Virus record (IMG/VR): IMGVR_UViG_2571042390_000001
Strand: one strand, 5' to 3'
Source of the DNA: a virus
Lineage: Duplodnaviria; Heunggongvirae; Uroviricota; Caudoviricetes
Length of the DNA stretch: 64,000 nucleotides
In this document: positions 1-64,000 of the stretch, one piece after another
How the letters are laid out: each line of letters begins with the position of its first letter
Numbering within the stretch: position 1 is the first letter of the stretch
Translations under genes and position numbers: made by a program
The notes under the pieces: generated by a model
Seen by the model: the letters and a program-made list of their open reading frames with translations, nothing else
What the model was told of the DNA's origin: nothing
Database searches by the model: none

Positions 1-16
1 CGGCAACGGAAGGAGC

Positions 17-2674
17 ATGGGTATCTGGCGTGCCTATGAGCAAGGGCAGGCGGATGAATATCGCCAGTACCTGATCGATCATGCAAAAGAGTTTGGTCTG
101 AATCCTGACGACATTTCACAAATGTCTATGCCCGTATTGGTGCGAGAAAGACTCACAGATGTAGACCGCGCACAATTTGCCCGCGATTCAAACATCAGCG
201 ATCTGCAAGAGATGGCTGCAAGTGAAAAAGCGTATGCGGATGCGCAATTTCTCACTGAGAGCGTCATGGCGCTATTTAATCCTTCAGATGATGGAAATCT
301 ACTGGCGCGGTCCAATGATGCGTTTATTCGTGCGTTTTTGCGCGAAATAGGTGATACGGCGACGGCAGGTTTGCTTACTGCCGATGGGCGTCCAACGAAA
401 CAACTTATCGACCGCATCCAGAATGCAATTTTTGCCAAAGCGTACAAGGATGAAAGGCTTGTTCGGCTGGTGGCGGAAGAGCCAGATCCGGAAATGCGTA
501 ACATTCTTACCGCATTAAATACGGCAGCCAGCGATTTTGCGCAAATGCAGTCGCTTTCAGGTGATGTTCACCATGACACGGTAACCGGACTGGTAGACGG
601 TATAGAGCAATTGAATGGTCTGGATAAACAGGCTATTGCCGCGCTACAGGAAGCAATTAACCTTGTTCGTGAAGCAAAAGATAACGGTCAGGCAGTAGAA
701 GAGGTGATCGCACAGCGTGGATTGTTTGGAGATAGCACTCCGGAAGCAGAAGCGCTTGCTCTGTTTATTGTTGCCAACAACCGAAGCGCTAAGCGAATGG
801 GGGCAGCTTTCAAGAAACTGGCGCAAAAAATTAACGATGAACTTATTCACCAGCAACAAGCGTTAGGCGATATGTTCGGCGGCGGAGATGTCGATCTGCG
901 TAGCATTTTATCTGCCGTTTCTGATGAAATTGAGGCTGAGTATGGCGAAGGTAAAGGGCTTAATTTCGCCATGTTTGAATCGGTTTCAGGAGAGGTCGAA
1001 CCATACATTTCAAAGCTAATTGCTGATGCGACCAGCGTGGAGGACTTGATCCGAATCGTGAAGGTGTCAGAAAAAATTAAGGAGTCCGCAAAAAAAATAA
1101 AGCGCAATGTATTTTTGGAACTTGGTTTTTATATTCGCAATGTCACCGTTAATGAGATTAAGGAGTGGGCTAAACGTTATGGATACAGCGACGCTGTGTT
1201 AACAACGATGTTATTGTCTTATCAACGCAGCAATTTTTATGCTAACGCACTGCGTGACGCGATTGAAAAAGGAGATGAAGCTCCTTCGCTCGCAGATGAA
1301 AGAAATATTGATTGTGATATTGAAACGTTTTGCAACATATCAGAAGAAGGCGTGCCCGCTGAACAATTTATACGTGTTTTACATAATGCAGCAAAACATA
1401 TTCCTGATGACTTTAGTATTGATGAATTGCGCAATGGTTGTCTTGTTTGGTTAGGTAACTATTTAAAATCTCCAGCGTCTATTGCAGAGAAAACAGCTTT
1501 AAGATTTAGAAAGGAAATGAATAAAGCTGGAAGCGCAGAAGAGATGGTGTGCATAATCCAAAATACTTTGAAGTTATTCAAAAAGAGCTTGCATAATATC
1601 GACGATATTATGGCGGCTGGTAGGAAAATAACAGCCAGTGTCGGAGTTAGCTCTGAACTAACGGCAGAGGAGATCGCTGATGCGTATATTGAGACACTTG
1701 TCAGGCTTAAGGAGATAGTGGAATTAGCAGAGCATTCCTCATATTACGGAATCAAGGAGCGTGTTGACTTTACTATAGAACAAATCAATAAAGTTAGGTC
1801 AAATAAGGAAAAACTCACTGACTACCTTGCTGAGGTTTTGCACCAGAATGATCATGGGATTGGATATGATCTGAAAAAAATGCTTGTTTTTAATCTGGAC
1901 ATACCGGAAGACTTGCAAGCAGAACTATATGAAATAGCTTCATTAACACGTGGACAAAAAGCCTATCCTAATGCGCTTGAAAATGTAGTACATAAAAAAG
2001 TCAGAGCCGCATTTGACATGATTCTTGAATCGTCAAATGTGTCACATGACCAGTCTAAGGAATGGAGTCGTGGGATTGCTATTTCTGATGAAGCAGAGCA
2101 GTTAAGTGGTCACGATAATGAAACTTTCTCCCGTAAAGCATACAGTATTCGCGAGACGATTGAAAAAGCCTATATTATTTCAGGAGGGACTTTATCTACA
2201 TTAAAAAATATTAACCACAAGAACAATGTTCGTGCTTTTGCAAGTCGAAATGGGAATATAACAATTGATGCTAATAGTGATCACGAGCGTGTATTATGGC
2301 ATGAAATAGGTCACCATATAGAACATTCAAATCCCCATCTATTGGAGAGGGCCAAAGCCTTCATTAAATCAAAAACTAACGGTAAAGTTTCTTATCATAA
2401 TATTGGTAGCCGTGGCAGTGCTGAGTATTTGGTGCGAACCGACCTAAGTCATGGATATATGTCTAAAATTTATATGGAAAATACGGTAAGTTCTGTCAGC
2501 GGCAGATTTATATCAAAGCCACCTGCATTAAGCAATTGCAGGGCGACTGAGATTTTTTCTATGGCCTTGCAGATGTATGCCGATCCGGAGCAGGCGACTA
2601 ACTCTGTATTAAACAATGACGGCGTGCTGGAATTTTTCTTGGGATGTATGAAGGAGTTGCAAAATGAAGTATAG
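17..2674 (+). CDS. Large hypothetical protein (885 aa) with zincin-like HExxH motif (HEIGHH); possible virion-associated or anti-defense protein
   Basis: Long ORF with AGGAG RBS just upstream of ATG at 17; HEIGHH encoded at about 2300-2317; no other domain recognised. Confidence 0.55.
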   Translation: MGIWRAYEQGQADEYRQYLIDHAKEFGLNPDDISQMSMPVLVRERLTDVDRAQFARDSNISDLQEMAASEKAYADAQFLTESVMALFNPSDDGNLLARSNDAFIRAFLREIGDTATAGLLTADGRPTKQLIDRIQNAIFAKAYKDERLVRLVAEEPDPEMRNILTALNTAASDFAQMQSLSGDVHHDTVTGLVDGIEQLNGLDKQAIAALQEAINLVREAKDNGQAVEEVIAQRGLFGDSTPEAEALALFIVANNRSAKRMGAAFKKLAQKINDELIHQQQALGDMFGGGDVDLRSILSAVSDEIEAEYGEGKGLNFAMFESVSGEVEPYISKLIADATSVEDLIRIVKVSEKIKESAKKIKRNVFLELGFYIRNVTVNEIKEWAKRYGYSDAVLTTMLLSYQRSNFYANALRDAIEKGDEAPSLADERNIDCDIETFCNISEEGVPAEQFIRVLHNAAKHIPDDFSIDELRNGCLVWLGNYLKSPASIAEKTALRFRKEMNKAGSAEEMVCIIQNTLKLFKKSLHNIDDIMAAGRKITASVGVSSELTAEEIADAYIETLVRLKEIVELAEHSSYYGIKERVDFTIEQINKVRSNKEKLTDYLAEVLHQNDHGIGYDLKKMLVFNLDIPEDLQAELYEIASLTRGQKAYPNALENVVHKKVRAAFDMILESSNVSHDQSKEWSRGIAISDEAEQLSGHDNETFSRKAYSIRETIEKAYIISGGTLSTLKNINHKNNVRAFASRNGNITIDANSDHERVLWHEIGHHIEHSNPHLLERAKAFIKSKTNGKVSYHNIGSRGSAEYLVRTDLSHGYMSKIYMENTVSSVSGRFISKPPALSNCRATEIFSMALQMYADPEQATNSVLNNDGVLEFFLGCMKELQNEV

Positions 2675-2957
2675 CATTGTGAGTCCCGCTGGGATTAGAG
2701 GGATTGTTGAATGCTCTGATGACGGCACATTGCGTATATTTGAAGGCGATATTTCGGAAGAAAATATTGCGCAAGATTTACGCTTTATCAACACAAATTC
2801 CGCAATGGGGATCGTGAATACCATTCATGCCGATGGGGTGTTTGTTCTGCGGAGCCTGGAAACTGTTGGCTGGGAGGTTGAGTGGCCAGAGGTGGAAGGA
2901 GATCCTGACGACGAAGACGATACTGGCGAATCATATCAAGACATTGATGTGAATTGA
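2664..2957 (+). CDS. Hypothetical acidic protein (97 aa)
   Basis: Start overlaps end of upstream ORF; acidic C-terminus; followed by terminator. Confidence 0.4.
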   Translation: MKYSIVSPAGIRGIVECSDDGTLRIFEGDISEENIAQDLRFINTNSAMGIVNTIHADGVFVLRSLETVGWEVEWPEVEGDPDDEDDTGESYQDIDVN

Positions 2958-2970
2958 TATGATTGATAAT

Positions 2971-2993
2971 CCCGCCGTCAGGCGGGTTTTTTT
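2971..2993 (+). terminator. Rho-independent terminator
   Basis: cccgcc/ggcggg stem with 4-nt loop followed by T7 run. Confidence 0.7.
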
Positions 2994-3255
2994 AGCGTGG
3001 TGTAAGAATAAATTCAGGATGCTCTCCAGCAAGCAATAACAGGTACTCAAATTCACCAGCCATAAGGCGTCTCGGTTTATTTCTATCTTCTTTGAATTGC
3101 CAAGCCCGGAGTTGATACCCCATTTTGTGGGCTAACTCCGTTTGCGTTAGCCCCATTCGCTGGCGGATTTCAATTATAGTTTCCGGGGTGTTTGGTGGGA
3201 GTTGTTTCACAATATGCCCTTTGCCAATGCTGTGATTCGCAACGAAGTATATCAT
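2992..3255 (-). CDS. HTH (XRE-like) DNA-binding protein
   Basis: IRQRMGLTQTELAHKMG helix-turn-helix signature. Confidence 0.5.
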   Translation of the reverse strand: MIYFVANHSIGKGHIVKQLPPNTPETIIEIRQRMGLTQTELAHKMGYQLRAWQFKEDRNKPRRLMAGEFEYLLLLAGEHPEFILTPR

Positions 3256-3267
3256 CGTTGAATCGAT

Positions 3268-3570
3268 TCACAGAGCTGCGCCGAATAGACCGCAGCATGG
3301 CATCCCTTCATCACAGTACCTGGCCCATTCTTTTTGGCATTCTTCTGTTTGCGCGTATTGGCTTAACGCGTCATCCAGCATATCCCAGGCCTTATAGGAA
3401 TCCTCTGCAACGCTAAACAAAGTCCTGCCTTCCCGGCTTAGAATTTGCAGATTGTAAATGTTTTCATTGCTCAGACATGCGCGGCTGATATGCATGTAAA
3501 CCGACCATGCAGGAACTCGATTTTTGATAGCAAGTTGGTGTAATTTGGAATTAATTAAAGAGCTTTTCAT
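3268..3570 (-). CDS. Hypothetical protein (about 100 aa)
   Basis: GGAG RBS 7 nt upstream of the ATG encoding MKSSLINSK; track ORF extends further to 3621. Confidence 0.4.
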   Translation of the reverse strand: MKSSLINSKLHQLAIKNRVPAWSVYMHISRACLSNENIYNLQILSREGRTLFSVAEDSYKAWDMLDDALSQYAQTEECQKEWARYCDEGMPCCGLFGAAL

Positions 3571-3753
3571 GGGATTTCTCCGCAGCAAAGTGGTCAACTT
3601 TTTCAATCTTAATGCGCACAATGTGCATATTCAAGTTTTATTCTTCACTTTGTTACGAGAGGGGCCAGCCAATATTTCTAGTTGAAAAGATCCATCATCA
3701 AAAATCACATACTGATTATGCTGCCGCAAACTGAAAACATTTCGCGGTGACTC

Positions 3754-5436
3754 ATGGCAACGAAAGACAAAAACAAAGGCTTTCTGTCGGCATTGAAGAA
3801 AGCCTTCAACAGTGGCGATGTCACGCCTGCCGATCCGGTCGTTTTTACGAGCGGTCATAGTGTCGTTGCGCGTTCTGGTCTGTCCGCTTTACGTCCGGGG
3901 ATACTGGGTGGCAATAGCGATGGCATGACAAGCGCGGCAGATACAGTATCAATTTCGGCAGAACTGCCCGGCGACCGCCTGCAAAAGTACAACATCCTGG
4001 AAACGATGGCTAAAAGCCCGACTATCTCGACGGCTTTAAATATTCACATTGCACATGCGCTTGCGCCTTCAAAAAAAACCGGACAAGCATTCATCCTTTC
4101 GCCAAAGGATGGTTCCGATGCCGAGGCAGTAAGTAGATGTGAAGAGTTAACCGCTGATTTGGGGACGATGATTAATGACGGACTTCCTTCATGGGCCATG
4201 ATTATGGCGATCTTTGGGGTGTCTTATGTCCGACCTTATGCTGAACAGGGCAGGGGGATAACAGGCATTGAGTCCAGTTATTACACTCTGCCACACTTCG
4301 TCCAGGAGTTTTATCGTGGTAGCCAGCTGGTAGGTTTCAGTGGTGATTACATTCTGGATACGCATAGTTTGCGCAGAGTAATAACCGAACCGTGGAATCT
4401 GGTTTCCATGAAAAATCCCTATTGGACGCCACAGCATAAAGTTATTCCGGTTAGCTACGGCACAAAAGGGTACTCACTGTTAAGTGATCAGGCTGATAAG
4501 CCGTTAATGGAGACGCAGAATTACGGAACTTCATTCCTGGAATACAGCTATGAACCTTACCTTAATTTATGTGCTTCGCTCGCCGCGCTGAAATCAACGC
4601 GAAATAATGCAGCCAAAATTGACCGCCTGATTGCTCTTACGACGAACACACTGGACCCGGTTAATGCGGCGAACTATACGCGTGGCGTCAGCCAGGCATT
4701 GAAGCGTCATAGTGACCTGGTGGCGCAAAGGTCGATTAATGCCAACGCTATTCCGACTGTGCTTAACCATCTGATACCTGTTATGGGAGACGGGAAGAAC
4801 GGCATCACCATTGATACGCAATCCATACCCGCAGATATCAGTGGTATCGAAGACGTTATGTTTCACCTCCGGCAGCTTGCTGCAAGCCTCGGCATTGACG
4901 CAACAATGCTTGGCTGGGCTGATCAGATGAGCGGAGGGCTTGGAGAAGGCGGCTGGCAGCAAACTGCTATCCAGGCTGCATTGCGTGCGAACTGGATCAG
5001 ACAGGCCGCCCAGCGAACTATTTATCGGCTTCTGGACATTCACCTCGCTTATAAATACGGCAAGGTTTACACCGAAACAAACCGCCCTTATGACGTGCAA
5101 TTCAACTCAATGAACACAGCTATCCAGGAAGAGGAAAACCGAGAACTGGATGCACGCGCCAACTTTGTTGCTGTCATCTCCCAAATTATGGACCAGATCC
5201 AGAACAACCCGAAACTGGCTGGTAGCGACGCGTTTATGCGTTATCTGTTCACTGAGCAGTTGCACATCGACGATGACACTCTCAACACCATGATCAAAGA
5301 GTTTAAGGCGAATGAATCAGAGCAAAACAACGAGCATGGTATGTACGAATCCGCGCCGTTGTCGTCCGGTGACGATCCGGAAAACTGGACGCCAGAACAG
5401 TTAATAAACTTTGCAAAATTTGTGATGAGCAATTAA
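3754..5436 (+). CDS. Hypothetical protein (560 aa); possibly a virion morphogenesis protein (portal-like by size and context only)
   Basis: Long ORF followed 13 bp later by a coiled-coil ORF; no diagnostic motif seen. Confidence 0.5.
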   Translation: MATKDKNKGFLSALKKAFNSGDVTPADPVVFTSGHSVVARSGLSALRPGILGGNSDGMTSAADTVSISAELPGDRLQKYNILETMAKSPTISTALNIHIAHALAPSKKTGQAFILSPKDGSDAEAVSRCEELTADLGTMINDGLPSWAMIMAIFGVSYVRPYAEQGRGITGIESSYYTLPHFVQEFYRGSQLVGFSGDYILDTHSLRRVITEPWNLVSMKNPYWTPQHKVIPVSYGTKGYSLLSDQADKPLMETQNYGTSFLEYSYEPYLNLCASLAALKSTRNNAAKIDRLIALTTNTLDPVNAANYTRGVSQALKRHSDLVAQRSINANAIPTVLNHLIPVMGDGKNGITIDTQSIPADISGIEDVMFHLRQLAASLGIDATMLGWADQMSGGLGEGGWQQTAIQAALRANWIRQAAQRTIYRLLDIHLAYKYGKVYTETNRPYDVQFNSMNTAIQEEENRELDARANFVAVISQIMDQIQNNPKLAGSDAFMRYLFTEQLHIDDDTLNTMIKEFKANESEQNNEHGMYESAPLSSGDDPENWTPEQLINFAKFVMSN

Positions 5437-5449
5437 CCGGAGGGAAATA

Positions 5450-6448
5450 ATGCAATCACTGAATACTGTTACGGATCGCTTCTCCCTGGTAGAGAAAATC
5501 CGCAAACACACACCGCAGAACAACCGAAATTACGTCATTCAGTCGGTACGAGACACATTCAACTCGCCAGAAACAAAAGAGCGTATCGCGCTGGGTGAGA
5601 TGTATGGTTATTACGGTCATGGTCGCCGGGCGATGCACTATAACAAAACGAAAAGCCTGAACTTGCCGGAAGTCTCTGTTGTGATGGTAGATGGGAAGCC
5701 TGTTGTATTGGAGAACGTGCCGTCAAACAGGACTATCGACATTTCGATTGACGACAACGGCATTGTTACTCATACGCAGGAAATACTGGATACAGACACC
5801 GGGCGTATTGTTCAGGGCATGATTAATTCTGGTGCTGGTGGTTGGTCGTGGGCTACATCTGGTCCAGATTCATCGGTATCCCTGGTAAAGTCTTTCCACG
5901 GCTTTGATTACGTAACTGTGCCTAACTATATCAGCCTCGACAAGAAAAGCCTGATGCTTGAATCAGCAGAAGAGCGCGATGCGGCTATTCATGCAGCACT
6001 TATCGAACAAGGTTTTACCGATAACGCTGCTACGGATCTGGTTCACCACTTTTCAGCAATGAAAAATCAGCAAGCCATGCTCGAATCTGCACATCGTGAA
6101 GCCCTGGAATCAGAATTGATGCTCCTTGAAGTGGAAAACATACAGCTTCGAGATAAGCTGCGCGCTCAAACAGCGATGATGGAAAGCCAGGGGGAAAATG
6201 CAAAGCAATACCGCCGGATTTTGCGTGAAGCTATCCAGGAAATGCCTGTTTTTATCAGCGCAGAACAGCGCCGGGCGCTCTGCCGTATGCAGTCTGAAGA
6301 TGATGCCCGCATAGTGGCTGCGATGCTTGAATCTCTTGGGGCAAATGCTACTTATGGCTTACCGGTATCAGGCAAGAAAGAACCAGAGTTATCACCGAAG
6401 GAGAACAAAAACACTACCCCGTTACTCTTCGTTTCCAGAAGGGGGTAA
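5450..6448 (+). CDS. Hypothetical protein with C-terminal coiled coil (possible scaffold or head-processing role)
   Basis: Heptad-like region LMLLEVENIQLRDKLRAQTAMMESQ; tight linkage to upstream ORF. Confidence 0.45.
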   Translation: MQSLNTVTDRFSLVEKIRKHTPQNNRNYVIQSVRDTFNSPETKERIALGEMYGYYGHGRRAMHYNKTKSLNLPEVSVVMVDGKPVVLENVPSNRTIDISIDDNGIVTHTQEILDTDTGRIVQGMINSGAGGWSWATSGPDSSVSLVKSFHGFDYVTVPNYISLDKKSLMLESAEERDAAIHAALIEQGFTDNAATDLVHHFSAMKNQQAMLESAHREALESELMLLEVENIQLRDKLRAQTAMMESQGENAKQYRRILREAIQEMPVFISAEQRRALCRMQSEDDARIVAAMLESLGANATYGLPVSGKKEPELSPKENKNTTPLLFVSRRG

Positions 6449-6466
6449 TCGCCTTGTTAAGTTAAA

Positions 6467-6475
6467 TTTCTAACA
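6467..6475. promoter_or_regulatory. Operator-like motif TTTCTAACA (candidate C1-type repressor site)
   Basis: One of about 15 intergenic copies of the same core; upstream of ORF 6649. Confidence 0.45.
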
Positions 6476-6562
6476 TAGTGTATTTATATACACTGTTGAT
6501 CCTGGTGGATGGGATCGAGTAGGATCGCGGTCACTGCTCCGGTAGCGACTGCCAAAAAAGCA

Positions 6563-6590
6563 AAAGCCGCTTCTCAGCGGCTTTTTGGGT
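6563..6590 (+). terminator. Rho-independent terminator (possibly bidirectional)
   Basis: aaagccgc/gcggcttt stem flanked by an A-run and a T-run. Confidence 0.6.
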
Positions 6591-6648
6591 GTATAAATCC
6601 ACTGCCATAGATTTATACGGTAGATAGATTTTTTCACGGAACTATCTG

Positions 6649-7611
6649 GTGAGTATTTTAAATTCAGTTTCAGTAACTTTCAACACTTCTGAGTATAAAA
6701 ACAACACTGAATACCACAAAAAAATCAAAGGTCATCAGTTGAGTTTTTTTGCTCGTCATAGCGGTCTTCTTTCCCCTTCACATAGCGCCATTATTGCCGA
6801 GTTCGCCAACCTGGCAGGGTCTACCGATGAATACATGATCCGTCGCTCATATGCTGATATGTCCGAGATTACAGGACGCAGTATTTCTACTGTGCGCCGG
6901 GCATTTGCTGAAGCGACGAAGTGCGGAATGCTTGTTAAGCAACATCAGGTAGCGAATAACAATGCCCAGGTGTGTAACGTATATCGGTTTACGACACAAT
7001 TTCTCCACTTCATTCATGTAGCAATGGAGATAGGGGGTAAGCAGGGCATCAAATTTGCCAACGCCACAAAACTGGTTAAGCAGTTGATTTCAAAGGTTCG
7101 TTATTTTTTTGAAACTGGGAACCCCCTGTTCAAATTGAACAAGTCCCCCCATGTTCAAAATGAACAGCCAATAGAAAATAAGAGTCACTCTATAGCCAAA
7201 AGAAGAGAAAGATCATGCGCGGTTCAGCCAAAGGCTTCACCTGCAGATAGTTCTCAAACGGATAACGGGGTACTGGATAAAAAACCAGTAATCAGGGAAG
7301 AACATACCAACCACTGCCTGGCGGCGGCAAAAGCGAGAGCTGCAAAGCGTCGTTCAGACGAGGGGCACGCAAAACGGCAGGCTCTGTATCGTACCGCTGA
7401 AAATCTGGCAAAAAAATTTGCATGGATACGTAGTGCCGCTACCGCAGTGAATAAGCCTAAACAATCCAGTGCCCTAGATTTCTCAATGGATTATTCTGGC
7501 TCCCAGGGGTGTGCAACCATTGGTGAAGCCTTTGACCTGATGAAACAGCGTGGCTATCGGTCTGAATTTGACCGTGAGGATTGGTCAATCCCTGCGGGAT
7601 TTAGGGGATGA
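6649..7611 (+). CDS. Putative DNA-binding protein (320 aa)
   Basis: HTH-like segment RSISTVRRAFAEATKCGMLV; operator-like motif upstream. Confidence 0.45.
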   Translation: MSILNSVSVTFNTSEYKNNTEYHKKIKGHQLSFFARHSGLLSPSHSAIIAEFANLAGSTDEYMIRRSYADMSEITGRSISTVRRAFAEATKCGMLVKQHQVANNNAQVCNVYRFTTQFLHFIHVAMEIGGKQGIKFANATKLVKQLISKVRYFFETGNPLFKLNKSPHVQNEQPIENKSHSIAKRRERSCAVQPKASPADSSQTDNGVLDKKPVIREEHTNHCLAAAKARAAKRRSDEGHAKRQALYRTAENLAKKFAWIRSAATAVNKPKQSSALDFSMDYSGSQGCATIGEAFDLMKQRGYRSEFDREDWSIPAGFRG

Positions 7612-7665
7612 CCTGTGTGTCTACAAAACATCCCAATGATCGGAAAATGCTCGGCCGATTATTTA

Positions 7666-7674
7666 TGTTAGAAA
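7666..7674. promoter_or_regulatory. Operator-like motif (TGTTAGAAA, reverse orientation) upstream of immI-like module 1
   Basis: Core motif plus variant TTTCTAAAA at about 7687-7696. Confidence 0.45.
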
Positions 7675-7899
7675 ATTAATTTGCTGTTTCTAAAACGGAA
7701 TGTATGATCTGCATCATCGACTGAAGTCATCCATTGCTGAAATTTTTAGTTGATCTTCCATGTTTTCAGGCTTATATTCATGCCGTCGTAGCAAATTCTG
7801 CGACCGGGTTTGACAGCCTGAATGTTAGTGCGGACAACCGCAGATTTCCGATATTGCGGTATTTTTGTGTCCGTAAACCGCGTTACGCCCGAATTATGG

Positions 7900-8000
7900 T
7901 GGGGCGTGATGGGGAGGCTTCGGCCTGCTGGTTTCACTAACGCCAGTCTGTCAACCCTGTCACGTCCTGCCACCTGTTTGACAGCGGGTGGCAGGTTGTT
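7900..8000 (+). ncRNA. Candidate c4-like antisense regulatory RNA (immI type), copy 1
   Basis: Non-coding region before icd-like gene; hairpin about 7966-7995; segments about 7921-7926 and 7935-7941 complementary to RBS region about 8007-8019. Confidence 0.35.
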
Positions 8001-8024
8001 AAACCTGTTAGTGAGGCCGTAACT

Positions 8025-8249
8025 ATGGTTAATGCCAATCCTTGCTCACGTCCAGAATTCATCTGGCGTTTCCACTCCCTGCAAAAACGCTGCGATCACT
8101 TCGCAATTGCCGCAACCGAAAAAGAAGCCCGTTCTCTGATCCCTGATCAGCATGGTGTTCTTACTGGTCGTTTCTCTACTTCCCCACAACCAAACACTAA
8201 TCCCTGGTATCGCAATATTACCAATCCCGGCATTGCGGAGGCTCACTGA
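8025..8249 (+). CDS. Icd-like small protein (host cell-division inhibitor Icd-like family)
   Basis: EFIWRF motif; stop overlaps start of the Rha/Ant-like gene; paralog at 48299. Confidence 0.55.
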   Translation: MVNANPCSRPEFIWRFHSLQKRCDHFAIAATEKEARSLIPDQHGVLTGRFSTSPQPNTNPWYRNITNPGIAEAH

Positions 8250-8956
8250 TGGGTATCTGCATTCTCGAAAAACTATCAATGACCAGCATTGAGATTGCGG
8301 AGCTGGTGGGAAGCCAACACTCTGACGTTAAACGTAGTATTGAGCGTATGGTTGCTCGAAGCATTATCCGAAAACCGCCAATGGCTGTTTTCGAAAAAAT
8401 CAATAACTTAGGATTGCGTCGTGGCGTTGAGGCTTACGTCTTCGAAGGCGAGCAAGGCAAACGAGACAGCATCATTGTCGTCGCGCAGCTCTCTCCCGAA
8501 TTCACCGCCCGGCTGGTGGACCGCTGGCGCGAACTGGAAGAACAAGTACGCCAGCCGTTGACCGAAATAGAGATGATCGCTGCAATGGCTGCGAATGCAG
8601 TTCAGCAGCAAAAGCTGATTCATGCTGTTGAGTCAAAGGTTAGCCAGGTCGCTGAAACCGTCGAGCAAATAAAGAAAGGCAATATTCCGGAAGGCTACAT
8701 TGGCTACCGCCAGTTGGCGGCGAAATGCGGCCTGACTGAAGCCAAATGCCGAAACCTTGTCAACGCTTACCGGATTCCCACCGATACACATGAGTTTTTG
8801 ACTCCAGAGGGGGTATTGTCGCGTCGTTCCATCGTGGCCTTATCTCCCTTCATGAATGCTTTTAACCGGATGATGTCGGAGGCTGAACACCGAGGAAAAC
8901 GCTGGTATCACCCCAAAATGGGGCAATTCCAGGTGATCGGTTGGGGAGGTGAGTGA
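8249..8956 (+). CDS. Rha-family phage regulatory / antirepressor-like protein
   Basis: N-terminal TSIEIAELVGSQHSDVKRSIERMVA Rha-type signature; occupies the ant position of an immI-like module. Confidence 0.6.
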   Translation: MGICILEKLSMTSIEIAELVGSQHSDVKRSIERMVARSIIRKPPMAVFEKINNLGLRRGVEAYVFEGEQGKRDSIIVVAQLSPEFTARLVDRWRELEEQVRQPLTEIEMIAAMAANAVQQQKLIHAVESKVSQVAETVEQIKKGNIPEGYIGYRQLAAKCGLTEAKCRNLVNAYRIPTDTHEFLTPEGVLSRRSIVALSPFMNAFNRMMSEAEHRGKRWYHPKMGQFQVIGWGGE

Positions 8957-9153
8957 TGGACATCATGCAGGCGGTAAAAAAAATCAGGGAAGGACAGGCT
9001 GAAGTGTGCCGCCGTAAAGCATGGAGTGTTGGTGTATGGGCCTGGCCTGATAATTACTCTACTACCGGATGGTTTTGTATTAATGGACTCCAGATCCGGG
9101 AAGTTGATTTATCGACGGCTGATATAGTCGGTAATGATTGGATCGTGACTTGA
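8953..9153 (+). CDS. Small DUF2829 (Tad2-family)-like protein
   Basis: AVKKIREGQAEVCRRKAW and C-terminal ADIVGNDWIVT signature; 4-nt overlap with Rha gene; same domain is fused to Rha in 48514..49455. Confidence 0.5.
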   Translation: MMDIMQAVKKIREGQAEVCRRKAWSVGVWAWPDNYSTTGWFCINGLQIREVDLSTADIVGNDWIVT

Positions 9154-9162
9154 AGCGTGATG

Positions 9163-9186
9163 CCCCGGCCTGGCCGGGGCTTTTTT
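9163..9186 (+). terminator. Rho-independent terminator
   Basis: ccccggcc/ggccgggg stem followed by T6. Confidence 0.65.
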
Positions 9187-9671
9187 CATGCCTCATTAGT
9201 TGAGGTTGCTGCGTCTCCGACTGGTAACAGGGCGGTATTGCGTGGTTCGCCAGCAGGCCAGCGATAGCCAGACACTCTTGATGTTGGGAATGCGCGAATA
9301 TTAACCGCATCCCCCTGGTTCCCACCCAGGACAAGCAGATCGCCATTGGCGCGGCGTCCGACAACGAAGCCTACGTGCCCACCGCCTACGCGGGTAAATA
9401 CAACGATACATCCGTATGCCGGTGTATCTAATTTCTCGCCCCAATCCAGATAGGATTTTGCCGACTCAAATCTTGTTGAGCGAATGCCTACACGTTCCAG
9501 CATTGCACCGACAAATGCTGCGCACCACGGCGTTTCATCGTCTTTAATTCCGCCGCGCTTGATGTCGCGCCAGAACTGAACGATTTCAGGGTTGTGTTTA
9601 GCGCCTTTTATTTCAGTCAAGCCAATGTGCTTACGGGCTTCAATTAGCCAGCGAGGTTCAATGTTTGCCAT
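9186..9671 (-). CDS. NlpC/P60-like (TIGR02594-type) putative peptidoglycan hydrolase
   Basis: Candidate catalytic Cys (PWCAAFV) and His (GGHVGFVVG) motifs. Confidence 0.5.
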   Translation of the reverse strand: MANIEPRWLIEARKHIGLTEIKGAKHNPEIVQFWRDIKRGGIKDDETPWCAAFVGAMLERVGIRSTRFESAKSYLDWGEKLDTPAYGCIVVFTRVGGGHVGFVVGRRANGDLLVLGGNQGDAVNIRAFPTSRVSGYRWPAGEPRNTALLPVGDAATSTNEA

Positions 9672-9822
9672 ATTTTTCTCCCGGTCATGGGTTAATAAGT
9701 AGGCAAACTATGGGGAGTATGTGATTTTGACGGTAGTATCGTCCCCCTGAAAATAACATTCTCCATACCCTCTCAACCGTACCGCATAGCGGAATTTTTT
9801 ACGGTTTAGAGGGGGAAATCCT

Positions 9823-12800
9823 TTGGACAAACTACTTCATTCAATCAGTGAAGCCTCCAGCTTAGGCGAACTGATTGAAATTGTTAGTCGGTTGCATAAA
9901 TTACGTGCTGTTGCGACCTTTGGCGTCAGGAAAGCCGATGGCGTCAGTATTCAGAAAACACGCCGGGCAGCAAACAATGCCGCAGTAAATCTTCTTAATT
10001 CCCTTCCGCCCGGCTTCGATGGGGCGAAATTAACTGACGAACAACGTCAGATTCTTGCTGGGTATACCGGTGAAGGCGGCCTGACAGATGGTGAGGGCAG
10101 CCAATACGAATACTACACGCCACAGTTTATGGCTGAAGGTATATGGGAGCTGTTTGCTGACTACGGTATTGATGGCGGTCACGTACTGGAACCATCAGCT
10201 GGCACGGGTATTTTCCAGGAGACAAAACGGCAGGGAATGATAATGACCAGCGCCGAGCTGTCTCCGATCTCCGGTCGAATCAACCAGCTGTTGCACCCGG
10301 AAGACGATGTGAACATTGGGGCGTTTGAGGCTCTGGCGGCGAAAGACGCAATGTATGACCACGCTGTTGGTAACGTACCGTTTGGCGAAGGCCGTTCCGG
10401 CGTTGCAGGGCTTGATCCGGCATATGCAAACGAGAAGAACGTTGGCAATTACTTTGTGCTGCGCACGATCGACAAGGTTAAACCTGGTGGGCTTATCGTA
10501 TTGGTGGTGCCGAATGGCATGACTGATGGTACGAAATACAAAAAATTGCGCGATAAAGTCAGCCGTAAAGCGGAATTTTTGGGCGCGCATCGTATGCCTT
10601 CCGGTACGTTCAGTGAATCAGGTACAGATACCGTGGTGGACGTATGGGTATTGCGTAAACACCCGGAAGCCTTCCTGGAGATGATCCCCGATACGGATGA
10701 TTCGACGCTCAAATCGGCAAACGTCCTTTGGGTTACCTTCCTCAAAGGGAAATGGTTTACAACCGAAGGGAAGCGATTTGTTTACGGCGACATGGAACGT
10801 ACCAGCTTCCGCAATACCCTAGTGGTGAAAAAAGACGGTCGTGTATCCAATGAGTCGATGAAAACCGCGCTATCTCGTCGCTTTGATAGTCGCATCAATT
10901 GGGATTTGCTCGGCGTAACTACTCAGGCATGGCAGGGCGCGAAAGTGGGCGATAAACGCCTTGTAGGCGGTATCTGGCATGAGTTTGATGGTCTGAAATG
11001 GGTTCAGGACACGACAACCAAATCCTCCGCGCTTGATGTAAGTCGATATGGTGTTTCGACGTTTGGCGATCTGCAGATCGCGTTCCAGTCAACAAACGGG
11101 ATTCTGGCTTTGTCATGGGACCAGATATCGGCGATCGCGTCCGACTATCCATCGGTTGTCAGTGATGAAGTGGCAGCAATGATTCGCTTTGCTGGCAAGC
11201 AGCGAGAAAAAGACAGGGAGCGCGTTATGCGCGGTGCACTGATAGGTCAGTTGATCAACAAGGCACTTGATTTGCGTAACCTGGGGGTGAACGTTGATGA
11301 CAAACTGGCAGATGCATCCCGCTTGGCGGCAGCAGAAGTTGCGAAGTATGGACCACCGCACGCGATTAAGCTGAATGGGCTTGCTGAAGCTGGCGCTAAA
11401 AACTGGATGACGTTCACTGGCAATGTGAAACAGGATGGTTCCACTTCTGACCTTCTGGCAGGGCGACTTGATGTAACGGATGGTGCTGCCGGTATTGACT
11501 TTACGCGTCCTGAACAAGTGATAGCACATCTTTTTAGTGATGTAGCCCTTAATCCTATAACGCTGGGCGACTTTCGTGAGGCGTTTGCTGGTGAACTGCC
11601 AGAGGACGACGACGCGGTCCTTGAATACCTGGCGAAATTTGATGATATCGCTATTGATGGGTATGGCTGTCTGCTGCCGATGGACCGCGCCACCAGCGGC
11701 GATGTTGCAACCAAAACAGCACTGCTGGTGGGCTGGCGTGATGCGTCAACAGGTGAGCAGAAAGCGAACTTTGAGCGTCAGTTGGCGAAAATCGAAGAGA
11801 AACGCATTTTCACGCCACTAAATAAAGTCACCGTTAATCTGAATGCCCGCTGGCTGGATCGCCGCTTGATAAAAGAGTTCCTGGCAGAGCAGGGCTATGA
11901 CGAGTTTAAGTACACTGAACCTGATCTGAAGGTCGTCGATGGCATTCTGGTATCTCCGGACGATTACGAAGGTAAGGACGGGGTATTTACCGGCTATCAG
12001 CTACGAACCGTAAACGGCAAAAACGGGAATGAGTTCAAGAAGGCCAACAATAAAGACGGCTTCCTGAACCAGTTAGAAAACTACCTGAACGGTGTTAAAC
12101 CGCGTGGGCAGAACGCTAACGAGTACCTGGATAAAATTGCTCAACTGGAAGTTAGCTTTAACGACTGGTTACGCACCCACCCGCAGGCGGATCAGATAGC
12201 CCGTGACTATAACGACGCATTCAATGGTTTCATTCCGTTCACACATTCTGACGCACCGCTTGGCCTGGAAGGGATTAGTGGAAAGCGCATTCCTCTGACT
12301 TATCAGAATGAAGAAGTTCGGCGCTTGTCAGAAGATGGGCGTGGCATCATGGGATTTGGTACCGGGCTGGGTAAAACCACGACCGCGCTTGCGCTTGAGG
12401 CGTATAACTTCGAAACAGGTCGCACTAAACGCACGTGTATTGTTGTTCCGAAGGCGGTTTATCAGAACTGGTATCACGAGGCACAGAGTTTCTACAGTGC
12501 TGATGCCTTCGCCAATATGATGTTTATCGGTTTGGATGAAGTTCGTGATGACAGCGGAAATATTCTGACCGCGCCGGTGCTTGATGAAAATGGCGAACCA
12601 CGCCTCGACAGTAACGGGCAGCCTCTTACCAGAAATGTTGTGAAAGAGTCCTCCAGCGCCGTTATCGTTCAGCGTATGAACATGATCCCGTCGTCAAATT
12701 GGCGAACGGTCATCATGACAAAAGAACAATTCGCGTCTATCCCGCTACGAGAAAAAACCATCGAGGAGAACTCACAGCAAGCTGTCTTTAATGCTGTGGA

Positions 12801-15800
12801 AATGGGGCGTCTTGACCTGGCGTCCGGTAAACACCGTGATGCGCAGAAGAAGAACAAGATTAAGGATCAGGCCGCGAATACCGGTACAACGAAGAAGCAG
12901 AATATCCCTTACTTTGAGGATATGAACTTCGATAGCGTGATTGCCGACGAGGGGCATAACTACCGCAACTCCTTTAATGCCGGGCGTGAAGCGGGACAAC
13001 TGGCATATTTGCCTAACCCGGCAGTATCCAAGATGGCCCGCGACATGGCTGTAAAAGCTGCGTACATGATGAAACGCAACAACGGGCGTGGTGTAGTCAT
13101 GCTGACGGCAACACCGCTGGTGAACAGTCCGATTGATGCCTTCAACATGCTGTCTACTGTCATTCCGCAGGAAGAGTGGATGCGTATGGGCATCATTACG
13201 CCTGATGATTTCGTTCGTGTGTTTGGCAAAACAGCCACAGTTCAGGTCCAGAAAATTTCCGGGGAAGTGGAAGAGAAGCAGGGGCTGGTGGGCTTCCAGA
13301 ACCTTGACGGCCTGCGTGGTATTTTCCATCGTTGGACCACTCTGAAGACTGCTGCAGATGTCGGAGCGACGGTTAAAATTCCCGACATCATCGAGAACAC
13401 CTTGCAGATCCCGATGACAGGGGAGCAGGAGACTGCTTATGAAGAGCTTCGTAAGCGTGCTCAGGAGTTAAGTCGCAATGATGAGCTGACAGTCGATGAA
13501 AACGGGCATATCACTAACGACAAACCGGATGATTTCATCTTCTCCATCATCCGTGACATGGATAAGGTTGCTATAGACCCGGATCTGTATGCCAGTGCGA
13601 TTACATTCCAGTTCCCCGTTGAGCTTGCAGACCAGGTAAAAGCTATTGCTGATGCCTTGCCAAAAGTAGCTGGCGGTAAAGTGGCAGATGATGTTGATGA
13701 GGCCGAGGAAGACGGCGCTGGCGGGCTGGTCAGTACGCGTACCAGCAAGGTAGTGAAGACCGCTTTTAGTGAACATCCGACGCATGTTGAAATACGTGCC
13801 AGCATTGAACTGGAAGCTGAAATACTGAAGGCCATTGCGGCTGCCGGCATTGATATGCAGCAGGTGTCGCACCCCATCCCGCCGAAGTATGCCGCGCTGA
13901 TCGAAAATCTTCGTGAAGGTCTGAAGAACGGTAAGCAGATCGTCTTTATTGATGAAAAAGCCCAGCACCAGAAGCTGCGCCGTATTATCGCCAGTGCACT
14001 GCAAATGCCGGAGCAGGAGATTGGCATTATCAATGCGACGACAGTTAGCCAGGCTGGTGGCATCAAGCTGAAGAAGGTGAATAAGCCGACCGAACCTACT
14101 CCAAACAAAAACGGTGAATACAAAGAAGGGGCATGGGAAACCTACTACAGCAAACTTGCCCAATATGAGGATTATCTCTCCGCTAAAAATGATGCTGGCC
14201 TTGAGGGCATGGAAGGTATTGCCGCCGACTATAACGAAGGTCGCACGCGCATCATAATCTGTAACAAGAAGGCTGAAGTAGGTATTAACCTGCACATCGG
14301 GACAACCGATATCCACCACCTGACACTACCCTGGACACCAGCCAGTATCGACCAACGAAATGGGCGCGGTGCGCGCGTAGGTTCACCGCAAGAAAAGGTC
14401 AATGTTCACTACTATTGTGGCAAAGGCACATTCGACGACTTCCGTCTGGATACGCTGAAACGTAAGAAAGACTGGATCAAGATGGTGATGACATCCGACA
14501 TGTCAGAGATCGCCAATGGTGATGCGGATGATGCTGATGAACGCGCCATTATGCTGGCGGCAAACCCGGAAGAACGCCGCGCAATCATGGCTCGCCAGGC
14601 GCAAGAGCGTGAAGAACGTCTGAAACTGAAAGCACAGCGCGAGGCCAACAATGCTCTCGATATCTACCTGAAAGCGGCAAACGCCGCCGGAAAAGATATC
14701 GGCATGATGGAGACAGAACTGAAAAGCGCGATGGAACAGATAGAGTATTACCAGCGCAATCTTGACGACCTGATAAAAGCGGGTACGAACAGGAATGGGC
14801 AAAAATACGCGCTTGAGCAGTTGAGTAGCTACAGAAAACGTGCGCGGGTGCTGCGGTTTGCGATCACCAGGGCAAAAGACGCGGATACCATAATGAAACG
14901 CTCTCGTGGTGATGTGGAGCGCGCTATTAAGTCTGGTGTGCTGGATATCAGTATCGATGTTATTCAGAACCCACAGGAATATATGCGCACTGACAAGAAT
15001 ATCCTGTTGCATAAAGGTAGTTATTACCGTGCAGTCATTGATGATCGCGAAACAACAGCGATTGTCCGGGTGGAAAAAATTGACGGTGAAAAAGCACAAT
15101 ACCTCTGCCGTATCGCCTGGCTGGATAGAGCAAGTCGTTACGCTCGAGCACCGGGGTCAATCGTTACATTGCCGTTTGACTCTGTGATTGAAGCGGTAAC
15201 TTTTGAAGAGGGGGTAGCTGAATCGCGCGCAACGGCTGCGCGTGGTGTTCAGTGCCACCAGCTATCAACAATACTTACTCGCGATCAGTTCTATGATGCT
15301 ATTCGCAATGGGGTAATGAATGTTATTGCTGGTAAACCTGGTAATGCATGGGGCGGTGGGTCAGCTATTAAATACTGGGCATATCGCACAGATGATGGTC
15401 AGATCGCGCTGTCATCGGCCTATGATGGCGTGATAGGCCAAAAAATCGGGCGAGCATCGGATATAGCACCTGAGCGATGGATATATCCTGATGGCAACGA
15501 CGAGGCGCTGAAGCGTGAAGTGGCAAAAATACAAGCCAGTGATAACCCGCTGAATATCGTGGACGGCGAGGGATTCCTCCAGGCATTGTATGGGTATGAT
15601 TACACCCAGGGAATGCAGGCATGGGGCGCACAGGCAACGATGGATGATGTTGCCCATGAGTTCGAAAACTGGATGGCTGGGCGTGGTCTGTCAGGTCGTT
15701 CGCTTAATAAAGTCACTTCTGAAGATATTCTTAGCTTGTTCCGCAAACCGTCCGGAGAAGGTCTGGAATCATTCTGGAGGACCGTGCTGGCATACCGTTT

Positions 15801-16659
15801 ATTCCAGGGCAGGATGAAAGCCTTTAGCAATATCGATGATATTGAACGGATGTTTAATCAGGTCAAGATCGCGAAAATTAAGGCGAAGATCGAAAAAACA
15901 CGTTCTGCGCTGGTGGCCTGGCGCGATGCATTGTTTGAGCAATATAAATCACTCAGTGATGCAGATGGATGGGCGGCATTGGAACAGCTGGCGAATAATG
16001 GGGTAGATGGAGCGAAACTCGCCATTGTTCAGGCTGATAACCCCCTGGAATCACCGGCAGCACAGTGGATTAAGGTGGGGGCTGTCATCAATGCATTTGA
16101 TGAAAAACACATTAGTAAGGACGATTTTGCTGATGCTGTTTCTGTTAATCGCCTGGTAGAAATGGCTACCCGCCGCGCCCGTGAGTTGAAAGACGGCGAC
16201 TATGTGAATGAGTTGCCGGATACGCTCAAATCGGCAACGTGGCAGGACTATGTATCGCTGAAAAACGGCGGGGCCACTGAATCAGAGATCGCGGAAAGGC
16301 TTGAGCAGGCTGAAAGCAAAAGAGAAGAGCAGGCGGCAGTGGCTGAAGCCAGAGCTGATGAAGCGGCGAATGATGACTATATCATTGTGGTTAATGATAA
16401 GCCGATTCGCGCTAAGGCGCGTGTTCGCGGGCGCTGGTGGAGCGTCAGCGAGGACGTTGGCGCGGTTTATCTCATTGCCGACCAACCAGGTTCCTCGACA
16501 ATACGGAACGCCAAAGACGCGATTAAGAAGATTGGCGGACGTTTCTGGAATTTTGAAGCAAACCCGGTTGCTGATGTGAACTTTGACCGTCCTGCATGGA
16601 TGGTATCTACGCGTTACTCGGTAGATGAACTGCGTAAAATAATCGCCGATGCGGCCTAA
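9823..16659 (+). CDS. darB: DarB-like antirestriction protein: N6-adenine methyltransferase fused to SF2 helicase (2278 aa)
   Basis: LEPSAGTG (SAM motif I), NVPFG (motif IV), Walker A GTGLGKT, DEGH box ADEGHNYRN, motif VI QRNGRGAR; TTG start with GAGGGGG RBS. Confidence 0.8.
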   Translation: MDKLLHSISEASSLGELIEIVSRLHKLRAVATFGVRKADGVSIQKTRRAANNAAVNLLNSLPPGFDGAKLTDEQRQILAGYTGEGGLTDGEGSQYEYYTPQFMAEGIWELFADYGIDGGHVLEPSAGTGIFQETKRQGMIMTSAELSPISGRINQLLHPEDDVNIGAFEALAAKDAMYDHAVGNVPFGEGRSGVAGLDPAYANEKNVGNYFVLRTIDKVKPGGLIVLVVPNGMTDGTKYKKLRDKVSRKAEFLGAHRMPSGTFSESGTDTVVDVWVLRKHPEAFLEMIPDTDDSTLKSANVLWVTFLKGKWFTTEGKRFVYGDMERTSFRNTLVVKKDGRVSNESMKTALSRRFDSRINWDLLGVTTQAWQGAKVGDKRLVGGIWHEFDGLKWVQDTTTKSSALDVSRYGVSTFGDLQIAFQSTNGILALSWDQISAIASDYPSVVSDEVAAMIRFAGKQREKDRERVMRGALIGQLINKALDLRNLGVNVDDKLADASRLAAAEVAKYGPPHAIKLNGLAEAGAKNWMTFTGNVKQDGSTSDLLAGRLDVTDGAAGIDFTRPEQVIAHLFSDVALNPITLGDFREAFAGELPEDDDAVLEYLAKFDDIAIDGYGCLLPMDRATSGDVATKTALLVGWRDASTGEQKANFERQLAKIEEKRIFTPLNKVTVNLNARWLDRRLIKEFLAEQGYDEFKYTEPDLKVVDGILVSPDDYEGKDGVFTGYQLRTVNGKNGNEFKKANNKDGFLNQLENYLNGVKPRGQNANEYLDKIAQLEVSFNDWLRTHPQADQIARDYNDAFNGFIPFTHSDAPLGLEGISGKRIPLTYQNEEVRRLSEDGRGIMGFGTGLGKTTTALALEAYNFETGRTKRTCIVVPKAVYQNWYHEAQSFYSADAFANMMFIGLDEVRDDSGNILTAPVLDENGEPRLDSNGQPLTRNVVKESSSAVIVQRMNMIPSSNWRTVIMTKEQFASIPLREKTIEENSQQAVFNAVEMGRLDLASGKHRDAQKKNKIKDQAANTGTTKKQNIPYFEDMNFDSVIADEGHNYRNSFNAGREAGQLAYLPNPAVSKMARDMAVKAAYMMKRNNGRGVVMLTATPLVNSPIDAFNMLSTVIPQEEWMRMGIITPDDFVRVFGKTATVQVQKISGEVEEKQGLVGFQNLDGLRGIFHRWTTLKTAADVGATVKIPDIIENTLQIPMTGEQETAYEELRKRAQELSRNDELTVDENGHITNDKPDDFIFSIIRDMDKVAIDPDLYASAITFQFPVELADQVKAIADALPKVAGGKVADDVDEAEEDGAGGLVSTRTSKVVKTAFSEHPTHVEIRASIELEAEILKAIAAAGIDMQQVSHPIPPKYAALIENLREGLKNGKQIVFIDEKAQHQKLRRIIASALQMPEQEIGIINATTVSQAGGIKLKKVNKPTEPTPNKNGEYKEGAWETYYSKLAQYEDYLSAKNDAGLEGMEGIAADYNEGRTRIIICNKKAEVGINLHIGTTDIHHLTLPWTPASIDQRNGRGARVGSPQEKVNVHYYCGKGTFDDFRLDTLKRKKDWIKMVMTSDMSEIANGDADDADERAIMLAANPEERRAIMARQAQEREERLKLKAQREANNALDIYLKAANAAGKDIGMMETELKSAMEQIEYYQRNLDDLIKAGTNRNGQKYALEQLSSYRKRARVLRFAITRAKDADTIMKRSRGDVERAIKSGVLDISIDVIQNPQEYMRTDKNILLHKGSYYRAVIDDRETTAIVRVEKIDGEKAQYLCRIAWLDRASRYARAPGSIVTLPFDSVIEAVTFEEGVAESRATAARGVQCHQLSTILTRDQFYDAIRNGVMNVIAGKPGNAWGGGSAIKYWAYRTDDGQIALSSAYDGVIGQKIGRASDIAPERWIYPDGNDEALKREVAKIQASDNPLNIVDGEGFLQALYGYDYTQGMQAWGAQATMDDVAHEFENWMAGRGLSGRSLNKVTSEDILSLFRKPSGEGLESFWRTVLAYRLFQGRMKAFSNIDDIERMFNQVKIAKIKAKIEKTRSALVAWRDALFEQYKSLSDADGWAALEQLANNGVDGAKLAIVQADNPLESPAAQWIKVGAVINAFDEKHISKDDFADAVSVNRLVEMATRRARELKDGDYVNELPDTLKSATWQDYVSLKNGGATESEIAERLEQAESKREEQAAVAEARADEAANDDYIIVVNDKPIRAKARVRGRWWSVSEDVGAVYLIADQPGSSTIRNAKDAIKKIGGRFWNFEANPVADVNFDRPAWMVSTRYSVDELRKIIADAA

Positions 16660-16695
16660 CAGATAAGGAGCGGCCCCAACTGGGGCCGAATTTGA

Positions 16696-17130
16696 ATGAC
16701 GACATTAATTGACACTGTAAAACCGACGGAATCCTACCTTGAGGACATTTTGCCGCAGGCGCTCAATGGCAGGAGTGAAGAGGCGTTTCTGGATGCATAT
16801 CTGAATGGCATGGTGGAAAGGCTGAAACGAGATCCACAGCTTTATCACCTTTATGGGCCGTGGTGGCCTGCGCTTAAAACGTTATTGCTGGAGCGCGGCG
16901 ACATATCATTTGGACAAGTTGTAGATAGTGATGTGGCAGAGATCTACAAAATGAGTCGCCCGGCGCTTACGGTTTTGGCTGGGCATCTGTATTCGAGCGA
17001 TCGCCTGGAAAATGACGCGGTATACAATCCTGTTCATGCTCTGGAAGTCGCACCTTATGCCGATGATACAGAGCCATACGTGTACACAAGTTACGACGAG
17101 TCTATAGAGAAATATCGAATTATGGGGTAG
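16696..17130 (+). CDS. Hypothetical protein (144 aa)
   Basis: ORF 37 bp after darB-like stop; probably same operon. Confidence 0.45.
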   Translation: MTTLIDTVKPTESYLEDILPQALNGRSEEAFLDAYLNGMVERLKRDPQLYHLYGPWWPALKTLLLERGDISFGQVVDSDVAEIYKMSRPALTVLAGHLYSSDRLENDAVYNPVHALEVAPYADDTEPYVYTSYDESIEKYRIMG

Positions 17131-17132
17131 CC

Positions 17133-17393
17133 ATGCGAAAGAATCGTAGGTTTACGGTCGAAGACCTAAAGGAATATTCCATATCGAAGGGGTATATCCT
17201 TGAGTTCCACCGATACAAGAAGGTTTTTACGCTGCGAAAAGCAGAAAACCCTGCGAACTGGAGCTGGATATACTTTCCTCACACCGATGATAAGTTGGTA
17301 GAACTTGTTGATGATTTAACCTATGAAGGTTGGTTGATCGCAATCGACAAGACAATCAAAGAATTATCCGAACAGGATAAAATAACCCTTTAA
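17133..17393 (+). CDS. Hypothetical protein (86 aa)
   Basis: Starts 3 bp after upstream stop. Confidence 0.4.
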   Translation: MRKNRRFTVEDLKEYSISKGYILEFHRYKKVFTLRKAENPANWSWIYFPHTDDKLVELVDDLTYEGWLIAIDKTIKELSEQDKITL

Positions 17394-17529
17394 AAATAAC
17401 AGGTTGGGTAAATGCCATGCGATTTACCCTCCTTGTTGATTAAGGTCACTCTTTACTCTAAAAGCAAATCCGACCTGTTGCATATAGACCATCCTTGAGT
17501 AGTATCTCTCTTGTTTTACAAATCTAACG

Positions 17530-18024
17530 TTGTTGTTATTATTTCGCATATTTACTATCAATGGGTGTGTTAGAAAAATAGCGCGAAAGAGAAGGCGTCG
17601 CAGTGAATATTCTGAAACATCCCCACATGCCGCAGCTCTTAGAGAACTGGAGAAAAACCCAGATCTAATCAAAAGGAACCATGAGCATTACGAGCAGGTT
17701 CGCGTCCTGGACTGGATGTATCGCAATATGCGTTATGTGTATGAGCATACTCACGCCACTCCAAACGGTGGCCTGCGAGGCATAAGGACGGCAATAAAAA
17801 TGGTGGCAGAGGGCCAAAAGAAGGGATATCCCGATCTTTCTATAGACCTTGCTTGTGGGGGATACCACGGAATGCGCATTGAGATGAAACATGGGAGAAA
17901 TCGCCTGACTCCCGAACAACTCGTCTGGATGACTCGCCTCACAGAAGCCGGTTACTACTGCTTTGAGGCGCGCAGTGCCGCTGAAGCCATAAAAGCTATC
18001 ACGGAGTATGTTTGTCTTGATTAA
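17530..18024 (+). CDS. VRR-NUC domain nuclease-like protein
   Basis: KKGYPDLSIDL ... RIEMKHGRNRLTPEQ PD-(D/E)xK-type motifs; true start is probably internal to the track ORF. Confidence 0.5.
   Translation: MLLLFRIFTINGCVRKIARKRRRRSEYSETSPHAAALRELEKNPDLIKRNHEHYEQVRVLDWMYRNMRYVYEHTHATPNGGLRGIRTAIKMVAEGQKKGYPDLSIDLACGGYHGMRIEMKHGRNRLTPEQLVWMTRLTEAGYYCFEARSAAEAIKAITEYVCLD
17568..17576. promoter_or_regulatory. Operator-like motif (TGTTAGAAA)
   Basis: Core motif in 5' region of the VRR-NUC ORF. Confidence 0.4.
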
Positions 18025-18038
18025 ACGGAGAAATCGTT

Positions 18039-18239
18039 TTGCGGTTACTTAACGTGGCAGAACTTATCCCTGCAGGAACTAATGCTATCGCTCGTCGTCG
18101 CTCATGGCAGCAGGCTCTATGTATTGAGATCTCGAAACGTATCAATGGAAGTTTTGAAGCTCGCAATATTGTTACTGGCGATAAGGTTCACATAACCCCG
18201 GAAAGTGCAAGCGCTGATGATTGGGAGTTTGTACATTGA
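18039..18239 (+). CDS. Hypothetical protein (66 aa)
   Basis: Short ORF between nuclease-like gene and next ORF. Confidence 0.3.
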   Translation: MRLLNVAELIPAGTNAIARRRSWQQALCIEISKRINGSFEARNIVTGDKVHITPESASADDWEFVH

Positions 18240-18535
18240 GCAAAAAATATTATGTGAGTCTGGCGTTCGCTGACGATGCGGGGAGGACGCGGAGTATCAC
18301 GTTGAGCACACCGGTTAAGGCTGTGACAGCGCCGTTAATCCGTGAAGCTCTCAGAGAGCTGGAATTGGGGGAAAACTCGGCACTGTTGTCGGTTAGTTGG
18401 TTCGGGAAAATGTCAGAGAAACAATACGTGGATGGAGTTACCCCAATAACAGTAATGAGGCTACTTTCATTGCTGCAATGGGCCATCGTACCTGTATTTA
18501 TCGCGTATCTTATTTATCAGGCTGCAACACAGTAA
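18221..18535 (+). CDS. Hypothetical protein with C-terminal transmembrane helix
   Basis: Hydrophobic C-terminus LLQWAIVPVFIAYLIY; terminator follows. Confidence 0.4.
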   Translation: MGVCTLSKKYYVSLAFADDAGRTRSITLSTPVKAVTAPLIREALRELELGENSALLSVSWFGKMSEKQYVDGVTPITVMRLLSLLQWAIVPVFIAYLIYQAATQ

Positions 18536-18543
18536 TTGCATAA

Positions 18544-18569
18544 AAACCCGCCAATTAGCGGGTTTTTTG
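18544..18569 (+). terminator. Rho-independent terminator
   Basis: aacccgc/gcgggtt stem followed by T-run. Confidence 0.65.
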
Positions 18570-18610
18570 TTTATTGCATCTTTCGATACTGTCATCAAAC
18601 TAATAAAATA

Positions 18611-18619
18611 TGTTAGAAA
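18611..18619. promoter_or_regulatory. Operator-like motif (TGTTAGAAA)
   Basis: About 30 bp upstream of ORF 18649. Confidence 0.45.
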
Positions 18620-18648
18620 AATAATTTAACAAAGTAACGGGAATAGCA

Positions 18649-19857
18649 ATGAGTCAACACACTGATACTTCTAATCTGGAAATTATCTCGACAGCAATTG
18701 AAACGCTGCGCACACAAATCGCTCTTATACAGAAACGGAATCCGGGTGATGACCTGTCAAAGCGACTGCACGAGAGTGTCATTGCCACTACAGATAACCT
18801 GGTGGCGGAAATCAACAAGCTGCTTGATGATGGGGCAGTTGATTACAATAAGCTGGTGGATCAGTTTGAGGAATACCAACAAGCAGTTAATGATGGCTTG
18901 ATCCGTTTTTCACAAGTCACAGGCGTATCAGCGACAGTTGAAAGCCTGGGTGATGCAGTTAATCAATTTGCCGCGAATATGCGTAATGAGATCGGCAATC
19001 TGGAAGCGCGTCTTGAACAGGCAAATACACTGCGTAAATCTGCCGAAGCCGATTTGAACCGTTACAAAAAAGACTATCCGCCAAGCCTGACAAAGCGGCT
19101 GGATGTTGCGGAGAAGGATAACCGCACGCTGAAAAGAGAGCGCCGGGAACTAAAAGAGCGTTTAACCAAGCTCAATCAGCAATGCATTGATTATCAAGGC
19201 GAAGGCGTCACACTGCGTAAAAAGTTGGCTACAGCGCAGAGCATTATCGAAACATTAAAGCGAGAGTGCTCACAGCTTGGTCACGATCTGAACCGTGCTT
19301 GTGGCATGGGACAAAGACCAGAGACATTTCCACTTATGTATGATGGAAGGGATGCCATTGCCTACATCCATGAGTATCCGCACGGCCTGGTTGCGGAAAC
19401 TGGGCAGCGTGGCGAAGCACTGCTGACGGCTAATTACCATCAACAAATCAGAACCAATCGCCTGTTAACGATGGATGTGATCCCATCGGTATGGGGAACG
19501 CCGCTTTACTATCGCCTGCCGGGCTTCGAAAAGGACTGGAATACCGACATAGACGAATGTCTCGCAGATAAAATTATGGCGTATCTGGAGACGGATTTTC
19601 CGCGCTTATATCGCCGGATTATGGACTCTAAGGATGCGCCAATCGATGAATTAAAAATGCGTCCGGAGACGCTGGAGGCAATCAAGCAGACGGAGTTTGA
19701 TACTGTATTCAGTGTGGCCTGCATTCCAAGCTGTTTCCATGAAAGCATCCCGTTCATGCAAGGAGATCGTCGTCAGGAAATCATTGACGCTTGCCGGGTA
19801 TGGGCGAACGAATGGGATAAGAAGAATGGGGGTGTAGAAGATCTTTATGGGAAATAA
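18649..19857 (+). CDS. Hypothetical coiled-coil protein (402 aa)
   Basis: N-terminal heptad-rich half, globular C-terminal half; operator-like motif upstream. Confidence 0.5.
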   Translation: MSQHTDTSNLEIISTAIETLRTQIALIQKRNPGDDLSKRLHESVIATTDNLVAEINKLLDDGAVDYNKLVDQFEEYQQAVNDGLIRFSQVTGVSATVESLGDAVNQFAANMRNEIGNLEARLEQANTLRKSAEADLNRYKKDYPPSLTKRLDVAEKDNRTLKRERRELKERLTKLNQQCIDYQGEGVTLRKKLATAQSIIETLKRECSQLGHDLNRACGMGQRPETFPLMYDGRDAIAYIHEYPHGLVAETGQRGEALLTANYHQQIRTNRLLTMDVIPSVWGTPLYYRLPGFEKDWNTDIDECLADKIMAYLETDFPRLYRRIMDSKDAPIDELKMRPETLEAIKQTEFDTVFSVACIPSCFHESIPFMQGDRRQEIIDACRVWANEWDKKNGGVEDLYGK

Positions 19858-20509
19858 TGTGTTAGAAATCTAAAATCACAATTCGAATGTATTGATTGTG
19901 AAGATAACTTAACATAGAATTTTCCTTGCTGGTGGGCGGTACCCACGTTTCGCTTGCTGGGCTTGATAGTCACTTATTGGTTATTGTTCGCCCACCAGCA
20001 TTTAACAAATTAAAGTGTTAGAAATGTATAGTAATGCAAGAGCACGCTTTGGCACCGTGCAGGCCAAAGTTCAGCAGGTTTAGTGCGGAAAGTGGTTTCA
20101 GAGAGAGCACTTTGCGGAGTAAACGACAATACATGTTGAGCCACGGAAGGTCTTTTTAAGGTGTTCATTGATGATGGTCCGGCAGAGAGTAACGGTACAT
20201 GCTGCATCTAATCATCAATGCACATCTTCAACATTAAGGAGGCATAGGGATTTTTGTGGCGGTTACCTTTTGCCCTGAGTCTCCTTAATGTTGCGGTAAT
20301 GCACCTATGCGGATGTGGCCTTGCATTGTGTCTTGAAAGAATGGGGTAAGGCCGGGGATATCCCCAGGGGGAGGCACCCCCGCTGCAACGAACAGCCACA
20401 GACGGCAGTCGAGTGATGGAAACGTGTAAAGACTTTAAACCTCGTTACGGCTGGCGTGGCAAACGCGACAACCGAGACAGAGCGGTGACGGGCGGAGAGA
20501 GTGCCGCAT

Positions 20510-20631
20510 CAAGAAAGAAGCCGACTTGTGATCCCTTTCAGCGGGCATTTGAAAGTGAATCCAGCTCAGGCAGTCGGCTTCTTTCTTGTGTGAGATGTAG
20601 CGTATTTGCCCATCTTCGGGTGGGCTTTTTT
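20510..20631 (+). ncRNA. Candidate structured small RNA (long hairpin plus intrinsic terminator)
   Basis: 17-bp stem caagaaagaagccgact/agtcggcttctttcttg with nested hairpin, then gcccatc/ggtgggc stem and T6. Confidence 0.3.
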
Positions 20632-21092
20632 AGGGTTTTCGTCATGGTTAGCGACTTTGCGGCGGTTTAGAAACTGACCATTAAAGTAAATGCAAACGAT
20701 GATCTGATGATGGTAGCGGCCTAAGAAGCCAGACGCCACGGGGTATGAGTCGTCCCCCGTCAAAAAAATCGACCGCAGAGTGTCCCCGTCTGTGTATTAG
20801 GGAACGGGGAGGCATAACAGGCAAGGGCGCTGGTGTGATTAACCAGATGAATGAGAAGGGTCAGGTCTTTCTGGTCAGCGCCCTTACCTGTTGCGTCCTT
20901 CCCGCGTAACAGCCATTGCTTAATGGCATCCTGGGAGAACTTCTTGTAACGGGTATATCCCGTCATGCTGAAGGCGCTAATCACGCTGGAAGCCAGGGTT
21001 GTGCATCCCCTGTTACCGAATTGCAGCCAGGGCGCGGTGCGCCGAAAAGCATACGGAGGTGGAAGCCCTCGCCGGAGACGTACCCGGCAAGT

Positions 21093-21167
21093 GATGGTGT
21101 AGCTCAGCGGTAGAGCAGTTGGCTGTTAACCAACTGGTCGGTGGTTCGAATCCACCCACCATCGCCA
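21093..21167 (+). tRNA. tRNA-Asn (anticodon GTT)
   Basis: Cloverleaf: acceptor GATGGTG/CACCATC, T-arm GGTGG-TTCGAAT-CCACC, anticodon loop CTGTTAA, 3' CCA. Confidence 0.8.
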
Positions 21168-21172
21168 ATTTA

Positions 21173-21259
21173 GGGGAGTTAGTCCGTAGGGGTAGCGGGG
21201 TAGACTGTAAATCTACTGTCATTGCGACTCGGGTGGTTCGACTCCATCACTCCCCACCA
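21173..21259 (+). tRNA. tRNA-Tyr (anticodon GTA), long variable arm
   Basis: Acceptor GGGGAGT/ACTCCCC, anticodon loop CTGTAAA, type II variable arm, 3' CCA. Confidence 0.7.
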
Positions 21260-21263
21260 AATT

Positions 21264-21339
21264 GCCGGTTTAGCTCAGTTGGTAGAGCAGTCGCTTTGTA
21301 AGCGAATGGTCAGCGGTTCGATCCCGTTAACCGGCACCA
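21264..21339 (+). tRNA. tRNA-Thr (anticodon TGT)
   Basis: Acceptor GCCGGTT/AACCGGC, D-arm TAGCTCAGTTGGTAGAGC, anticodon loop TTTGTAA, 3' CCA. Confidence 0.8.
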
Positions 21340-21408
21340 ACACAACAGGTAAGAGCATTTGTAGAGTTCGACTCTCTACCGTGGGCTTTTTCCCGCGATG
21401 CGAGCCAT

Positions 21409-21439
21409 AAATGCTCTTACCGTTGTGATGAAGTGCAGC
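21409..21439. repeat. tRNA-array-associated repeat, copy R1
   Basis: aaatgctcttaccgttgtgatgaagtgc; 3' strand of a long hairpin that follows tRNA-Thr. Confidence 0.4.
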
Positions 21440-21650
21440 TCTTTGAAGCAACCAGAAGATAAGCATCTGGCTTCACAACATAAACCGCAGGAACGACCAA
21501 TAAACGGTAGTCCGTATGGAGAACACCCCGTTGAGGAAGAGGTCTGGCCGGAACCGTAACCGGCACTACAACGTTGAGAACACTGGCGTAACGGGGTCAT
21601 ATCCCAATCTACGAATAAATGTTGCGTTGCAGCGTGACAACCAGTGTTCT

Positions 21651-21674
21651 CAACATTGTGGTGAATGCGCAGGC
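21651..21674. repeat. tRNA-array-associated repeat, copy R2
   Basis: caacattgtggtgaatgcgcaggc; preceded by inverted repeat gttgagaacactgg/ccagtgttctcaac. Confidence 0.35.
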
Positions 21675-21793
21675 TGATGCGCGAAAGACATTGCAGCTAT
21701 TGCGGAAAAGAGCTGTTCGGCGGGGCAATTAAACGCCCGTGAGAGTCTGAAATAACCGCAAGCCGGAGATCAGCACCGGTCGCCACAATAACG

Positions 21794-21880
21794 GGAGAGT
21801 AGGGAGCATGGTGCTCAAGCGGTCTTGAAAACCGTCCCATTGCGCAAGCGATGATGGTTCGATTCCATTACTCTCCGCCA
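21794..21880 (+). tRNA. tRNA-Ser (anticodon TGA), long variable arm
   Basis: Acceptor GGAGAGT/ACTCTCC, anticodon loop CTTGAAA, type II variable arm, T-loop TTCGATT, 3' CCA; position 8 atypical. Confidence 0.6.
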
Positions 21881-21974
21881 GTGCAACATTAAGGGTATTT
21901 GGCTAATTAAGCGAATGCCGGAAGCAGAACCGGATCACCAAATGCGTACAGGCGTCATCGCCGCCCAGTCAGCC

Positions 21975-22004
21975 AAATGCTCTTACCATTGCGGTGAATG
22001 CGGC
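21975..22004. repeat. tRNA-array-associated repeat, copy R3
   Basis: aaatgctcttaccattgcggtgaatgcggc; follows tRNA-Ser. Confidence 0.4.
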
Positions 22005-22171
22005 TAAGCGCACGCGGAACAGTTAAAACAGTAAAGGTGGTCTTTTTACTGGCGTAACGAGAATCCATAAGTGATCCGGCGTTAATTGTTAACTGGTTAA
22101 CGTCACCGGGAGGCGCCCGGCACCGCAACCTAACAGCAATGGCGTTTTGTCTTAAAAGGTGGCTGCAAGTG

Positions 22172-22300
22172 ATGGATTTTTGGGCGTTTGCCGATAAAAA
22201 CCCGGAGTGGACATTATTGTTTCTGCTGGTGGTTGCATACGGGGTAGAGCAAGCGGCAAAAGCCTTACGCGGTTCTGGCAAAAAGCGTAAGCGTAATTAA
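22172..22300 (+). CDS. Small hydrophobic ORF (42 aa) inside the tRNA cluster
   Basis: AGGTGG RBS 8 nt upstream of ATG; predicted TM segment WTLLFLLVVAYGV and basic tail; below track size cutoff. Confidence 0.25.
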   Translation: MDFWAFADKNPEWTLLFLLVVAYGVEQAAKALRGSGKKRKRN

Positions 22301-22309
22301 CAGTAATCT

Positions 22310-22385
22310 GGCCCTTTAGCTCAGTGGTTAGAGCGGGCGACTCATAATCGCACGGTCACCGGTTCAAGTCCGGTAGGGGCCACCA
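22310..22385 (+). tRNA. tRNA-Ile2-like (anticodon CAT; may read AUA after lysidine modification, or be tRNA-Met)
   Basis: Near-identical in outline to E. coli ileX-type tRNA: GGCCC(T)TTAGCTCAGTGGTTAGAGC ... CTCATAA ... GGTTCAAGTCC ... CCA. Confidence 0.75.
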
Positions 22386-22607
22386 CATTTGGTTGTAACA
22401 CGGCGTATGGCACATGCGTCGTTAGCGGTCTGGTGTAGCTGTTAGGTACCTTTTACTAACACTGCATGGGCACACCAGGTAGCCGGAATGTGCAAGCCCC
22501 GTTCATAGCGTCGGACTGCGGATTCACCATCCTGGCGATTCGGTGTGACAGCCGGAAGAGCACGGCGCACAACAGGAAAAGGCGTTTAATTAGCGTGAGC
22601 GCCGTTT

Positions 22608-22633
22608 CCGTTGTGGTAATTGCGGCTATGCGC
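22608..22633. repeat. tRNA-array-associated repeat, copy R4
   Basis: ccgttgtggtaattgcggctatgcgc; downstream of tRNA-Ile2. Confidence 0.35.
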
Positions 22634-22837
22634 TCGTGACGAAGCCATTTTCATTCACTACGTTCTGATAAGTGACGTCGCCAGGAGTGGCTAACCTGGC
22701 AGGTGGAGGCACCACCGCCACAACTCCTTTCAATTCATCATATAGCCGCTCAGGCTGTACCCCTTAATTAATACGAAGTTACGACATCACTACCGGTACT
22801 TCCGGGGGATAGTCGCGCGTGTAAAAAAGGAAACGTT

Positions 22838-23413
22838 ATGTTAATGGCGAACGATAACGCATATACAGAAGAAGATCTCATTTTGAGTGACTTCATAGGG
22901 AAGCGTGAACGCTGGACCCAAAAGCGAGAGGAAATTTACGCCTCATTAGTTCGCAAAGGCGTCAATATCGAAACCGCACAGAGCGGCGATATGACAGTGG
23001 TAAGCGTTGGATTGCACGGTGTAAGCGTGTCAGCAATCAATCATGAGCCATACGTTGCGTTATCCGAGTCAATGGTAAGGTTAGTTAAGTTCCTGAAATA
23101 CACAGAAGCGAATAATGTAATCATTGGCAAAAAGAATATCCCTTTTTCCTCGGCTTTTTACTGGATGATGAAAGGGCTTGATGCCCGGCGGACATCATGG
23201 CCCAAAGGGAGCTATATATCGATGTTCCGTGGCAGTATTGGCAGCAAAGAAAAGCTCTTCGAATTCTTGCCGGAAGAGGCATTCGATATTGTGGAAGGGT
23301 GCGATGTGATGGTGATGCCTCGCCTGGTAATGATGAATGGGGATTTACAGGCGCAGACAGACTGGTTTGCAACTGGTGTGGATATTATCGCGACTGACTG
23401 GGAGGCTTTCTGA
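22838..23413 (+). CDS. Protein with C-terminal DUF2829 (Tad2-family)-like domain (191 aa)
   Basis: C-terminal AFYWMMKGLDARRTSW ... DIIATDWEAF matches the DUF2829 pattern. Confidence 0.5.
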   Translation: MLMANDNAYTEEDLILSDFIGKRERWTQKREEIYASLVRKGVNIETAQSGDMTVVSVGLHGVSVSAINHEPYVALSESMVRLVKFLKYTEANNVIIGKKNIPFSSAFYWMMKGLDARRTSWPKGSYISMFRGSIGSKEKLFEFLPEEAFDIVEGCDVMVMPRLVMMNGDLQAQTDWFATGVDIIATDWEAF

Positions 23414-23805
23414 TGTACGGGACTACCAAATTAAGCACTCAACAGGCCACCAATATGGAGTGGTCTATCGCTAACTGTAAGATCGAGTCATGCAATGCCA
23501 CGCGTACTGATGTGGGCCATAAAAGCACTATAACAGGCTATCTAGTAATGACCACCAGGGGGATAAGGGTTAGATTTCGCTGGAAAGCAGAGCAAGTAAC
23601 CCCATTCAGAGAGCCATCAATGCCGCTGCAGGTTGAGCAGGATTATCTATGTTTACCAGAAATAGATGGAGGAATGCTGGTGGAGTCTGATGGTAGTAAG
23701 GCTGATTTTGAAGCCAATTTGAAGCTGGCACAGGCCGTAATCAATAGTTATCGCGGACAGTGGATCGCAAAAGTGAAACATGTTGTTCGTTTGTCTCGCT
23801 GGTAG
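23413..23805 (+). CDS. Hypothetical protein (130 aa)
   Basis: Start overlaps upstream stop. Confidence 0.4.
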   Translation: MYGTTKLSTQQATNMEWSIANCKIESCNATRTDVGHKSTITGYLVMTTRGIRVRFRWKAEQVTPFREPSMPLQVEQDYLCLPEIDGGMLVESDGSKADFEANLKLAQAVINSYRGQWIAKVKHVVRLSRW

Positions 23806-23826
23806 CATTAGATATTTAGTATTAAT

Positions 23827-23835
23827 TTTCTAATA
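23827..23835. promoter_or_regulatory. Operator-like motif variant (TTTCTAATA) upstream of lpa-like gene
   Basis: P1 lpa is a known C1-controlled gene; same position here. Confidence 0.4.
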
Positions 23836-23913
23836 CATTCATCTTTTTACCAGTCTATACAGTTTTAACATTCTCATTATCATCCCCTCGGTCATTTCCT
23901 GCCCGGGGGATTA

Positions 23914-24306
23914 ATGGAACAAATCAGCAGCGCAGAAATTGCGGATATCATGATCAGGGCTGACTGCTATCTGACAGTCACTGAAATTACCACTCTCGCC
24001 AAAGAAAAATACCCTCATCTCCATGTTTCACGAGTAAGTGTAACTAACATCATTCGTCATTTTGTTCGTTCAAGCAGGGCAATCTGTGAGCTTGATGATC
24101 GTGTTTACCCACGAAAATACTGGTTGCATGGCCTGAACGGATATCAGTTCAAGGTGCGTGGGCGAACCCCTGAATATGGCAGTTTACTGGTTAAAAACTG
24201 TAGCAGGAAATCAGTCGAACAGGCGCGAAAAGAGCAACGAGAGCTGGTGGACATGGCGAATAAGCTGTGGAATGCCGCCGTTAAAAAGCGTGGTGTTGCT
24301 TTATGA
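23914..24306 (+). CDS. Hypothetical protein; possible late-promoter activator (Lpa-like) by synteny only
   Basis: Immediately upstream of pacA-like/pacB-like genes, as lpa is in P1; operator-like motif upstream. Confidence 0.4.
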   Translation: MEQISSAEIADIMIRADCYLTVTEITTLAKEKYPHLHVSRVSVTNIIRHFVRSSRAICELDDRVYPRKYWLHGLNGYQFKVRGRTPEYGSLLVKNCSRKSVEQARKEQRELVDMANKLWNAAVKKRGVAL

Positions 24307-25667
24307 GTCTGGTTAATTGGGAGGAGCACCGCGCCCGCTTTATAGCGTTGCGTGAAGAAAAAGGGATCACTGTAAAGGAATACTGTGAGGAGCATGGCCT
24401 TAGCTTCAATACAGCCAGAAAGCATCTCAATATGAAAAAAAATGAGGTGCGGTCGCAGGTAAAGACAACAAAAAAAAGCACCAAATCACCTGAAAAAAAA
24501 CGGGCGGGAAGAGCAACAAAAAAGCTGGAAGAGGGTGCAGAAAAAACAAAATTTACAGAAATTGACAATTCGCAGGGCGCAGGTTCTTTCCGAAGTATGC
24601 CGAGAAAGAAAACTTCGGATCATGAAAATAATTCAAATAATAACAATGAGATAAAAGAATCTGTCAGGAGATCATTGCGCGAAAAAATGGCGAAAATGAT
24701 CCCCGAAGAAGATAAAAACGCCCCAAAAATTGAGGGATCTTCTGCAATGATCCCTGACGGTGCTGTGCAGCGTGCCACATTGCCAACTACGAATGTGGCT
24801 CGCGATATGATGAAGAACGGCGCAGAAGAACACCTGCGGTTAGCAATTCAAATGGCGCAAGAGCGCGCACTTCAGTATCAAAGCATTGTTGATCAGGAGG
24901 CCGAACGTCTACAGGCGGAAATAGACGCCTTGGGCGATAAAGAGCCAGAAGGAATGCACCCTGGGCAGCGCCTTCTCGGTCTAATCAGTGACGCGGCCTA
25001 CTACATGAATGATTTTATCAGTAGGTTGGCAGCTATATATCAGTCCGAACAAAAGCTGCGACAGGGGGATGAAAAGCTTCGTCAGAGCGCTCGCCAGCAA
25101 GCATTCAAAGAGGCTGAGGCCAGAGAAAAACTCGAATTAGCACGCCTACAGGCCGAACAGCGTGGCAAAGAGATTGAATATCGCATTGGCGCTGACGCAC
25201 GCGCAGCCAGAGTTATCGCCGCCGCTATACGTATGCGTGAGCGCGAGGAACTGGATGATATCGGTGTTGCTGAATACATCGAGCGCCAGGGTGTCAGCGT
25301 CCCGGCTATCCTCGCGGCGCGCGCGGCGAAAGCTATCACTCTTCTCGAACCACCTGTTTCTGACGTCAATGATGTTGATGATGAACAGCTGGACAAAGAG
25401 GCAAGGGAGTTTGCAACGCTTCAGGCTAACCATCCGCAATGGCTGGCAGAGCGCCGGGCGGATGTGGCAACCATTGTTGAAGAATTGGGGTGCGGAGATT
25501 ACGACCGCAATGGCGAGCGTAAAGCTGGAGAATTCGAGGCCAACGACGAAGAGCTGGATATTGACCCTTCGGCAACGGCTGAAATTTACGGTGATTATGA
25601 TGCATCTGATGCAGGGTATGACGCCGGAGATGATGATATCGCGATAGAACCGCCGGAGGATGATTAA
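24303..25667 (+). CDS. pacA: Terminase small subunit, PacA-like
   Basis: N-terminal HTH-like region, charged/acidic C-terminus, stop overlaps start of the large subunit; internal GATC cluster. Confidence 0.55.
   Translation: MSLVNWEEHRARFIALREEKGITVKEYCEEHGLSFNTARKHLNMKKNEVRSQVKTTKKSTKSPEKKRAGRATKKLEEGAEKTKFTEIDNSQGAGSFRSMPRKKTSDHENNSNNNNEIKESVRRSLREKMAKMIPEEDKNAPKIEGSSAMIPDGAVQRATLPTTNVARDMMKNGAEEHLRLAIQMAQERALQYQSIVDQEAERLQAEIDALGDKEPEGMHPGQRLLGLISDAAYYMNDFISRLAAIYQSEQKLRQGDEKLRQSARQQAFKEAEAREKLELARLQAEQRGKEIEYRIGADARAARVIAAAIRMREREELDDIGVAEYIERQGVSVPAILAARAAKAITLLEPPVSDVNDVDDEQLDKEAREFATLQANHPQWLAERRADVATIVEELGCGDYDRNGERKAGEFEANDEELDIDPSATAEIYGDYDASDAGYDAGDDDIAIEPPEDD
24610..24760. other. 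Candidate pac site (cluster of GATC-containing hexamers inside pacA-like gene)
   Basis: Five GATC sites within about 135 bp, including repeated AATGATCCC. Confidence 0.3.
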
Positions 25668-27175
25668 TGGCTGGCGGGCGCAAGATTAAATGCGTCACCA
25701 GCGATCCACGCTGGCGCGATATGGTAATCAAATACCGCTACAACTTTACCCAGGCTGTAGTCGATATTTTTGGGATGTTCCCCTCCCACCAGCAGCAGCA
25801 GATCATTCAGTCAGTGCAGGAAACGGGGAGTAGGACGACCGTCACGTCCGGACACGGAACGGGGAAGTCGTCCCTTACCGCGATGTTGCTGTTGATTTTT
25901 ATGATCCTGTTCCCCGATGCCCGTGTCATCATTGTTGCTAACAAGATAGGCCAGGTAAAAACAGGCGTATTCAAATACGTTAAACAGTATTGGGCGAATG
26001 CAGTTAAGCGTCATGGGTGGTTGCAGACCTATTTTGTCCTCTCTGACACCATGTTTTATGAGCGCTCCCGTAAGGGGATTTGGGAAGTTCTCTGCAAAGG
26101 TTATCGACTCGGCAACGAAGAAGCGCTGGCGGGGGAACACGCGGCACATTTGCTTCTAATTCTGGATGAAGCATCTGGTATATCTGATAAGGCGATCGGC
26201 GTAATGACCGGTGCTCTTACTGAAGAAGATAACCGGATGTTGATGCTATCCCAGCCAACAAGGCCAAGTGGTTATTTCTACGATTCGCACCATTCTCGAG
26301 CAAAAACCCCAGACAACCCGAAAGGGATCTGGACAGCAATTGTTCTTAACTCGGAAGAATCACCGTTCGTCACACCACAATTCATCAAGGAGAAGCTTCT
26401 GGAATATGGTGGGCGCGATTCTATTGAGTACATGGTCAAGGTGCTTGGTCAGTTCCCACGAGAAATTAACGGCTATTTGCTTGGTCGTGATGAATGCGAT
26501 CGCTCTGCTCGCCGCAAGGTGTTGTTGGAGAAAAACTGGGGATGGGTGGCAACGGCTGACGTTGGTAATGGGCGAGATAAGTCGGTCCTCAACATCTGCA
26601 AGGTATCAGGTCACAGGGATAAGCGGCGCGTTGTTAACTTTAAGGTAATGGAGATGCCTGGCACTATGGACCCATTGGCCTTTGCTGACTTCATATATAA
26701 CGAATGTACGCCGGAAAAATACCCGAATATAACAATCGCGGTTGATGCTGATGGTTTTGGTTCTGATACGTGTGCGCAGTTGGTGCGTCGTGGTGCGAAC
26801 CCGGTACGTATTCGGTGGGGAAAACCCATGTTTGCGAACAAAGACAGGGAGCGATTTGTTAATCAGCGTGCCTACGCAAATATTATGGCGCGAGATGCCA
26901 TAAAGTCAGGGCGTATGCGGATAGACAGTGACCCTAAAACGGCAGAGCAAGCGTCAAAAATCCCCTTTTTACTGAATGAAGAAGGGAAAATGGCGATGAT
27001 GCGCAAAGAGCACATGCGGCAAAAGCTAAACATCAAATCGCCTGACCGATGGGATACCTACTGCTTCACTATGCTGGTGGACTATGTGCCTGCTAATGAA
27101 GATATTGGTGCCGAAATGGCAACTTTCCGAGATCAGGTTCTGGCGGATATCGAAATGCCGGATCTGGATATATAA
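25667..27175 (+). CDS. pacB: Terminase large subunit, PacB-like
   Basis: Walker A SGHGTGKS and Walker B LLILDEASGISD. Confidence 0.8.
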   Translation: MAGGRKIKCVTSDPRWRDMVIKYRYNFTQAVVDIFGMFPSHQQQQIIQSVQETGSRTTVTSGHGTGKSSLTAMLLLIFMILFPDARVIIVANKIGQVKTGVFKYVKQYWANAVKRHGWLQTYFVLSDTMFYERSRKGIWEVLCKGYRLGNEEALAGEHAAHLLLILDEASGISDKAIGVMTGALTEEDNRMLMLSQPTRPSGYFYDSHHSRAKTPDNPKGIWTAIVLNSEESPFVTPQFIKEKLLEYGGRDSIEYMVKVLGQFPREINGYLLGRDECDRSARRKVLLEKNWGWVATADVGNGRDKSVLNICKVSGHRDKRRVVNFKVMEMPGTMDPLAFADFIYNECTPEKYPNITIAVDADGFGSDTCAQLVRRGANPVRIRWGKPMFANKDRERFVNQRAYANIMARDAIKSGRMRIDSDPKTAEQASKIPFLLNEEGKMAMMRKEHMRQKLNIKSPDRWDTYCFTMLVDYVPANEDIGAEMATFRDQVLADIEMPDLDI

Positions 27176-27176
27176 A

Positions 27177-27193
27177 GCCCCGCGATGCGGGGC
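27177..27193 (-). terminator. Terminator-like hairpin between convergent pacB-like and c1-like genes
   Basis: gccccgc/gcggggc stem; A/T-rich run on the minus-strand 3' side. Confidence 0.4.
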
Positions 27194-27202
27194 CGGTTGT
27201 GA

Positions 27203-28240
27203 TTACCAGAGCTTCGCGGCGTACTGCGTTTGGGGGAATGTGTATCCGTAACGTTCTTCGATTGCTTTGCCGTATTTTTTACGAGCTTCATTCAGTTTTA
27301 TGCCGGTCAGGTCGTCTCCAGAGGCCATCATTACGTCTAACAATTCCAGATCCATTTTATCCAGCCTTGCCATTGCTTCACGTGATGTACGTATCTTACG
27401 CTCAATGATATGGCGAATAGCCGGATCGGCATCCTCCAGCATCTTAGCGGATTTCTGCTTAAGGCTTTCATTGCGAATATCGATGTTCCTTAAGATGTAC
27501 GACTTCGCAACGTAGCTTGGCTGGTGTTTTTCCAGGTCACGAACACGATATAAGTTAAAATCGCCGAGAAGGCTGCAAGGTACCGATTCGACGCCAGAAT
27601 AAATTGTAATGCTCCGGCGCTCACCAACATTATTGACAACGGGGATCGTTGTCTTCGGTAGTCTTGCGAAAACCAATGCGCCATGTGCGCCAACTCTAAA
27701 GCGAGAAAGGGCATTGCTGCCTTCGATGTTTGTTGTCAGCACAACATCTGTATATGCCTCTTTACGCGCCCGGTAGATCTCGCCTTCAGGCTCAGCTTCA
27801 AAGAAGCGCTGTTCTTCTTCAAGAGCACCTACGATTTGAGAAAAAACCCTATTTTTCAGGCTTTTCTTTATGATTTTGTCGTATTTTTTGAGCAATTGTT
27901 CACGTGTAAATGTACGTGTTGTTGTAGCGCTTTGCACAACAACATGCGTGCTTTGATTGGTGTCCTCAATGATGAATGGGATCGGAGAATATACAGACTC
28001 AACAATGTTCGACGCTTTGCCGTCGGCATCGCGGCACATGTCAACGAAGGCTTTCCATTCAGCAAGACATTTTTCAGCTTCTTCTAATATGTTTTGGTCA
28101 TGCGTTAATGCAACATGGCGGAATTCCTCGCCAGCATAACTGGTATCATGGAAAACAGAGTTTGCGACCACCAGCTCTTTCCACCGTTCAGCGGTTTGCA
28201 GGAACCGTTTGTACTCTTTCTCGATCGACTTCTTACTCAT
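27203..28240 (-). CDS. Hypothetical protein (345 aa); candidate C1-like repressor by position
   Basis: Sits between pacB-like and lox-cre as c1 does in P1; operator-like motif directly upstream; no sequence-level confirmation. Confidence 0.4.
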   Translation of the reverse strand: MSKKSIEKEYKRFLQTAERWKELVVANSVFHDTSYAGEEFRHVALTHDQNILEEAEKCLAEWKAFVDMCRDADGKASNIVESVYSPIPFIIEDTNQSTHVVVQSATTTRTFTREQLLKKYDKIIKKSLKNRVFSQIVGALEEEQRFFEAEPEGEIYRARKEAYTDVVLTTNIEGSNALSRFRVGAHGALVFARLPKTTIPVVNNVGERRSITIYSGVESVPCSLLGDFNLYRVRDLEKHQPSYVAKSYILRNIDIRNESLKQKSAKMLEDADPAIRHIIERKIRTSREAMARLDKMDLELLDVMMASGDDLTGIKLNEARKKYGKAIEERYGYTFPQTQYAAKLW

Positions 28241-28259
28241 TATTCCTACTCGATTTAGT

Positions 28260-28268
28260 TTTCTAACA
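28260..28268. promoter_or_regulatory. Operator-like motif TTTCTAACA in the c1-like / cre divergent region
   Basis: About 20 bp upstream of the c1-like start codon. Confidence 0.45.
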
Positions 28269-28449
28269 TAAAATTACTATGACAAATTTATGTCGAATAA
28301 CAGAGTGAGTAAAGGATCGAACTGTGATTTTTTGTCATCAAATTTAGAAAACCAACTGTATAAACCACGCTTCGCAAATTAAAGACCATGAAGGCAACGT
28401 GTTACTGGTCAGAATCAATCTGTGATGGATTAAAAAAAATCGCCATTTT

Positions 28450-28483
28450 ATAACTTTAAATAATTGGCATTATTTAAAGTTAG
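28450..28483. other. lox-like recombination site (13-bp inverted repeats around an 8-bp asymmetric spacer)
   Basis: ATAACTTTAAATA-ATTGGCAT-TATTTAAAGTTAG, arms 12/13 complementary; same outline as loxP (ATAACTTCGTATA-N8-TATACGAAGTTAT); about 150 bp upstream of cre homolog. Confidence 0.6.
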
Positions 28484-28634
28484 GCTATAATTATGGGTAG
28501 ATGATCAGTATTGACATCACTGAAAATACGCGCCTCGAATCAAAGGCTTGAATCTTGAAAATTAACTTATAGCTACCCTGTCATTTTTATATTTTTCGCG
28601 TAGCGTTATCTGTATATAGAGGTTAAATAGTTTC

Positions 28635-29663
28635 ATGAGTGAATTAATTATCTCTGGCAGCTCCGGTGGTTTTCTGCGCAACATTGGCAAAGAGTACCAG
28701 GAGGCCGCAGAAAACTTTATGCGGTTCATGAATGACCAGGGGGCTTATGCGCCGAATACTCTGCGCGACCTCCGGTTGGTGTTTCATTCATGGGCGCGCT
28801 GGTGTCACGCTCGCCAGCTTGCCTGGTTTCCGATCTCACCAGAAATGGCCCGCGAGTATTTTCTTCAGCTGCATGATGCCGATCTGGCTTCGACCACCAT
28901 TGATAAGCACTACGCCATGCTGAATATGCTGCTTTCGCATTGTGGCCTTCCGCCACTTTCGGATGATAAAAGTGTTTCTCTGGCTATGCGGCGCATCCGG
29001 CGCGAAGCGGCAACTGAAAAAGGCGAACGAACAGGCCAGGCTATACCGCTTCGGTGGGACGATCTGAAACTGCTCGACGTCCTGTTGTCCAGGTCAGAAC
29101 GGCTGGTGGACCTGCGCAACCGGGCTTTTCTCTTTGTTGCATACAATACGCTGATGCGTATGTCGGAAATCTCGCGTATTCGTGTAGGAGATCTGGACCA
29201 AACAGGTGACACTGTCACGCTACATATTTCACACACGAAGACAATAACGACCGCCGCCGGGCTTGATAAGGTGCTTTCCCGTCGCACTACCGCTGTGCTG
29301 AATGACTGGCTGGATGTTTCCGGGCTTCGCGAACATCCTGACGCAGTGCTGCTCCCGCCGATACACCGTAGCAATAAGGCCAGGATCACGACAACGCCCC
29401 TTACTGCACCTGCAATGGAGAAAATATTCAGCGACGCCTGGGTGTTGCTGAATAAAAGAGATGCTACGCCAAACAAAGGAAGATACCGGACGTGGACCGG
29501 GCATAGTGCACGCGTCGGGGCCGCTATTGATATGGCTGAAAAGCAGGTGTCTATGGTGGAGATCATGCAGGAAGGAACCTGGAAGAAACCGGAAACACTT
29601 ATGCGGTATCTTCGCCGTGGCGGCGTGTCTGTGGGGGCTAATAGCCGCCTGATGGATTTGTAA
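28635..29663 (+). CDS. cre: Cre-like tyrosine recombinase
   Basis: WTGHSARVGAAIDMAEKQVSMVEIMQEGTWKKPETLMRYLR parallels the Cre C-terminal catalytic region (WSGHSARVGAARDMARAGVSIPEIMQAGGWTNVNIVMNYIR). Confidence 0.85.
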   Translation: MSELIISGSSGGFLRNIGKEYQEAAENFMRFMNDQGAYAPNTLRDLRLVFHSWARWCHARQLAWFPISPEMAREYFLQLHDADLASTTIDKHYAMLNMLLSHCGLPPLSDDKSVSLAMRRIRREAATEKGERTGQAIPLRWDDLKLLDVLLSRSERLVDLRNRAFLFVAYNTLMRMSEISRIRVGDLDQTGDTVTLHISHTKTITTAAGLDKVLSRRTTAVLNDWLDVSGLREHPDAVLLPPIHRSNKARITTTPLTAPAMEKIFSDAWVLLNKRDATPNKGRYRTWTGHSARVGAAIDMAEKQVSMVEIMQEGTWKKPETLMRYLRRGGVSVGANSRLMDL

Positions 29664-29668
29664 ATTAA

Positions 29669-29677
29669 ATTTCTAAC
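29669..29677. promoter_or_regulatory. Operator-like motif TTTCTAACA downstream of cre
   Basis: Upstream of ORF 29737. Confidence 0.4.
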
Positions 29678-29736
29678 ACATCTTTTTAGATTAACGCCTT
29701 TGCTGTAAAGTACCCTCGCCTATTTAGGAGGGTGCT

Positions 29737-30081
29737 TTGCAGAGCCAAATCACGGAATCAAGACGCTTCAAGGTGGATGGTTACACCGTAACCTTCGCCG
29801 CTGGTGTTAAGAACAGTCATGCTGTTGTTGTGTTCGGCATCATGACCGGGCTTGAGGCCGTCCCTGTGTTTACCCTCGAAAAAAACTGGCGAAATCTGGA
29901 GGAAGCAGAAAGCTACGTCCGGAAAGTAACCATCATTGCCGCCGAAAAACTCCTGGCCCACTATCAGGAAAATTATCGCACTATGGTCGAGAAGATTAAT
30001 CTCGCTTTCACTCGCCCCACTACCGGCTTTATTGCACCGAATACTAATGCAGGTCGATATCCGGCAAGGGGGCGTCGGTGA
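29737..30081 (+). CDS. Hypothetical protein (114 aa)
   Basis: TTG start with AGGAGG RBS. Confidence 0.45.
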   Translation: MQSQITESRRFKVDGYTVTFAAGVKNSHAVVVFGIMTGLEAVPVFTLEKNWRNLEEAESYVRKVTIIAAEKLLAHYQENYRTMVEKINLAFTRPTTGFIAPNTNAGRYPARGRR

Positions 30082-30554
30082 AAACTTATTACCCATCTCT
30101 GAATTGTTACCCGTCTTCCTATCCAGAATTATCCGGGAAGCTGTTAGCTCTATTAGCTAAAGCACCTACGGAATGGTTTAAGCCAGTCGTTATCAATCCA
30201 CACTTCCTGGATTACGGATCTGTTCGCACTCGTAACGAACTCAAAAACCTACTGGCGCATGGATTCATTCGACACCGTTCCGGTAAAGGCTATCAGTTAG
30301 CGATTGCGCCAGAAGAGGCCGTGCGGCTATTCGCATATCGTGACAGCCAGACAAAAGCTCGGGTAATAGCTCAAATACTTCATAACGGCAGCACCTATGC
30401 CCGCCAGTTTGGCGGCGACACGTCGCAGTTCTTGCGGGCGGTGCGATCGCTGGAGGAGCAAGGAATTATTGAAAGTTCCTGTCTTCCTGTTCCTACCGTT
30501 CCACATATCAAACGTCGGGTTTACACCTTCACGCAGAGAGCTAAAAAACAATGA
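30078..30554 (+). CDS. Hypothetical protein (158 aa)
   Basis: GTG start overlapping upstream stop. Confidence 0.4.
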   Translation: MKTYYPSLNCYPSSYPELSGKLLALLAKAPTEWFKPVVINPHFLDYGSVRTRNELKNLLAHGFIRHRSGKGYQLAIAPEEAVRLFAYRDSQTKARVIAQILHNGSTYARQFGGDTSQFLRAVRSLEEQGIIESSCLPVPTVPHIKRRVYTFTQRAKKQ

Positions 30555-31045
30555 TTTACGTAAAAGTGAAACGCCTACATCCGGCAGCAAAACTTCCAGC
30601 TTATGCCACCTCCGGATCGGCGGCGATGGATTTTGAGGCTGTTGAAATAAAACCATGCGTCGATAGCAATGGTGCAATTTCCTCAAGCTGGTGGGTGTAT
30701 ACCGGACTGGCTATGGAGATCCCGCCCGGCTGGTGTCTGAAACTCTATCCGCGATCCGGATTGGGCTGCAAAAAACATACTCGCCTGGCTAACTGCGTAG
30801 GAATTATCGACTCCGATTATCGCGGCGAAATCATGGCAAAACTGATTACTGATCCCGGCGGGGAAGGCGTTTGTCTCAAGCCTGGAATGGCGGTCATGCA
30901 AGGCATTTTTGAGCGTGTTGAACCGGTATCGCTGGTAGAAGTTGATGAACTCGATGAAACAGAGCGAGGTGCTGGTGGCTTTGGTAGCACATCGGAAGAC
31001 CGCATTGAAATCAAGCGTACACCGCTTCAGTACGAAAAGTTTTAA
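30551..31045 (+). CDS. dut: dUTP diphosphatase (dUTPase)
   Basis: Conserved dUTPase motifs AYATSGSAAMD, PRSGL, GIIDSDYRGE, RGAGGFGSTS. Confidence 0.85.
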   Translation: MIYVKVKRLHPAAKLPAYATSGSAAMDFEAVEIKPCVDSNGAISSSWWVYTGLAMEIPPGWCLKLYPRSGLGCKKHTRLANCVGIIDSDYRGEIMAKLITDPGGEGVCLKPGMAVMQGIFERVEPVSLVEVDELDETERGAGGFGSTSEDRIEIKRTPLQYEKF

Positions 31046-31059
31046 GTAGAGGAAAGATT

Positions 31060-31722
31060 ATGGCCAGCACTTTTCAGGTGTTCCCCAAATACAAAAGCCA
31101 CAGCATCATTCGGGCATCGAAAATCAAAGATATTGTTATTGTCGGCGAAGCTTATGCGCCCATTTTTGGCAGTATCGAAGTCGTTGAGCCAAAAGGAATG
31201 ACGCTTCGTGTTGATGGTGTGTTCTTGGAAAAATTCCGACCGCAAATAGGAGGATATCTCGTCACTGCTGAAAATGGCTATCTGGTCTATGTGCCAGAGA
31301 AAGCATTTGAAAAATGCTATAGCCGGGTTAACGACGCCTCCGAAAATGGGGTATCGCTCAGCATTGAAGGTCACAATGGGGTGACATTCATTACAGCCAG
31401 GGACGTAACTATTTCTGCTGGCGGTATCGCTACTCTACAAGAAGAAATCGACCTTGAAGCAGCCGACTTTTCTGACGCGCTGATGTGGCTGAAGGATGGC
31501 AAGAAAGTTGCCCGACGTGGGTGGAACGGCGAAAACCAATTCTGCTGGCTGGTTCCCGAAGGACAGTACCCGGCACGAATGGAAGCCATTAAGGGATATT
31601 TCCCCGGCGATCTCGTTCCGTATGGTGCTTATTTCGCCTTAAAAAATGCACAAGGTGTAGTTGTTCCGTGGGTTCCTTCTGTAGGCGACTTACTGGCATG
31701 TGACTGGTTTGTGGTGGAGTGA
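31060..31722 (+). CDS. Protein with C-terminal DUF2829 (Tad2-family) domain (220 aa)
   Basis: ALMWLKDGKKVARRGWNGENQF ... VPWVPSVGDLLACDWFVVE, a close match to the DUF2829 signature. Confidence 0.6.
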   Translation: MASTFQVFPKYKSHSIIRASKIKDIVIVGEAYAPIFGSIEVVEPKGMTLRVDGVFLEKFRPQIGGYLVTAENGYLVYVPEKAFEKCYSRVNDASENGVSLSIEGHNGVTFITARDVTISAGGIATLQEEIDLEAADFSDALMWLKDGKKVARRGWNGENQFCWLVPEGQYPARMEAIKGYFPGDLVPYGAYFALKNAQGVVVPWVPSVGDLLACDWFVVE

Positions 31723-31728
31723 TTTAAC

Positions 31729-32496
31729 GTGGAAAATACTAAAGCAATTCAATACCGCTTGCGTAATGGCCTGCTGGTGGCTGTTAACGCCGACATGTCA
31801 CTGCCGTTTGACACGATTGAACGCACTATCATGACGTATCTCGGCTTTAATGAAGAACTGAATGAAGAGCATGGCGTAGCTATATGGAACGATGCAGATA
31901 ACGGCGCTCGTCGTCATATTACAGCCAGAGGAAAAGACTACTCTCTGGAAGAACTGTTTACCCTTGCACAGTCTTTCGAATGTGTAGCATTGGACCTGTT
32001 TAATGATCATGCTATAGCGCAACGACTTATCCGCGAGCTTGGGCTGTCCGTTACCCCAATCATCTTTAGAAATGGCAGCCTGACTGGCACATGGCGCGTA
32101 GAACGCATCTCAAACTACCTTCCATATAACCGACTGTTAAATGGAGTAATCTCCGGCGTTAATCAGCCCGTAGCGTGTGAAAATGTAAACCTGGTTGTCG
32201 CTGTTTTGGCAACCGCATGTCGTGTTATCGGTTTGGCTAAACAGGCATTTATTCATTTCCCAAATGGTGCAGAAGGTAGCGCAGAGATTATCGCGTGTGA
32301 TTTCGAATTTACCTGGATGCTACGAGAATATCTGGACCAAACAGTGTTCCGCGCCGAAGAACTGGATATGTATATCACGTCAACGATTCCTGATGATGTG
32401 CGTGCTGAAGCAATCGCTACAGCAAGGGCCAAATGCCGTGCGGCGATTGCAGAGCAGGCCAAAGAAGAAGTTAAGGAAGTGGCAGATGGCGACTAA
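31729..32496 (+). CDS. Hypothetical protein (255 aa)
   Basis: GTG start; in operon with dut and the DUF2829 gene. Confidence 0.4.
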   Translation: MENTKAIQYRLRNGLLVAVNADMSLPFDTIERTIMTYLGFNEELNEEHGVAIWNDADNGARRHITARGKDYSLEELFTLAQSFECVALDLFNDHAIAQRLIRELGLSVTPIIFRNGSLTGTWRVERISNYLPYNRLLNGVISGVNQPVACENVNLVVAVLATACRVIGLAKQAFIHFPNGAEGSAEIIACDFEFTWMLREYLDQTVFRAEELDMYITSTIPDDVRAEAIATARAKCRAAIAEQAKEEVKEVADGD

Positions 32497-33580
32497 GAGC
32501 AATATTTATAAAGATCCGCGCTGGCTGTCGCTGGTGGAGAAATATAAAGACAATTGGGTTCTGGCAGCAAAAGAATTGTTTGATATTGATTTAAGCCACC
32601 AGCAACAACAAATTGTTGAAGCTATACAGCCCAATAATGCAAAAGCTACTGTCACCACTCCGCATGGGATCGGACGACCGCAAGTGCTTGCTGTTATTAG
32701 TACCCTTTATACGATTATGTATCCTGATTCCCGGACAGTAATTGTTTATCCAAAATCAAATGCTTGCAAAAAAGGAATTGTTGCATATGTGTGGCAATGT
32801 TGGGAGGCATTACTGAAAAAACAACCTTTTATCATTGAGTATTTTAAGGTCGGTGATAGCGGTCTGATGTTCAATGAATTTTGGGGAATGTGCTTTTGTA
32901 ACTACCGCCTTAACTATGAAGATAGCATTGCAGGTCACTACGCCGACCATCTGTTATTCATTATTGTGGATTCCGCACATATCAGCGATCGGGCATACAG
33001 TATTGTGTGGGCAAGCATGACTAGTGGTGATTCACGCATATTGCTCACTTCAATTCCGTCACCAGAGGAAATAGGATTTTTTTATGATTCTCATCATGGG
33101 CGTGCTTTAGCTGAAGATAATCCGAGTGGTGCCTATAAAGCCATTAAGCTGAGTGCTGAGGATTCACCATTTATTACCCAAGAATATCTTGATCATTTTG
33201 CCGAAAGGTATGGCGGGCGAAATAGTGATGACTACCGTCGTATGATTCTTGGTGAGTTCCCTGGTATTAGGGAGGCTGTTCTTGAATCAGATATGCCGAA
33301 GACAATGCGCTTTTCGATGCCTGATGGTAGTGAATGGACAATACCATTACGAGTGATAGCCCGGCATCATGCGCAGCACCACGCCAAAAAACATGGCGTC
33401 ACGACATTAGAATGGTTGAAATCGCACACCATTCCACTCTTCACTGCAGATCACAATGCTATCGTTGAGTGGGCAAAAACAATTCCGTGGGAGAATGTCG
33501 CTGAATACGCCCACATGCTAAAACCGCCGAAAGACAGGCAAGAAATTAGCTGGCTGACAGCAGAAAAAATCATTGAGTGA
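32486..33580 (+). CDS. Terminase large-subunit ATPase-domain paralog with degenerate Walker motifs
   Basis: Homologous to PacB-like N-terminal domain (DPRW, HQQQQI, FYDSHH blocks) but P-loop is PHGIGRP and Walker B is IIVDS; no nuclease domain; ATG at about 32486. Confidence 0.55.
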   Translation: MATKSNIYKDPRWLSLVEKYKDNWVLAAKELFDIDLSHQQQQIVEAIQPNNAKATVTTPHGIGRPQVLAVISTLYTIMYPDSRTVIVYPKSNACKKGIVAYVWQCWEALLKKQPFIIEYFKVGDSGLMFNEFWGMCFCNYRLNYEDSIAGHYADHLLFIIVDSAHISDRAYSIVWASMTSGDSRILLTSIPSPEEIGFFYDSHHGRALAEDNPSGAYKAIKLSAEDSPFITQEYLDHFAERYGGRNSDDYRRMILGEFPGIREAVLESDMPKTMRFSMPDGSEWTIPLRVIARHHAQHHAKKHGVTTLEWLKSHTIPLFTADHNAIVEWAKTIPWENVAEYAHMLKPPKDRQEISWLTAEKIIE

Positions 33581-33587
33581 TAGTAAG

Positions 33588-33618
33588 AAGCCCGCCTGGT
33601 TGAGCGGGCTTCTTTTCA
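33588..33618 (+). terminator. Rho-independent terminator (between convergent genes)
   Basis: gaagcccgc/gcgggcttc stem followed by T-run. Confidence 0.55.
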
Positions 33619-33996
33619 AATATTGGAACCATATAGTTCACGTAGTTTTTTCGCTACTGAAGATACGGGGATTTCACCAGTTGCAGCCCCCACTGCAAGC
33701 TCCACCAGCACGGGATCATCATATACCTGTATACCGTTACGGCGTAGAAATAGCAGCGCACTGTTTAGCGCGGTACGCTTATTGGCATCATTGAATATAT
33801 GCCCTCTCGCCGTAGCCACCAGGTAGGTGGCGGAGACTTCGAAAAGGTCGGTGATCTCTTCGTAGGCAACTCTGGCCTGAACTCTCCCGATAATGGCCTC
33901 TGCCCTACCCGGATCTGACATTCCCGGCAGGCCGCCGTAGCGGCTTATATTCGCATCATGAAGCGCAATAAGTTCTTCCGGTGATATATGCCTCAT
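33616..33996 (-). CDS. doc: Doc toxin (Fic/Doc family, death-on-curing)
   Basis: Sequence recalled as near-identical to P1 Doc ([25 protein letters not shown] ... [19 protein letters not shown]). Confidence 0.9.
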
Positions 33997-34217
33997 TATC
34001 GGTTAACCAGTTCCTTGTTGGTGGAGTCCAGGGTGTCAAACAGGGATGCAAATTCAGCATCCAGCGCCGCCTTTTTGTAGGCTTCGAAAGTAGCCTTGCT
34101 GACAATTACTGCTGGTTCACGGCCTCTGCGGGTGATTTCAACCTCTTCCCCGGCTTCAACATTGTTGAGCAATTCAGAAAGGTTGCCGCGCGCGGTACGG
34201 AAGTTAATAGATTGCAT
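33996..34217 (-). CDS. phd: Phd antitoxin (prevent-host-death)
   Basis: [15 protein letters not shown] ... matches P1 Phd as recalled; start taken at the ATG two codons inside the track ORF. Confidence 0.9.
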
Positions 34218-34289
34218 AAACACCTCGTGTACTCGTTATGTGTACACAATCATAAACCTCACAGGCATAAAGCACCAGCACTTTGCAGC

Positions 34290-34679
34290 TTAAATAACCG
34301 GACAATCATCAAACTCCCCACTTCGGGCATCATTGATGACATGAGTGATCACACCAAAAACAGCATTACTGCCCGTGCATCCATCGTCATCTACTGGTAA
34401 CGCCTCTTTCTTCCCGGTGCTTAAATCCTCCAGGTGCTGGCGCGGATACTTTCGGTATCTCTTTATGCGATATTCTCCCTCCATAGCGCACACAAGCAGC
34501 GAACCATCAACCGGAGTAAGCGAGGAATCAACCACCAGCAAAGCACCCTGCAATATTCCCTCACGGTGATGGCTATCAGCTGCCCGCATGAAGTAGGTCG
34601 CTGAAGGATGTCTAATTATCTGCTGATCAAGAGAAATTCGGCTTTCAACATAATCCGCCGCAGGAGAAGGGAAGCCCAT
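34290..34679 (-). CDS. humD: HumD (UmuD' homolog, translesion synthesis accessory protein)
   Basis: UmuD-like LLVVDSSLTPVDGSLLVCAMEGEYRIKRY region; SOS box upstream; P1 synteny humD-phd-doc. Confidence 0.8.
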   Translation of the reverse strand: MGFPSPAADYVESRISLDQQIIRHPSATYFMRAADSHHREGILQGALLVVDSSLTPVDGSLLVCAMEGEYRIKRYRKYPRQHLEDLSTGKKEALPVDDDGCTGSNAVFGVITHVINDARSGEFDDCPVI

Positions 34680-34698
34680 AGCGTTTTACCTCAATGAT

Positions 34699-34715
34699 AC
34701 TGTTTATTCATACAG
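34699..34715 (-). promoter_or_regulatory. LexA (SOS) box upstream of humD
   Basis: taCTGTttattcatACAGta matches CTGT-N8-ACAG; about 20 bp upstream of humD start. Confidence 0.6.
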
Positions 34716-34802
34716 TATACATTGAAAAGGCATAGTTTGTGAAAGCGGGGTTTGTAGGCGCGCCACGCTGGGGGCTAATCACATTTCTCCCCCATCTTGC
34801 CG

Positions 34803-35054
34803 TTATTTTTTTGGTGCATCCTCGTTCTGATACACCGGATCGCTCCCTTTTGGCAACTGGAGGTTTAACTGCCGGTAGTGCCGTAGCCGTTCCATGAAAT
34901 AGGCGCGCAGGTTTTCCGGTTGCTCACGGGCCACCTGCTCTGCAATCACAGGTATATTCAGCCGTTCTTTGTAAGCAACGCCGCTGGCGGCAAGGTCTAC
35001 GTTCACCTTGTCTCGCTCTTCCTGGCTTTTAGCTGCTATATTTCGATCTGACAC
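34803..35054 (-). CDS. Hypothetical protein (83 aa); lxr-like position upstream of humD
   Basis: Position matches P1 lxr; no motif evidence. Confidence 0.4.
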
Positions 35055-35086
35055 AAGAAACCTCCAGGAGTTAGTGGATCAGGCAC

Positions 35087-35437
35087 ATGCACAACAACGT
35101 TCTCAATGTTAGCCGTTCAATTCAGACAATCAGAGACTGCACCAGTGTGGTGGCATCAATCCCATTGCGAAACAGCATAGACGAACTGCAAATTCGTGTA
35201 TTGAATCTGAATCAGGCTAATAAGCAATTGCGCTTTATTTTGACGCTGAAAAGTGAAACAGAGGGGATAAAGCACAGCGTAAAAGTGTTTTCTGAGGCCA
35301 TTCTGCTTCATGGGACGCTCCGGCATCTGGTAAGGCCAGAACGTCAATATCCTGACGTCCTGGCGCGTGAAAAAGACCTTCTTTCCGAAGTTCAGAATAG
35401 GGTGATCGATTTCGTTAAATGCCACCCACTACAATGA
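35087..35437 (+). CDS. Hypothetical protein (116 aa)
   Basis: Isolated plus-strand ORF between minus-strand genes. Confidence 0.3.
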   Translation: MHNNVLNVSRSIQTIRDCTSVVASIPLRNSIDELQIRVLNLNQANKQLRFILTLKSETEGIKHSVKVFSEAILLHGTLRHLVRPERQYPDVLAREKDLLSEVQNRVIDFVKCHPLQ

Positions 35438-35493
35438 TTTGTAGTAACCAGGGGTACTGCGGGTAGCCAGAACTACAAGCTCACCAGTCATCA

Positions 35494-36309
35494 TTAATAC
35501 CGGCATTCATAGCATGAGTATCTCCACTGTTCATGGTCAAAGCACCAGAATGCTTCCCTGGGCAGATTGTGTTTGTTCATTAGCGCCAGAACTTGCGTAG
35601 GCGTATTCGCGGGAATTTCTGGTAATAAAGCCTTCGCCATTTCATGAACCAACATGGCATCAATGACGCCTAGCGTATGGCCTGCCTTAATCTTTAATGC
35701 AGTTTCAAGATAGCTCCTTTCCAGAGTTGTGCTTACTCTTGGCTTCGGCACCTCTTGTGGATGAGTATCCAGACGGTTGCCAGATTCATAGGCTACCCGC
35801 AGCCAGTGCATGAATGTTTCAGTAGACACACAACCGCAGTCCAAGTCGATTTTTTCGCGTTGTTGCCCCAGCCATTGCTCAAAATTTAACTTATTGGATG
35901 CTTCAAGAGCCTCTTCGTATTGTTTGCGCGAAATTATTTCCGTGTATTCCTCGCGATCAAGGTTACTTATCGGAAGCCTGACCTCAAGGCAAAAATTGCG
36001 CCCACGCGGGCTTTTCGCTGGATCAGAGCCAAAAGCAAAGAAACCATATGATGGTTCACAGCAGTCCTCTCTAACCATGCGACAATCGAGCACATCATCA
36101 GGCCACCCTCCACGCTTTGGCAGCTCCTGCACCAACAAGTCAATCAGCTTTATACTCTCACCGTCTTTGCAGGTTGCTAACGCTATTTGGGCAAGCTCCA
36201 ATACCTCATCTGCCGTGTATCCAGCGCCGTGTCCATACATTTCGATGCGTGCAATAATCTCTGATATGCGAAATTTAGTGATTTTAGTCATAGTTTTATT
36301 TCCTTGCAT
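35494..36309 (-). CDS. Hypothetical protein (271 aa)
   Basis: First gene (3' end) of the minus-strand accessory array. Confidence 0.45.
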   Translation of the reverse strand: MQGNKTMTKITKFRISEIIARIEMYGHGAGYTADEVLELAQIALATCKDGESIKLIDLLVQELPKRGGWPDDVLDCRMVREDCCEPSYGFFAFGSDPAKSPRGRNFCLEVRLPISNLDREEYTEIISRKQYEEALEASNKLNFEQWLGQQREKIDLDCGCVSTETFMHWLRVAYESGNRLDTHPQEVPKPRVSTTLERSYLETALKIKAGHTLGVIDAMLVHEMAKALLPEIPANTPTQVLALMNKHNLPREAFWCFDHEQWRYSCYECRY

Positions 36310-36497
36310 GGTTCGCCTTTACGGCATATAGCTGCACGGTCATTTCTTACATTAACCACGGTCACCGTTCCGTCATCGCATTGAATAACGATGAAAGGGT
36401 GTTCATTCTCTTTTGTGCAATGTTGCTGTTCCCCTGCTATAACAGTGAGGGGAATTAATAAAATAATAATTACTGCGAATTTACTAAATGTTGCCAT
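36288..36497 (-). CDS. Small secreted/membrane protein (69 aa)
   Basis: N-terminal signal-like hydrophobic segment FAVIIILLIPLTVIAG. Confidence 0.3.
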   Translation of the reverse strand: MATFSKFAVIIILLIPLTVIAGEQQHCTKENEHPFIVIQCDDGTVTVVNVRNDRAAICRKGEPCKEIKL

Positions 36498-36521
36498 AGC
36501 AATCTTTCTTTCTGTTTTTCA

Positions 36522-36815
36522 TTATGGTTGAATCCAGTTATCTTCAATAGCAATGCTCAATCTTTGTAACCATTCTGCTAATTTCAGCATTGCTTCTCTT
36601 TCGCTTAAACCACGAGGAAAATCATCAAGCGATATTGTTGGCTTGAAGTTTCCCAAATTATCCATTTCAACGGTCAGATTTTGCTCCAGCACGGTATTCC
36701 TTACGCGGCTATTGTGCCGAAGCAAATATACTGAACGTGATTTATTGGTTTTGTGGTCGAGCTGATATTCGGTAAGTATCATCTGGCTTCCGCCATGATT
36801 ATTACCGCGCCACAT
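36522..36815 (-). CDS. Hypothetical protein (97 aa)
   Basis: ORF in minus-strand array. Confidence 0.35.
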   Translation of the reverse strand: MWRGNNHGGSQMILTEYQLDHKTNKSRSVYLLRHNSRVRNTVLEQNLTVEMDNLGNFKPTISLDDFPRGLSEREAMLKLAEWLQRLSIAIEDNWIQP

Positions 36816-36838
36816 AATTACTCCGTGTTAATTGAAAT

Positions 36839-37141
36839 TTAGCTATTAATCTTCACTTTTATCGCGAACACCTTTACCGGTTTATCACCGAAGTGCGGAT
36901 GTGTGATTGTCTTGATTTCATATCCACCATACGGAACATCAATTCTGCGACTGGAATCGTCGCGCTTCGGATATCCCTTTGTGATAATCAGGCGGTCATA
37001 CTTACGGTTAACGAGGCGCTTATTCCAGTAGTCATTACACAGGCGATACTCTTCCGTTTTATCTCCGCGAATCATGGCATCGAAGTATTCACCTTTGACG
37101 GCAAGTTGCAGGTTAGCCATTACCTCACCTCCAGTCTCCAT
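36839..37141 (-). CDS. ASCH/DUF3850-like protein
   Basis: LQLAVKGEYFDAMIRGDKTEEYRLCNDYW resembles ASCH-type N-terminus. Confidence 0.4.
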   Translation of the reverse strand: METGGEVMANLQLAVKGEYFDAMIRGDKTEEYRLCNDYWNKRLVNRKYDRLIITKGYPKRDDSSRRIDVPYGGYEIKTITHPHFGDKPVKVFAIKVKINS

Positions 37142-37380
37142 ACCGCCTGACCAATCCGGCTGGCATGGGTATCTTTGGATACTGTTCCGTCTTTAGCCAG
37201 CTCCATAAGAATTTTGCGCAAATCTGCCGAGCGCCATTCTTCATCAGGAAATTCCTTCTCCATTGCCAACCGCAGATTCCAGGTTGCTATCGTGAATGGA
37301 TATTCACCGCCGAGAGCTTTCTCTTGTAGGGCAGCACGGGAACGCATCACCTGCAAAACCTTCTCTTTTACATCCATCAT
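37120..37380 (-). CDS. Hypothetical protein (86 aa)
   Basis: ORF in minus-strand array. Confidence 0.35.
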   Translation of the reverse strand: MMDVKEKVLQVMRSRAALQEKALGGEYPFTIATWNLRLAMEKEFPDEEWRSADLRKILMELAKDGTVSKDTHASRIGQAVWRLEVR

Positions 37381-38066
37381 TACGCCTCCTTCGGCGGTTC
37401 TGGTAGCGGCATCCAGTGGGTTACTTCTTTGAGATGCAGGTCTTCGCCATCACCGTCATCCCAAGTGGGATTGCCATCATTAAACCAGTCGCCATATACG
37501 CCGACCTGAGTGTTGGGGATGCTTGGTGGGTAGTTGTTTTTAAAGTCAGCTGCTAACACATAGTATTGTCGCTCTCCCATTTCTGGCATTCGATCACTAC
37601 AGCTTATCCAACCATCCGGAGTTACCGGAGAGTTGGTTGACGTTTCCGCAATTTCCCGAAAATTATTGGTTGACGAATTCGCGTTTTTCCGAAAGTTTCC
37701 GGCATGAAGCATAGCCGCGCGGCAGGCATTCCACCCCTTCACATAACCGAACGCCATCAACTGATCACTCATGGCGGGCAGCATTGTGTGGGTCGTACTG
37801 ATTTCTTCCGGCACTACCGGCGCTGGCGGGGCGATGCGTCCAAGCAACTTATTTACCTCTTTCGCCATCGCGTCATATTTATCTAAATGGCGATTAGCTT
37901 CTAAGCAGACTCGGCGCATCTGATCTGAGTTAACTCGTTTAACTGGATCTGCTTCCAGCGATGCCAGCGCAATCCGTGCCAGTTCCATTTGTTCACCACG
38001 GGTAAGCCCGTTTTCAAGCGGATTTTTAATGAACAATTCAATACGTTCTTTGGTAATAGTGGTCAT
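37380..38066 (-). CDS. DUF551-like protein
   Basis: C-terminal GWISCSDRMPE ... THWMPLPEPP signature; N-terminus shared with 38836..39285. Confidence 0.5.
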   Translation of the reverse strand: MTTITKERIELFIKNPLENGLTRGEQMELARIALASLEADPVKRVNSDQMRRVCLEANRHLDKYDAMAKEVNKLLGRIAPPAPVVPEEISTTHTMLPAMSDQLMAFGYVKGWNACRAAMLHAGNFRKNANSSTNNFREIAETSTNSPVTPDGWISCSDRMPEMGERQYYVLAADFKNNYPPSIPNTQVGVYGDWFNDGNPTWDDGDGEDLHLKEVTHWMPLPEPPKEA

Positions 38067-38076
38067 GTGTTACTCC

Positions 38077-38340
38077 TTAACCCGCAGTGCTTTCAACTGA
38101 TGAGGGGAACAAAATCTTTTCATCAAACCCTGCATTCATATCATGAACAGCAACACACCAATCCATCGACGAACGATTATCAAGAGTCTCCATGATTTCA
38201 TCCATGCGGCGCAGGTCATACAGGTAAATGCTTTTATCGCCAATGGTGTAAAAACCAATTTTTTTCGGTGATGGACAGCGATCAAGAACGTCCTGTAATT
38301 CGCTCAACCATGCTTGTTCTTTTTTTGTCAAAGTTGCCAT
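38077..38340 (-). CDS. Hypothetical protein (87 aa)
   Basis: ORF in minus-strand array. Confidence 0.35.
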   Translation of the reverse strand: MATLTKKEQAWLSELQDVLDRCPSPKKIGFYTIGDKSIYLYDLRRMDEIMETLDNRSSMDWCVAVHDMNAGFDEKILFPSSVESTAG

Positions 38341-38341
38341 A

Positions 38342-38872
38342 TCACTCTCCTTTGATGCGAATGCCAGTGGTACTCATTCTCCTGATTTCCCAGAGCACAC
38401 GAGGAACACCACCGTTTCCGACCGGATCGCGTTTACTCCGCAGGGCGACGCTTGATTCCGCCCAGCTTTTTCTTGGAGGAAGCTCTTTCACACGAACAAA
38501 ACCAGCTGCGCGGAGAGATGCTCCTGATTCATCTGCCTGGGTGTACGTAATACAACGTTGATAACCCATAGCCTTTGCTGCCCGCCAGACAGCACCATAA
38601 AGCGCGCTGTTAGCGTTGCGTTCTCCTGTGGTACATGTGCGATTTACTTCAAGCGTTAATCCATCGTCCAAATGTCGTGCAACAGGTCTACCGGCTGTCG
38701 CCACACCTATCAATTCTCCGGCATCATTTCTCAGACCAATGCTGAATTTATGCCCCACTGGTGGTTTATTGTGTCGGTGATGTCTGGATATAAACGCCTT
38801 CGCAACACGAAGAGTAACCGGTGAAATTTGCATTCTCACTCTCCTTTGATGCCAATGTTTACAGACTGGCAA
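38342..38872 (-). CDS. Hypothetical protein (up to 176 aa; start uncertain)
   Basis: ORF in minus-strand array; internal Met may be true start. Confidence 0.35.
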   Translation of the reverse strand: MPVCKHWHQRRVRMQISPVTLRVAKAFISRHHRHNKPPVGHKFSIGLRNDAGELIGVATAGRPVARHLDDGLTLEVNRTCTTGERNANSALYGAVWRAAKAMGYQRCITYTQADESGASLRAAGFVRVKELPPRKSWAESSVALRSKRDPVGNGGVPRVLWEIRRMSTTGIRIKGE

Positions 38873-39285
38873 GCCTCTTTGAGCACCCAGTCAACAGCGT
38901 CTTTCCATGCTCCGGTTTCGACTGGCGGATTCTCACGCTTAACTTGTTCATAGAAACGCACGGCTTTAACCAGTCCTTCTGATGTCACCGGGACTGGCGG
39001 GGCAGTGAATAAGGCCTGAATCTCATAGCTCGGCCTGTCGTTGCAATCCTCTTTTGTCGGTACATATTTCCAGTCACCAACCCACGGCTCCCCCTGAGAG
39101 TCCGTAACGCCTTTTTTCACGTAGCGATATCGCCACGCGACTGGCTCTGCTTCCAACGATGCCAGTGCGATACGAAACACATTGGCAAGCAGACTGCTTG
39201 AAGATTGGTTATCGTGCGCCGGGTCGCTCAGGAAACCAGTGATGAATGATTTAATTTCCGCGTTTTCTCTGGTAATAGTGGTCAT
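38836..39285 (-). CDS. Hypothetical protein sharing N-terminal module with DUF551-like protein
   Basis: MTTITRENAEIKSF ... FRIALASLEAEP parallels MTTITKERIELFIK ... ARIALASLEADP. Confidence 0.4.
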   Translation of the reverse strand: MTTITRENAEIKSFITGFLSDPAHDNQSSSSLLANVFRIALASLEAEPVAWRYRYVKKGVTDSQGEPWVGDWKYVPTKEDCNDRPSYEIQALFTAPPVPVTSEGLVKAVRFYEQVKRENPPVETGAWKDAVDWVLKEACQSVNIGIKGE

Positions 39286-39542
39286 TTATTAATCCTCAAA
39301 ACTTTATGCCCGGGCGCAAAAGCACGTGTTTTGTCTTTGCTTATTCGCCAGCCATCCTTGCGCGCCTCTTTTGCACAGCCAGCCCATGACGTACCGATAT
39401 ACTCACCGAAGTCTGGCGTTTGATATTTACCATTTGTACACTGGCGACAATCACAGTAGAGATGCATGGTGTAACTTGCAGCGATAGCCACATCACTCTC
39501 CTTTAGTACGCAAGTGGTTTTTCCAGCGGTTTTGCGCCGCAC
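39282..39542 (-). CDS. Small Cys-rich hypothetical protein
   Basis: ORF in minus-strand array. Confidence 0.3.
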   Translation of the reverse strand: MRRKTAGKTTCVLKESDVAIAASYTMHLYCDCRQCTNGKYQTPDFGEYIGTSWAGCAKEARKDGWRISKDKTRAFAPGHKVLRINK

Positions 39543-39685
39543 TGGGCTTTTTGCAACAACTGTTACCCATCACCCCGCAACACCCCGCCAACCTCACTCG
39601 TCTGTTACTAATCCTCAACCAGCGCCAGATCCCAACACCGTTTCTGCGAGCTAACAGAATTTTTGCTTTACGGTTTTTCATCGCT

Positions 39686-40351
39686 TTACTCTTCTTCCTC
39701 ACGCCCAAGATATGAAAGAGATGTGACTGCTGTTGCATGGAAACCACAAACCTTGCTAAGTGCGCTTTTAAACTCTTCAAGGTCGGATTGCGATTTGATT
39801 CTGAAAGGTGACTGCGCAATCCCGGACATGGTAATGCCACTAACATTGCTCACTGCGTTGTAGTGATATACGTGCCTATTAGCTGATTGAGTCACGCGTT
39901 CCTGTTGGCTGTTTATATTGGCATCCTGCCCTGTGGTGGTCTTCTCCAACTCTTCGATACGTTCAGCCATCGCAGCACACTCTTCAAAGTTGCTTGATGC
40001 TTTTCTCTCCCATTCGGCGCATTGTTTTCCAAGCTCTGCAATCAGCTTGTCTTTGCCTTCAAGCTCAACACGCAGCTTCCCTACCGTTAGCGCAATATCC
40101 TCGTTCTCCTGGTCGCGAGATTTGATGTATTGCTGGTTTCTTTCCAGTTCATCCAGTAATGCCAAAGCAACCTTTGGATTAAAGGCAGCAATAAATTCAG
40201 CGTTGTTTTTCAGAACGTGTTGCGCAATGGCCTGACCACTTAGTCGGACCTTATAACCACGTGCGCCACGGTGTGGTTTATATGAGTCCCAGTCTCCCCA
40301 CGTTGCTTTCTCTGCCGCCTCACGCAGTGCCTGGTAATTAATTTTGCTCAC
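39686..40351 (-). CDS. Ead/Ea22-like protein
   Basis: N-terminal YQALREAAEKAT motif typical of lambdoid Ea22-like proteins; central coiled coil. Confidence 0.5.
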   Translation of the reverse strand: MSKINYQALREAAEKATWGDWDSYKPHRGARGYKVRLSGQAIAQHVLKNNAEFIAAFNPKVALALLDELERNQQYIKSRDQENEDIALTVGKLRVELEGKDKLIAELGKQCAEWERKASSNFEECAAMAERIEELEKTTTGQDANINSQQERVTQSANRHVYHYNAVSNVSGITMSGIAQSPFRIKSQSDLEEFKSALSKVCGFHATAVTSLSYLGREEEE

Positions 40352-40883
40352 TGACTGCCTCCTTCTTAATCAGTTTACACAGGTGCTCCACAGCCACAGA
40401 GAGTGCATCCACCGCTCGTTTATCCAGACGCGGGGCCAGAGCAAGCAGTTCATTTATTGCAATCTGAATACCATGCTCCGCCGCCAGCGCCGCGCGATTG
40501 CTCTCCAGCTCTGCAATGCGCTGTTTTGCGGTATCAAGTTCAATCGATAATTTTTCCAACTGCTCTTTATGCTTCTTGTATTCCTGATATGCGTGCCAGG
40601 ACTGACCTTTGCGCACACTATCAGTAATATCAGTAATCTGTTCTGGTGTTAGAGTGGTCAGTGGCTGTGCTGGGAAAATCAGCACTTTCCCGGAATCCCA
40701 ATCAAAACCAGCGTGAATTGACTGAACCTCAACTGAGGGTGTTGAACCAATGCTGCCAGGCGAATGAACAACGATCGTTACATCCATATCGCGACGATGG
40801 CTGTGGTTGTTGGACAAAATACGATTCAACAAAATACGATTCACCAACTCAGAAAATTTGGAGAATTTCATGCGGAGCCTCAA
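40338..40883 (-). CDS. Hypothetical coiled-coil protein (181 aa)
   Basis: ORF in minus-strand array. Confidence 0.35.
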   Translation of the reverse strand: MRLRMKFSKFSELVNRILLNRILSNNHSHRRDMDVTIVVHSPGSIGSTPSVEVQSIHAGFDWDSGKVLIFPAQPLTTLTPEQITDITDSVRKGQSWHAYQEYKKHKEQLEKLSIELDTAKQRIAELESNRAALAAEHGIQIAINELLALAPRLDKRAVDALSVAVEHLCKLIKKEAVSEQN

Positions 40884-41290
40884 TATGCAAAATAGACCGT
40901 TGCCACGCCGTTATAGTGATCAAACGATACGGCGTTTACTTCATAACTGGCCGGGAGCTTCGAGCCAAGAACGTATCCGGGCCACGTTTTCCATGGAATT
41001 TCTCTATTCTCACTACCCCCATATACCGTACATCCAAGTGAACCTACAGCTTCATTAGAACGCGTGCCGCACGTTATGAATCCCAGATTTTGCTTACTGC
41101 TCTTAATGGTGATTGAGTGAACGCTGGCTGATGCATTAGCAGCACGCTGTGCCTGTTGGTTTGCGATATTCGCAGAGTTCGCAGCAGCTACAGCAGCCGT
41201 AGTCGCGGCGGTAGAGGCTACAATAGCTGCTGAAGCATGCACTTGTTGGATATTCACCAACAATGCCGCGATAAAAATCATCTTCTTCAC
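40880..41290 (-). CDS. Secreted hypothetical protein with signal peptide
   Basis: MKKMIFIAALLVNIQQVHA signal-like N-terminus. Confidence 0.4.
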   Translation of the reverse strand: MKKMIFIAALLVNIQQVHASAAIVASTAATTAAVAAANSANIANQQAQRAANASASVHSITIKSSKQNLGFITCGTRSNEAVGSLGCTVYGGSENREIPWKTWPGYVLGSKLPASYEVNAVSFDHYNGVATVYFAY

Positions 41291-42009
41291 TTGTCAGCTC
41301 CTTTGCGAATCTGTTCCGCCCATTCTTCAAGGGATTTCTCCGCATATTCACCAGACAGGCCATCAATCGGATGCGCTTCATTAGCCAACTCTTCTTTCGC
41401 TGACAAAATCATGCGTGTAACGTCGAAAACTTCACGCAAAGACTTATTGATAAATCCGTGATTGAACGCAGCAGCAAGACGGCTGGCGGTATAGTTAACT
41501 CCCTCGTTGCGTGCTTCCGCACGAATTTCAGCCAGAAAAGCATCGGTGGCTGGCATATTTCCTGTTGCCTTCATGGCCTCCAAAATAACCAGAACGCCAT
41601 CTCGCCCAACCTCCTCAGCGATAACCTCGGTGTTGTCGCCAACAACATCGCAGAATGCCTGAACTGCCTTACGAGCCAGTTCATTCTCCGCCGCCAGCGC
41701 CGCGAGATTAGTCTCAAGCTCTGCAATTCGACACATAGCATCAATATTTGTGTCCTCCAGGCGCTTAATTTCACCAAGAAGCTCCAGTGCAACCTTTGGG
41801 TTGAACGCGGCAACATAACGAGCGTTGTTCTCTGCATTTTTCTGTCCATCAAAGCCGGTCCATTTGATAACGTCTTCACATCGTTCATCACCGGGCGTGT
41901 GCACCGCATAAGTACCAGTATCCGTCGAAATAAATGCGACCCATTCGTCTGGTGTTGCCTTTTCTGCCGCCTCACGCAGTACCTGATAGTCAATTGTCAT
42001 TCTCGCCAT
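41287..42009 (-). CDS. Ead/Ea22-like protein (paralog)
   Basis: YQVLREAAEKATPDEW and AAFNPKVALELL motifs shared with 39686..40351. Confidence 0.5.
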   Translation of the reverse strand: MARMTIDYQVLREAAEKATPDEWVAFISTDTGTYAVHTPGDERCEDVIKWTGFDGQKNAENNARYVAAFNPKVALELLGEIKRLEDTNIDAMCRIAELETNLAALAAENELARKAVQAFCDVVGDNTEVIAEEVGRDGVLVILEAMKATGNMPATDAFLAEIRAEARNEGVNYTASRLAAAFNHGFINKSLREVFDVTRMILSAKEELANEAHPIDGLSGEYAEKSLEEWAEQIRKGADK

Positions 42010-42641
42010 CCTTCACAGTTGTAATCACGACAGCCTTCAAAATCATATGGGCTGTACTGCCAGGTTATTTTTCCGCAATGCGGACAATTCCAACGCACCT
42101 TCCCGCTTCGCGACTTCTTTCTTCTGTTCTGCTCTTTCAACCAGTCAGGCATGACCAAACCTGCGCCCTGAACCATTGTTCTGCGGTTAAAGTTATTGAT
42201 ATTGAACGTCCGGCGCTTTGCTGCATCAGCAATGGAAAATGGCAACCAAACTATTCCTGGTTCGTTTTTGTTGGCGAAGCTAAAGATGGTCGCTTTACTG
42301 AAGTCATCTGTTGGCAATCCACCGTGTTGAAGCCAGTAAACATCGTTGCCGTTCCAGCTACCTTTTTTGTAGGCCACATACTCAGTGCAATCTGACTCAA
42401 TCAGGCTTTCTGTAGGGATGTACTGGCAATCAACGTGCCACACAGCCATTGCATCCACACTATCGGCACAAACAGGCTGATCGATATCTCGCCCACAATT
42501 CCAGGCTTTTTGGGCTTCTTCCAGCGTGTAAATATGAGCGCGATCGATATCAGAACTGTAACCATTGCCGTTATGGCAATGGAATGAGGCGTTATTACCC
42601 ACAGTTTCACGCAAGCACATCATGTAAAAGCGGTTATTCAC
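41997..42641 (-). CDS. Cys-rich hypothetical protein (214 aa)
   Basis: C-terminal CPHCG ... C ... C cluster. Confidence 0.4.
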   Translation of the reverse strand: MNNRFYMMCLRETVGNNASFHCHNGNGYSSDIDRAHIYTLEEAQKAWNCGRDIDQPVCADSVDAMAVWHVDCQYIPTESLIESDCTEYVAYKKGSWNGNDVYWLQHGGLPTDDFSKATIFSFANKNEPGIVWLPFSIADAAKRRTFNINNFNRRTMVQGAGLVMPDWLKEQNRRKKSRSGKVRWNCPHCGKITWQYSPYDFEGCRDYNCEGWRE

Positions 42642-42927
42642 TGGTTGCCTCCGCTTCCCACGTTTTCAGACTTTCACCACAGAATGGGCAAAATGAAACT
42701 CGAATAGGCGATTTAGAAAATTCACCAGACCGCAGCATGATCAGGTCTTGTGAATGAATTAATTCATGGTTATAGATTTTGTATTTCAGCAGACCTTTCC
42801 GCGTCGTGTATTCAGCATCCTGCTCCAGAGATTGTGCCAACGCCGCGCACGGTTCTATTTTTTTGTCATTAATCAAACAAGTGGAGATTCTGCACTTTGC
42901 AGCTCCGTCACCATTACCTTGACTCAT
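42634..42927 (-). CDS. Small Cys-containing hypothetical protein
   Basis: ORF in minus-strand array. Confidence 0.3.
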   Translation of the reverse strand: MSQGNGDGAAKCRISTCLINDKKIEPCAALAQSLEQDAEYTTRKGLLKYKIYNHELIHSQDLIMLRSGEFSKSPIRVSFCPFCGESLKTWEAEATSE

Positions 42928-42940
42928 TGCATTGCTCCCA

Positions 42941-43936
42941 TCAGTTATTGAACGTGATCACTCCGCGCTCAATGGCGAAGTCGAAAAGCTGGTTAGCGGC
43001 TACGTAAAGGCGTATGCCATGTGCTTTTTCCCATGCCCGGACATCGTTTTCTGCGCTTCTGGCGCAGTCATCGCAAAGAGGAACAGTCCAGCGGTCGTGT
43101 TCGTTTAACGAGCGGGCGCGGTACATGAATGGGTGATTAACCTTGCCGCCGCAGCCTACACACGGGCGAGACACCACAAACCGGAGATAAGCCGGGCTTT
43201 TTCCGAGTAAGGTTTTTGGACGGCGCATATATAGGAGGCCAGAATCTTCATCGACGGACAGATTGACGATCTGCTCTGCGGAAATATCCACCAGCTCGCG
43301 GGTACTATGCTCCCAAGTAATATCCGACTCTTTCAGAGTGCCGGTAGGGATTTCAGTTTTTGGCTGACAAAATGCAATGCGACCAGCTTCATCAGGCAGT
43401 TCGTCTTTAAGATTCCGGCGAATGGCCCAAAAGGTGAGTTCAACCATGCTCAGATCGCGATCTGGCGGAAGTTTTAACTCGCTGGCAGCCCAGTTCATAA
43501 TCCAGTTGGCGCGATTCAGTGACAGTTGGTCTTCCAGCTTGCCGTATCCCTTCATCATGTATTCCGCATCATGCTTCCAGCACAGGCGAACGGCAGAACC
43601 GTTATAGAAATGGGTGGTTAGCTGGTGGCTGCAATCGCGCTTATCATGCACCTGGCAATCGTGAATGTTGGTGCTAACCCAGTGAACGAGAGAATCCTCA
43701 CCACCTAACGCGTTAAATACGCGCTCACTTTGAAAAAAGGGTGCCAGTGACTGGTTGGCAACCAGTGAATAATTCAGGTCAACGACACCATCAGGGGTGT
43801 TTTCAGCCTGTTCACGCGGCAATGGGGATATAAGAAAACGGCGTCCTGCGCCGATGTAATTGCTGGTGGGCTTATCTACAGGAAAGACAGCCACACCAGT
43901 TTCATTTACGACATATGGGGTGATTATTGCACTCAT
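42941..43936 (-). CDS. Hypothetical protein (331 aa) with C-terminal Cys/His cluster (zinc-finger or HNH-like)
   Basis: CVGCGG ... NHPF ... VPLCDDC; paired operator-like motifs upstream. Confidence 0.45.
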   Translation of the reverse strand: MSAIITPYVVNETGVAVFPVDKPTSNYIGAGRRFLISPLPREQAENTPDGVVDLNYSLVANQSLAPFFQSERVFNALGGEDSLVHWVSTNIHDCQVHDKRDCSHQLTTHFYNGSAVRLCWKHDAEYMMKGYGKLEDQLSLNRANWIMNWAASELKLPPDRDLSMVELTFWAIRRNLKDELPDEAGRIAFCQPKTEIPTGTLKESDITWEHSTRELVDISAEQIVNLSVDEDSGLLYMRRPKTLLGKSPAYLRFVVSRPCVGCGGKVNHPFMYRARSLNEHDRWTVPLCDDCARSAENDVRAWEKAHGIRLYVAANQLFDFAIERGVITFNN

Positions 43937-43978
43937 AATGCATACCGACTCTGTTTTGTTCCGATCGGTAAAATAATA

Positions 43979-44007
43979 TGTTAGAAAACTAAAATCAATG
44001 TTCTAAC
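43979..44007. promoter_or_regulatory. Paired operator-like half-sites (TGTTAGAAA ... TTCTAAC) upstream of ORF 42941..43936
   Basis: Two inverted copies of the core spaced about 13 nt apart. Confidence 0.45.
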
Positions 44008-44164
44008 GTGATTTTGAGTGCGTAAATGATTTGATCAGACTTTAAGCTGCCCTCCCTTCACCTGCATTAGCGTCAGATTTCCGCTAAAAACCGCGCCCGT
44101 GTCTAGTTTCTATAGCCAGAACCATCAATACGGCTATATAAATTCACTTCATGCAGAGCCTGGG

Positions 44165-44476
44165 TCATGCGGCAACCTTCTCACGCAGCCAGATACAAAC
44201 CGGACCATCTTCAGTGTCATGAATAGAGCCAACAAACCAGCCTTCACCCTCTGGTCGCTCCGGTTCCCAGGCGGCAATATCGGGACCAGCTGCGTCCAGA
44301 TCAAAATCATCTTCATCCATACTGCGAATAGTCCACTGAAGATTATTTTCCTTCATCCAGGCGTCAAATTCCTCAGTGGAAATATATTCACGACCTGCGC
44401 AAAACTTCTCATACTCCGGATGTGTCCAGCAGCCATATTCATCACGTTCTACCGGCATTTCTTTAATTGTGTTCAC
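44165..44476 (-). CDS. Hypothetical protein (103 aa)
   Basis: ORF in minus-strand array. Confidence 0.35.
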   Translation of the reverse strand: MNTIKEMPVERDEYGCWTHPEYEKFCAGREYISTEEFDAWMKENNLQWTIRSMDEDDFDLDAAGPDIAAWEPERPEGEGWFVGSIHDTEDGPVCIWLREKVAA

Positions 44477-44697
44477 TCTTCATCCTCCAAATCAGCAACC
44501 GCGTCCATCACATCAGAACCGCGAATAACTTCAAAAGCGCGGCAGGCCATTTGAAATACCCGTTGCTCTTGCGGGTGCGGAGACTCCCAATATTTGAAGC
44601 CTGGGCGATGCGTGTACCCCATCATGGAATAAAAATCGCCAGCAAGTTCAATCGCGGCATCAACAAGTTCGCGATTTGTCATCGTCTGTTCTGTCAT
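44473..44697 (-). CDS. Hypothetical protein (74 aa)
   Basis: Overlapping start/stop with neighbours. Confidence 0.3.
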   Translation of the reverse strand: MTEQTMTNRELVDAAIELAGDFYSMMGYTHRPGFKYWESPHPQEQRVFQMACRAFEVIRGSDVMDAVADLEDEE

Positions 44698-44969
44698 TTG
44701 GTTTTCTCCTGTCTGAACATCACTATCATCAGGTCGCCTTTTGTCGCTATTCTGGCTGTTGTGCCTGGTTCAATGCGGCTAAGTTCAAATGCGTCATAGA
44801 ACGCTTCTAATGCCTTCTGGCGTAGTTCCTGTTTGCGCCGTTTTTTCCACTCTTTTAGGAAAATGGAACCCAGCCATCGCCAGGTACGGGACATGATGTA
44901 AAGCCAACCAAGAAGTGCCAGACCGGTATTTAGGGCCGTATCGAGCGTTATCGTGGTGTCGATATTCAC
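44694..44969 (-). CDS. Small membrane hypothetical protein
   Basis: Predicted TM segment LALLGWLYIM. Confidence 0.3.
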   Translation of the reverse strand: MNIDTTITLDTALNTGLALLGWLYIMSRTWRWLGSIFLKEWKKRRKQELRQKALEAFYDAFELSRIEPGTTARIATKGDLMIVMFRQEKTK

Positions 44970-45214
44970 TGTGGTGGTTCCTGCTTTTCTGCCTTCAATA
45001 CCATGCGAGAACCATCATCCAGCTCCCAATTAATTTCACCGCCTTCTGCCATGACCAGATGCCAGACGAGTTGAGCGGCCTCGTTGGTTACATCACGACC
45101 GCGATCATTGCCAACACGACGTTTTGTTCCATCCCCTAAGTCACGCATTTTTGCCAACACGATGGTTTTTGATAGCGGTGAAAAACCAAGCTGTAGTCGT
45201 GCGGTATTACTCAC
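44966..45214 (-). CDS. Hypothetical protein (82 aa)
   Basis: ORF in minus-strand array. Confidence 0.3.
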   Translation of the reverse strand: MSNTARLQLGFSPLSKTIVLAKMRDLGDGTKRRVGNDRGRDVTNEAAQLVWHLVMAEGGEINWELDDGSRMVLKAEKQEPPQ

Positions 45215-45217
45215 TGT

Positions 45218-45721
45218 TTACCTTCCTTTTCTAAGCTGTTCGGCGATATCTTCGAGAACGCCATCAGAGAATGAGCGGTCAAAATCGCCTTCCCGCGCAT
45301 TAGCCATAAACTCAGTAGAGGTAAGAATCATCCGGGCAATATCCGCGGCGTTCTTCGCAGTATCATCAATAAAACCAGCTTCCCAAGCAGCCAGCATCCT
45401 GTTCGCCACAAAGTAAGCGCCCTCCTTGCGTGCTTCAGTCTTCACTTCATCCAGGAAAGTGTCGGTCGCAGGAGTGGTTTTTTGTGGTGATAGGGCGAGA
45501 CGAATTGTTTCGAGAGCTGGATCTATTTCCACTGTTGGCACCTTGATAAAGCCAAGCTGCACGCCATTCATAATGAACGTGCGGCGATCCTCACATATCG
45601 CATTCAGTCTCGCATTCTCCGCCGCCAGCGCAGCACACGCTTTCTCAAGTCGGGAAATTTCCGTTACATACTCAGCGTTACGCTCTGCCAGTTGTGCTGG
45701 CGTTAAACCTTCAGACTTCAT
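45218..45721 (-). CDS. Hypothetical protein sharing C-terminal domain with Ea22-like paralog
   Basis: TDTFLDEVKTEARKEG ... ARMILTSTEF parallels the C-terminus of 41287..42009. Confidence 0.4.
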   Translation of the reverse strand: MKSEGLTPAQLAERNAEYVTEISRLEKACAALAAENARLNAICEDRRTFIMNGVQLGFIKVPTVEIDPALETIRLALSPQKTTPATDTFLDEVKTEARKEGAYFVANRMLAAWEAGFIDDTAKNAADIARMILTSTEFMANAREGDFDRSFSDGVLEDIAEQLRKGR

Positions 45722-46028
45722 GTACTCTCCTTTCGAAATAAACGTACTGATTAATCATGCCCAGGGGCATTTCGAGTTTTTCCGCGATCTCACGGCGGGG
45801 AACACCACACTGATGAAGCTGCCGCGCCAGTTCTATATCGCTCTGCCGGAATTTGGCTGACGGATGAAAGTCTCCTTTCAGAATCATGCTGATCCCCAAC
45901 TCCCGCGCTTTAGTCCTGACGGCATCACCGGTACGACCGATCAGCTTCCCAATACTCTCGACCGTCATAGTTCCGGCGCACTGGCGGAGTATCATGATTT
46001 CTGCCCTTCCCCATCCCCGCCAGCTCAC
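45711..46028 (-). CDS. Hypothetical protein, possible HTH
   Basis: ORF in minus-strand array. Confidence 0.35.
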   Translation of the reverse strand: MSWRGWGRAEIMILRQCAGTMTVESIGKLIGRTGDAVRTKARELGISMILKGDFHPSAKFRQSDIELARQLHQCGVPRREIAEKLEMPLGMINQYVYFERRVHEV

Positions 46029-46663
46029 GCAGAACTCCTTCTAACCAAAAGAACGCCATCTTCAGAAACAACGTTGCAGGACTTCAGGTAATTCATTGCC
46101 TCTTTCGGTAATGGATTCTTTGGATCGGCGTTTGCCAGGGATTTCGATAACCTCATGATAAATTTGATCATTACCTTCTGGCGGAGCTTGTGCTCATGAG
46201 ATAAAGACAGGTAATAGGAAATGGTATGGGCTAAACGCTCACGAAGCTGTTCTGTGCCGTGATATACAGCAGCGATATCACGCAGTGCATTGACCAGTTC
46301 CCGGTAAATATGCGGAGCAACCTGGCATTCAATGTTGGTTGGTGACTCATAAATTACAGTCAGCCCCAGCTTTTCAGCCAGCGCGTGCTCTGCGCGAGCA
46401 CCAACCGATTCTTCCCATCGATTGAGCAAGTAGATCGCATCAGCAGAACGCACCATTGCCAGGCAAATATCCATGTATTCACTCTGACAAAGGCCACCAG
46501 GTAACATAGCTGGATTCAGAACGATATGCCCTTCAGCCATCAACTCGCTCGCTTTCGCATTAAACGCCGCACGGTTGTAATCTGGATAACCAGTCATCGG
46601 CCCCGCGATGTAAATTTTCAAAACACGTTTCACCATCAAAATTTCCCCAGAATCGTGACGCAA
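46025..46663 (-). CDS. DUF4406-like (nucleoside 2-deoxyribosyltransferase-like fold) protein
   Basis: KIYIAGPMTGYPDYN motif near N-terminus. Confidence 0.45.
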   Translation of the reverse strand: MRHDSGEILMVKRVLKIYIAGPMTGYPDYNRAAFNAKASELMAEGHIVLNPAMLPGGLCQSEYMDICLAMVRSADAIYLLNRWEESVGARAEHALAEKLGLTVIYESPTNIECQVAPHIYRELVNALRDIAAVYHGTEQLRERLAHTISYYLSLSHEHKLRQKVMIKFIMRLSKSLANADPKNPLPKEAMNYLKSCNVVSEDGVLLVRRSSA

Positions 46664-46830
46664 AACATAAGCACTGCGAAAAGCTCAATACCAAGCTCAA
46701 GTAGCGCCAACGCCCCGAAAAACAACACATAGAACAGGCCAATCTCATTCACAGATGGCTGGTGGATCGCACTTAAAGCTATAAGCATCATGTCCTCCAA
46801 ACAGTTATCAGGAATGATATTAATGTTTTG

Positions 46831-46860
46831 TGTTAGAAAATCAATTTTGAATATCTAACC
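46831..46860. promoter_or_regulatory. Paired operator-like motifs in the divergent region upstream of ref
   Basis: TGTTAGAAA at 46831-46839 plus ATCTAACC at about 46853-46860; P1 ref is C1-controlled. Confidence 0.45.
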
Positions 46861-46908
46861 ATTTTGATCAATCATAGAAAAATCGTTGAAAAGTAAGAGA
46901 CTGCCATC

Positions 46909-47487
46909 ATGCAGAAACAGAGTTATTGGGAGAAACAGAGACAAAAAGCCATGCAAAAATTGGCTGACCCGGCCTGGCGAGAGGAACAAAGGGCAAAGCG
47001 CCTTCAACAAGCTCAACGCCAGCAGCAGCGAGCGAGAGAAAAAGCCGCATCGCCTGAATATCGGCAAAAGAAAATTGAAAAAGCAAAGCAATATGAACAG
47101 CGGAGAAAAGATAAAGCTGTATCCGCTCCGTCCAAAAAAACACGCACGTCACGCGGCCTGAAAGGCAGATCACTCACAGCCGATGAACGCCGGATACAGA
47201 CCGCTATCGGTGCTCTCCCCTGCATTGCCTGCCATATTCACGGGCAACATAGCCCAGTGGTATCCCTGCACCATATCTTCGGGAGAACGGCAGAGAACGC
47301 GCATAAATATGTCCTCCCTTTGTGTAAATGGCACCACCAGTACGCAGCGCCAGCCGAGGTCAGAGAACAATATCCCTGGCTGGTCCCTGTTCATGCTGAC
47401 GGAAAAATAGGCGGAAAAGCAGATTTCATGCGGCACAATGCCGATGAAATGACGTTGTATCAGATGGCGATTGAGTTGATAAATTAG
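46909..47487 (+). CDS. ref: Ref-like HNH endonuclease (recombination enhancement function)
   Basis: Highly charged N-terminus followed by Cys/His core ALPCIACHIHGQH ... LPLCKWHHQ; operator-like motif upstream. Confidence 0.6.
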   Translation: MQKQSYWEKQRQKAMQKLADPAWREEQRAKRLQQAQRQQQRAREKAASPEYRQKKIEKAKQYEQRRKDKAVSAPSKKTRTSRGLKGRSLTADERRIQTAIGALPCIACHIHGQHSPVVSLHHIFGRTAENAHKYVLPLCKWHHQYAAPAEVREQYPWLVPVHADGKIGGKADFMRHNADEMTLYQMAIELIN

Positions 47488-47488
47488 T

Positions 47489-47497
47489 TTTCTAACA
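47489..47497. promoter_or_regulatory. Operator-like motif TTTCTAACA
   Basis: Immediately after ref stop, upstream of immI-like module 2. Confidence 0.4.
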
Positions 47498-48091
47498 TTT
47501 TAAGTTGAATTGAAAAACTCTCCGATGTACATTCACTACCGATTGGCACACCGGTCAACTTTTTGAGACAAACTGTTTAGTTTTTCGTATTATTGCCTCC
47601 GCCATACCTATGGCGGTGCAATATAGGTGGCTGAAAAGCCCCCGTTGACTCACGGTGTTCCAGCCTTTATTGCGCCGCCACCAGACCGTGGAACAGTCGA
47701 TGGCGGCTCCGAAAGCAAGGAGTCACAACACTATGAACAACTACAGTCTTTTCCCATCACTCGTCTTCCACCACTCACGCGATAATCTGCATTCTTTGCT
47801 CGCGCCGGGGGTGTCAAAATGACTGTTCGCTACCTCAACTTTCAAATCAAGAACATTACTGGCGGTTGCTATGACTGGTTTGTCACTCTCGGAAAAGAAG
47901 TGATCACCGGGAAGCTGGATGAAGTGAAAGCTAAAGCAATGGCCTACGCCTGCAAGCAAGTCAGGAAGAAATCCGCCAAAGCATAAAATACTGACTGTTG
48001 CGCCCTGGCATTATCGTGGGGTATATTTCTACGGCACCTTAGAAAAACGGGTGCCGGGATTGGAACCCCGGATAATGTCAAAGGCGACACA

Positions 48092-48113
48092 GACGCCGAA
48101 CGCGTCTTTTTTT
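48092..48113 (+). terminator. Rho-independent terminator
   Basis: gacgc/gcgtc stem followed by T7. Confidence 0.5.
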
Positions 48114-48149
48114 GTGTCATGCCATCGCACAGCCATACTTAGCGTTTAG

Positions 48150-48260
48150 CTCAGAGATCAATGGTAGTGCTGGCTGGGCTGCCGAAAGGCAGGCCGGTTC
48201 CCTTTGACGCCGGTAGTTCCAACCCAGTCAGTGCTACCGCCATTGAGATTGGAACCTCAC
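48150..48260 (+). ncRNA. Candidate c4-like antisense regulatory RNA, copy 2
   Basis: Segments at about 48187-48191 and 48200-48206 complementary to RBS region of icd-like gene 2 (about 48280-48294). Confidence 0.35.
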
Positions 48261-48298
48261 GCGGTAGCTCCTTAACTTAGTCAAAGGAGGCTGCCAAT

Positions 48299-48514
48299 AT
48301 GGCTACTATCCCTACCCCAACTCATTCTGAATTTATCTGGCGTTTCTATTCCTGCCAAAAACACCTGTATATCTGCGTCATGGCTGCTACCGAAGCAGAG
48401 GCGCGCTCATACCTTCCCGAAGAACCCTGCATTTTTGCTGCTCGCTTCACTCTTGATGCGATGGAGATCCTCAATTACTGGAATCTGCCGATGAACTGCG
48501 TGGAGGTGCACTGA
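48299..48514 (+). CDS. Icd-like small protein (paralog of 8025..8249)
   Basis: SEFIWRFYSCQKH motif; stop overlaps start of downstream gene. Confidence 0.55.
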   Translation: MATIPTPTHSEFIWRFYSCQKHLYICVMAATEAEARSYLPEEPCIFAARFTLDAMEILNYWNLPMNCVEVH

Positions 48515-49455
48515 TGAATCTGTCCATCTCTCAAAAAGCGACAATGACCAGTATTGAGATCGCGGAACTGGTGGGAAGTCGTCACTCTGATGTTAAACGC
48601 AGCATCGAAAGACTTGTTGCTAAAGGAGTTATCCAACATACGCCATTGGCTACAGTTGAGAATAATCAATCACTTAGCCCTAATAAATACACAAAAGCCT
48701 ATTTCTTCGAAGGCGAACAAGGCAAGCGCGATAGTATTGTCGTCGTCGCGCAGCTCTCTCCCGAATTTACCGCCCGGCTGGTGGACCGCTGGCGCGAACT
48801 GGAGAATGCCCGGGTACAGTTAAAATCAAAAGCCGAAATCCTGGCTGAAATGGCGCAAATGCATCTTGAGCATGAACGCCGGATCAACGCCGTAAATGCC
48901 CAGGTAGCCGAGGTATCGGCACAAGTGTCCAGGGTCGCTGAAACCGTTGAGCAAATCAAGAAAGGCAATATGCCGGAAGGCTACATTGGCTACCGCCAGC
49001 TGGCGGCGAAATGTGGCCTGACTGAAGCCAAATGCCGTAACCTTGTCAACGCTTACCGGATTCCCACCGATACACATGAGTTTTTGACCCCCGATGGCTT
49101 GCTTGCGCGACGCTCCATTGTGGCCCTTGCCCCCTTCCGGAAAGCCTTTAAGCAGGTGATGTCGGAGGCAGAACCACGCAATAAACGCTGGTATCATCCA
49201 AAGATGGGGATGTTTCAGGCAATCCACCATCCTGTGCCTGAAAGCCCAAAGGATAATCTGTCACTACATACCGCCAGAGAGAAGATCAGGACTGGATACG
49301 CAACAGTGTGTCGTCGTTCTTCCTGGCCTGAAGGTATATGGGTGTGGCCCGAAGGTGGATCACGAAAGCACTGGCGCACCATCCGTGACGGGAAAATCCA
49401 TGCTATTGATTTAGCTCCAGAGGATGTTATTGCTATGGACTGGATTGTTAGTTAA
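48514..49455 (+). CDS. Rha/antirepressor-like protein fused to C-terminal DUF2829 (Tad2-family)-like domain
   Basis: N-terminal TSIEIAELVGSRHSDVKRSIERLVA; C-terminal VCRRSSW ... EDVIAMDWIVS aligns with separate ORF 8953..9153. Confidence 0.6.
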   Translation: MNLSISQKATMTSIEIAELVGSRHSDVKRSIERLVAKGVIQHTPLATVENNQSLSPNKYTKAYFFEGEQGKRDSIVVVAQLSPEFTARLVDRWRELENARVQLKSKAEILAEMAQMHLEHERRINAVNAQVAEVSAQVSRVAETVEQIKKGNMPEGYIGYRQLAAKCGLTEAKCRNLVNAYRIPTDTHEFLTPDGLLARRSIVALAPFRKAFKQVMSEAEPRNKRWYHPKMGMFQAIHHPVPESPKDNLSLHTAREKIRTGYATVCRRSSWPEGIWVWPEGGSRKHWRTIRDGKIHAIDLAPEDVIAMDWIVS

Positions 49456-49514
49456 ATGCTGCATCCCCGGCGACGCCGGGGATTTAACTGCCAAATAATC
49501 GGATTATCCGCACG

Positions 49515-49826
49515 ATGAAAAAAATAGATTTCACTTATTCTGCCGCCACACTTGAGCGGCGCTTCACCCTCATTAGAGAGTTGGAACTGTCAAAAGTCTG
49601 GTATCAAATCCTACTGGATGAAGAGTTTTCACTGATGGTTATAGCAGAAAAATTGGCTATGCCTAATGACCGGCACAAGGTCATAGCCAGCCTCGATCTG
49701 GTGACAAACAGATACTGGGAAACAGAGGAACTACATGAGGCGGGAGTAATTCGTGACCTGATGGAGAATTCCGTTCCCCGCCGCTATCGTGCAGGGAACG
49801 GCATCTCCGTGGTTAAAGGTGTTTAA
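49515..49826 (+). CDS. Hypothetical protein (103 aa)
   Basis: ORF after immI-like module 2. Confidence 0.35.
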   Translation: MKKIDFTYSAATLERRFTLIRELELSKVWYQILLDEEFSLMVIAEKLAMPNDRHKVIASLDLVTNRYWETEELHEAGVIRDLMENSVPRRYRAGNGISVVKGV

Positions 49827-50215
49827 AGCTCACCTGCGCGCTGTTTTTCAAGCACAGATTTAACATTTGGCGCTTTCCCTTTAAAAGAATGGAAAGTGCC
49901 ACATTTTTCTGTTTTAACCTCGCGCAGAGCTTCGCCATCGGCGTTCTGCCATTGATGGGATAATGTCATATCACCGCGAGAAGGAACATCCAGCGAGTAC
50001 AGCGTGTAAGTTCCCCCCATCTCCGCATACTCCTGGAACACATAGCTCATTACGTCAGATTCAGTTTTTCGGTGTGCGTTATCAACCTTATTCCCATTCA
50101 GAAATATGGCATCTGGATAGATTTTTATATCAAACCTACCGCACTTAACTTGTAAATTTCCGGCGCTCGCGATCAAAGGGAAAGACGCCAGTAAAGCAAT
50201 AGCCAATCTTTTCAA
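49823..50215 (-). CDS. Secreted (periplasmic) hypothetical protein
   Basis: Signal peptide MKRLAIALLASFPLIASA. Confidence 0.5.
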   Translation of the reverse strand: MKRLAIALLASFPLIASAGNLQVKCGRFDIKIYPDAIFLNGNKVDNAHRKTESDVMSYVFQEYAEMGGTYTLYSLDVPSRGDMTLSHQWQNADGEALREVKTEKCGTFHSFKGKAPNVKSVLEKQRAGEL

Positions 50216-50235
50216 TTCTGCCTCCGCTGCGTAAC

Positions 50236-50859
50236 TTATTGCCCGTATTTTTTACACCATTGCTCTGCCATTTGTTTGGCTAAAGGCCCGGCTACTGCAC
50301 TGTATTCTGCTGTTTTACTTTGCACACATGAAGCAGATGGTTTTTTATTTCGCTGCTCGGTTAGTTTGCGCTCATAAGCCATCATGCTATCGAACCCGGC
50401 AATATCACTTTGGCGAAGCATTCCCTTTTTAACCAAAAATTGCTGCCCCTCGGGCACCAGCGCAAGCATAAAAAGTGGTTGTAATAACTCACCTAATCCT
50501 TGCTGGCGATACACTTCGAATTGCTGCCATCCCTGACTTAATCTGGAAAGAGTATCTTTGGTTGAATAACCTGTTTTTGTTATAGCTTTGTCCGTCAGAT
50601 ATGCTGTATATGCAAAAACGCAAAAGTCAGTTTTACCAATAAACTGAGTTCCAACAGGCCGTAATGGAATGCCCTCTCTCTTGCAAAAGTCCATAATTGC
50701 CGCTTGTGAATGATCCCCACCAGCGTTATTCATAACCTGCTGCCCTGCCCTGAATTGTGCAGGTAACGCAGTTGCATTGGCTGTATTAACAGATACGCAT
50801 CCCAACATAGCCGCGAGCGCGGTCCCTAAAACCCTTAACTTCACTACACCGTCCTTCAT
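50236..50859 (-). CDS. Secreted protein or lipoprotein, hypothetical
   Basis: Signal peptide with possible lipobox-like LGC. Confidence 0.5.
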   Translation of the reverse strand: MKDGVVKLRVLGTALAAMLGCVSVNTANATALPAQFRAGQQVMNNAGGDHSQAAIMDFCKREGIPLRPVGTQFIGKTDFCVFAYTAYLTDKAITKTGYSTKDTLSRLSQGWQQFEVYRQQGLGELLQPLFMLALVPEGQQFLVKKGMLRQSDIAGFDSMMAYERKLTEQRNKKPSASCVQSKTAEYSAVAGPLAKQMAEQWCKKYGQ

Positions 50860-51076
50860 GTAAACAAAATGAAGTTTTATGTTACAAAAACAATCAACTA
50901 CATCAACATGATTTAGGCCAAATTTCGGTCAAAAAATAAAATCCACAAAAAGTGGTTGACACTATTTTGGAAATCACAAACTGCACATAATCCATCGCGC
51001 TAACGGCTCCCGTTGAAGGTTCTTTTGACGATTAACTTTCAGCCGAAGCGCGGTAGGGAGTCATAACGCCAAAGCA

Positions 51077-51100
51077 GGCCGCCATGTGCGGCCTTTTTTT
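51077..51100 (+). terminator. Terminator-like hairpin with T-run
   Basis: ggccgc/gcggcc stem followed by T7. Confidence 0.45.
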
Positions 51101-51127
51101 GTATCCGTCATCCGTGGAGGAAGGACA

Positions 51128-51781
51128 ATGGAGAAGATAGCAATATTCAGCCTGACCACCAGCAAACCGCAAATGCTCACTGCAATACTGAAAGACGGTG
51201 CTCTCGTGATTAACGAAGTAAAACCCCTTCCCGCGTCAGCATTGGAACAAAAGCAAAAGATTCCTCCAGCTATAGCAGCCCTGCGGAAAAGCAAATTTAA
51301 GGTGCTGGTAGACGAAATTACGCCAACGATCTCCGCTGGCACCGGAGCAAGCCAGGTAACACTCAAGACACGTCATGCCGACGGCAGAGCTGCGATCATC
51401 GTAGGGATGGAAAGATACAGAGAGCTAAAACTCCAGAAGCTATTATCCCTGCCGCAAAACAATAAAGGTGCTTTCGAAATTCCCGACTCCATCGTTGACA
51501 CCGAATACAACGGTAACGGAGAAGAAGTTTACCGGGTGAACTGGCAGGATATTAGGCCGGAACATATTTTGATGATCCTGTGTTGCTACGCGACCGTATA
51601 CCACAATGTTGCCAGTGCGGATTACGTAGAGCAGATGACCGGTACAGTCGAGAAAGAGCAAAAAACAGGCATACTCGCTTCGTTCCTGTCCATTATTGGG
51701 CATGAAAAAGTTAAAGCAGGCACCTCCCAGCCAAAGTCGCTGACTGGGAAAGAAGTTGATGAAGATACCGTGATACTTTGA
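51128..51781 (+). CDS. Hypothetical protein (217 aa)
   Basis: ATG with GGAGGAAGG RBS; track ORF starts further upstream. Confidence 0.45.
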   Translation: MEKIAIFSLTTSKPQMLTAILKDGALVINEVKPLPASALEQKQKIPPAIAALRKSKFKVLVDEITPTISAGTGASQVTLKTRHADGRAAIIVGMERYRELKLQKLLSLPQNNKGAFEIPDSIVDTEYNGNGEEVYRVNWQDIRPEHILMILCCYATVYHNVASADYVEQMTGTVEKEQKTGILASFLSIIGHEKVKAGTSQPKSLTGKEVDEDTVIL

Positions 51782-52117
51782 TCACATTAGTAGCTTTGTT
51801 AACTCCCTCAATACCAGGTAGAAGAGTAACAAAAACACTGACGTGGATACCTGCTGAGTTAAAGAAGCACTAATAAATTTATTCAATAAATCAATCAGCT
51901 TATTAAAAATATTCATCTTTTCGAATCCATTCGATCGGTAAATAACACCCAGCTCACTATCGAGCTGGTCCACGCCTTAAGATTAATGAAAGTCACTTGT
52001 TGACAGTCAATAAATTCCAGGGTGGCGAAAAAACTCTGTCTATACGGATAGTGCTTGCATTTTACTCTTTCTGTGTGTAGCGTATATACACAGGTTGCAC
52101 GCACGAATGGAATTATT

Positions 52118-52399
52118 TTGATTAAGTCATTTCGCCATAAAGGGCTTGAACGCTTTTTCAAGACAGGTTCAACCGCAGGCATTCAGGCCAAACATGCGGT
52201 TAAGCTACGCATTCAATTGACTGCGCTTAATACAGCTAAACGCCCGGACGATATGTCTGCGCCTGGATGGGAATTGCACCCTCTAAAGGGGGCGGACCTT
52301 AAAGGTCACTGGGCAATATCGGTAAACGGTAACTGGCGACTTACCTTCCGATTTGAAGGAGAAGACGCAATTCTAGTTGACTATCAGGATTATCATTGA
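52118..52399 (+). CDS. higB: HigB-type toxin (RelE/ParE superfamily)
   Basis: [14 protein letters not shown] ... [10 protein letters not shown] ... [11 protein letters not shown] ... VDYQDYH; probable TTG start. Confidence 0.75.
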
Positions 52400-52689
52400 G
52401 GAACACTATGAGTCGCATGCATAATCCCGCGCATCCAGGCGCGGTTCTTCGTGAATATTTGGGAGACATGTCAGTCACAGACGCCGCTGCGGCATTAGGC
52501 ATTACTCGCACGGCGCTTTCCCGAATTCTGAATGAAAAAGCAGGTATATCTGCTGATATGGCACTTCGTCTGGAGTCCGCTCTTGGAACCAGTGCCGAAA
52601 TGTGGACCGGTATGCAATCCCAGTATGAGCTTTGGGTTGCTTCGCAAACCACTCGCCCAAACATCCGTCCATTATTTTTCCACGCATAA
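52396..52689 (+). CDS. higA: HigA-type antitoxin (XRE-family HTH)
   Basis: [10 protein letters not shown] ... [25 protein letters not shown]; overlaps higB stop. Confidence 0.75.
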
Positions 52690-52694
52690 TTTCA

Positions 52695-52727
52695 CAGCGT
52701 CACCAGGCCTGGTGACGCTGCTTTCTC
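52695..52727 (+). terminator. Terminator-like hairpin after higA
   Basis: 10-bp stem cagcgtcacc/ggtgacgctg; weak T-run. Confidence 0.45.
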
Positions 52728-52781
52728 GCATTTCACACCCTGCATACAGTTTCCCCCAGGTTATGACTGAGGGGCTTTGTT

Positions 52782-53111
52782 ATGGGCTATAGCAGACTCG
52801 ACGATAGGTACATTGAAGACGATATTTTTCGTGCGCTGTTTCACCAGGAAATGATTAAGCGGGTATCGGAGTATCACTCTGATAATTTCCAGTACACGAT
52901 AAAGATTGATGAAGTATATCGTTCAGACCTTGCAGCCTACAGGGCGTATGGCAATGCAGATTTGCGCTGGGTATTCCGGGTGCTGGTGGGCCATGAGTCA
53001 GAAATGGAAGAAATGCCCGCAGGGACCACGTTAACTCTTCCTGATGTGGCATGGCTGAGGAACAAGATCCGTGATTACGCAAGCGCGGAACCGGAGATAG
53101 AAAATGCCTGA
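52782..53111 (+). CDS. Hypothetical protein (109 aa)
   Basis: Overlaps start of downstream SWIM-like gene (operon). Confidence 0.4.
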   Translation: MGYSRLDDRYIEDDIFRALFHQEMIKRVSEYHSDNFQYTIKIDEVYRSDLAAYRAYGNADLRWVFRVLVGHESEMEEMPAGTTLTLPDVAWLRNKIRDYASAEPEIENA

Positions 53112-54297
53112 TTTCCTGAAAAACCAGGACGGGCGCTATATCACTGACGGTCTGTCCTCTAAGGACTTCACGCGTATATTCGAGCTTATCAGGAAAGAAC
53201 AAACCCGTAAGCGCCGACAAGCTCACCGGACGCTGACGCCAGGTAGACTGAGGAACAAATCCGCCGAAGATATTCTCAAGTTAGGGAAGAAAAAAGGCGG
53301 CACGTTCTTCACGCGAGACGACCTGAAAGGTTTCGAAAAGCTACGGAGTAAAACACGCGAAAAATATGACAGCAAGACGGCTGGCATCACATACGCCCAG
53401 CTGGTGGCATCCAGCCAGGCAATCGATATTAAGCGTGCAAATAACGCCGTGGATGACGGATCTGGTATCAAAAGAGCTACCCCCGTATCTCTTCGCCACA
53501 ACGTGATTAATATCCGCGTAGAAGCATCGGATATATCCGTCCACCAGCACCATATCGTCCGGATACGCTTTGAAGAATGGGATCAGATGGTCGATGACAT
53601 CGCAGAAGACGATAAATCAGCTCTCAAAATCACTAAATCACTGTGCGCCGGGCGAGTGTCTTTCGATTGTGACTGTGGTCGTCATCAATACTGGTATCGT
53701 TACATCGCTACTGCGGGTAACTTTGCCCTGGCCCCGCCAAAAGAATACGCCTATCCAAAAGTTCGTAACCCTAAGCTACAAGGCGTCGCCTGTAAACACG
53801 TGATCCACTCAATGACGCGGTTACAGTCCGCAAGTTGGCAAATGAGTATTGCTCGTGCACTACAAAAGGCTGCAACGCAAATTGCATTTGGTGACGATCG
53901 CCGCCGTACAACCAAACACTTCTCAAAAGAAGACGAGAAGGAGTTTAATCGCAATCGTAGCAGTAAAACGAACGTTGACGCTGCCAAGCGAGAATGGAGA
54001 CTCTATCAGAAGCGCCAGGCCGCTTTAAGCACAAAACTGGCAAAGGACAACGGCAAGATTGACAAGCTACGTGACCAACTGACCAAGGCCAGAAAGTTGT
54101 CAGACGCACAGAAAAAACGGGCGGCAGCAAAAGAAGCGGCGTTGCAACGTGAGAAACAGAAAAACAAGGAGCTTCAGCAACGCCTGGCCGATCAGTTCGC
54201 ACTGAAGAAGCAGGCGTTTATTGATGCGCTTGTCATGGCAGGAACGCCACAAGAACATGCTGAAAAAATGTTTATGGCGTATGTAAAAAAAGCATAA
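53104..54297 (+). CDS. SWIM-like zinc-finger protein with basic coiled-coil tail (397 aa)
   Basis: CDCGRH ... (37 aa) ... CKHVIH CxC...CxH arrangement; Lys/Arg-rich C-terminus. Confidence 0.45.
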   Translation: MPDFLKNQDGRYITDGLSSKDFTRIFELIRKEQTRKRRQAHRTLTPGRLRNKSAEDILKLGKKKGGTFFTRDDLKGFEKLRSKTREKYDSKTAGITYAQLVASSQAIDIKRANNAVDDGSGIKRATPVSLRHNVINIRVEASDISVHQHHIVRIRFEEWDQMVDDIAEDDKSALKITKSLCAGRVSFDCDCGRHQYWYRYIATAGNFALAPPKEYAYPKVRNPKLQGVACKHVIHSMTRLQSASWQMSIARALQKAATQIAFGDDRRRTTKHFSKEDEKEFNRNRSSKTNVDAAKREWRLYQKRQAALSTKLAKDNGKIDKLRDQLTKARKLSDAQKKRAAAKEAALQREKQKNKELQQRLADQFALKKQAFIDALVMAGTPQEHAEKMFMAYVKKA

Positions 54298-54308
54298 ACC
54301 ACACATAT

Positions 54309-54340
54309 AGCCTGGTGGTCTATGCCAGGCTTTCACTTTT
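54309..54340 (+). terminator. Terminator-like hairpin between convergent genes
   Basis: agcctgg/ccaggct stem followed by T-rich run. Confidence 0.45.
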
Positions 54341-55112
54341 CTGATAAATCAGTTTGCATTTCAGAATACAATCGAGAAATATCAGAGAACAATTCATTAA
54401 AATCAGTACTATAGAATGATGTTTTCTTTATTGCTGCAATAAAATCATATAAATCCTGCGGAGTTTCAATTTTACATTTCCTATTCTCATACAGAGTAGG
54501 CAAAATGTGAATATTTTTATATGTAAGCGTTATGGCATCATCAAACCTTTCTTTCATTTTATCATATTTTTCTTTTTCATCTTCTATTTTGTTTAAAATG
54601 TCTTCCAGTTCTTTTTTTCTTTCATCCAGCTTTTGTTGGCTATAGCTAGCCTCTATTTCACGCTCAGCTCTTTTCTTGGCTCTTTTTGCTAATTTCTCTT
54701 TCTCGTTTTCGTCTGTTTTATTGTCCAAAATTTTTATTTTATAGTACACCTTAGTTGTAATGCAAGATACCGCAAGTGTAATTACTGGTGCCACAATCGA
54801 CGCAATCACACCATAGAAAAACGGCAAGAAAAAGTGGGCAAACCAAGGAGGTAAAATCTCGCCATCAAGAAATTGTATTTTTTCACCGGTAAAAACTATT
54901 GACAGAGTATATAGAACATCTTCTTTTGATTTGAACAAAATTAATATATCTCTCCAGTTAACAACCAGAAAAGATATAAAAATATATGCAAAAAGCTTAT
55001 TAAATACTTTATCTTTTATAACATATTCCATTGTATTCTTGACGGAATCAACAACGGACTCATTTTCTTTATCTGATTCAGATGTCTTCTTTACTGATGA
55101 ATCTGTACTCAT
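54333..55112 (-). CDS. AT-rich membrane protein with C-terminal charged coiled coil; candidate toxin or abortive-infection effector
   Basis: Long ORF in AT-rich DNA; predicted TM segments (FAYIFISFLVVNW; FFLPFFYGVIASIVAPVITLAV); K/E-rich heptads; directly downstream of HigA-like gene. Confidence 0.5.
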   Translation of the reverse strand: MSTDSSVKKTSESDKENESVVDSVKNTMEYVIKDKVFNKLFAYIFISFLVVNWRDILILFKSKEDVLYTLSIVFTGEKIQFLDGEILPPWFAHFFLPFFYGVIASIVAPVITLAVSCITTKVYYKIKILDNKTDENEKEKLAKRAKKRAEREIEASYSQQKLDERKKELEDILNKIEDEKEKYDKMKERFDDAITLTYKNIHILPTLYENRKCKIETPQDLYDFIAAIKKTSFYSTDFNELFSDISRLYSEMQTDLSEK

Positions 55113-55175
55113 ATATGCTACCAAATTTCTAGTATCTATTTTTTATAAAAACAGCGGTCATCCAGACCGCAAAAC

Positions 55176-55535
55176 TCAAACGCCAACCAGGCTTTCCAGT
55201 GGAATACCAAACTGGGCATGTAAACGACGAATCATAGGTAACGTCAAATTTCGTGTCCCATTAAGCACTTCGTAAACACGGTTTGACTTACCAATTGCCG
55301 GTTCCAGATCCTTCACGGTCAGTCCTTGCAGTTCCATACGGAATTTAATGGCCTCAATAGGTGATGGTGGCTCAATTGGGTAATGTTTTTTCTCGTACTC
55401 CTCAATGAGAAGACACATAACCTCAAAGAAATCACCTTCCGGAGTATTCATTTCCGGTTCGTTATCGAACATCGGTTCGACCGCACGCAGTGCGGCCTCA
55501 TAATCTTGTTCTGTACGGATAGGTTTAATGTTCAT
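55176..55535 (-). CDS. HigA (E. coli YgjM-type)-like antitoxin/HTH regulator, no cognate HigB adjacent
   Basis: C-terminal IGKSNRVYEVLNGTRNLTLPMIRRLHAQFGIPLESL parallels E. coli HigA (IGSKSMVSRVLSGKRKLTLEHAKKLATRFGISPALF) as recalled. Confidence 0.6.
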   Translation of the reverse strand: MNIKPIRTEQDYEAALRAVEPMFDNEPEMNTPEGDFFEVMCLLIEEYEKKHYPIEPPSPIEAIKFRMELQGLTVKDLEPAIGKSNRVYEVLNGTRNLTLPMIRRLHAQFGIPLESLVGV

Positions 55536-55591
55536 TAATTACAAAGGAAAGCCCACTTGCTAAGTGGGCTTTTTGTATGTGTTTTACTATA

Positions 55592-55930
55592 TCAGGCTGC
55601 TTTTTTATTCAGGTTCCGCTGAGAAATAAATTTTTCAGCAGTATTGATACGACTTAACTCTTCCTGAACGCGCATATCATTTTCGACTTCCCACAGATCT
55701 ACTGCGGTCTGAAGATTAATCCAAAAATCTACAGAAGTATCGAATGCTTTTGCCAGGCGATATGCCATATCCATCGTTAGCTTACGATTATTATTAACAA
55801 GAGCACTTACGGTGTTACGATGAACATGAAGTATTTCTGCTAACTCGTTGATCTTCAGCTCTAACGGCTCCAGGTATTCGTACAGCAGGATATCACCTAC
55901 GGTCGTCGGTTTTCTGGTTGCCTGTTTCAT
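55592..55930 (-). CDS. higA: HigA-family antitoxin (XRE HTH)
   Basis: TVGDILLYEYLEPLELKINELAEILHVHRNTVSALVNNNRKLTMDMAYRLAKAFDTSVDFWINLQ. Confidence 0.7.
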   Translation of the reverse strand: MKQATRKPTTVGDILLYEYLEPLELKINELAEILHVHRNTVSALVNNNRKLTMDMAYRLAKAFDTSVDFWINLQTAVDLWEVENDMRVQEELSRINTAEKFISQRNLNKKAA

Positions 55931-56000
55931 TTTTTGCCCTTACTAGCGTGCGTATTAAGTGGACTCTGGTCAGAACCCGGTCCGTAACCGGGTATCTGTT

Positions 56001-56303
56001 TTAGTATTTGTGAGGGTCGAGATACAAGTCCTCGGCCTTTCCGTTAACCCACTTAAAAATTAACCTATATTGCTTATTCACCCTTACTGATGAATAGCCA
56101 TTTAGCTTCCCTGACAGTTCCTCATACCGATTACCTGGTGGTGATCTTAAATCCTTACAGGTAGTTGCGGCATTGATAATGTCCAACTTCCGTGACAATG
56201 TCATATGAATATCAGGAGGTATCTTTCTATGTGGTGTTGAAAATTCAAAAAAATCATCAAGCCACGCATCCCTGAAATCCTTTATGTTAATTTTTTTGGT
56301 CAT
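56001..56303 (-). CDS. higB: HigB-like toxin (RelE/ParE superfamily)
   Basis: PPGNRYEELSGKLNGYSSVRVNKQYRLIFKW ... LYLDPHKY; upstream of its HigA. Confidence 0.7.
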   Translation of the reverse strand: MTKKINIKDFRDAWLDDFFEFSTPHRKIPPDIHMTLSRKLDIINAATTCKDLRSPPGNRYEELSGKLNGYSSVRVNKQYRLIFKWVNGKAEDLYLDPHKY

Positions 56304-56465
56304 TAGTCATTTGATCCTCCGTGATGATTACCGAATGCCATAACTATAGCGCACCGTTGCACTGTGCGCAAGTGCATTTTATGAATTCCCCCTCCTTCAT
56401 CCAAAATCACAATCTCCCGAAAATCTTCCTTTCGATACCTGACAGATCGACCTTTGAGGATGCTT

Positions 56466-57257
56466 ATGGGCCGTTTTGACGAATGGTTTGCTGACGATGC
56501 AAACCTGGCAAGTAAGGAGTCAGAACATGACAGCACGCAGAGAGAAACGCCAGCGCCGATTGAAGCGAATGCAGGAGGCGCGCCGGAACATGGCAATACC
56601 GGTTCGGATTCATTCAGCATTCTGGAAGAGCAACCCGCCGCCAAAGCTGATAGCCATGATAATTTTGCTGATAGCAACGGTGGCCTTACTCCGGATGCTG
56701 GCGAATCAGATATAGCCATACTTCCATCTTCCCTGGCTGGCAGAGAACCGACTCCACAGTTAAAAGCACGCTATAACGGGCATAAAGCCTTTAACGACCA
56801 AATCCGCGCAGACTGGATGCTGATTATTGAATCCAGCCCAGACGCGTTTCAGGCTCTCTTATATCGACCAGATGTTGGCACATATGGGGTAGTCAGCGAC
56901 GAAACAGGAGAAGAGTCATTCACTGAACTGGATAACAACCAACGCGAACTGACTTACCAGGAACCTGAAATCGTTTATGTGCTGGATAACCCTGACGGGC
57001 GTGACTCTTTCCATGCGATTGACGCAGACGGTGAGCAGGATGGCTTAACCGATGATGTTCTGATTCTGCGTATTGCAGCAAATAACGTCCCCGTCGGCTC
57101 AATTCTTGAATGGAATGAAGAGATGGTAAACGGCGTAGCGCGCCGCTGGTGGTACGTGCACCGTATTTTTAGCTACGGCACACAGCATGTTGGTTCGCTT
57201 TACTACTGCATACCTGCCAGGAATTTTGATACGACTCAAAACGGAGTGATCGAATGA
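56466..57257 (+). CDS. Hypothetical protein (acidic N-terminal half)
   Basis: ATG with GAGGA RBS; first of four tightly linked plus-strand ORFs. Confidence 0.4.
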   Translation: MGRFDEWFADDANLASKESEHDSTQRETPAPIEANAGGAPEHGNTGSDSFSILEEQPAAKADSHDNFADSNGGLTPDAGESDIAILPSSLAGREPTPQLKARYNGHKAFNDQIRADWMLIIESSPDAFQALLYRPDVGTYGVVSDETGEESFTELDNNQRELTYQEPEIVYVLDNPDGRDSFHAIDADGEQDGLTDDVLILRIAANNVPVGSILEWNEEMVNGVARRWWYVHRIFSYGTQHVGSLYYCIPARNFDTTQNGVIE

Positions 57258-58021
57258 CTTCAAATAAAACCCTCCTGGCGCGAACAGGTGAATGGCAAAC
57301 CTCACGCACAGGAAAATTCCAGACCACGGGCTTTGAAAACGTGGATAACGCGTTTGCGACGCTAATCAGCAACATTTTTTCTGATATCTTACTGGTGGCC
57401 CCCGCGCCGGAAGAAAAACGCTTTGCGTCATTCCTGAATCGTCCACCAGCAGAGCGTGTCTATGTGGCCCGTTTCGACAATGCGATCGAGTTTCTTAAAG
57501 CAGTTCGTCGCGCAAATGCCGGGCAAGGGAGAAAACCTGAAAACCAGAACATTAACCGGGATGCTCTCCCCCTGGTCAATATCTCACGCACTATGGATAT
57601 CAATTATATCAACGATGATCAGCAGATTGACCGCAAAAAAGTAGCCAGTTTTTGCGAACCGGATACCGGAATGCCTTTAGCAGAACTGGAATACACCCAG
57701 GCCATTCTGACGTATGACGTTACGTTAATGGCAACTGATAAAGCGACCATGAGTCTGATGTGTAATTCGCTGGGCGCACGGCTTCGCCTGATGACAGGTA
57801 CACAATTTGAAGCAACCACTCACCTTGTTCGTGTCCCGGTCCCGCTGATTTGCTCGATACAGGATGCCAAAGAAGTCGGCTTTACGGATGTTTCAGCACC
57901 AATTGGAGAAGAGCGTATTTATGCCACACAAGCGCCGATAAGTGTGATTGCAGACGTGATCACAGCATGGGAGTTGGACGCAAAACGTATTATTACCGAA
58001 ACCTCGATATCTATGGGGTGA
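57254..58021 (+). CDS. Hypothetical protein (255 aa)
   Basis: Start overlaps upstream stop. Confidence 0.45.
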   Translation: MTSNKTLLARTGEWQTSRTGKFQTTGFENVDNAFATLISNIFSDILLVAPAPEEKRFASFLNRPPAERVYVARFDNAIEFLKAVRRANAGQGRKPENQNINRDALPLVNISRTMDINYINDDQQIDRKKVASFCEPDTGMPLAELEYTQAILTYDVTLMATDKATMSLMCNSLGARLRLMTGTQFEATTHLVRVPVPLICSIQDAKEVGFTDVSAPIGEERIYATQAPISVIADVITAWELDAKRIITETSISMG

Positions 58022-58024
58022 TAA

Positions 58025-59005
58025 GTGGCCCAGGAGTTACAACAATATTTTCTACAGTCAGTGCTCATTAACGATAACAAAGTGCCTCGAGACTGGATTT
58101 TTACCGCAGTATATGTAGAAAAAACCAGCCTCAAAGCCCCTTTGCTAAAACTGGAAATTCATGACGCTACCGGCACCGTAATTGATGACTGGAAAGCCAA
58201 ATACGGTGCATCGCTGGTGGCTGAAATGGGCGATCCAAACGGTAATGCAGGCACTTTTAAAACAGATTTCTTTGTTACGTCTGCAATGCTGGCTGGTGAT
58301 GTTGTTACCGTTATTGCTGTCAGTGAAGACGTGCGCAGGTTTAAGATCCCCTCCCCGCGCACAAATTTACATACCAACAAAACACCAGACGCTATATTCA
58401 AGGCATATTCCGGCAAGCTTAAAATTACCAGCAGCGTGCTAAAACGCGCAGTTACATATCATCTGAATGCCGGTGACAAACCGTCAAAAATGCTTTCGGA
58501 GATAGCGCGAGACAAAGGTGCATTATGTTGGGTATGCCGGGGGGAATTTAACTTTTACACCCTGGCTGATCTGATGAAGCAAACGCCATCATTTACCTAC
58601 GAGGGGAATAACCCTAAAGCAGAATACACTTTGTCCAAAATGCGCCTACTCCAACAGGAACATGCGACAACAGCAAAGAATCAATATCGTTTTGTTGGGT
58701 ATTCCATGACCGATGGCTACGTCGAATATGGCGATAGCTCACTCCCAGTGCGTTATATATCCGACTCTGATATGGAAACTCTTCGCAATATGCAGCTGTC
58801 TCTCGTCCCCAAAATGGATATAGAAGTCGCAGGCAATCCTGATATAAAACCGGGGATGGTAATAGAGATTATCGTATACCGCTATGACCAGGAAAACCGC
58901 ATTGATGAATCAATGCCCCGTAAGCTGATAGTAAAAAATGTTGCGCACTTTGAGGACCGCGTAGGCTACACAACACGAATGATATTAGGAGTGCCGAACA
59001 AATGA
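58025..59005 (+). CDS. Hypothetical protein (326 aa), possible baseplate/tail-associated
   Basis: Context only: immediately upstream of gpV-like spike ORF. Confidence 0.45.
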   Translation: MAQELQQYFLQSVLINDNKVPRDWIFTAVYVEKTSLKAPLLKLEIHDATGTVIDDWKAKYGASLVAEMGDPNGNAGTFKTDFFVTSAMLAGDVVTVIAVSEDVRRFKIPSPRTNLHTNKTPDAIFKAYSGKLKITSSVLKRAVTYHLNAGDKPSKMLSEIARDKGALCWVCRGEFNFYTLADLMKQTPSFTYEGNNPKAEYTLSKMRLLQQEHATTAKNQYRFVGYSMTDGYVEYGDSSLPVRYISDSDMETLRNMQLSLVPKMDIEVAGNPDIKPGMVIEIIVYRYDQENRIDESMPRKLIVKNVAHFEDRVGYTTRMILGVPNK

Positions 59006-59655
59006 AGCGTAGAGCGCAAATTGTTGGAACTGTGCACCCGGCAGGGCTTATGCGTGCTCAAGTCCGTGTTTTACCTGACTGGAATGGCGTTCCTGATGAC
59101 GATCTACCCTGGGCGGAATACCTGTTACCCATCGGAAACGCTTTTGTACCCACAGTCAAAGGTGACCTGGTCTGGGTAGAGTTTCCTTATTTAGATGTTA
59201 ACGGTCGAATAGACACCAGACGCCCAATGATAGTTGGTGCCGCTCAGGATGCACCGGGAGGAATTCCAAACGTTGCACCAGAAGCATCTGGCAAAGGCAA
59301 CGGCTGGACGCCGCCGGAAGTAGATGGAGCACCTCCCCGCCCCCAAATCTCAGCAACGAAAGACTTCGTTATTCACCGCAACAATATTCTTGAAGTACGA
59401 ACTGCTGGTGGCGGCTATGAAATTGCCAATACGGCAGCAGGCTCAAGGATTGGCATGAATGAGTCCGGGCAGATATATATCATTGGTCCGGCTGATGTAA
59501 TCGTGAATGCAGGAGGGAGTGTTAACGTCAAATCAGCCAACAACATCAATGTTAATGGGGAAAATATTGCTGTCACCGCTAACGGGGACATAGCTTTCAA
59601 GGCAGGGGGAACCTTTCAGGCCACTGCTGGCAACTTCGATTTCAAGAAAGGATAG
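59002..59655 (+). CDS. gpV/gp5-like baseplate spike-type protein
   Basis: N-terminal VKGDLVWVEF ... RRPMIVGAA OB-fold-like motif and C-terminal G/N/V-rich beta-helix-like repeats. Confidence 0.5.
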   Translation: MKRRAQIVGTVHPAGLMRAQVRVLPDWNGVPDDDLPWAEYLLPIGNAFVPTVKGDLVWVEFPYLDVNGRIDTRRPMIVGAAQDAPGGIPNVAPEASGKGNGWTPPEVDGAPPRPQISATKDFVIHRNNILEVRTAGGGYEIANTAAGSRIGMNESGQIYIIGPADVIVNAGGSVNVKSANNINVNGENIAVTANGDIAFKAGGTFQATAGNFDFKKG

Positions 59656-59664
59656 AAAATGCAC

Positions 59665-59708
59665 CCATTTGTGTTAGATAATTAACGCGTATTTTCTAAC
59701 ACAAATGG
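59665..59708. promoter_or_regulatory. Palindromic operator-like site upstream of hrdC-dmt
   Basis: ccatttgtgttaga ... tctaacacaaatgg perfect inverted repeat containing the core motif twice. Confidence 0.55.
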
Positions 59709-59714
59709 TGAGAA

Positions 59715-60620
59715 ATGAGATCAGTCGCTTTCAAAAATATCTTCATCTATCGTCTTTCACGCGAAGTTAGCTGGGATACTGCAGAAGTAAATGCAGCCCT
59801 TAGCAAGTTTGTGTTTACCCCATGCGGTTCTCAGGATATGGCTAAAGCTGGTTGGACCTCCGTTCTTGGTGACAACCTCACACATGAATACCAGGGTTTT
59901 CTGCTAATACAGCATAAGCGAGAAGAAAAAATTCTCCCCTCGCAGGTGCTCAAGGAAGAGTTGCAGAAAAAAGTCCTGAAACTCGAAGAAGAGCAAGCCC
60001 GCAAGCTGAAGAAAACGGAAAGAGACAGTCTTAAAGATGAAGTCCTGCATTCACTTTTGCCTCGCGCGTTCACGAGAAAATCACTTGCCAAAATCCTGAT
60101 CGACCGCAGCAACCATCTGGTATTCGTTGAGGCAAGCAGCGCCAAAAAGGCAGAGGACCAGCTGGCTTTATTGCGAAAATCGCTCGGCAGCCTGCCTGTC
60201 ATTCCATTCACACCACGCGAACCGCTGGAAATTACAATGACCGAGTGGTTTAAAAGCGGCTTCCCTGCCGGATTTACAGCAGGTGAAGACGCCACATTAA
60301 AGGGTCTGCTCGATAATGGTGGTGCCGTTCGCTGCAACAAAGTTGATCTACAGTCCGACGAGATTATGTCTCACATTGAGGCGGGGAAAGTAGCTACGAC
60401 CGTTGCAATTAACTGGATGGAACGCGCGTCGTTCAGAGTCAACGATGATATGAGTATCAAAGCCCTGACATTCTGTGATGATCTCTATGACCAGAATGAC
60501 GATATCGACCGGGAGGATGTAGCACAACGATTTGATGCTGATTTCGTGCTCTTTACGGGCGAATTATCTGCACTGTTTAACGCGCTGGTGGAGGCCATTG
60601 GCGGTGAAGCAGAACGTTAA
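59715..60620 (+). CDS. hrdC: RdgC homolog (P1 hrdC-like recombination-associated protein)
   Basis: N-terminal [12 protein letters not shown] ... [14 protein letters not shown] matches the RdgC family; precedes dmt as in P1. Confidence 0.7.
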
Positions 60621-62760
60621 CCTTCGATATGGTTCAGTTTGCAGTGGAATTGAAGCCGCGAGCATTGCCTGGGAACCGTTGGGTATGCGTCCGGCGTGGT
60701 TTGCTGAAATTGAGCCTTTTCCATCTGCCGTTCTTGCGCACCGCTGGCCTCATATCGCCAACCTTGGCGATATGACAAAACTTGCCAAAAAAGTCCTGGC
60801 TGGGGAAATCGAATCCCCTGATGTGCTCGTCGGGGGAACACCTTGTCAGGCATTCAGTATCGCGGGATTACGTGGTGGGCTTGATGATGAGCGCGGCGCG
60901 CTAACTTTGAAGTATGTGGAGCTTGCAAATGCAATTGACGACAAACGGTCTGAGTCCTTCCTCAAACCGACAGTTATCGTCTGGGAAAATGTCCCAGGAG
61001 TCCTGTCATCGGCAGATAACGCCTTCGGATGTTTCCTTGCCGGATTGGCTGGAGAAGATGCACCATTTGAACCAGGTGATCGACCTGAATCAGGAAAAAG
61101 TAACGCGTTCTGGCGGTGGGATGGCAAAACCGGTTGCCATGCTCCAAAGTGGCCGCAGTGTGGTTGTATTTATGGACCGCAGCGAAAGGTGGCCTGGAGA
61201 ATACTTGATGCCCAATACTTCGGAGTGGCACAACGACGCCGACGCGTGTTTGTTGTCGCAAGTGCTCGAACAGACCTCGATCCCGCAACGGTACTTTTTG
61301 AGTTCGAAGGCGTGCGCCGGGATATTGCGCCGAGCAGAGGCGAGGGGAAGGAAGTTGCCGGAAATGTTGGAAATGGCATTAAAAGCGGGAGCCATTGGGA
61401 TAACCCTGTAAATCCTCACCCGACACTTGCCCGATCGCACAATACCGGCGGGACGGGTGCAAGCAACCAGGAGATTTTTTCACAGCGCGGAAGTGGGCTT
61501 GTCGGTGCTTACCGGATGGTAGCATTTGGTGAGTATGCGGATGATGAGGCGGCTTCCACGGTCAAGGCCAGAGATTTTAAGGATGCAACCGACCTGGCTG
61601 TTTTTGACAGTGCGAACGTCGGAGTGGCAGTACGTCGCTTAACGCCTGTCGAGTGCGAACGCCTGCAGGGCTTTCCTGACGGGCACACGTTGATCCCTAC
61701 GGAAAAGCGTAAAAAAGTTTCTTCAGATGAACTGGCATACCTTCGCAATCACTATCCAGATTTAAGCGAAGAAGAGGCCGCGATGCTTGCAGCTGACGGA
61801 CCGCGTTACAAAGCGATCGGCAACAGCATGGCAGTTCCTGTTATGCAATGGATAGGGTGTCGCATTCTTGCGACCGTAGCGGATAAACAGCAAAAAACAA
61901 TAAATACCATTACCTACACAAGAAAACTCCGGACTCCGGATGAATATGAACGCCCAATATTCAAATGGGTAGGCGGTAAATTCTCAGAGTTGCCTACAGT
62001 GCTTGAGCATCTACCACACGGCAAGCGGTTAATAGAACCATTCGTTGGTGGCGGTTCCGTATTTACGAATGCAGGATTTCGCCACAACCTGCTTAATGAT
62101 ATTAACGGTGACCTGATTAACTTCTATCAGACATTGCAGCGAGAGGGACATTCGCTCGTCACGCTGGCATATAGTTTTTTCAAAAATTACAACAACGCTG
62201 ACGCTTACCTCGAAGTGCGCGAGGCATTTAACAGAGGAAAGTATGACCAGCTACATCATGCTGCCGCCTTTTTGTACCTTAATCGGCACTGTTTTAATGG
62301 CGTAACGCGGTACAACCAAAATGGCGAGTTCAACGTGGGGTATGGCAAATACAAAGCGCCCTACTTCCCACATGCAGAGATGGAGGCATTTTTGGCTGAT
62401 GACGTACTCAAAAACACGTCCTTTGTATCAGGTGACTTTGCTGGCGTCATCGAGGCGGCTGGTGAAGGCGATGTGATTTTTTGCGATCCGCCGTATGAAC
62501 CGCTGCCGGATACAGAAGGGTTTACCAGTTATTCAGGAAATAGCTTCCGTTTCGACGAACAGAAACGGCTGGTATCTCTATTGGTGGAAGCCCACCAGCG
62601 CGGCGCTAAGGTAGTGATAACAAATAGTGGTGCGCCAAACATCCGTGAACTATATGAACGAAACGGGTTTAAAGTACATCATATGGCAGCCAGACGGTCG
62701 GTGTCCTGCAAGGCGTCAACACGTGTAGTTGCTAACGATATAATTGCAATAATGAAGTAA
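60604..62760 (+). CDS. dmt: Dmt-like bifunctional DNA methyltransferase (C5-cytosine domain fused to Dam-like N6-adenine domain)
   Basis: N-terminal [11 protein letters not shown] (motif IV) C5-MTase; C-terminal KWVGGK and DPPY Dam-type motifs; probable GTG start with GGAGG RBS. Confidence 0.8.
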
Positions 62761-62762
62761 AA

Positions 62763-62791
62763 AACGCCGCAGTAGCGGCGTTTACTTTTTT
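62763..62791. terminator. Bidirectional rho-independent terminator between dmt and glnS
   Basis: aacgccgc/gcggcgtt stem flanked by A-run and T-run. Confidence 0.65.
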
Positions 62792-62808
62792 ATGTGGCGA
62801 AATACCTA

Positions 62809-64000
62809 TTAACCTAACTTCGCCCAGGTATCACGCAGCCCAACGGTGCGGTTAAATACCGGTTTTTCCGCCGTAGAATGGCGGCTGTCGAGGCAGAAAT
62901 AACCTTCACGCTCAAACTGGAATGCTTTACCCGCTACCGCTTCTTTCAGCGACGGTTCAGCAAAACCCTGTTTGATCACCAGCGATTCCGGGTTAATCAC
63001 CGACAGGAAATCATCCGCAGCACCTGGGTTCGGCACGCTGAACAGACGATCGTACAGGCGGATTTCAACCGGCAGCGCATGTGCCGCGCTCACCCAGTGA
63101 ATAACGCCTTTCACTTTACGACCATCTGCCGGATCTTTGCTTAAGGTGTCGGCGTCATAAGTACAGAAGATGGTGGTGATATTGCCTTCGGCATCTTTCT
63201 CCACGCGTTCAGCCTTAATGACGTAAGCATTACGCAGACGCACTTCTTTACCCAGCACCAGACGTTTGTACTGCTTGTTAGCTTCTTCGCGGAAATCGGC
63301 GCGGTCGATCCAAATCTCACCGCTAAACGGCACCTGACGGCTACCCATTTCCGGTTTGTTTGGATGGTTCGGCATGGTGACCATTTCGCCTTCGCCCTGG
63401 TAGTTTTCGATAACCAGTTTCACCGGATCGATAACCGCCATTGCGCGCGGCGCATTTTCGTTGAGATCTTCACGGATGCAGGATTCCAGCGACGCCATCT
63501 CAATGGTGTTGTCCTGCTTGGTCACGCCGATGCGTTTGCAGAACTCACGAATAGAAGCCGCAGTGTAACCACGACGACGCAGACCGGAAATGGTCGGCAT
63601 ACGCGGGTCATCCCAGCCTTCAACGTGCTTGTCGGTCACCAGCAGGTTAAGCTTACGCTTGGACATCACAGTGTATTCCAGATTCAGGCGCGAAAATTCG
63701 TACTGGCGCGGGTGAACAGGAATGGTGATGTTGTCCAGTACCCAGTCATACAGACGACGGTTGTCCTGGAACTCAAGCGTACACAGAGAGTGCGTAATAC
63801 CTTCCAGCGCATCGCTGATGCAGTGGGTGAAGTCGTACATCGGGTAGATGCACCACTTGTTGCCAGTCTGGTGATGTTCAGCAAACTTAATGCGGTACAG
63901 CACCGGGTCGCGCATCACGATAAACGGCGAAGCCATGTCGATTTTCGCACGCAGGCAGGCTTTACCTTCTTCAAAACCACCGGCACGCATTTTTTCGAAC
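62809..64000 (-). CDS. glnS: Glutaminyl-tRNA synthetase (3' portion; gene continues beyond window end)
   Basis: Near-identical to E. coli GlnRS C-terminal region as recalled ([13 protein letters not shown]); host chromosomal gene. Confidence 0.9.

Follow-up and report, generated by a model that had tools for sequence, protein, structure and literature searches.

In this P1/D6-type plasmid prophage, a 20-bp palindrome lying just ahead of humD is very probably the operator of the humD promoter for the host LexA repressor, a site to which, judging from its sequence and setting, LexA would bind and through which DNA damage would induce the gene. A LexA box before humD is already known, being annotated in phages P1 and P7 and published for both. 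The window, that is the whole stretch of 64,000 nucleotides that was analysed, is D6-like overall; the region around humD is 97.3% identical at the nucleotide level to the phage-plasmid RCS47, where the corresponding feature is annotated humD, and 93% identical to P1. The genes hot, humD, phd and doc follow one another in this order on the minus strand, and the first two, with the control region between them, comprise the following features.

34803..35054, minus strand: hot, a homologue of DNA polymerase III theta (DNA_pol3_theta, E=1.8e-32)
34714..34743, minus strand: predicted sigma-70 promoter of humD, a consensus match at 10/12 positions with an 18-nt spacer
34698..34717, no strand assigned: predicted LexA operator (SOS box), reading TACTGTTTATTCATACAGTA on the plus strand and TACTGTATGAATAAACAGTA on the humD-sense strand
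34689..34692, minus strand: Shine-Dalgarno sequence of humD, GAGG, read directly, 9 nt before the ATG
34290..34679, minus strand: humD, encoding a pre-cleaved UmuD'-like protein of 129 aa, without an adjacent umuC

The string taCTGTttattcatACAGta reported by the earlier note is present in the window at 34698-34717, and the interval under which it had been noted, 34699-34715, covers its 16-nt core, CTGT-N8-ACAG (34700-34715). Compared with the 20-mer LexA consensus TACTGTATATATATACAGTA, the box matches at 17/20 positions and all 3 mismatches fall in the spacer; it is thus a CTGT-N8-ACAG palindrome whose spacer is AT-rich, and it comes close to TACTGT(AT)4ACAGTA, as expected of a gammaproteobacterial LexA operator. 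On a heterology-index-like scale, which we built from known SOS boxes of E. coli and which is approximate and suited to rough ranking only, the box scores 2.7, the best value in the window and one comparable with those of the strongest boxes in E. coli. No more than two sites in the window, at 34698 and 7271, score below 9.9 on this approximate scale.

The second of these is a near-consensus LexA-type palindrome, TACTGGATAAAAAACCAGTA, at 7271-7290 (score 3.4, approximate scale), which sits within a repL-like lytic replication gene (6649-7611). Phage D6 has the identical sequence, the surrounding 271 nt are present in 110 PLSDB plasmids, and a search of its vicinity found no sigma-70-like promoter beside it. 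In P1, a LexA site at a coi-type promoter has been reported (PMC4713147); the scan for LexA-like sites found no counterpart of it in the window.

A palindrome of this kind could in principle be a chance match, or a neutral hitchhiker without a regulatory role. The bare 16-nt core would fit such an explanation, as its frequency is at chance level (one occurrence found in the window against 0.72 expected, and at least one in 54 of 100 shuffles), and for this reason the bare core was rejected as evidence. The full 20-mer, in contrast, never appeared in the shuffles: a match to the consensus with three or fewer mismatches was found in none of 100 dinucleotide-preserving shuffled sequences. Further evidence on this point comes from the comparison of related loci. 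We compiled a P1-family set of 83 sequences, comprised of the window, P1, P7, RCS47 and 79 IMG/VR loci, and in every one of them the box is located 18-19 nt before the humD ATG and the CTGT/ACAG half-sites are invariant. Members of the family are close kin, their HumD proteins being 95-100% identical among themselves, so that conservation within the family is weak evidence when taken alone. The variation that does exist, however, occurs in the spacer and not in the half-sites: the 27 distinct sequence types agree at all eight half-site positions, whereas individual spacer positions differ in up to 12 of them.

The comparison was extended to 12 distant HumD homologues with 41-94% amino acid identity, found in unrelated phages (N15, phiKO2, HK140, HK639, BTP1, Cyrano, Huey, pAEv1818, yong1, vB_Ecl_MII_001, PhiR41_1 and Pantoea G19). 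All 12 genes are preceded by a CTG-N10-CAG box that departs from the consensus at 2-5 positions and lies 14-44 nt upstream in 11 cases and 262 nt upstream in HK140, ahead of an intervening small ORF, and the flanking sequences of these genes are otherwise unrelated. From the site density in the window, ~0.1 such boxes would be expected by chance in the 3.6 kb searched. The box is thus conserved upstream of orthologous genes amid diverging surroundings (83/83 and 12/12), and we regard a chance match or a passenger without function as extremely improbable.

The earlier note had placed the box about 20 bp upstream of humD, which agrees with the 18 nt that separate it from the humD ATG (34679, minus strand). 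Read along the humD strand, the order of elements is TTCACA - 18 nt - TATACTGTATGAATAAACAGTA - tcatt - GAGG - 9 nt - ATG. The predicted -35 element TTCACA occupies 34743-34738 and the predicted -10 element TATACT occupies 34719-34714; this pair, which here is a consensus match only and has an 18-nt spacer, is the sole sigma-70-like promoter that the promoter scan detected within 33400-35200. The -10 element shares 4 nt with the start of the box, and the expected transcription start (~34708-34706) falls inside it. An operator lying over the -10 element and the expected start of a promoter, in this case a predicted one, is the classic layout for LexA repression.

The P1 record assigns humD a predicted promoter, PhumD, ~480 bp upstream, within lxr and not over the box. 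The hexamer of laboratory P1 that corresponds to the -10 element is TGTACT (~2563-2568 in the locus extracted from AF234172; 110-115 in M95666), compared with TATACT at 34714-34719 of the window. TATACT is also present in P7, in a wild P1 from infant faeces and in all other relatives, and the G at the critical second -10 position is found only in laboratory P1. This difference may explain why the annotators of P1 placed PhumD elsewhere, and it may reduce humD expression in laboratory P1.

The gene hot lies directly upstream of humD and is transcribed in the same direction. It ends 60 nt before the -35 element, and neither a terminator nor a structured RNA was found between hot and PhumD, where the fold is no better than that of shuffled sequences; LexA-independent transcription from hot could enter humD. 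The box might then act mainly on this incoming transcription, as a LexA roadblock or an RNA hairpin, and not as the operator of its own promoter, a proposal with which the far-upstream PhumD of the P1 record would also be compatible. Against it stands the constancy of the box when its neighbours change. Upstream of approximately -45, the P1-family sequences have three unrelated contexts (hot co-directional, as in the window; lxr divergent, as in P1 and P7; and a third type), and the -10 block AATGTATACTGT is nearly invariant and is kept with the box in all three, as is a -35-like TTCACA or TTGCAC at 18-19 nt spacing. The position of the box is likewise the same in other phages, where a tail-fibre gene or a divergent dinI precedes it. 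Moreover, the 6-bp AT-rich stem that the palindrome could form is not a terminator. A primary action on transcripts from hot is therefore highly unlikely in our estimate, and we retain the assignment of the box as the operator of the promoter that it overlaps.

The gene lxr ('LexA regulated function'), which in P1 and P7 is divergent from humD and shares the box with it, is absent from the window (34720-34802) and from RCS47. Since lxr is missing and hot abuts the humD promoter, the box in this element would serve humD only. A query made up of hot, the box and humD matches 639 PLSDB plasmids. Neither of the ORFs found upstream of hot, at 35087-35437 (plus strand, 116 aa) and 35494-36309 (minus strand, 271 aa), matches a Pfam family; the one of 116 aa occurs together with hot in ~20 related loci.

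Existing annotations agree with this picture. In the P1 record (AF234172), the protein_bind feature at 87545-87564 is described as 'LexA binding site in the regulatory region of lxr and humD', the P7 record (AF503408) has a LexA site at 94404-94423 for 'regulation of humD expression', and in the phiKO2 record the homologous site of that phage is labelled a lexA binding site; humD has also been termed a LexA-regulated SOS gene (PMC9603915). Together with the quality of the site, its overlap with the -10 element and the start, and its presence in 83/83 family members and 12/12 distant homologues, the annotations in P1, P7 and phiKO2 lend strong support to the proposal of the earlier note that humD is under LexA/SOS control.

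The assignment of the gene product as a UmuD' homologue, made in the same note, is confirmed by matches to the Pfam family Peptidase_S24 (PF00717, E=6.7e-9) and to the PDB entry 1UMU (E=4e-23), which give HumD an S24 fold homologous to UmuD. Residue 2 of HumD aligns with residue 1 of UmuD' (1UMU) and with residue 25 of full-length UmuD (chain 8gmt_B). The protein begins at the Cys24/Gly25 cleavage point of UmuD and lacks the N-terminal 24 residues, and the alignment from the first residue of UmuD' implies that HumD would be born in the activated form. The gene is located outside any operon with a umuC partner, its neighbours being hot and phd-doc. P1 HumD is reported to substitute for UmuD' (McLenigan et al. 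1999).

Taken together, these features suggest the following mechanism. The palindrome at 34698-34717 would be a high-affinity operator for host LexA, placed over the -10 element and the predicted start, and in an undamaged lysogen a LexA dimer on the box would block RNA polymerase. Upon DNA damage, RecA-stimulated self-cleavage of LexA would leave the promoter free and HumD would be made. Being a look-alike of UmuD', HumD would need no RecA-mediated processing, and its homology with P1 HumD leads us to expect that it would work with host UmuC in translesion synthesis. In the absence of a terminator between humD and phd-doc, some SOS-induced transcription would probably run on through the phd promoter (Pphd) into phd-doc and supplement that from the autoregulated promoter of the module itself. 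As far as humD is concerned, the element carries the standard SOS-controlled cassette of the P1 family, which matters little beyond annotation; a cassette of this kind can supply ready-made UmuD' to the mutagenic repair of the host under antibiotic or DNA-damage stress.

The genes phd and doc are located downstream of humD on the same strand, in keeping with the earlier note, which had also raised the possibility of SOS-driven read-through into this addiction module. Four features make up the segment between the humD stop codon and the end of the module.

34218..34289, minus strand: humD-phd spacer of 72 nt carrying Pphd, which is annotated at the homologous position in P1
33996..34217, minus strand: phd, antitoxin of 73 aa from the ATG annotated in P1 (PhdYeFM_antitox, E=3e-13)
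33616..33996, minus strand: doc, toxin of 126 aa (Fic/DOC, E=3.1e-9), its start overlapping the phd stop
33585..33614, minus strand: strong GC-rich hairpin of 12 bp, 2 nt beyond the doc stop codon (-28.8 kcal/mol, z=-3.5, 0/200 shuffles)

In the mechanical list of ORFs, phd begins at a GTG at 34223. The promoter Pphd has a -35 element TGGTGC at 34277-34272 and a -10 element TATGAT at 34254-34249, followed at 34248-34227 by the palindromic stretch TGTGTACACATAACGAGTACAC, which is identical to that of P1 and which we take to be the Phd/Doc operator. With a Phd/YefM antitoxin, an overlapping Doc/Fic toxin, its own promoter and a palindromic stretch, the locus is a phd-doc type II module. The -10 sequence TATGAT occurs in 5/81 loci and a perfect TATAAT in most relatives, with the adjacent palindromic stretch unchanged. 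A scan of the Pphd region (34218-34289) found no LexA-like site, and thus the module is without the LexA box within its own promoter that defines the SOS-regulated toxin-antitoxin loci.

Within the 72-nt gap between humD and phd, the terminator scan found no terminator and folding gave no structured RNA (z=0.24, no better than shuffles), and its length is constant across the 81 loci that cover it. Downstream of PhumD, the hairpin after doc is the earliest structure resembling a terminator; it has a weak U tract on the minus strand and is scored by the scan as a plus-strand terminator. With no terminator in the gap and the spacing fixed, the anatomy of the locus would permit read-through from humD into phd-doc. 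Further downstream, near the 3' end of doc, the window ceases to resemble P1, RCS47 and D6 at ~33659; pdcA and pdcB of P1 do not lie beside doc here, and their place is taken by an ORF on the plus strand (32195-33580, up to 461 aa) that matches no Pfam family and ends at the hairpin.

These observations can be extended to the proposal that humD-phd-doc is one SOS operon, in which damage-induced transcription shifts Phd and Doc enough to affect the fate of the cell. There is no terminator until after doc, and every locus that extends far enough has the same humD-phd-doc spacing. In addition, humD genes elsewhere do have a terminator: a canonical one follows those of N15, phiKO2, Cyrano and PhiR41_1, and in the last two phages, whose alleles are near-identical (HumD proteins 92-94% identical to that of the window), it starts 11 nt after the stop codon. 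On the other hand, phd-doc has the appearance of a separately mobile cassette. According to the P1 record, a conjugative plasmid carries a segment with 98% identity to the stretch that begins with the last 5 nt of humD and runs to the end of doc, and the homology of Cyrano and PhiR41_1 to the window ends exactly at the humD stop codon (34290 in the window; 1288-1330 in their extracted loci), so that the juxtaposition of the two units looks like a recombination junction. On these alignments, the humD stop codon marks the junction of the Pphd-phd-doc cassette with humD in the P1/D6 family, and the most economical history is one in which the humD terminator gave way to a self-contained cassette. 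The module also has its own promoter, without a LexA box of its own. The literature searched on humD in relation to LexA or SOS, and on phd and doc in relation to LexA, contains passing mentions only, with no data on humD-phd co-transcription and no supporting expression data; humD, phd and hot have been followed by rt-qPCR after thermal c1.100 induction, which is not SOS induction (PMC4713147). We therefore consider it unlikely that the three genes work as a single SOS operon with consequences for cell fate.

The component claims differ in strength. For some physical read-through from humD into phd-doc we estimate the chances as roughly even, and a repressor bound at the palindromic stretch of Pphd could act as a roadblock to it. 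Phd and Doc would both increase from a joint transcript, and the read-through is unlikely to have a physiologically meaningful effect. Equally improbable in our view is the specific scenario in which an SOS-driven humD-phd-doc transcript would bypass Phd/Doc autorepression and so make the amounts or the ratio of the addiction proteins depend on DNA damage. If true, this scenario would predict that survival or growth arrest of lysogens carrying P1/D6-type plasmid prophages is measurably affected, and the coupling would date from the replacement of the humD terminator by the phd-doc cassette.

Among known systems, the closest to the one described here is the humD LexA site of P1 and P7, which has the same half-sites at the homologous position 18-19 nt before the humD ATG, shares the -10 block, and is followed by humD, Pphd, phd and doc at identical spacing. 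The spacer of the box differs from that of P1 at 2 positions (ATGAATAA here, ATAAATGA in P1). In P1 the site is shared with the divergent lxr, whereas here, as in RCS47, hot lies directly upstream; laboratory P1 also differs in the candidate -10 element, TGTACT as opposed to TATACT.

The operator of the E. coli umuDC operon similarly is a near-consensus LexA box over the promoter of a umuD-family gene. Its sequence, which we take to be TACTGTATATAAAAACAGTA, differs from the box in the window only in the spacer. Unlike umuDC, the gene controlled here encodes the already processed UmuD' form, with no second, RecA-dependent activation step, and no umuC follows it. The genes of N15 (gene 26), phiKO2 (gp23), HK639, BTP1, Cyrano and other phages resemble humD of the window in having a box 14-44 nt before a gene of ~125-130 codons that starts with MG(F/M)PSP. 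In N15, phiKO2, Cyrano and PhiR41_1, however, a terminator follows the gene, and there is no toxin-antitoxin pair in the same orientation downstream.

The toxin-antitoxin loci of E. coli that are regulated by the SOS response, dinJ-yafQ, yafNO, tisB/istR, symER and hokE, have a LexA box in their own promoter. In the present element the promoter of phd-doc is without such a box, and the box is located ~480 nt upstream, before another gene; if read-through occurs, transcription of the toxin-antitoxin pair would nevertheless rise with DNA damage, as it does in those loci. The unterminated junction between humD and phd-doc thus offers a test case for SOS control of a toxin-antitoxin module by position alone.

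Follow-up and report, generated by a model that had tools for sequence, protein, structure and literature searches.

The question raised by this locus is why a long run of small genes of lambdoid early-region type lies between the genes encoding the recombinase and Ref of a plasmid prophage. In a preliminary description of the window (the whole 64,000-nt stretch of DNA analysed), the run was regarded as an array "inserted between cre and ref". Our analysis indicated that it corresponds to the variable "cargo" region usually present in plasmid prophages of the D6 type (P1 family, subgroup 2), and it is ordinary for this family. Judged from sequence comparisons, the element is D6-like and not P1: the top matches of the window were phage D6 and ~90-kb non-mobilizable plasmids of E. 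coli and Salmonella, and the recombinase, showing 41% identity to Cre, is of the Dre type. The earlier remark that ref, close to cre in P1, is here ~17 kb away was correct as to distance (17.2 kb, compared with 0.6 kb in P1), but the recombinase in question is not Cre. Genome comparison, proposed at that time as a check, identified the D6 lineage by layout as well as by best matches. The gene order dre ... phd/doc, humD ... array ... pdcB ... ref is common to D6 and the five examined relatives, and D6 has the same dre ... array ... ref architecture, anchors and operators as the element studied here. The array is therefore an insertion relative to P1 only; D6 and all five D6-like relatives (5/5) share the arrangement, which is standard throughout the D6 lineage and not a private insertion.

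The array (35494-46788) is a single run of 26 closely packed genes, all on the minus strand, in good agreement with the previous estimate of about 25. It was found at or near the position initially given (35494-46663), but its start is at 46788. A 50-aa membrane protein (D6 orf88 homologue) had been overlooked, the DUF4406 gene starts at 46636, and a 62-aa ORF (39493-39681) occupies an apparent gap in the array. Nearly all of the 26 genes are preceded by a Shine-Dalgarno (SD) sequence, and 24 of the 25 gene junctions are no longer than 29 nt (13 are overlaps); many of the genes are probably translationally coupled. Homologues of the P1 backbone within the array include pdcB and a remnant of ppp. 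The array is composed of two operator-gated units, both on the minus strand: unit 1 (46788 to 44165; 8 genes plus the deleted ppp) and unit 2 (43936 to 35494; 18 genes, with pdcB as the first).

The two operator-like motifs reported previously (43979-44007 and 46831-46860) are both real, with sites at 43980-44007 and 46832-46859. Each is a 28-bp bivalent D6-type operator, composed of two 17-mers overlapping by 6 bp, i.e. identical in geometry to the curated bivalent C1 operator Oc1ab of P1 (28 bp). The site at 46832..46859 (GTTAGAAAATCAATTTTGAATATCTAAC) is placed in the divergent array/ref control region, while that at 43980..44007 (GTTAGAAAACTAAAATCAATGTTCTAAC) is located upstream of pdcB. 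The ref gene (46909..47487, plus strand; RecA-dependent nuclease, Pfam RecA_dep_nuc, 5e-35) is divergent from the array, and the operator region is common to both. A monovalent D6-type operator (47480..47496, minus strand) overlaps the ref stop codon, in the same position as Omat of P1, whose consensus is on the opposite strand. Like Oc1, Oref and Omat of P1, respectively, D6-type sites are located in front of c1, in front of ref and at the stop codon of ref. The pattern GTTAGAAAA-N13-TCTAAC was matched three times in the window and never in 100 shuffles, and TGTTAGAAAA (with up to one mismatch) occurred 19 times (5.2 expected). In addition, 11 of the 13 GTTAGAAA sites lie in intergenic DNA, while 88% of the window is coding.

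Comparison of the relatives revealed that the operator at 46832..46859 is invariant in five elements except for one end base, and that the one at 43980..44007 is kept at the same place in D6, pGMI14-002_2 and all five relatives (5/5). The D6-type motif is confined to D6-type loci (all of which have a site of the 46832..46859 type) and the P1 17-mer to P1 loci; co-variation is thus seen between the sequence of the site (TGTTAGAAAAnTAA...) and the D6-type C1, a homologue of P1 C1 (21% identity). In one P1-lineage phage the same cargo modules are located behind the P1 operator OpmgT. The enrichment, geometry, position and co-variation of the motif strongly support the earlier suggestion that the array is under the control of the element's repressor, except that two operator-gated units are involved and not one. 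By analogy with P1, the protein binding these sites would be the D6-type C1; binding by the helix-turn-helix (HTH) protein encoded in the array itself (gene 3), or by some other factor, is conceivable.

Candidate promoters, both on the minus strand, were read by eye at the start of unit 1 (TTGATT-16 nt-TAATAT, 46817..46844) and unit 2 (TTGATT-17 nt-TATTTT, 43970..43998), and in each of them the putative -35 hexamer falls inside the respective operator. Their hexamers are weak (8/12) and therefore were not called by the consensus scanner, which applies a 9/12 cutoff. Promoter-like and terminator-like sites inside the units did not exceed the shuffle expectation. A search for intrinsic terminators was negative both at the distal end (35438-35493) and in the interval separating the units, so that only the operators define the unit boundaries.

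It is quite probable that this locus is a variable early accessory region of a D6-type phage-plasmid, organized into two leftward polycistronic, repressor-gated units with swapped cargo. Transcription of unit 1 would start at the promoter whose -35 hexamer sits in the operator common with the divergent ref, and that of unit 2 at a second promoter-operator pair of like design. The D6-type C1, distantly related to P1 C1, would occupy the sites in the plasmid prophage and keep both units silent; upon induction or infection, both would be transcribed as early genes, presumably early in the lytic cycle. We consider it unlikely that the array or parts of it are instead morons, transcribed in the plasmid-prophage state and serving the host or the prophage, for example in superinfection exclusion or in surface modification by small membrane or secreted proteins. 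Three to four products with membrane- or signal-like N-termini (genes 1, 6, 13 and 25) would suit such a role, lambda Ea22 is described as pro-lysogenic (PMC10834534), and the weakness of the predicted promoters means that other inputs to array expression are possible. However, the putative -35 hexamer at the start of either unit lies within an immunity-repressor-type operator, the promoter-like sites inside the units do not exceed chance, and the analogous operon of P1 is C1-repressed through OpmgT, according to the curated record.

All genes of unit 1 are on the minus strand. The first (46636..46788; phrog_8890, 3e-35), preceded by the SD sequence GGAGG, encodes the 50-aa hydrophobic membrane protein mentioned above. 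Gene 2 (46025..46636) encodes the DUF4406 protein noted earlier (Pfam DUF4406, 1e-33; phrog_5781, 1e-101; phrog_355, 4e-43), with an N-terminal nucleoside 2-deoxyribosyltransferase-like domain and a C-terminal extension. The product of gene 3 (45711..45995) is a 94-aa HTH DNA-binding protein (phrog_323 "transcriptional regulator", 8e-28); its HTH matches in Pfam are weak, and its homologues are annotated "DNA-binding protein". These genes are followed by gene 4 (45218..45721; 167 aa, PHROGs 14548, 614 and 368), whose C-terminal module is common with Ead2, gene 5 (44966..45214; DUF7446, Pfam 6e-18), gene 6 (44694..44969; DUF4752, Pfam 2e-41, one hydrophobic segment), gene 7 (44473..44697; 74 aa, acidic, phrog_4132, 4e-42) and gene 8 (44165..44476; 103 aa, acidic, phrog_1372, 8e-54), a homologue of D6 orf96 as aligned to D6, with which the unit ends. 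The ppp remnant (44035..44168, minus strand; lambda-type Ser/Thr phosphatase) has lost 559 bp of its interior, and the deletion junction is at 44105/44106. The missing DNA corresponds to positions 10549-11107 of D6 and 9121-9679 of p702_18_3, and ppp of pKY1497_2 carries the same 559-bp deletion.

Unit 2 (all genes on the minus strand) begins with gene 9 (42941..43936), its conserved anchor, encoding a homologue of P1 PdcB (38% full-length identity; Pfam DUF968, 4e-45; phrog_96 HNH endonuclease, 5e-104); this family is described as having an Orf-like domain and an HNH zinc finger (PMC4118853). The small Cys-rich and secreted-type proteins mentioned in the preliminary description are indeed present, including proteins with hydrophobic or signal-like N-terminal segments. 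Gene 10 (42634..42927; 97 aa, 5 Cys, phrog_4030, 7e-41) is of the P7 upf87.4 / D6 orf99 type, and gene 11 (41997..42641; 214 aa, 10 Cys, phrog_2457, 7e-119) has a zinc-ribbon-like C-terminal Cys cluster with only weak matches to Pfam zinc fingers. Gene 13 (40880..41290; 136 aa, phrog_8805, 1e-85) encodes a signal-peptide-like N-terminus (MKKMIFIAALLVNIQQVHA/SAA), and its product is probably secreted. The two Ead/Ea22-like paralogs were recovered as gene 12 (Ead2; 41287..42000; Pfam Ead_Ea22, 3e-20) and gene 15 (Ead1; 39686..40351; 3e-30), and between them gene 14 (40338..40871; 177 aa) is a chimera of a phrog_6026 N-terminal part and an Ead-type coiled coil; an identical stretch in p702_18_3 is flagged by NCBI as an incomplete gene. 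Gene 16 (39493..39681) encodes a very basic 62-aa protein with a CC..CC motif (53% identity to D6 orf101, E 2e-20) and fits a 194-nt gap exactly. In the program-made ORF list its frame lies inside a longer 117-aa ORF (39493-39846) and has no separate entry. Gene 17 (39282..39491; 69 aa, Cys-rich, phrog_926, 6e-36), with a GTG start and an AAGGAG SD sequence, is of the D6 orf102 / phiV10 gp52 type.

The distal genes of unit 2 include gene 18 (38836..39285; 149 aa, phrog_660, 1e-55) and gene 21 (37380..38066), which share an "MTTIT.." N-terminal module; the latter encodes the previously noted DUF551 protein (Pfam 1e-19), with piecewise matches to 13 PHROG families. Between them lie gene 19 (38342..38833) and gene 20 (38077..38340; 87 aa, phrog_1714, 2e-50). 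Next come gene 22 (37120..37380; 86 aa, phrog_2814, 4e-52), of the "eaa" type after the name of its pKOr024_2 homologue ("eaa protein"), and gene 23 (36839..37120; 93 aa, phrog_625, 2e-49), for which the ASCH assignment was sub-threshold in Pfam (E=0.035; 15 bits, cutoff 21) but is the name given to near-identical homologues by the NCBI pipeline. The last three are gene 24 (36522..36815; 97 aa, phrog_1258, 1e-48), gene 25 (36288..36497; 69 aa, 4 Cys, phrog_20764, 2e-50), whose strongly hydrophobic N-terminus (maximum hydropathy 3.09 at residues 7-21) suggests a secreted or membrane-anchored product, and gene 26 (35494..36291), encoding a 265-aa multi-module protein with piecewise matches to 8 PHROG families; the C-terminal 127 nt of this gene had no match in any of the five relatives.

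As stated earlier, most members of the array lack an assigned function in profile searches (Pfam, PHROG, NCBIfam). The cargo may act in DNA or nucleotide modification, recombination, regulation and possibly anti-restriction. The only candidate for an anti-defence or host-takeover function is gene 19, which belongs to the XF1762 family (NCBIfam XF1762_fam, 5e-61) and may be remotely Mom-like according to profile-level matches (phrog_1384 "Mom-like", 1e-42; Pfam Mom, 22.7 bits, under the cutoff of 27.1); pairwise comparison with Mu Mom was not significant. Variable regions of phage-plasmids often bear defence systems (PMC10879196), and HNH-type nucleases are encoded both in the array (PdcB) and beside it (Ref). 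It is nevertheless extremely unlikely that the array is an anti-phage defence island protecting the host. A PADLOC search with the ten largest array proteins found no known defence system, only two marginal matches (E ~1e-3, 15-16 bits), gene sizes and families are typical of phage early regions, and a defence encoded by a prophage would require the reverse of control by a lytic repressor.

Judged from the alignments, the conserved backbone of the D6 lineage makes up about a third of the array, and the remainder is cargo, pieces of which also occur in lambdoid prophages of chromosomes. The backbone anchors are the membrane peptide, DUF4406, HTH, orf96/95/DUF4752 and pdcB. Probably dispensable cassettes resembling the lambdoid exo-xis/nin regions occupy the slots that separate or follow these anchors; they encode small Cys-rich or secreted proteins as well as Ead/Ea22, DUF551, ASCH-like, eaa and XF1762 proteins. 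The possibility, foreseen in the preliminary description, of a conserved backbone with structural functions is thus touched in part, since one third is lineage backbone but not structural. That the array is a morphogenetic backbone is scarcely credible, even though genes neighbouring this region in D6 and P1 (pmgU, pmgT-V) are labelled "putative morphogenetic": pmgU is absent here, gene content of the region differs among all relatives, and the array proteins matched no structural category of PHROG. Moreover, P1 ppp, pdcB, pmgT-V and upfN/O, as well as lambda ea22, were scored nonessential (PMC10695390), and eight regions of P1-like phage-plasmids are highly variable, the pmgT-humD stretch being one of them (PMC9603915).

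The head block was detected in 111 plasmids, all with at least 80% coverage (intact), and the pdcB block in 203, 59 of them with such coverage. In contrast, the middle block was intact in 2 of 558 records and the distal block in 0 of 754. Chromosomal prophage matches cluster on 36.8-42.9 kb, and the assignment to lambdoid early-region families was borne out by a DNA identity of 90-97% to segments of prophages such as Stx and phiV10. Pieces of the array are present in 4161 of 5426 E. coli genomes, none of which holds at least 80% of it; the five relatives jointly cover 97.5%, and the best single one 73%. The absence of any sequenced record with at least 80% of the array and the high identity of the distal cargo to chromosomal prophage DNA might indicate that a lambdoid segment was inserted between cre and ref recently and in a single event, in this element only. 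This is very unlikely, given the identical architecture, anchors and operators in D6 and 5/5 relatives and the intact head block; besides, no GC signature of a foreign island, i.e. no discontinuity at the array borders, was found, and the mosaic reflects many small exchanges and not a single block.

The array contains internal repeats. Three copies of a 49-nt repeat, D1 (40472..40520, 41682-41730, 45613-45661), are located where an Ead-type coiled coil is encoded, and their positions match mosaic breakpoints. Repeat D2 (38327..38363, 38821-38857, 39478-39514) is a stop-SD-start junction ("..KGE* AAAGGAGAGTGA ATG"), to which repeat D3 (38046-38080, 38320-38354, 39265-39299) is related. Among 24 long-block breakpoints, 14 coincided with internal repeats (P=4e-7; 13.7% expected), and gene boundaries accounted for 8 (P=9e-4). 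These P values are to be read with reservation, since the breakpoints do not represent independent events and the ends of BLAST blocks tend to fall on repeated modules. Resident lambdoid prophages and sister plasmids are the probable partners in cassette exchange, which would proceed by homologous recombination within short conserved sequences (the stop-SD-start gene junctions and the sequences of Ead or N-terminal modules). Domain shuffling through common N- and C-terminal modules, as previously proposed, is evident from the repeats and breakpoints as well as from BLASTP: the N-termini of Ead1 and Ead2 are 43% identical, the C-terminus of Ead2 (41287) matches the 167-aa protein of gene 4 (32% over 155 aa, E 1e-20), and the N-termini of the DUF551 and 149-aa proteins share 41% identity.

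The minus-strand gene array at 35494-46788 of the window, whose genes are numbered here from the 46788 end, is a mosaic, variable and putatively repressor-gated early accessory region of D6/P1-family phage-plasmids carrying lambdoid-type cargo. In Megablast searches with the region and its surroundings, the best-matching phage was D6, whose backbone genes are 94-98% identical to those of the window; many ~90-kb non-mobilizable plasmids of E. coli, Salmonella and Shigella made up the remaining top matches. The array is embedded in a D6-type backbone, consisting of (i) a D6-type c1 gene (27203-28240, minus strand), (ii) a tyrosine recombinase gene (28635-29663), whose product is only 41% identical to P1 Cre and is therefore of the Dre type, (iii) dut and other small genes, followed by doc/phd and the LexA-boxed humD, (iv) the array itself, (v) ref (46909-47487; Pfam RecA_dep_nuc, 5e-35) and, beyond it, (vi) an immI-type C4 RNA/icd/ant region. 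The same gene order was found in the annotated D6 record and in five related plasmids.

The distance between the recombinase gene and ref is 17.2 kb in the window, compared with 0.6 kb in P1. The preliminary description, which regarded the array as inserted between cre and ref, was thus correct in its comparison with P1, but since D6 and the five plasmids share the layout, it is the norm of the D6 lineage. The lineage-wide architecture argues against a one-off insertion: variable cargo is normally found in this 11-kb block in D6-type plasmid prophages, and the block is no special insertion.

The array comprises 26 genes running from 46788 down to 35494 (start codons were refined using annotated homologues, PHROG alignments and Shine-Dalgarno sequences); only small corrections to its original coordinates were needed. 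As many as 24 of the 25 gene junctions are no longer than 29 nt, and 13 are overlaps. Two genes had previously escaped counting. Gene 1, at the very start of the array (46636-46788), encodes a 50-aa membrane peptide (phrog_8890, D6 orf88), while gene 16 (39493-39681, minus strand) encodes a very basic 62-aa CC..CC protein (17 K+R; 53% identical to D6 orf101) and exactly fills an apparent 194-nt gap. The latter gene is preceded by an Ead gene, and its stop lies 1 nt upstream of the GTG start of the gene that follows. The counterpart of this stretch in plasmid pGMI14-002_2 (L002, 12899-13092) is devoid of any annotated gene.

The lambdoid-type protein families recognized earlier (two Ead/Ea22 proteins, DUF551, DUF4406) were all recovered, together with DUF968, DUF4752 and DUF7446. 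As to the ASCH-like assignment, close homologues are named ASCH by NCBI, but the match of the protein itself is sub-threshold (Pfam PF04266, E=0.035; 15.2 bits versus a cutoff of 21.2). Only one array protein is named by NCBIfam, as a firm member of the XF1762 family (XF1762_fam, 5e-61). It also matches phrog_1384, annotated as Mom-like (1e-42), with a score against Pfam Mom of 22.7 bits (cutoff 27.1) and a non-significant pairwise comparison with Mu Mom (E=0.25). PDB sequence searches with the ASCH-like, XF1762 and DUF4406 proteins yielded no significant match. The pdcB product is a full-length homologue of P1 PdcB (38% identity) and belongs to the DUF968 family, in which an Orf-like DNA-binding domain is reported to be joined to an HNH zinc finger (PMC4118853). 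The gene for the lambda-type Ser/Thr phosphatase, ppp, has been reduced to a 134-nt remnant (44035-44168) by the loss of 559 internal bp (junction 44105/44106, with no obvious microhomology); it is intact in D6 and most relatives, and the same deletion occurs in pKY1497_2.

The view that array proteins share modules was also upheld. Both Ead proteins have a common N-terminal domain, the C-terminal 155 aa of Ead2 recur in the 167-aa product of gene 4, and an N-terminal module (MTTIT...ARIALASLEA) is common to the DUF551 and 149-aa proteins. Several array proteins match 6-18 PHROG families in a piecewise manner. Gene 14 (40338-40871, minus strand) is a chimera in which an Ead-type coiled coil follows a phrog_6026 N-terminal part, and it has a 14-nt overlap with the next gene; an identical sequence in p702_18_3 is flagged by NCBI as an incomplete gene, and the chimera is probably a recombination scar.

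The array harbours short direct repeats of ten families. Of these, D1 (49 nt, three copies), D4-D6 and D8 lie within Ead-type coding modules and D7 within the shared N-terminal module, while D2 and D3 are gene-junction sequences, i.e. a ...KGE stop overlapping an AAAGGAG Shine-Dalgarno sequence and the next start, or a Shine-Dalgarno sequence followed by MTTITKE. We compared these with 24 breakpoints, defined as the unique ends of alignment blocks of at least 400 bp against five relatives. Fourteen are no more than 15 nt away from a repeat copy (expected, 13.7%; binomial P=4e-7) and eight coincide with gene boundaries (expected, 9.1%; P=9e-4), in both cases with the proviso that any breakpoints shared by descent would not count as independent and that BLAST block ends are biased towards repeated modules. 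One block, 40472-41553, which carries the gene for a putatively secreted 136-aa protein and is bounded by D1 and D5, is located in pGMI14-002_2 and pKOr024_2 in the other unit of the array, where the window has other D1/D5 copies. Homologous recombination at short conserved stretches, by which lambdoid mosaicism is classically explained, is consistent with the breakpoints at repeats and boundaries, the differently placed block and the gene 14 chimera. An integron-like cassette array was considered and rejected: an integron integrase is lacking, and the array contains neither inverted repeats of at least 20 nt nor attC-like inverted repeats. The repeats at the junctions represent stop-SD-start coding junctions, and the only recombinase nearby is Dre, 6 kb away.

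Local alignment with D6 and four plasmids revealed that a single relative covers at most 73% of the array, and the five together 97.5%. This variability speaks against a structural role for the genes. In PLSDB, the head block (HTH gene, DUF4406, membrane peptide and operator) was detected in 111 plasmids, all with at least 80% coverage, and the pdcB block in 203 plasmids, of which 59 carry it almost whole; the middle block was intact in only 2 of 558 records and the distal block in none of 754. Pieces of the array were present in 4161 of 5426 complete E. coli genomes, at 9353 chromosomal places, but no genome held 80% or more of it; in a sample taken down the ranking, these prophage matches were concentrated on ~36.8-42.9 kb and DUF4752. 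The lineage anchors retain the same order (orf88-DUF4406-HTH ... orf96/95/DUF4752 ... [ppp] pdcB), divergent from ref, with ppp present only as its deleted remnant. The resulting picture is one of conserved anchors and two cargo slots, one extending from DUF4752 to the HTH gene and the other lying downstream of pdcB and the 97-aa gene. The GC content (0.43-0.51) does not differ from that of the flanks. Among the 754 records matched by the distal cargo pieces (35494-39685), 256 are conjugative-typed plasmids, so that some cargo modules must circulate outside phage-plasmids and prophages.

Two operator-like motifs had been proposed, and both were substantiated by sequence pattern and by geometry. 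The sites, upstream of pdcB (43980-44007) and between the array and ref (46832-46859), together with a third one (59673-59700), fit GTTAGAAAA-N13-TCTAAC, which has three matches in the window and none in 100 shuffles. Each is a 28-bp bivalent site in which two inverted 17-mers overlap by 6 and have their conserved halves on the outside; the curated bivalent P1 operator Oc1ab has exactly this geometry. The half-site TGTTAGAAAA, allowing up to one mismatch, occurs 19 times (5.2 expected), and 11 of the 13 exact GTTAGAAA sites are in intergenic DNA, in a window that is 88% coding. Candidate operators precede c1 and ref, one is found beside dre, and another spans the stop codon of ref (47480-47496); P1 has Oc1, Oref and Omat at equivalent places, although the site at the ref stop is on the strand opposite to the P1 consensus. 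Additional intergenic monovalent candidates were noted at 6474, 7667, 18612, 19861, 20017, 28267 and 29677, among them one that precedes c1 by 27 nt and one that immediately follows dre; taken as a set, such copies would define the D6-type C1 regulon.

No canonical P1 17-mer was found in the window with up to 3 mismatches, from which it follows that the element does not use P1-type operators. All six D6-type elements have the D6-type motif at three shared positions, and none of the P1-lineage loci compared contains it, while the P1 17-mer displays the reverse pattern. The D6-type C1 is itself a distant homologue of P1 C1 (21% identity), and a heteroimmune C1 would be expected to have an operator sequence that differs from the P1 consensus. 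Across five elements, the array/ref site varies only at one end base, and the site between the ppp remnant and pdcB is kept in D6 and all relatives. The window sites share the form of P1-family operators (asymmetric 17 bp, monovalent or bivalent 28 bp, overlapping a promoter), and our best inference, based on this analogy and on the co-variation of motif and C1, is that they are operators of the D6-type immunity repressor C1.

Read on the minus strand, each of the two array sites includes the -35-like hexamer TTGATT, and a TAATAT or TATTTT hexamer lies 16-17 nt beyond it. These were read by eye, as a consensus promoter/terminator scanner gave nothing useful at the starts or ends of the units; since the hexamers are weak and were not called, we regard the promoters as putative. 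A -35-like hexamer inside the operator is the arrangement that would be expected for repressor occlusion. Expression of the array in lysogeny, as morons, is disfavoured by these putative operator-embedded promoters. The operator between the ppp remnant and pdcB divides the array into two putatively gated units of 8 genes (46788 to 44165) and 18 genes (43936 to 35494). The initial interpretation is partly supported: its lambdoid-type families and repressor-type motifs hold, but the region is the D6-lineage norm and consists of two such units, not one.

From these sites a candidate D6-type C1 operator consensus, (A/G)TGTTAGAAA(A/T)nTAA..., with mono- and bivalent forms, can be proposed, which would allow the early genes of roughly 100 sequenced D6-like plasmids to be predicted. 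A literature search, which did not extend to the D6 genome and Dre/D6 pac-c1 papers, found no prior description of a D6 operator, and a search with the operator sequence string returned nothing relevant. The third bivalent site forms part of a longer palindrome (CCATTTGTGTTAGA...TCTAACACAAATGG) and precedes a gene for a 301-aa protein by 15 nt; the 742-aa ORF that follows resembles, by eye, a fused Dcm+Dam methyltransferase (P1 dmt-like).

The closest known region is orf88-orf103 of phage D6, between ref and pmgU (MF356679/NC_050154; Gilcrease & Casjens 2018), which agrees with the array in position and orientation, in its anchors (orf88, DUF4406, pdcB, orf96/95/94) and in having both operators, its DNA being 92-97% identical over 35% of the array. 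Unlike D6, the window has the 559-bp ppp deletion, lacks pmgU and DUF4014, and carries different distal cargo (XF1762, DUF551, ASCH-like, eaa, 214-aa zinc-ribbon-like and putatively secreted 136-aa proteins). The nearest sequenced relatives, pKY1497_2 (AP019805) and p702_18_3 (CP074704), match 63-66% of the array at 99.2-99.9% identity; the part of the distal cargo that is missing differs between the two, and neither has the whole combination.

A similar arrangement is the C1-controlled P1 operon behind OpmgT (Op88), a repressor-gated set of nonessential, highly variable small genes near hot/humD/phd-doc. Its pmgT-humD segment (variable region 8) is among eight highly variable regions of P1-like phage-plasmids (PMC9603915), and P1 ppp, pdcB, pmgT-V and upfN/O, as well as lambda ea22, are nonessential (PMC10695390). 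Cargo modules of the window (EaA/DUF551, ASCH-like) recur in P1-lineage variants, and in a P1-lineage phage the cargo modules of the array sit behind OpmgT. The P1 operon differs in being far from ref, with pdcB/ppp elsewhere, and in its operator sequence (ATTGCTCTAATAAATTT against TGTTAGAAAAnTAA...; the C1 types are 21% identical).

Lambdoid exo-xis (ea) and nin-type regions (lambda ea22, Stx phages, phiV10 gp46-gp54) contain the same families (Ead/Ea22, DUF551, ASCH, eaa and others), often as near-identical DNA, which was also found in lambdoid prophages; in phiV10 the modules follow the replication genes. Like those of the array, these early accessory genes are small, overlapping, nonessential, mosaic and exchanged at gene boundaries. 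In contrast, the array lies between humD and ref, not in exo-xis or P-Q under pL/pR, is interleaved with the P1-backbone genes pdcB and ppp, and would be controlled by a C1-type operator rather than by pL/N or pR. Arrays of this type are already known, and a specialist would not be surprised by this one; the main yield for the window is a settled annotation, and the operator consensus, the partition into backbone and cargo and the explicit recombination joints are of modest added value.

A defence island is disfavoured by the family content, and PADLOC returned only two marginal single hits (15-16 bits) and no system. The array may include anti-defence genes, as the preliminary description suggested; a literature search on the array families found no functional or experimental data on inhibition of host defence. 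It is also conceivable, but improbable, that the element itself drives the diversification of the array, with Ref and PdcB stimulating, on induction, short-homology exchange with resident lambdoid prophages. The anchors flanking the cargo slots would then be recombination nucleases, namely PdcB, which combines Orf-like and HNH parts, and the RecA-dependent nuclease Ref, whose divergent gene may be co-regulated with the array through their shared bivalent operator; short junction and coiled-coil repeats would provide the preferred joints at which cargo is reshuffled. If so, anti-restriction or anti-defence factors not yet described, e.g. the XF1762 protein, would probably be found among the cargo. 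The DUF4406, HTH, membrane peptide, PdcB and XF1762 genes form a shortlist of conserved early genes for functional screens.

Several features were noted in the flanks. A large plus-strand ORF between an isaA-like gene and doc (32195-33580) strongly matches phrog_5902, a family of unknown function, and weakly the PHROG terminase large subunit (2e-9); it is present in pGMI14-002_2 and pKY1497_2, but not in D6. As in P1, humD is preceded by a good promoter (TTCACA-18-TATACT) that overlaps with a perfect LexA box (CTGTTTATTCATACAG; 34700-34743 for the two together). LexA control of the array was rejected, the only LexA box of the window (34700-34715) being that of humD, outside the array. Rfam searches at a permissive threshold detected no RNA family inside the array, all matches being downstream of ref (47606-48244, plus strand): a strong C4 antisense RNA (48157-48244, 77 bits), an isrK-like RNA (48034-48112, 61 bits) and a second C4-like copy below threshold (47606-47685; 40 versus 45 bits). 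This stretch precedes icd/ant, which identifies it as an immI-type region, possibly with a duplicated antisense RNA.

Follow-up and report, generated by a model that had tools for sequence, protein, structure and literature searches.

Two P1-type c4 antisense RNA modules with distinct predicted codes in a D6-like element

A 64,000-nt stretch of DNA assigned to a virus of the Caudoviricetes (IMG/VR record IMGVR_UViG_2571042390_000001; hereafter the window) carries two modules, at 7.7-9.2 kb and 48.0-49.5 kb, in each of which an icd-like gene precedes an antirepressor gene of the Rha family. The arrangement raises the question of whether each module is controlled by an antisense RNA of its own and, if so, which bases give that RNA its specificity. 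In the immI region of phages P1 and P7, control of icd-ant by c4 antisense RNA was reportedly described by Citron and Schuster in 1990; in P1-type systems RNase P trims the C4 precursor to a product of about 77 nt, which acts as a repressor in trans. An RNA of this kind had been proposed for both modules from the sequence, and a covariance-model search, put forward at the time as a check, was positive: Rfam model RF01695 (C4) matched over its full length (model positions 1-87) and above its gathering score in each region. Both modules are members of the known P1-type c4 antisense RNA switch family, and they carry two distinct codes that are, by prediction, non-cross-reacting.

The window was compared with known replicons. 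Over the 24 kb tested (window positions 40000-64000) it is 100% identical to pB2C_96 (NZ_CP035876.1), a circular Escherichia coli plasmid of 96,149 bp, which also has module 1, annotated there at 5938-6869 as a Rha family regulator and an Icd-like protein. Of the named phages, D6, itself a plasmid prophage of the P1-like type, comes closest; its module 1 is 96.4% and its module 2 92.7-95.6% identical to the window. Since both modules are present on pB2C_96 and on D6, a single replicon of a known phage-plasmid family carries both. The two operons have one order of parts in common, namely promoter, a1/b1 element, C4 RNA, a hairpin with a2 in its loop, b2 over the Shine-Dalgarno (SD) sequence, icd-like gene and antirepressor gene, and in both the a1/b1 element is IsrK-like and has a terminator or terminator-like hairpin at its 3' end. 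The immI region of P1 likewise runs a1b1-C4-a2-b2/SD-icd-ant with a coupled icd/ant start. Unlike P1, the D6-like element described here has Rha-family antirepressors and a second module of another code.

All features given below lie on the plus strand. Module 1 begins with a promoter-like site found by consensus scan (TTGATC and TATATT separated by 17 nt; 7750-7778), putatively functional, which by the P1 annotation is the positional equivalent of the P1 promoter P1c4 (P51b). The upstream a1/b1 element at 7785-7866, an IsrK homolog recognized by Rfam models and by its complementarity to a'/b', contains a1 (TTGACAG, 7810-7816) and b1 (GTTAGTG, 7824-7830), exact complements of a' and b'. In a scan of the whole window the Rfam model c4-a1b1 (RF03163) matched 7772-7824 with 55.2 bits (gathering score 46.7); the isrK model matched 7785-7866 over its full length with 44.5 bits (E 1.4e-8), below its gathering score of 50. 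The 3' part of the element is a terminator-like hairpin (CCGCAG..GCGGU) followed by a U-run; with its 12-nt loop it aligns to the terminator of the isrK model, and the terminator scan gave no call there. The C4-1 RNA (7892-7977; RF01695, 68.8 bits, gathering score 45) is, as a sequence string, the same as P1 c4 (P1 locus L005). Its b' (TCACTAAC, 7934-7941) lies in the loop of hairpin 2 and its a' (CTGTCAA, 7948-7954) in the junction. The 3' strand of C4-1, CCTGCCACC, can pair alternatively with GGTGGCAGG through a 9-nt complement, which gives a hairpin at 7966-7995 that displays a2 (TTGACAG, 7978-7984) in its loop. The b2 target (GTTAGTGA, 8007-8014), which corresponds to the b2 annotated in P1, overlaps the SD sequence GTGAGG. 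Icd-like ORF 1 (74 aa, 8025-8249; NCBIfam NF033153, 38.4 bits, cutoff 25; phrog_1426) ends in a TGATG overlap of its stop with the next start (8247-8251), from which the Rha-family antirepressor Ant1 is read (235 aa, 8249-8956; Pfam PF09669, 30.6 bits, cutoff 29.9; phrog_63 'anti-repressor Ant', E 1e-46), called 'Rha family transcriptional regulator' by PGAP. A 65-aa ORF of phrog_7385 (8956-9153), the same domain that is fused at the C-terminus of antirepressor 2, and a terminator-like hairpin with a T-run found by scan (9162-9190) close the module.

Module 2 has the same elements in another sequence. A candidate -10 hexamer, TATATT (48022-48027), proposed from reading of the sequence and from alignment with the promoters of Gifsy-1 and F039, lies 7 nt ahead of the isrK start and has a weak -35; a promoter scan of module 2 called no promoter. 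The IsrK-type a1/b1 element (48034-48112) was matched by Rfam isrK (RF01394) with 61.3 bits (gathering score 50) and by the c4-a1b1 model below threshold (E 0.0017). Within the isrK match lie a1 (TTGGAAC, 48060-48066), in a hairpin loop, and b1 (GTCAAAGG, 48077-48084), and the element ends in a terminator-like site at 48091-48107 with a T-run (a U-run in RNA), identified by the terminator scan. The C4-2 RNA (48157-48244; RF01695, 77.1 bits, gathering score 45) has b' as CCTTTGAC (48201-48208) and a' as GTTCCAA (48216-48222). By complementarity, GCTACCGC can pair with GCGGTAGC in an alternative hairpin at 48233-48268, the loop of which displays a2 (TTGGAAC, 48249-48255); the b2 target (again GTCAAAGG, 48280-48287) overlaps the SD sequence AAGGAGG. 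Icd-like ORF 2 (71 aa, 48299-48514; NF033153, 49.4 bits, cutoff 25; phrog_1426) is joined by a TGATG stop/start overlap (48512-48516) to the Rha-family antirepressor Ant2 (313 aa, 48514-49455; PF09669, 32.7 bits; phrog_63, E 2.5e-62), which is 68% identical to Ant1 and has the phrog_7385 domain fused at residues 252-312. PGAP calls a translation of C4-2 (48161-48280) an 'ash family protein', and this ORF matches Pfam Phage_ASH.

The pairing sites were assigned by comparison with P1 and P7. The GenBank record of P1 (NC_005856) has a1 and b1 annotated ahead of c4, a2 directly 3' of it and b2 at the icd ribosome binding site (RBS), and module 1 has precisely these a1, b1, a2 and b2 sites. In P1 and P7 the partner a' is the single-stranded junction that follows hairpin 2, and the partner b' is the hairpin-2 loop. 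The minimum free energy (MFE) folds of both C4 RNAs, like those of most of the 87 homologs described below, consist of a long closing stem around a pair of neighbouring hairpins and an unpaired junction. The code of P1 is TTGACAG at a and GTTAGTG at b, that of P7 TTAGCAG and GATTGTG; module 1 has TTGACAG and GTTAGTG, and module 2 has TTGGAAC and GTCAAAGG. As between P1 and P7, a small number of bases in the a and b sites sets the specificity of the two modules. In both modules the complements of a' and b' to a2 and b2 are exact and 7-8 nt long, and in 20,000 rounds of mononucleotide shuffling of the flanks the two downstream sites never came up together in either module.

Different recognition sequences without cross-reaction had been anticipated for the two modules, and predicted duplex energies agree with this. 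At the level of single sites, duplexes within a module had energies of -8.4 to -12.7 kcal/mol and those between modules -0.9 to -5.2 kcal/mol; for duplexes of core with leader the corresponding values were about -29 to -31 and -12.5 to -16. Between module 1 and module 2 there was no complement of at least 7 nt, and none on any a or b site. Since the codes are predicted not to cross-react, each antirepressor is expected to be under a lock of its own.

Conservation of the contacts was investigated across C4 modules in IMG/VR. An exact-pattern scan with the conserved isrK 5' sequence identified 120 loci; nhmmer, with a seed of seven sequences, found 125 C4 copies that reduced to 87 unique modules. 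Since MAFFT was unreliable in placing the variable a and b sites, nhmmer was combined with a structural parser and a swapped-module control: the longest exact complement between a C4 element and its own flanks was compared with that found in the flanks of modules having a different element. A protein search based on the antirepressors was tried as a route to further modules and set aside, the antirepressors downstream of C4 being too diverse (15-21% identity outside the D6 pair). In the 87 modules the junction occurs in 21 versions and the hairpin-2 loop in 36, and a' and b' are combined in 47 different ways. Among these modules, with the qualification that they are phylogenetically non-independent, complements to a' of at least 7 nt were present in the module's own flanks in 98% of cases upstream and 94% downstream (swapped, 0.6% and 1.3%), and complements to b' of this length in 72% upstream and 77% downstream (swapped, 0.6% and 1.1%). 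The distance from b2 to the start codon is 9-11 nt in most modules. Likewise conserved was a hairpin in which downstream sequence pairs with the 3' strand of the closing stem of C4 and which carries a2 in its loop (complement of at least 7 nt; own 79%, swapped 5%). Judged from sequence, the conserved contacts are two, the hairpin-2 loop (b') being predicted to pair with b2 at the SD sequence and the junction (a') with a2 in the hairpin loop just 3' of C4; this assignment was made because the P1 annotation and the covariation over the 87 unique modules both point to it.

Close relatives of module 2 show the same matching on a finer scale. The second module of RCS47, a P1-like phage, is 89% identical to that of the window, and its a1 (TTGAGAC), a' (GTCTCAA) and a2 (TTGAGAC) differ together. 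In 15 near-identical sequences of the D6/RCS47 type, a1, a' and a2 shift jointly, as do b1, b' and b2, and each of two a codes is found with each of two b codes. Four of the five variable columns in the 88-nt C4 of these 15 sequences fall within a' or b', and the six sites as a whole have more than their share of variable columns (12/45 versus 22/232; Fisher p = 0.003). D6 itself has TTGAGAC and GCAAAAGG as its module 2 code, and pB2C_96 has TTGGAAC and GTCAAAGG; since these differ, D6 and pB2C_96 are predicted to be heteroimmune at module 2.

Two specificities on one element had been considered unusual, a view that did not survive the comparison. Both modules are present in D6 and pB2C_96, and the P1-like phages RCS47 and JL22 have a canonical c4-icd together with a second isrK-C4-icd-ant module, which in RCS47 sits between pacB and c1. 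The RNA region of module 2 was matched by 343 plasmid records and that of module 1 by 575. Two C4 copies lay within a few kb of each other in 6 of 119 loci; some double-C4 loci are tandem C4-icd units adjoining a primase-like gene in a satellite-like contig, and C4 units in tandem are thus not confined to phage-plasmids but extend to other contigs of prophage-like character. A second antisense-RNA/icd region was reported in 2019 for the D6-like plasmid pYU39_89 (PMC6799933). The double arrangement is common and has already been noted.

By analogy with P1, each C4 RNA would be cut from its own leader transcript and would pair in trans, through its junction (a') with a2 and through its hairpin-2 loop (b') with b2. 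Such pairing would block ribosome entry at the icd-like gene, and coupling and polarity would then block synthesis of the antirepressor, so that lysogeny would be kept. The a1/b1 element, which has the same code as the targets, may act as a short terminated RNA, as IsrK in Gifsy-1, that pairs with C4 and relieves repression. For processing and repression in trans, the model draws on P1 and on the family-wide covariation. We assign a probability of roughly 0.75 to the reading as a whole, that is, that the window belongs to a plasmid prophage of the D6-like kind (pB2C_96) with two complete immI-type operons that work in this manner. The P1 operator consensus ATTGCTCTAATAAATTT (Op51/Oc4-type), a consensus which is that of P1, had no match within 3 mismatches in the whole window; with no P1-type C1 operator in the window, upstream control differs from that of P1, and no claim is made for control by C1.

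The role given to the a1/b1 element invites comparison with the Salmonella prophage region in which IsrK was studied. Module 2 resembles the isrK-orf45(STnc1160)-anrP region of Gifsy-1 in having an IsrK RNA with a terminator or terminator-like site, a C4 and an antirepressor operon; unlike module 2, Gifsy-1 has no icd-like ORF, and its code is TTGGCGT at a and ATCACCG at b. An Rfam scan of Gifsy-1 found isrK, an overlapping c4-a1b1 and a C4 of 69 bits between isrK and anrP. The published model takes the C4 region to be an mRNA (orf45) and makes no use of pairing at the SD sequence of anrP (Hershko-Shalev et al. 2016, PMC4825925). The Gifsy-1 C4 loop, CGGUGAU, is complementary to ATCACCG at the anrP SD sequence, the published 'orf45' AUG (nt 107) falls in the 5' stem of C4, and the published IsrK-orf45 pairs G28-C162, G31-C159 and C18-G173 map to the C4 junction and 3' stem. 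Compensatory mutations made in Gifsy-1 prove pairing of IsrK with a region that corresponds to the junction and 3' stem of C4 (PMC4825925). At the homologous position a stable processed RNA was found, STnc1160, which is complementary to IsrK, and IsrK activated the downstream antirepressor in trans, as shown for Gifsy-1 only (PMC4825925). The authors regarded IsrK as a structural homolog of P4 SeqA and likened STnc1160 to CI, P1 c4 going unmentioned (PMC4825925), and a 2025 review keeps IsrK and c4 as separate systems. The connection between IsrK and c4 has been partly anticipated in the literature.

Two results from Gifsy-1 speak against a simple scheme of repressor and decoy: constitutive orf45/STnc1160 strengthened IsrK-mediated growth arrest, and the a1 mutations G28A and G31A in cis raised basal antirepressor translation (PMC4825925). 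The authors accounted for their data by a structural switch together with translation of an ORF whose start codon lies within C4 (PMC4825925). Transferred to module 2, this would mean that a read-through transcript is locked by pairing of a1/b1 with C4 in cis, that the short IsrK-like RNA opens the fold in trans, and that translation of 'orf45'/Ash drives the downstream genes. Such a switch can draw on the genetic and structural data of Gifsy-1 (PMC4825925), and in the MFE fold of the 48034-48310 transcript a1/b1 do pair with b'/a' in cis; an ORF begins at the same AUG (48161) and has the Phage_ASH match, and in 62 of the 87 modules this frame runs on into the downstream gene without a stop. 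The covariation of a2/b2 with a'/b', which is as tight as that of a1/b1, is however left unexplained. In addition, the Ash ORF of the window ends 19 nt before the icd-like ATG, the Ash frame of module 1 and of P1 stops after 14 codons, inside b', and the amino-acid sequence of Ash is reported to be non-conserved, the nucleotide sequence being conserved. We consider it unlikely that module 2 works in this way.

The original prediction placed both contacts at the icd-like RBS, through two segments that belong to the 3' arm of hairpin 1 and the loop of hairpin 2; on such a reading the two together would clamp the RBS and set specificity. The segments are indeed there, 8 nt apart in either module: in module 1, CGGCCT (7921-7926), which is the hairpin-1 3' arm, and CACTAAC (7935-7941) are complementary to GTTAGTG|AGGCCG at 8007-8019, AGGCCG (8014-8019) lying next to b2 and ahead of the ATG at 8025; in module 2, GGCAG (48188-48192), again the hairpin-1 3' arm, and CCTTTGA (48201-48207) match CTGCC (48291-48295) and TCAAAGG (48281-48287), CTGCC lying beside b2 within 48280-48295 and the ATG at 48299. 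Duplexes of -11.8 and -10.6 kcal/mol are predicted to be possible. One half of this layout stands, CACTAAC and CCTTTGA being the canonical b'. The arm, however, does not covary across the family: among the 87 modules, complements of at least 6 nt to it were found downstream in 11% of own and 6.3% of swapped comparisons, and upstream in 5% and 10.7%. Complements of at least 5 nt to the SD-ATG spacer occur in 4 of 28 distinct types, with a swapped rate of 7.9%. All four of these types belong to the P1/P7 and D6/RCS47 lineages, the two that are present in the window and exactly those found on phage-plasmids of the P1/D6 type, and the spacer GGCTGCC is retained without complementarity in ten other hairpin-1 types. 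Since the arm match is confined to 4 of 28 types and GGCTGCC is kept regardless of how hairpin 1 varies, the match is lineage-specific, without evidence of selection. The arm is, moreover, base-paired within a GC-rich tetraloop hairpin, and the P1 annotation has its second contact at a'/a2. A lineage-specific third contact was also considered and not adopted, presence in two lineages being the sole argument for it. The arm complementarity is probably incidental, and a clamp of this geometry is distinctly improbable. The true second contact is that of a' with a2, about 25-30 nt upstream of the RBS and not at it, with duplicates of both sites (a1/b1) upstream; this contact, the duplicates and the second conserved hairpin had been overlooked.

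Block of translation through a'/a2 and b'/b2 was also weighed against a mechanism of the P4 type. P4 immunity (CI RNA, seqA/seqC) resembles the modules in that a processed small RNA is flanked on both sides by copies of its own target, and 'Ash' annotations by PGAP and Pfam land on the C4 region here. The action described for P4 CI is premature termination of transcription (PMC4825925), and C4-2 might act in the same manner, pairing with its flanking sites so as to terminate transcription with no block of translation. The likenesses to SeqA and CI drawn by the IsrK authors (PMC4825925), the terminator-like site between a1/b1 and C4 and the tandem C4-icd units beside a primase-like gene are consistent with such an action. 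The position of b2, consistently over the SD sequence and at a nearly constant distance from the start codon, points instead to translational control. Biere et al. (1992) reportedly gave transcriptional polarity in P1 a role secondary to the block of translation, which also counts against termination as the primary event. Termination in place of a translation block is accordingly judged quite unlikely for C4-2; the two mechanisms can coexist.

That one module is a decaying, functionless duplicate, as the paralogy of Ant1 and Ant2 and the absence from Ant1 of the C-terminal domain, a separate ORF in module 1, might suggest, is very improbable, since in both modules the four target sites, the canonical C4 fold, the ORFs and the coupling of start codons are intact, D6 conserves both at 93-96% identity, and the concerted compensatory change at the module-2 sites requires selection.

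A broader and more tentative proposal, held to be less likely than not, reaches beyond the window: C4 modules may belong to a single large family of RNA address codes made of two parts, in which the a1/b1 RNA is a code-matched anti-antisense that titrates C4 and fires the antirepressor, and an element with two codes may be wired into two immunity/induction networks. At least 47 a/b combinations occur within one sample of viral contigs. If this proposal is correct, the address-code family would span P1/D6 phage-plasmids, lambdoid and Stx prophages, Gifsy-1 and P4-like satellites, and IsrK and Rfam c4-a1b1 would be one and the same element. The 'orf45' of Gifsy-1 and some of the Pfam/PGAP 'Ash' family would then be largely translations of C4 RNA; the 'Ash' annotation on C4 is a probable case of RNA misannotated as protein. 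The literatures on IsrK, c4-a1b1, C4 and P4 CI appear to describe one architecture.

RefSeq labels only an 'ash family protein', an Icd-like protein and a Rha regulator on regions that amount to complete RNA immunity switches of the c4 type. The a and b sites diversify and behave as a combinatorial code, the match being maintained at three places in each module. Since C4-1 is identical to P1 c4, pB2C_96 is predicted to be co-immune with P1 at immI. Under the broader proposal, a two-code element, with a P1 code and a lambdoid-type code, could be silenced or triggered in trans by any co-resident element with the matching code. The comparative result yields concrete, testable predictions of cross-talk between phage-plasmids and chromosomal prophages.

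A full-length Rfam match (69 bits) places a C4 RNA on the minus strand of the Salmonella prophage Gifsy-1 (NC_010392.1, locus L004 in our comparison, 34131-34214), between isrK and anrP, where it coincides with the published 'orf45'/STnc1160. The anrP Shine-Dalgarno sequence, ATCACCG, is complementary to the hairpin-2 loop of this C4, a pairing that the published IsrK model leaves out (PMC4825925). Gifsy-1 and both immI modules of the window also carry overlapping Rfam matches to isrK (RF01394, no clan) and c4-a1b1 (RF03163, clan CL00128), at 7772-7866 in module 1 and 48034-48112 in module 2; these appear to be one RNA element under two Rfam families. A natural deletion variant (L017, IMGVR_UViG_2579778873_000001, minus strand, around 3553-3570) has lost C4: the 5′ half of isrK is fused straight to the leader at the repeated GATTGGAACC (a1/a2), and the icd-like start codon is ATC, not ATG.

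The C4 RNA of module 2 (C4-2) is overlaid by an annotated protein-coding gene. RefSeq/PGAP places a 39-aa 'ash family protein' (WP_071526433.1) on the plus strand at 48161-48280, and also in a compared locus (L127, 532-651). This protein is the translated C4-2 RNA, starting at an AUG within the C4-2 5′ stem, and it matches Pfam PF10554 (Phage_ASH) with 32.2 bits (cutoff 26). AUG107 of 'orf45' in Gifsy-1 is the same AUG. The equivalent frame stops after 14 codons, within b', in module 1 and in P1; it is open and in frame into the downstream gene in 62 of the 87 unique C4 modules. The ash ORF may be a genuine upstream ORF, or it may merely come along with a conserved RNA as a by-product.

Downstream of the antirepressor Ant1, a 65-aa phrog_7385 ORF forms a separate gene (8956-9153, plus strand) that has no match in Pfam or NCBIfam; in module 2 this domain makes up residues 252-312 of Ant2, as a C-terminal fusion (49267-49452, plus strand). 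A very long ORF of 2278 aa lies directly downstream of module 1 (9823-16659, plus strand), and the corresponding D6 gene carries the annotation putative peptidoglycan hydrolase/baseplate hub and tail lysozyme. The plus strand also carries a cluster of four tRNA genes at 21093-22382 (Rfam tRNA matches at 21093, 21173, 21264 and 22310), and glnS (glutamine--tRNA ligase) is annotated among the plasmid matches to 40000-64000.

Two C4 units, spaced 480-850 nt apart and each with a separate a/b code, occur in L038 (2743 and 3220), L086 (2902 and 3380), L040 (8469 and 9317) and L073 (8231 and 9091). Each unit of L038 is followed by an icd-like ORF. Beyond the L038 pair lies a primase/helicase-like ORF of 582 aa, pointing to a P4-like satellite or island.

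Follow-up and report, generated by a model that had tools for sequence, protein, structure and literature searches.

The window analysed here, the whole stretch of 64,000 nucleotides (GC content 47.8%), comes from a D6-like phage-plasmid of the P1g2 group, which is a relative of P1 and not P1 itself. We consider it likely that this element has two independent cargo slots with ordinary HigB/HigA addiction modules, one to each side of genes 26 and 25, and that slot 2 was assembled stepwise (Table 1). In the near-identical plasmid NZ_CP058619, RefSeq annotates the genes of the toxin-antitoxin (TA) region at identical coordinates. A first-pass annotation had described accessory cargo interrupting a P1-like backbone. 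This holds insofar as the TA modules are variable and the tail and baseplate block is conserved, but the backbone is D6-like.

Table 1 Features of the two cargo slots, the genes between them and phd-doc, in window coordinates
Feature	Position	Strand	Evidence or remark
phd-doc, third complete type II TA pair	33616-34223	-	PF02604 E=3e-13; PF02661 E=3e-9
Slot 1 cargo, 721-bp higBA-1 cassette	52001-52721		blastn breakpoints vs D6 and four plasmids
Inverted repeat CTGTGTGTA-N5-TATACACAG upstream of higB-1	52071-52093	+	candidate HigA-1 operator
higB-1, Proteus vulgaris Rts1 HigB-type toxin	52118-52399	+	PF05015 E=1e-20; PDB 4MCT_B E=4e-23
higA-1, HTH-XRE antitoxin	52408-52689	+	TIGR02607 98.6 bits (cutoff 47.7); PDB 6F8S_A E=1e-13
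Perfect 26-bp palindrome (hairpin) ending the cassette	52695-52720		read from sequence; self reverse-complement match
P1 gene 26 orthologue (baseplate), 109 aa, backbone	52782-53111	+	41% identity to P1 gp26, E=6e-23; PHROG 1269; D6 annotation
P1 gene 25 orthologue (tail), 397 aa, backbone	53104-54297	+	56% identity to P1 gp25, E=3e-137; PHROG 1722 E=4e-196
Slot 2 cargo block, between genes 25 and 7	54298-56403		antisense to late operon; homology break in relatives
Terminator-like hairpin between convergent gene 25 and membrane gene	54309-54331		hairpin in sequence
AT-rich protein, two predicted transmembrane segments and variable charged C-terminal domain	54333-55112	-	30.8% GC; hydropathy profile
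Terminator-like hairpin between orphan higA and membrane gene	55154-55170	-	hairpin in sequence
Orphan K-12-type HigA antitoxin (HTH119)	55176-55535	-	PDB 5IFG/5YCL E=2.5e-7
Terminator hairpin after higA-2, 12 nt before orphan higA ATG	55548-55572	-	reads as terminator on + strand too
higA-2, YbaQ-type antitoxin	55592-55930	-	TIGR02607 102.5 bits (cutoff 47.7); PDB 2EBY (E. coli YbaQ) E=1e-53
higB-2 toxin	56001-56303	-	PF05015 E=4e-35 over full profile; PDB 6F8S_B E=3e-14
Palindrome TGCACTGTGCGCAAGTGCA in higBA-2 promoter	56358-56376		probable operator; 18-bp core identical upstream of E. coli chromosomal higB-1

Genes 26 and 25 separate the two cargo slots

The 109-aa and 397-aa proteins encoded between the TA modules had been taken for an accessory pair. 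They are orthologues of the products of P1 genes 26 and 25, found in all relatives examined, and their genes are still 95-98% identical at the nucleotide level where a relative has no higBA-1 or has other slot 2 cargo. P1 virion data support both genes as backbone (PMC9024508). The gene 25 protein contains a CxC...CxH motif that is conserved in P1 gp25; the SWIM-like domain (PF04434) previously assigned to it produced no Pfam match at E<=0.01.

These genes bear directly on the earlier proposal of a single, uninterrupted accessory or defence island at 52055-56303, a reading we regard as very improbable. TA genes at either end and the low GC of slot 2 would fit it, but the middle third (52782-54297) consists of core structural genes that occur in P1, D6 and all relatives, and slots 1 and 2 vary independently of each other among relatives. 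Because genes 26 and 25 between them are backbone, the interval comprises two separate cargo insertions. The comparison with P1 and related phage-plasmids suggested at the outset thus bounded the insertions but resolved two slots instead of one. Invariant presence in all relatives, named beforehand as the outcome that would speak against an insertion, was found for genes 26 and 25 and not for the TA parts. We also considered the region as a genomic island in the strict sense, a contiguous accessory block missing as a unit from relatives, and rejected this assignment given the core genes 26 and 25 inside it.

Slot 1 holds a higBA cassette of plasmid type

Slot 1 has mat and baseplate gene 26 as its neighbours, with breakpoints at 52000/52001 and 52721/52722 that were the same in five blastn comparisons (D6 and four plasmids). 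The empty slot in relatives, including phage D6, is a 52-bp hairpin, which is replaced here by the higBA-1 cassette. The cassette is missing in D6 and most relatives: it occurs in 16 of the ~116 D6-like PLSDB plasmids (~14%) and 40 of 5426 E. coli genomes; IncF plasmids and a small number of chromosomes have it as well. One IncF plasmid carries a copy 89% identical to the core of the cassette (52052-52685). The cassette is complete and self-contained: a palindrome-bearing promoter precedes the Rts1-type higB and its higA, and a hairpin closes the unit. It was probably drawn from a plasmid and chromosome gene pool.

As the first-pass annotation had proposed, 52118-52689 (plus strand) encodes a higB-higA pair, with a PF05015 HigB (74.3 bits; cutoff 27) and a TIGR02607 HigA. 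The toxin gene comes first and the antitoxin gene second, separated by an 8 bp gap, and the inverted repeat upstream of higB-1 may serve as the HigA-1 operator. HigB-1 aligns end to end with the Rts1 toxin of Proteus vulgaris (PDB 4MCT/4MCX; ~55% identity to 4MCT_B). The catalytic residues of Rts1 HigB, which we take to be His54 and Asp90-Tyr91-His92, all have counterparts in this alignment, in which His54 and the C-terminal Asp-Tyr-His are kept. The two systems further share the toxin-first gene order, an HTH-XRE antitoxin and a low-copy plasmid replicon as carrier. Unlike the Rts1 module, higBA-1 is a 721-bp cassette in a phage-plasmid, placed between mat and gene 26, and HigA-1 is nearer to the PDB 6F8S antitoxin than to Rts1 HigA.

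Slot 2 was probably remodelled by replacement of a toxin gene

Genes 25 and 7 lie 3 bp apart in P1 and Cronobacter phage JK004, whereas 2.1 kb of antisense cargo separates them here. Homology to relatives with other slot 2 cargo ends at ~54290 and restarts at 56404, and the GC content of the slot is 31-45% vs 48% for the backbone. Like a phage moron, the block is inserted between conserved genes, has terminator-like hairpins of its own and is atypical in GC; its promoters were judged by eye. Since it is antisense and carries its own terminators, the cargo resembles a moron expressed in the lysogen.

Relatives differ in what they carry at this site. Five of 21 IMG/VR loci (among them L002 and L009) have a PF09907 higB followed by HTH119, the counterpart of our orphan HigA, and the membrane gene; a divergent relative, L032, has a different PF09907 allele with the membrane gene. 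In six of the 21 loci higBA-2 is combined with a full-length HTH119 and in nine with a truncated one, the latter arrangement also accounting for ~89 PLSDB records. In E. marmotae, the slot is occupied by an unrelated 179-aa gene. Altogether, the PF09907 toxin is present in L002, L009 and L029-L034.

The orphan HigA, listed earlier as HigA-like, resembles E. coli K-12 HigA and is the leftover of a PF09907-type higBA pair whose toxin gene has been replaced by higBA-2. It matches the antitoxin belonging to the rival PF09907 higBA allele at 118 of 119 residues, and the same protein (98-99% identical) is encoded 4 bp downstream of PF09907 HigB in L002, L009, L029-L031, L033 and L034. The window contains no PF09907 toxin ORF upstream of the orphan, where higA-2 and then a terminator are found instead, and the palindromes located upstream of the L002 PF09907 toxin have no match in the 64-kb window. 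HTH119 shares with the antitoxin of E. coli K-12 HigBA (YgjN/YgjM; PF09907 toxin) an N-terminal helical domain and a C-terminal HTH, as well as the pairing with a PF09907 toxin in relatives. It differs in that the antitoxin alone survives in the window, with neither the toxin nor L002-type palindromes. From these variants we propose that slot 2 started as an ancestral PF09907 (K-12-type) higB-higA pair followed by the membrane gene. A complete PF05015 higB-2/higA-2 module with its own terminator then replaced the PF09907 toxin gene and its promoter, stranding the old antitoxin as an orphan devoid of operators or a ribosome-binding site. Truncation of the orphan to residues 1-65, seen in most relatives, is the later step in this order of events.

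The membrane gene is likewise present as first described. In its product, two hydrophobic segments precede a helical, highly charged tail; the protein belongs to a family of only 30 clusters among 1.84 billion representatives. Identity between its alleles is 38-63%, compared with 97-100% for the flanking genes. All D6-like loci with the membrane gene also have a TA module linked to it, and slot 2 could accordingly function as a larger unit.

higBA-2 probably spread recently and is related to chromosomal ybaQ

The second pair proposed by the first-pass annotation (56303-55592, minus strand) also proved to consist of a PF05015 HigB (120.5 bits; cutoff 27) and a TIGR02607 HigA. The toxin gene is upstream of the antitoxin gene with a 70 bp gap, and the HigB-2 C-terminus reads ...DPHKY. 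The window, D6 and L003 share a 100% identical higBA-2 module, though their gp25 differs by 3%, and 55416-56470 contains 1 SNP vs 21 in 55130-55415. Both the identity and the SNP contrast with flanking DNA support a recent spread of higBA-2. Phage D6 carries this pair as orf70/orf71, with 100% identical HigB-2 and HigA-2 proteins, at the same site between genes 25 and 7 and with orf72 and orf73 as neighbours; the membrane-gene allele of our element is only 45% identical to that of D6.

The closest chromosomal counterpart is the E. coli higB-1/ybaQ pair between copA and ybaP. Its toxin is 80% identical to HigB-2, YbaQ is 78% identical to HigA-2, the gene order is equal, and the 18-bp operator core is identical, which makes the promoter palindrome a probable HigA-2/YbaQ operator. 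In contrast to the chromosomal pair, which has a 35 bp toxin-antitoxin spacer, higBA-2 resides on a phage-plasmid, antisense within the tail operon. Most E. coli, including K-12 and O157, retain orphan ybaQ only, and ybaQ is found on ~89% of E. coli chromosomes. The ybaQ gene is essential in E. coli strains with the chromosomal toxin, and knocking it down relieves repression of that toxin; in the CRISPRi screen the two genes behaved like a TA system (bioRxiv 10.1101/2020.05.25.114553), which lends indirect support to the predicted toxin-antitoxin activity of higBA-2. Judged by its similarity and the shared operator core, chromosomal YbaQ could blunt HigB-2 killing in most hosts.

Addiction, defence and the fate of the orphan antitoxin

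With phd-doc, the window holds three complete type II TA pairs and one orphan antitoxin, in line with the at least three systems counted earlier. Neither the TA families nor the phage-plasmid lineage is new, and higBA-2 has already been published for D6 (PMC6799933). Most likely, the cargo acts in post-segregational killing and in the competition of related plasmids with one another. HigB-1 and HigB-2 are predicted to be ribosome-dependent mRNA endonucleases of the RelE fold, kept inactive by their HTH antitoxins, and the HigA proteins would repress their own operons at the promoter palindromes. Upon loss of the plasmid-prophage, the presumably labile antitoxin would decay and the toxin would arrest or kill the cured cell. 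In this way, the higBA modules, together with phd-doc, would stabilise the low-copy prophage, and they may favour the element over incompatible D6-like rivals with a different TA allele. As in P1, phd-doc is a type II addiction module of a plasmid prophage; it differs from higBA in family (a Fic/Doc kinase toxin vs RelE-fold RNases) and in locus. Both phd-doc and higA-higB are treated as killing systems in D6-like plasmid prophages (PMC6799933).

A role of the TA modules mainly against phages in the lysogen, by HigB-mediated abortive infection and superinfection exclusion through the membrane protein with addiction as a secondary effect, appears rather unlikely. The antisense cargo with its own terminators would suit such a role. 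So would the membrane protein, whose cytoplasmic C-terminal domain is hypervariable (38-63% identity) next to flanking genes that hardly differ; phages can be excluded by membrane morons encoded among tail genes, such as HK97 gp15. Phage defence is also known for PD-lambda-2, a system derived from HigB/HigA (PMC9519451). However, no evidence pointed to a defence island: PADLOC returned no system-level match, and we found no paper in which canonical PF05015 HigBA pairs act against phages. A structure model predicted for the membrane protein was unusable (pLDDT 41). The only strong PADLOC match, that of the orphan HigA to PD-Lambda-2_B (E=1e-41), covers positions 1-119 of 402 and is limited to the N-terminal HTH part. 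The resemblance to PD-lambda-2 (Vassallo et al. 2022) extends to the HigB-like gene upstream of the orphan's counterpart in relatives, but the orphan lacks the ImmA/IrrE peptidase domain that defines PD-Lambda-2_B and no third, P4-antitoxin-like gene is present, and the identity was rejected on these grounds.

The orphan HigA is intact here with a dN/dS of 0.04-0.09, so it may still be useful beyond being a decaying remnant. That it works as the regulator of the downstream membrane gene in a two-gene module, and is not a leftover antitoxin, seems quite improbable to us. It always lies directly upstream of the membrane gene, and its conserved frame would agree with a regulator. Against this stand the near-identical antitoxin behind PF09907 HigB in relatives, an 82-86% identical pair lacking the membrane gene on conjugative plasmids, the commonest, truncated variant next to a still intact membrane gene, a terminator-like hairpin between the two genes, and a solo membrane-gene homologue on an Enterobacter chromosome. 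It is also unlikely, if a little less so, that selection keeps the orphan as an anti-addiction device with which the element displaces incompatible D6-like plasmids carrying PF09907 higBA while sparing the host. Its near-identity to the rival allele's antitoxin speaks for this, as does a pattern seen twice independently, replacement of the toxin gene alone: PF09907 higB gave way to higBA-2 in slot 2, and higB-1 gave way to a Gp49-type pair in slot 1 of L027, with the old antitoxin kept. Conversely, the orphan has no promoter, operators or Shine-Dalgarno sequence, is placed after a terminator and is truncated in the most abundant lineage; the low dN/dS may partly predate the replacement, and the L027 case is a single contig that is absent from PLSDB.

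Our preferred reading, two slots with addiction modules and stepwise assembly of slot 2, corrects the map by assigning genes 26 and 25 to the backbone and the cargo to two slots, and it documents a stepwise TA replacement that leaves orphan antitoxins behind. With their precise cargo boundaries, the slots could serve in engineering D6-like or P1-like vectors. The replacement pattern also opens two testable ideas, TA-mediated competition of incompatible phage-plasmids and an anti-addiction role of the widespread E. coli orphan ybaQ. In a broader and speculative form, which we think improbable, addiction in D6-like elements would turn over as new TA pairs replace toxin genes and old antitoxins are kept as immunity against siblings, with ybaQ conserved to counter HigB-2. 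If so, retained antitoxins would provide anti-addiction immunity against sibling elements, and neutralisation and repression of phage-plasmid HigB-2 would explain the puzzling conservation of orphan ybaQ. The ybaQ part of this idea has its basis in the 78-80% identity between higBA-2 and the chromosomal pair and in their identical operator core.

Two cargo slots interrupt the P1-like tail genes

The segment 49500-58500 is matched by phage D6 (97% identity, query coverage 71%), the reference for the P1g2 group among P1-related phage-plasmids, and by about 140 plasmids of roughly 90 kb from E. coli, Salmonella and Shigella, with NZ_CP058619 as the top plasmid match (99.9% identity). We placed the local genes using the D6 annotation and direct comparisons, and their positions are collected in the table below together with the repeats and hairpins discussed later. 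The first-pass annotation had described 52055-56303 as one accessory island with two HigB/HigA modules. Its observation is partly confirmed and its interpretation partly supported: every gene it listed exists, and RefSeq gives the same coordinates on a near-identical plasmid, but the region does not form a single island. Blastn comparisons of the window with D6, P1 and four plasmids all gave identical breakpoints, which delimit two slots.

The genes between the slots, which had been counted as an accessory pair of a 109-aa and a SWIM-like protein, are orthologues of P1 genes 26 and 25. Identity to P1 gp26 is 41% for the 109-aa protein (E=6e-23), identity to P1 gp25 is 56% for the 397-aa protein (E=3e-137), and both proteins match tail PHROGs. 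P1 gp25 is associated with virions, and P1 gp26 is predicted to be a core protein of the baseplate (PMC9024508). The SWIM-like CxC...CxH motif of the gp25 orthologue (FDCDCGRHQYWYRY...GVACKHV) is conserved in P1 gp25, and the 397-aa protein has no match to the Pfam SWIM profile.

Features of the region and of the linked phd-doc locus
Feature	Coordinates	Strand
mat	51086-51781	
Slot 1 (higB-1/higA-1)	52001-52721	
Inverted repeat in slot 1 cassette	52071-52093	
Perfect 26-bp palindrome in slot 1 cassette	52695-52720	
P1 gene 26 orthologue	52782-53111	
P1 gene 25 orthologue	53104-54297	
Slot 2 (higBA-2, orphan higA, membrane gene)	54298-56403	-
Terminator-like hairpin bounding slot 2 units	54309-54331	+
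Membrane gene	54333-55112	-
Terminator-like hairpin bounding slot 2 units	55154-55170	
Orphan higA (119 aa)	55176-55535	-
Terminator-like hairpin bounding slot 2 units	55548-55572 (55546-55574 as a + strand terminator)	+
Gene 7	56466-57257	
Genes 24, 6, 5, hrdC/rdgC	downstream of 57257	
phd-doc	33616-34223	-

A rare higBA cassette in slot 1

Homology to D6-like relatives ends at 52000 and restarts at 52722 in 5/5 cases, and where the window has 721 bp the empty slot is a 52-bp hairpin. HigB-1 matches PF05015 (E=1e-20) and HigA-1 matches the HigA equivalog TIGR02607 well above cutoff. When HigB-1 is aligned with Rts1 HigB, the active-site residues of the latter are kept. The cassette core (52052-52685) recurs on 215-242-kb IncF plasmids at 89% identity. 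The cassette was found in just 40 of the 5426 complete E. coli genomes, in 32 plasmid and 9 chromosomal copies, some of them beside IS elements, and it is found in 16 of the approximately 116 D6-like records (PLSDB plasmids matching slot 1). Slot 1 of a further relative (L033) is occupied by an IS3-family element.

Proposed stepwise toxin replacement with orphan antitoxins left behind

Homology to relatives with other cargo in slot 2 ends at approximately 54290, shortly ahead of the stop codon of gene 25 (54297), and restarts at 56404, 62 bp upstream of gene 7. Only 3 bp separate genes 25 and 7 in P1 and Cronobacter phage JK004. The 2.1-kb block between them here is therefore a D6-lineage-specific insertion, antisense to the late tail/baseplate cluster (26-25-7-24-6-5) that surrounds it.

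The 119-aa orphan HigA has the architecture of K-12 HigA (PDB 5IFG/5YCL). In two D6-like loci (L002 and L009), a 99% identical HigA is encoded 4 bp downstream of a 100-aa PF09907 HigB (E=3e-34), and conjugative plasmids of Enterobacter and Pectobacterium carry a two-gene module 82-86% identical to this pair. This toxin and its promoter are missing from the window beside the orphan: homology to L002 stops at 55542, 7 nt upstream of the orphan ATG, and the GGAG ribosome-binding site of L002 gives way to a terminator tail. The L002 toxin is preceded by two palindromes, neither of which has a match anywhere in the window; the L002-type palindrome GTCCCA-N4-TGGGA gave 0 matches there.

We counted slot 2 states in 21 IMG/VR D6-like loci retrieved via the membrane protein. 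higBA-2 accompanies a full-length orphan in 6 loci (plus 1 with a frameshifted orphan) and an orphan truncated to residues 1-65 in 9; 5 loci have PF09907 higB with HigA, and 1, the divergent relative L032 (gp25 81% identity), has another PF09907 HigB (103 aa) with a K-12-like HigA (139 aa). The picture in PLSDB is similar, with the truncated form in about 89 records and the PF09907 toxin, at no less than 95% identity, in about 18. On this distribution, the PF09907 pair with the membrane gene is the older state and higBA-2 a later replacement of the PF09907 toxin gene. The higBA-2 copies of the window, D6 and the related locus L003 are 100% identical, while gp25 differs by 3%, and the window and D6 have 1 difference in 55416-56470 against 21 in 55130-55415. 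The new module has thus spread recently by recombination, taking the orphan 5' end with it.

A comparable arrangement occurs in slot 1 of IMGVR_UViG_2563366977_000001 (L027 8157-9081, corresponding to window 52001-52689), where higB-1 and its promoter are replaced by another TA pair, a Gp49-like toxin (PF05973) with an XRE antitoxin. Homology to the window restarts at 52407, 1 nt before the higA-1 ATG, leaving an orphan higA-1 that is 95% identical and overlaps the stop codon of the new antitoxin. This is a second, independent case of a replaced toxin and a retained old antitoxin, seen on this one contig and in no PLSDB record.

An unrelated 179-aa gene, annotated as a 'stationary phase growth adaptation protein', is present in slot 2 of an E. 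marmotae plasmid (NZ_CP056699; L008 4372-4911) and of L027 (5793-6308), instead of or besides other cargo. It has no Pfam match.

higBA-2 resembles a chromosomal module of the host

HigB-2 matches PF05015 (E=4e-35), and its closest structural match is the toxin in PDB 6F8S (E=3e-14), the Pseudomonas putida GraTA complex. HigA-2 matches TIGR02607 well above cutoff and is closest to E. coli YbaQ (PDB 2EBY, E=1e-53), with 78% identity; the chromosomal toxin found next to ybaQ is 80% identical to HigB-2. Across 5426 E. coli genomes, 4832 chromosomes (approximately 89%) have a ybaQ homologue. In most of these, including K-12 and O157:H7, ybaQ is an orphan, and the upstream toxin accompanies it in roughly 400. 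An 18-bp palindromic element, TGCACTTGCGCACAGTGC, recurs without any mismatch upstream of higB-2 (56340-56390) and of chromosomal higB-1 (L036 2114-2245, the chromosomal locus), and this shared promoter element is a putative operator. Since ybaQ is so widespread and mostly lacks its toxin, the host may cross-regulate higBA-2, and host YbaQ may cross-react with it.

By analogy, the chromosomal pair also provides the best available experimental support for higBA-2 as a working TA pair, as ybaQ was essential where the toxin is present in a CRISPRi screen, and knocking it down derepressed the toxin (bioRxiv 10.1101/2020.05.25.114553). Earlier work on D6-like elements already counts phd-doc and higA-higB as two killing systems (PMC6799933).

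By eye, a 7-codon mini-ORF (ATGACTAATGACCAAAAAAATTAA, 56296-56319, minus strand) overlaps the higB-2 start codon, and a GGAGGA ribosome-binding site is spaced for this mini-ORF and not for higB-2, a spacing that may dampen translation of the toxin. The spacer between higB-2 and higA-2 (55931-56000) is unusually long, at 70 bp versus 35 bp in the chromosomal locus, and contains a GC-rich hairpin (55975-55993).

Stabilisation and defence as possible roles

Both higBA pairs are best read as canonical type II modules, in which a RelE-fold HigB would act as a ribosome-dependent mRNase restrained by an autoregulating HTH antitoxin. Together with phd-doc, they would stabilise the plasmid-prophage via post-segregational killing, and having different TA alleles in a fixed slot would affect the rivalry between incompatible siblings. 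A less probable reading gives the modules an anti-phage role. PADLOC found no defence system, and a candidate assignment of the orphan HigA to PD-Lambda-2_B was rejected because the match is limited to the HTH domain. The TA families and the phage-plasmid lineage are both already known; experiments are warranted only for the stepwise replacement, in which old antitoxins stay behind as orphans, and for the connection with host ybaQ. An Rfam scan of 51500-56700 for RNA antitoxins and riboswitches returned neither, its sole match being a sub-threshold Trp_leader on a terminator hairpin.

A diverging membrane gene in slot 2

The membrane gene has a GC content of 30.8% versus 47.8% for the window, and its product has a charged helical tail after two hydrophobic segments, at about residues 40-60 and 90-122. 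A TA module precedes it in every retrieved D6-like locus; the E. marmotae slot lacks it, as do conjugative plasmids next to their PF09907 pair. Alleles share 38-63% identity between flanks that hardly differ, and most of the divergence falls in the predicted cytoplasmic C-terminal domain. The family is very small: a word-index search gave 5 homologues and an exhaustive profile search 30 clusters, none with a Pfam domain, and PHROGs 8191, 13369 and 4780 are all function-unknown families. The locus search with the protein alignment returned 22 viral loci and 1 chromosomal locus without a TA module, a lone, 33% identical homologue in Enterobacter sp. CC120223-11 (L013 5007-5690). This homologue sits between the acid-shock asr and M32 carboxypeptidase genes, with no TA or phage genes nearby. 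An AlphaFold2 model from a 6-sequence alignment was unusable (mean pLDDT 41, pTM 0.24). We infer that the membrane gene is a separate, lysogen-expressed cargo, possibly encoding a superinfection-exclusion or sensing protein.

Late transcription across slot 2 and wider mosaicism

Terminator-like hairpin sites are enriched in the region (18 versus 4.7 expected), and the two on the plus strand (54309-54331 and 55546-55574) should halt late transcription from gene 25. A separate promoter is therefore probably required for genes 7-24-6-5, and the conserved 62 bp ahead of gene 7 (56404-56465) would be its probable site. None was recognisable by a sigma-70 scan, whose 9 promoter-like sites do not exceed the 10.5 expected from shuffled sequence, or by comparison with the P1 late promoter LP26, which showed nothing convincing ahead of gene 7. 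Promoters cited here were read by eye.

Compared over its whole length with NZ_CP058619, the window is a mosaic: 99.6% identity is confined to 44106-60620, and 980-3701, 35438-37615, 39151-41927 and 60621-61929 have no near match in that plasmid. Paralogous icd/ant-like segments at about 8237-8923 and 48502-49209 cross-match at 76-86%. A third variable site, 49786-50801, has replaced D6 orf80 and a simB-like gene with genes for two secreted-looking proteins of 130 and 207 aa (PHROG 13864 and PHROG 12786).
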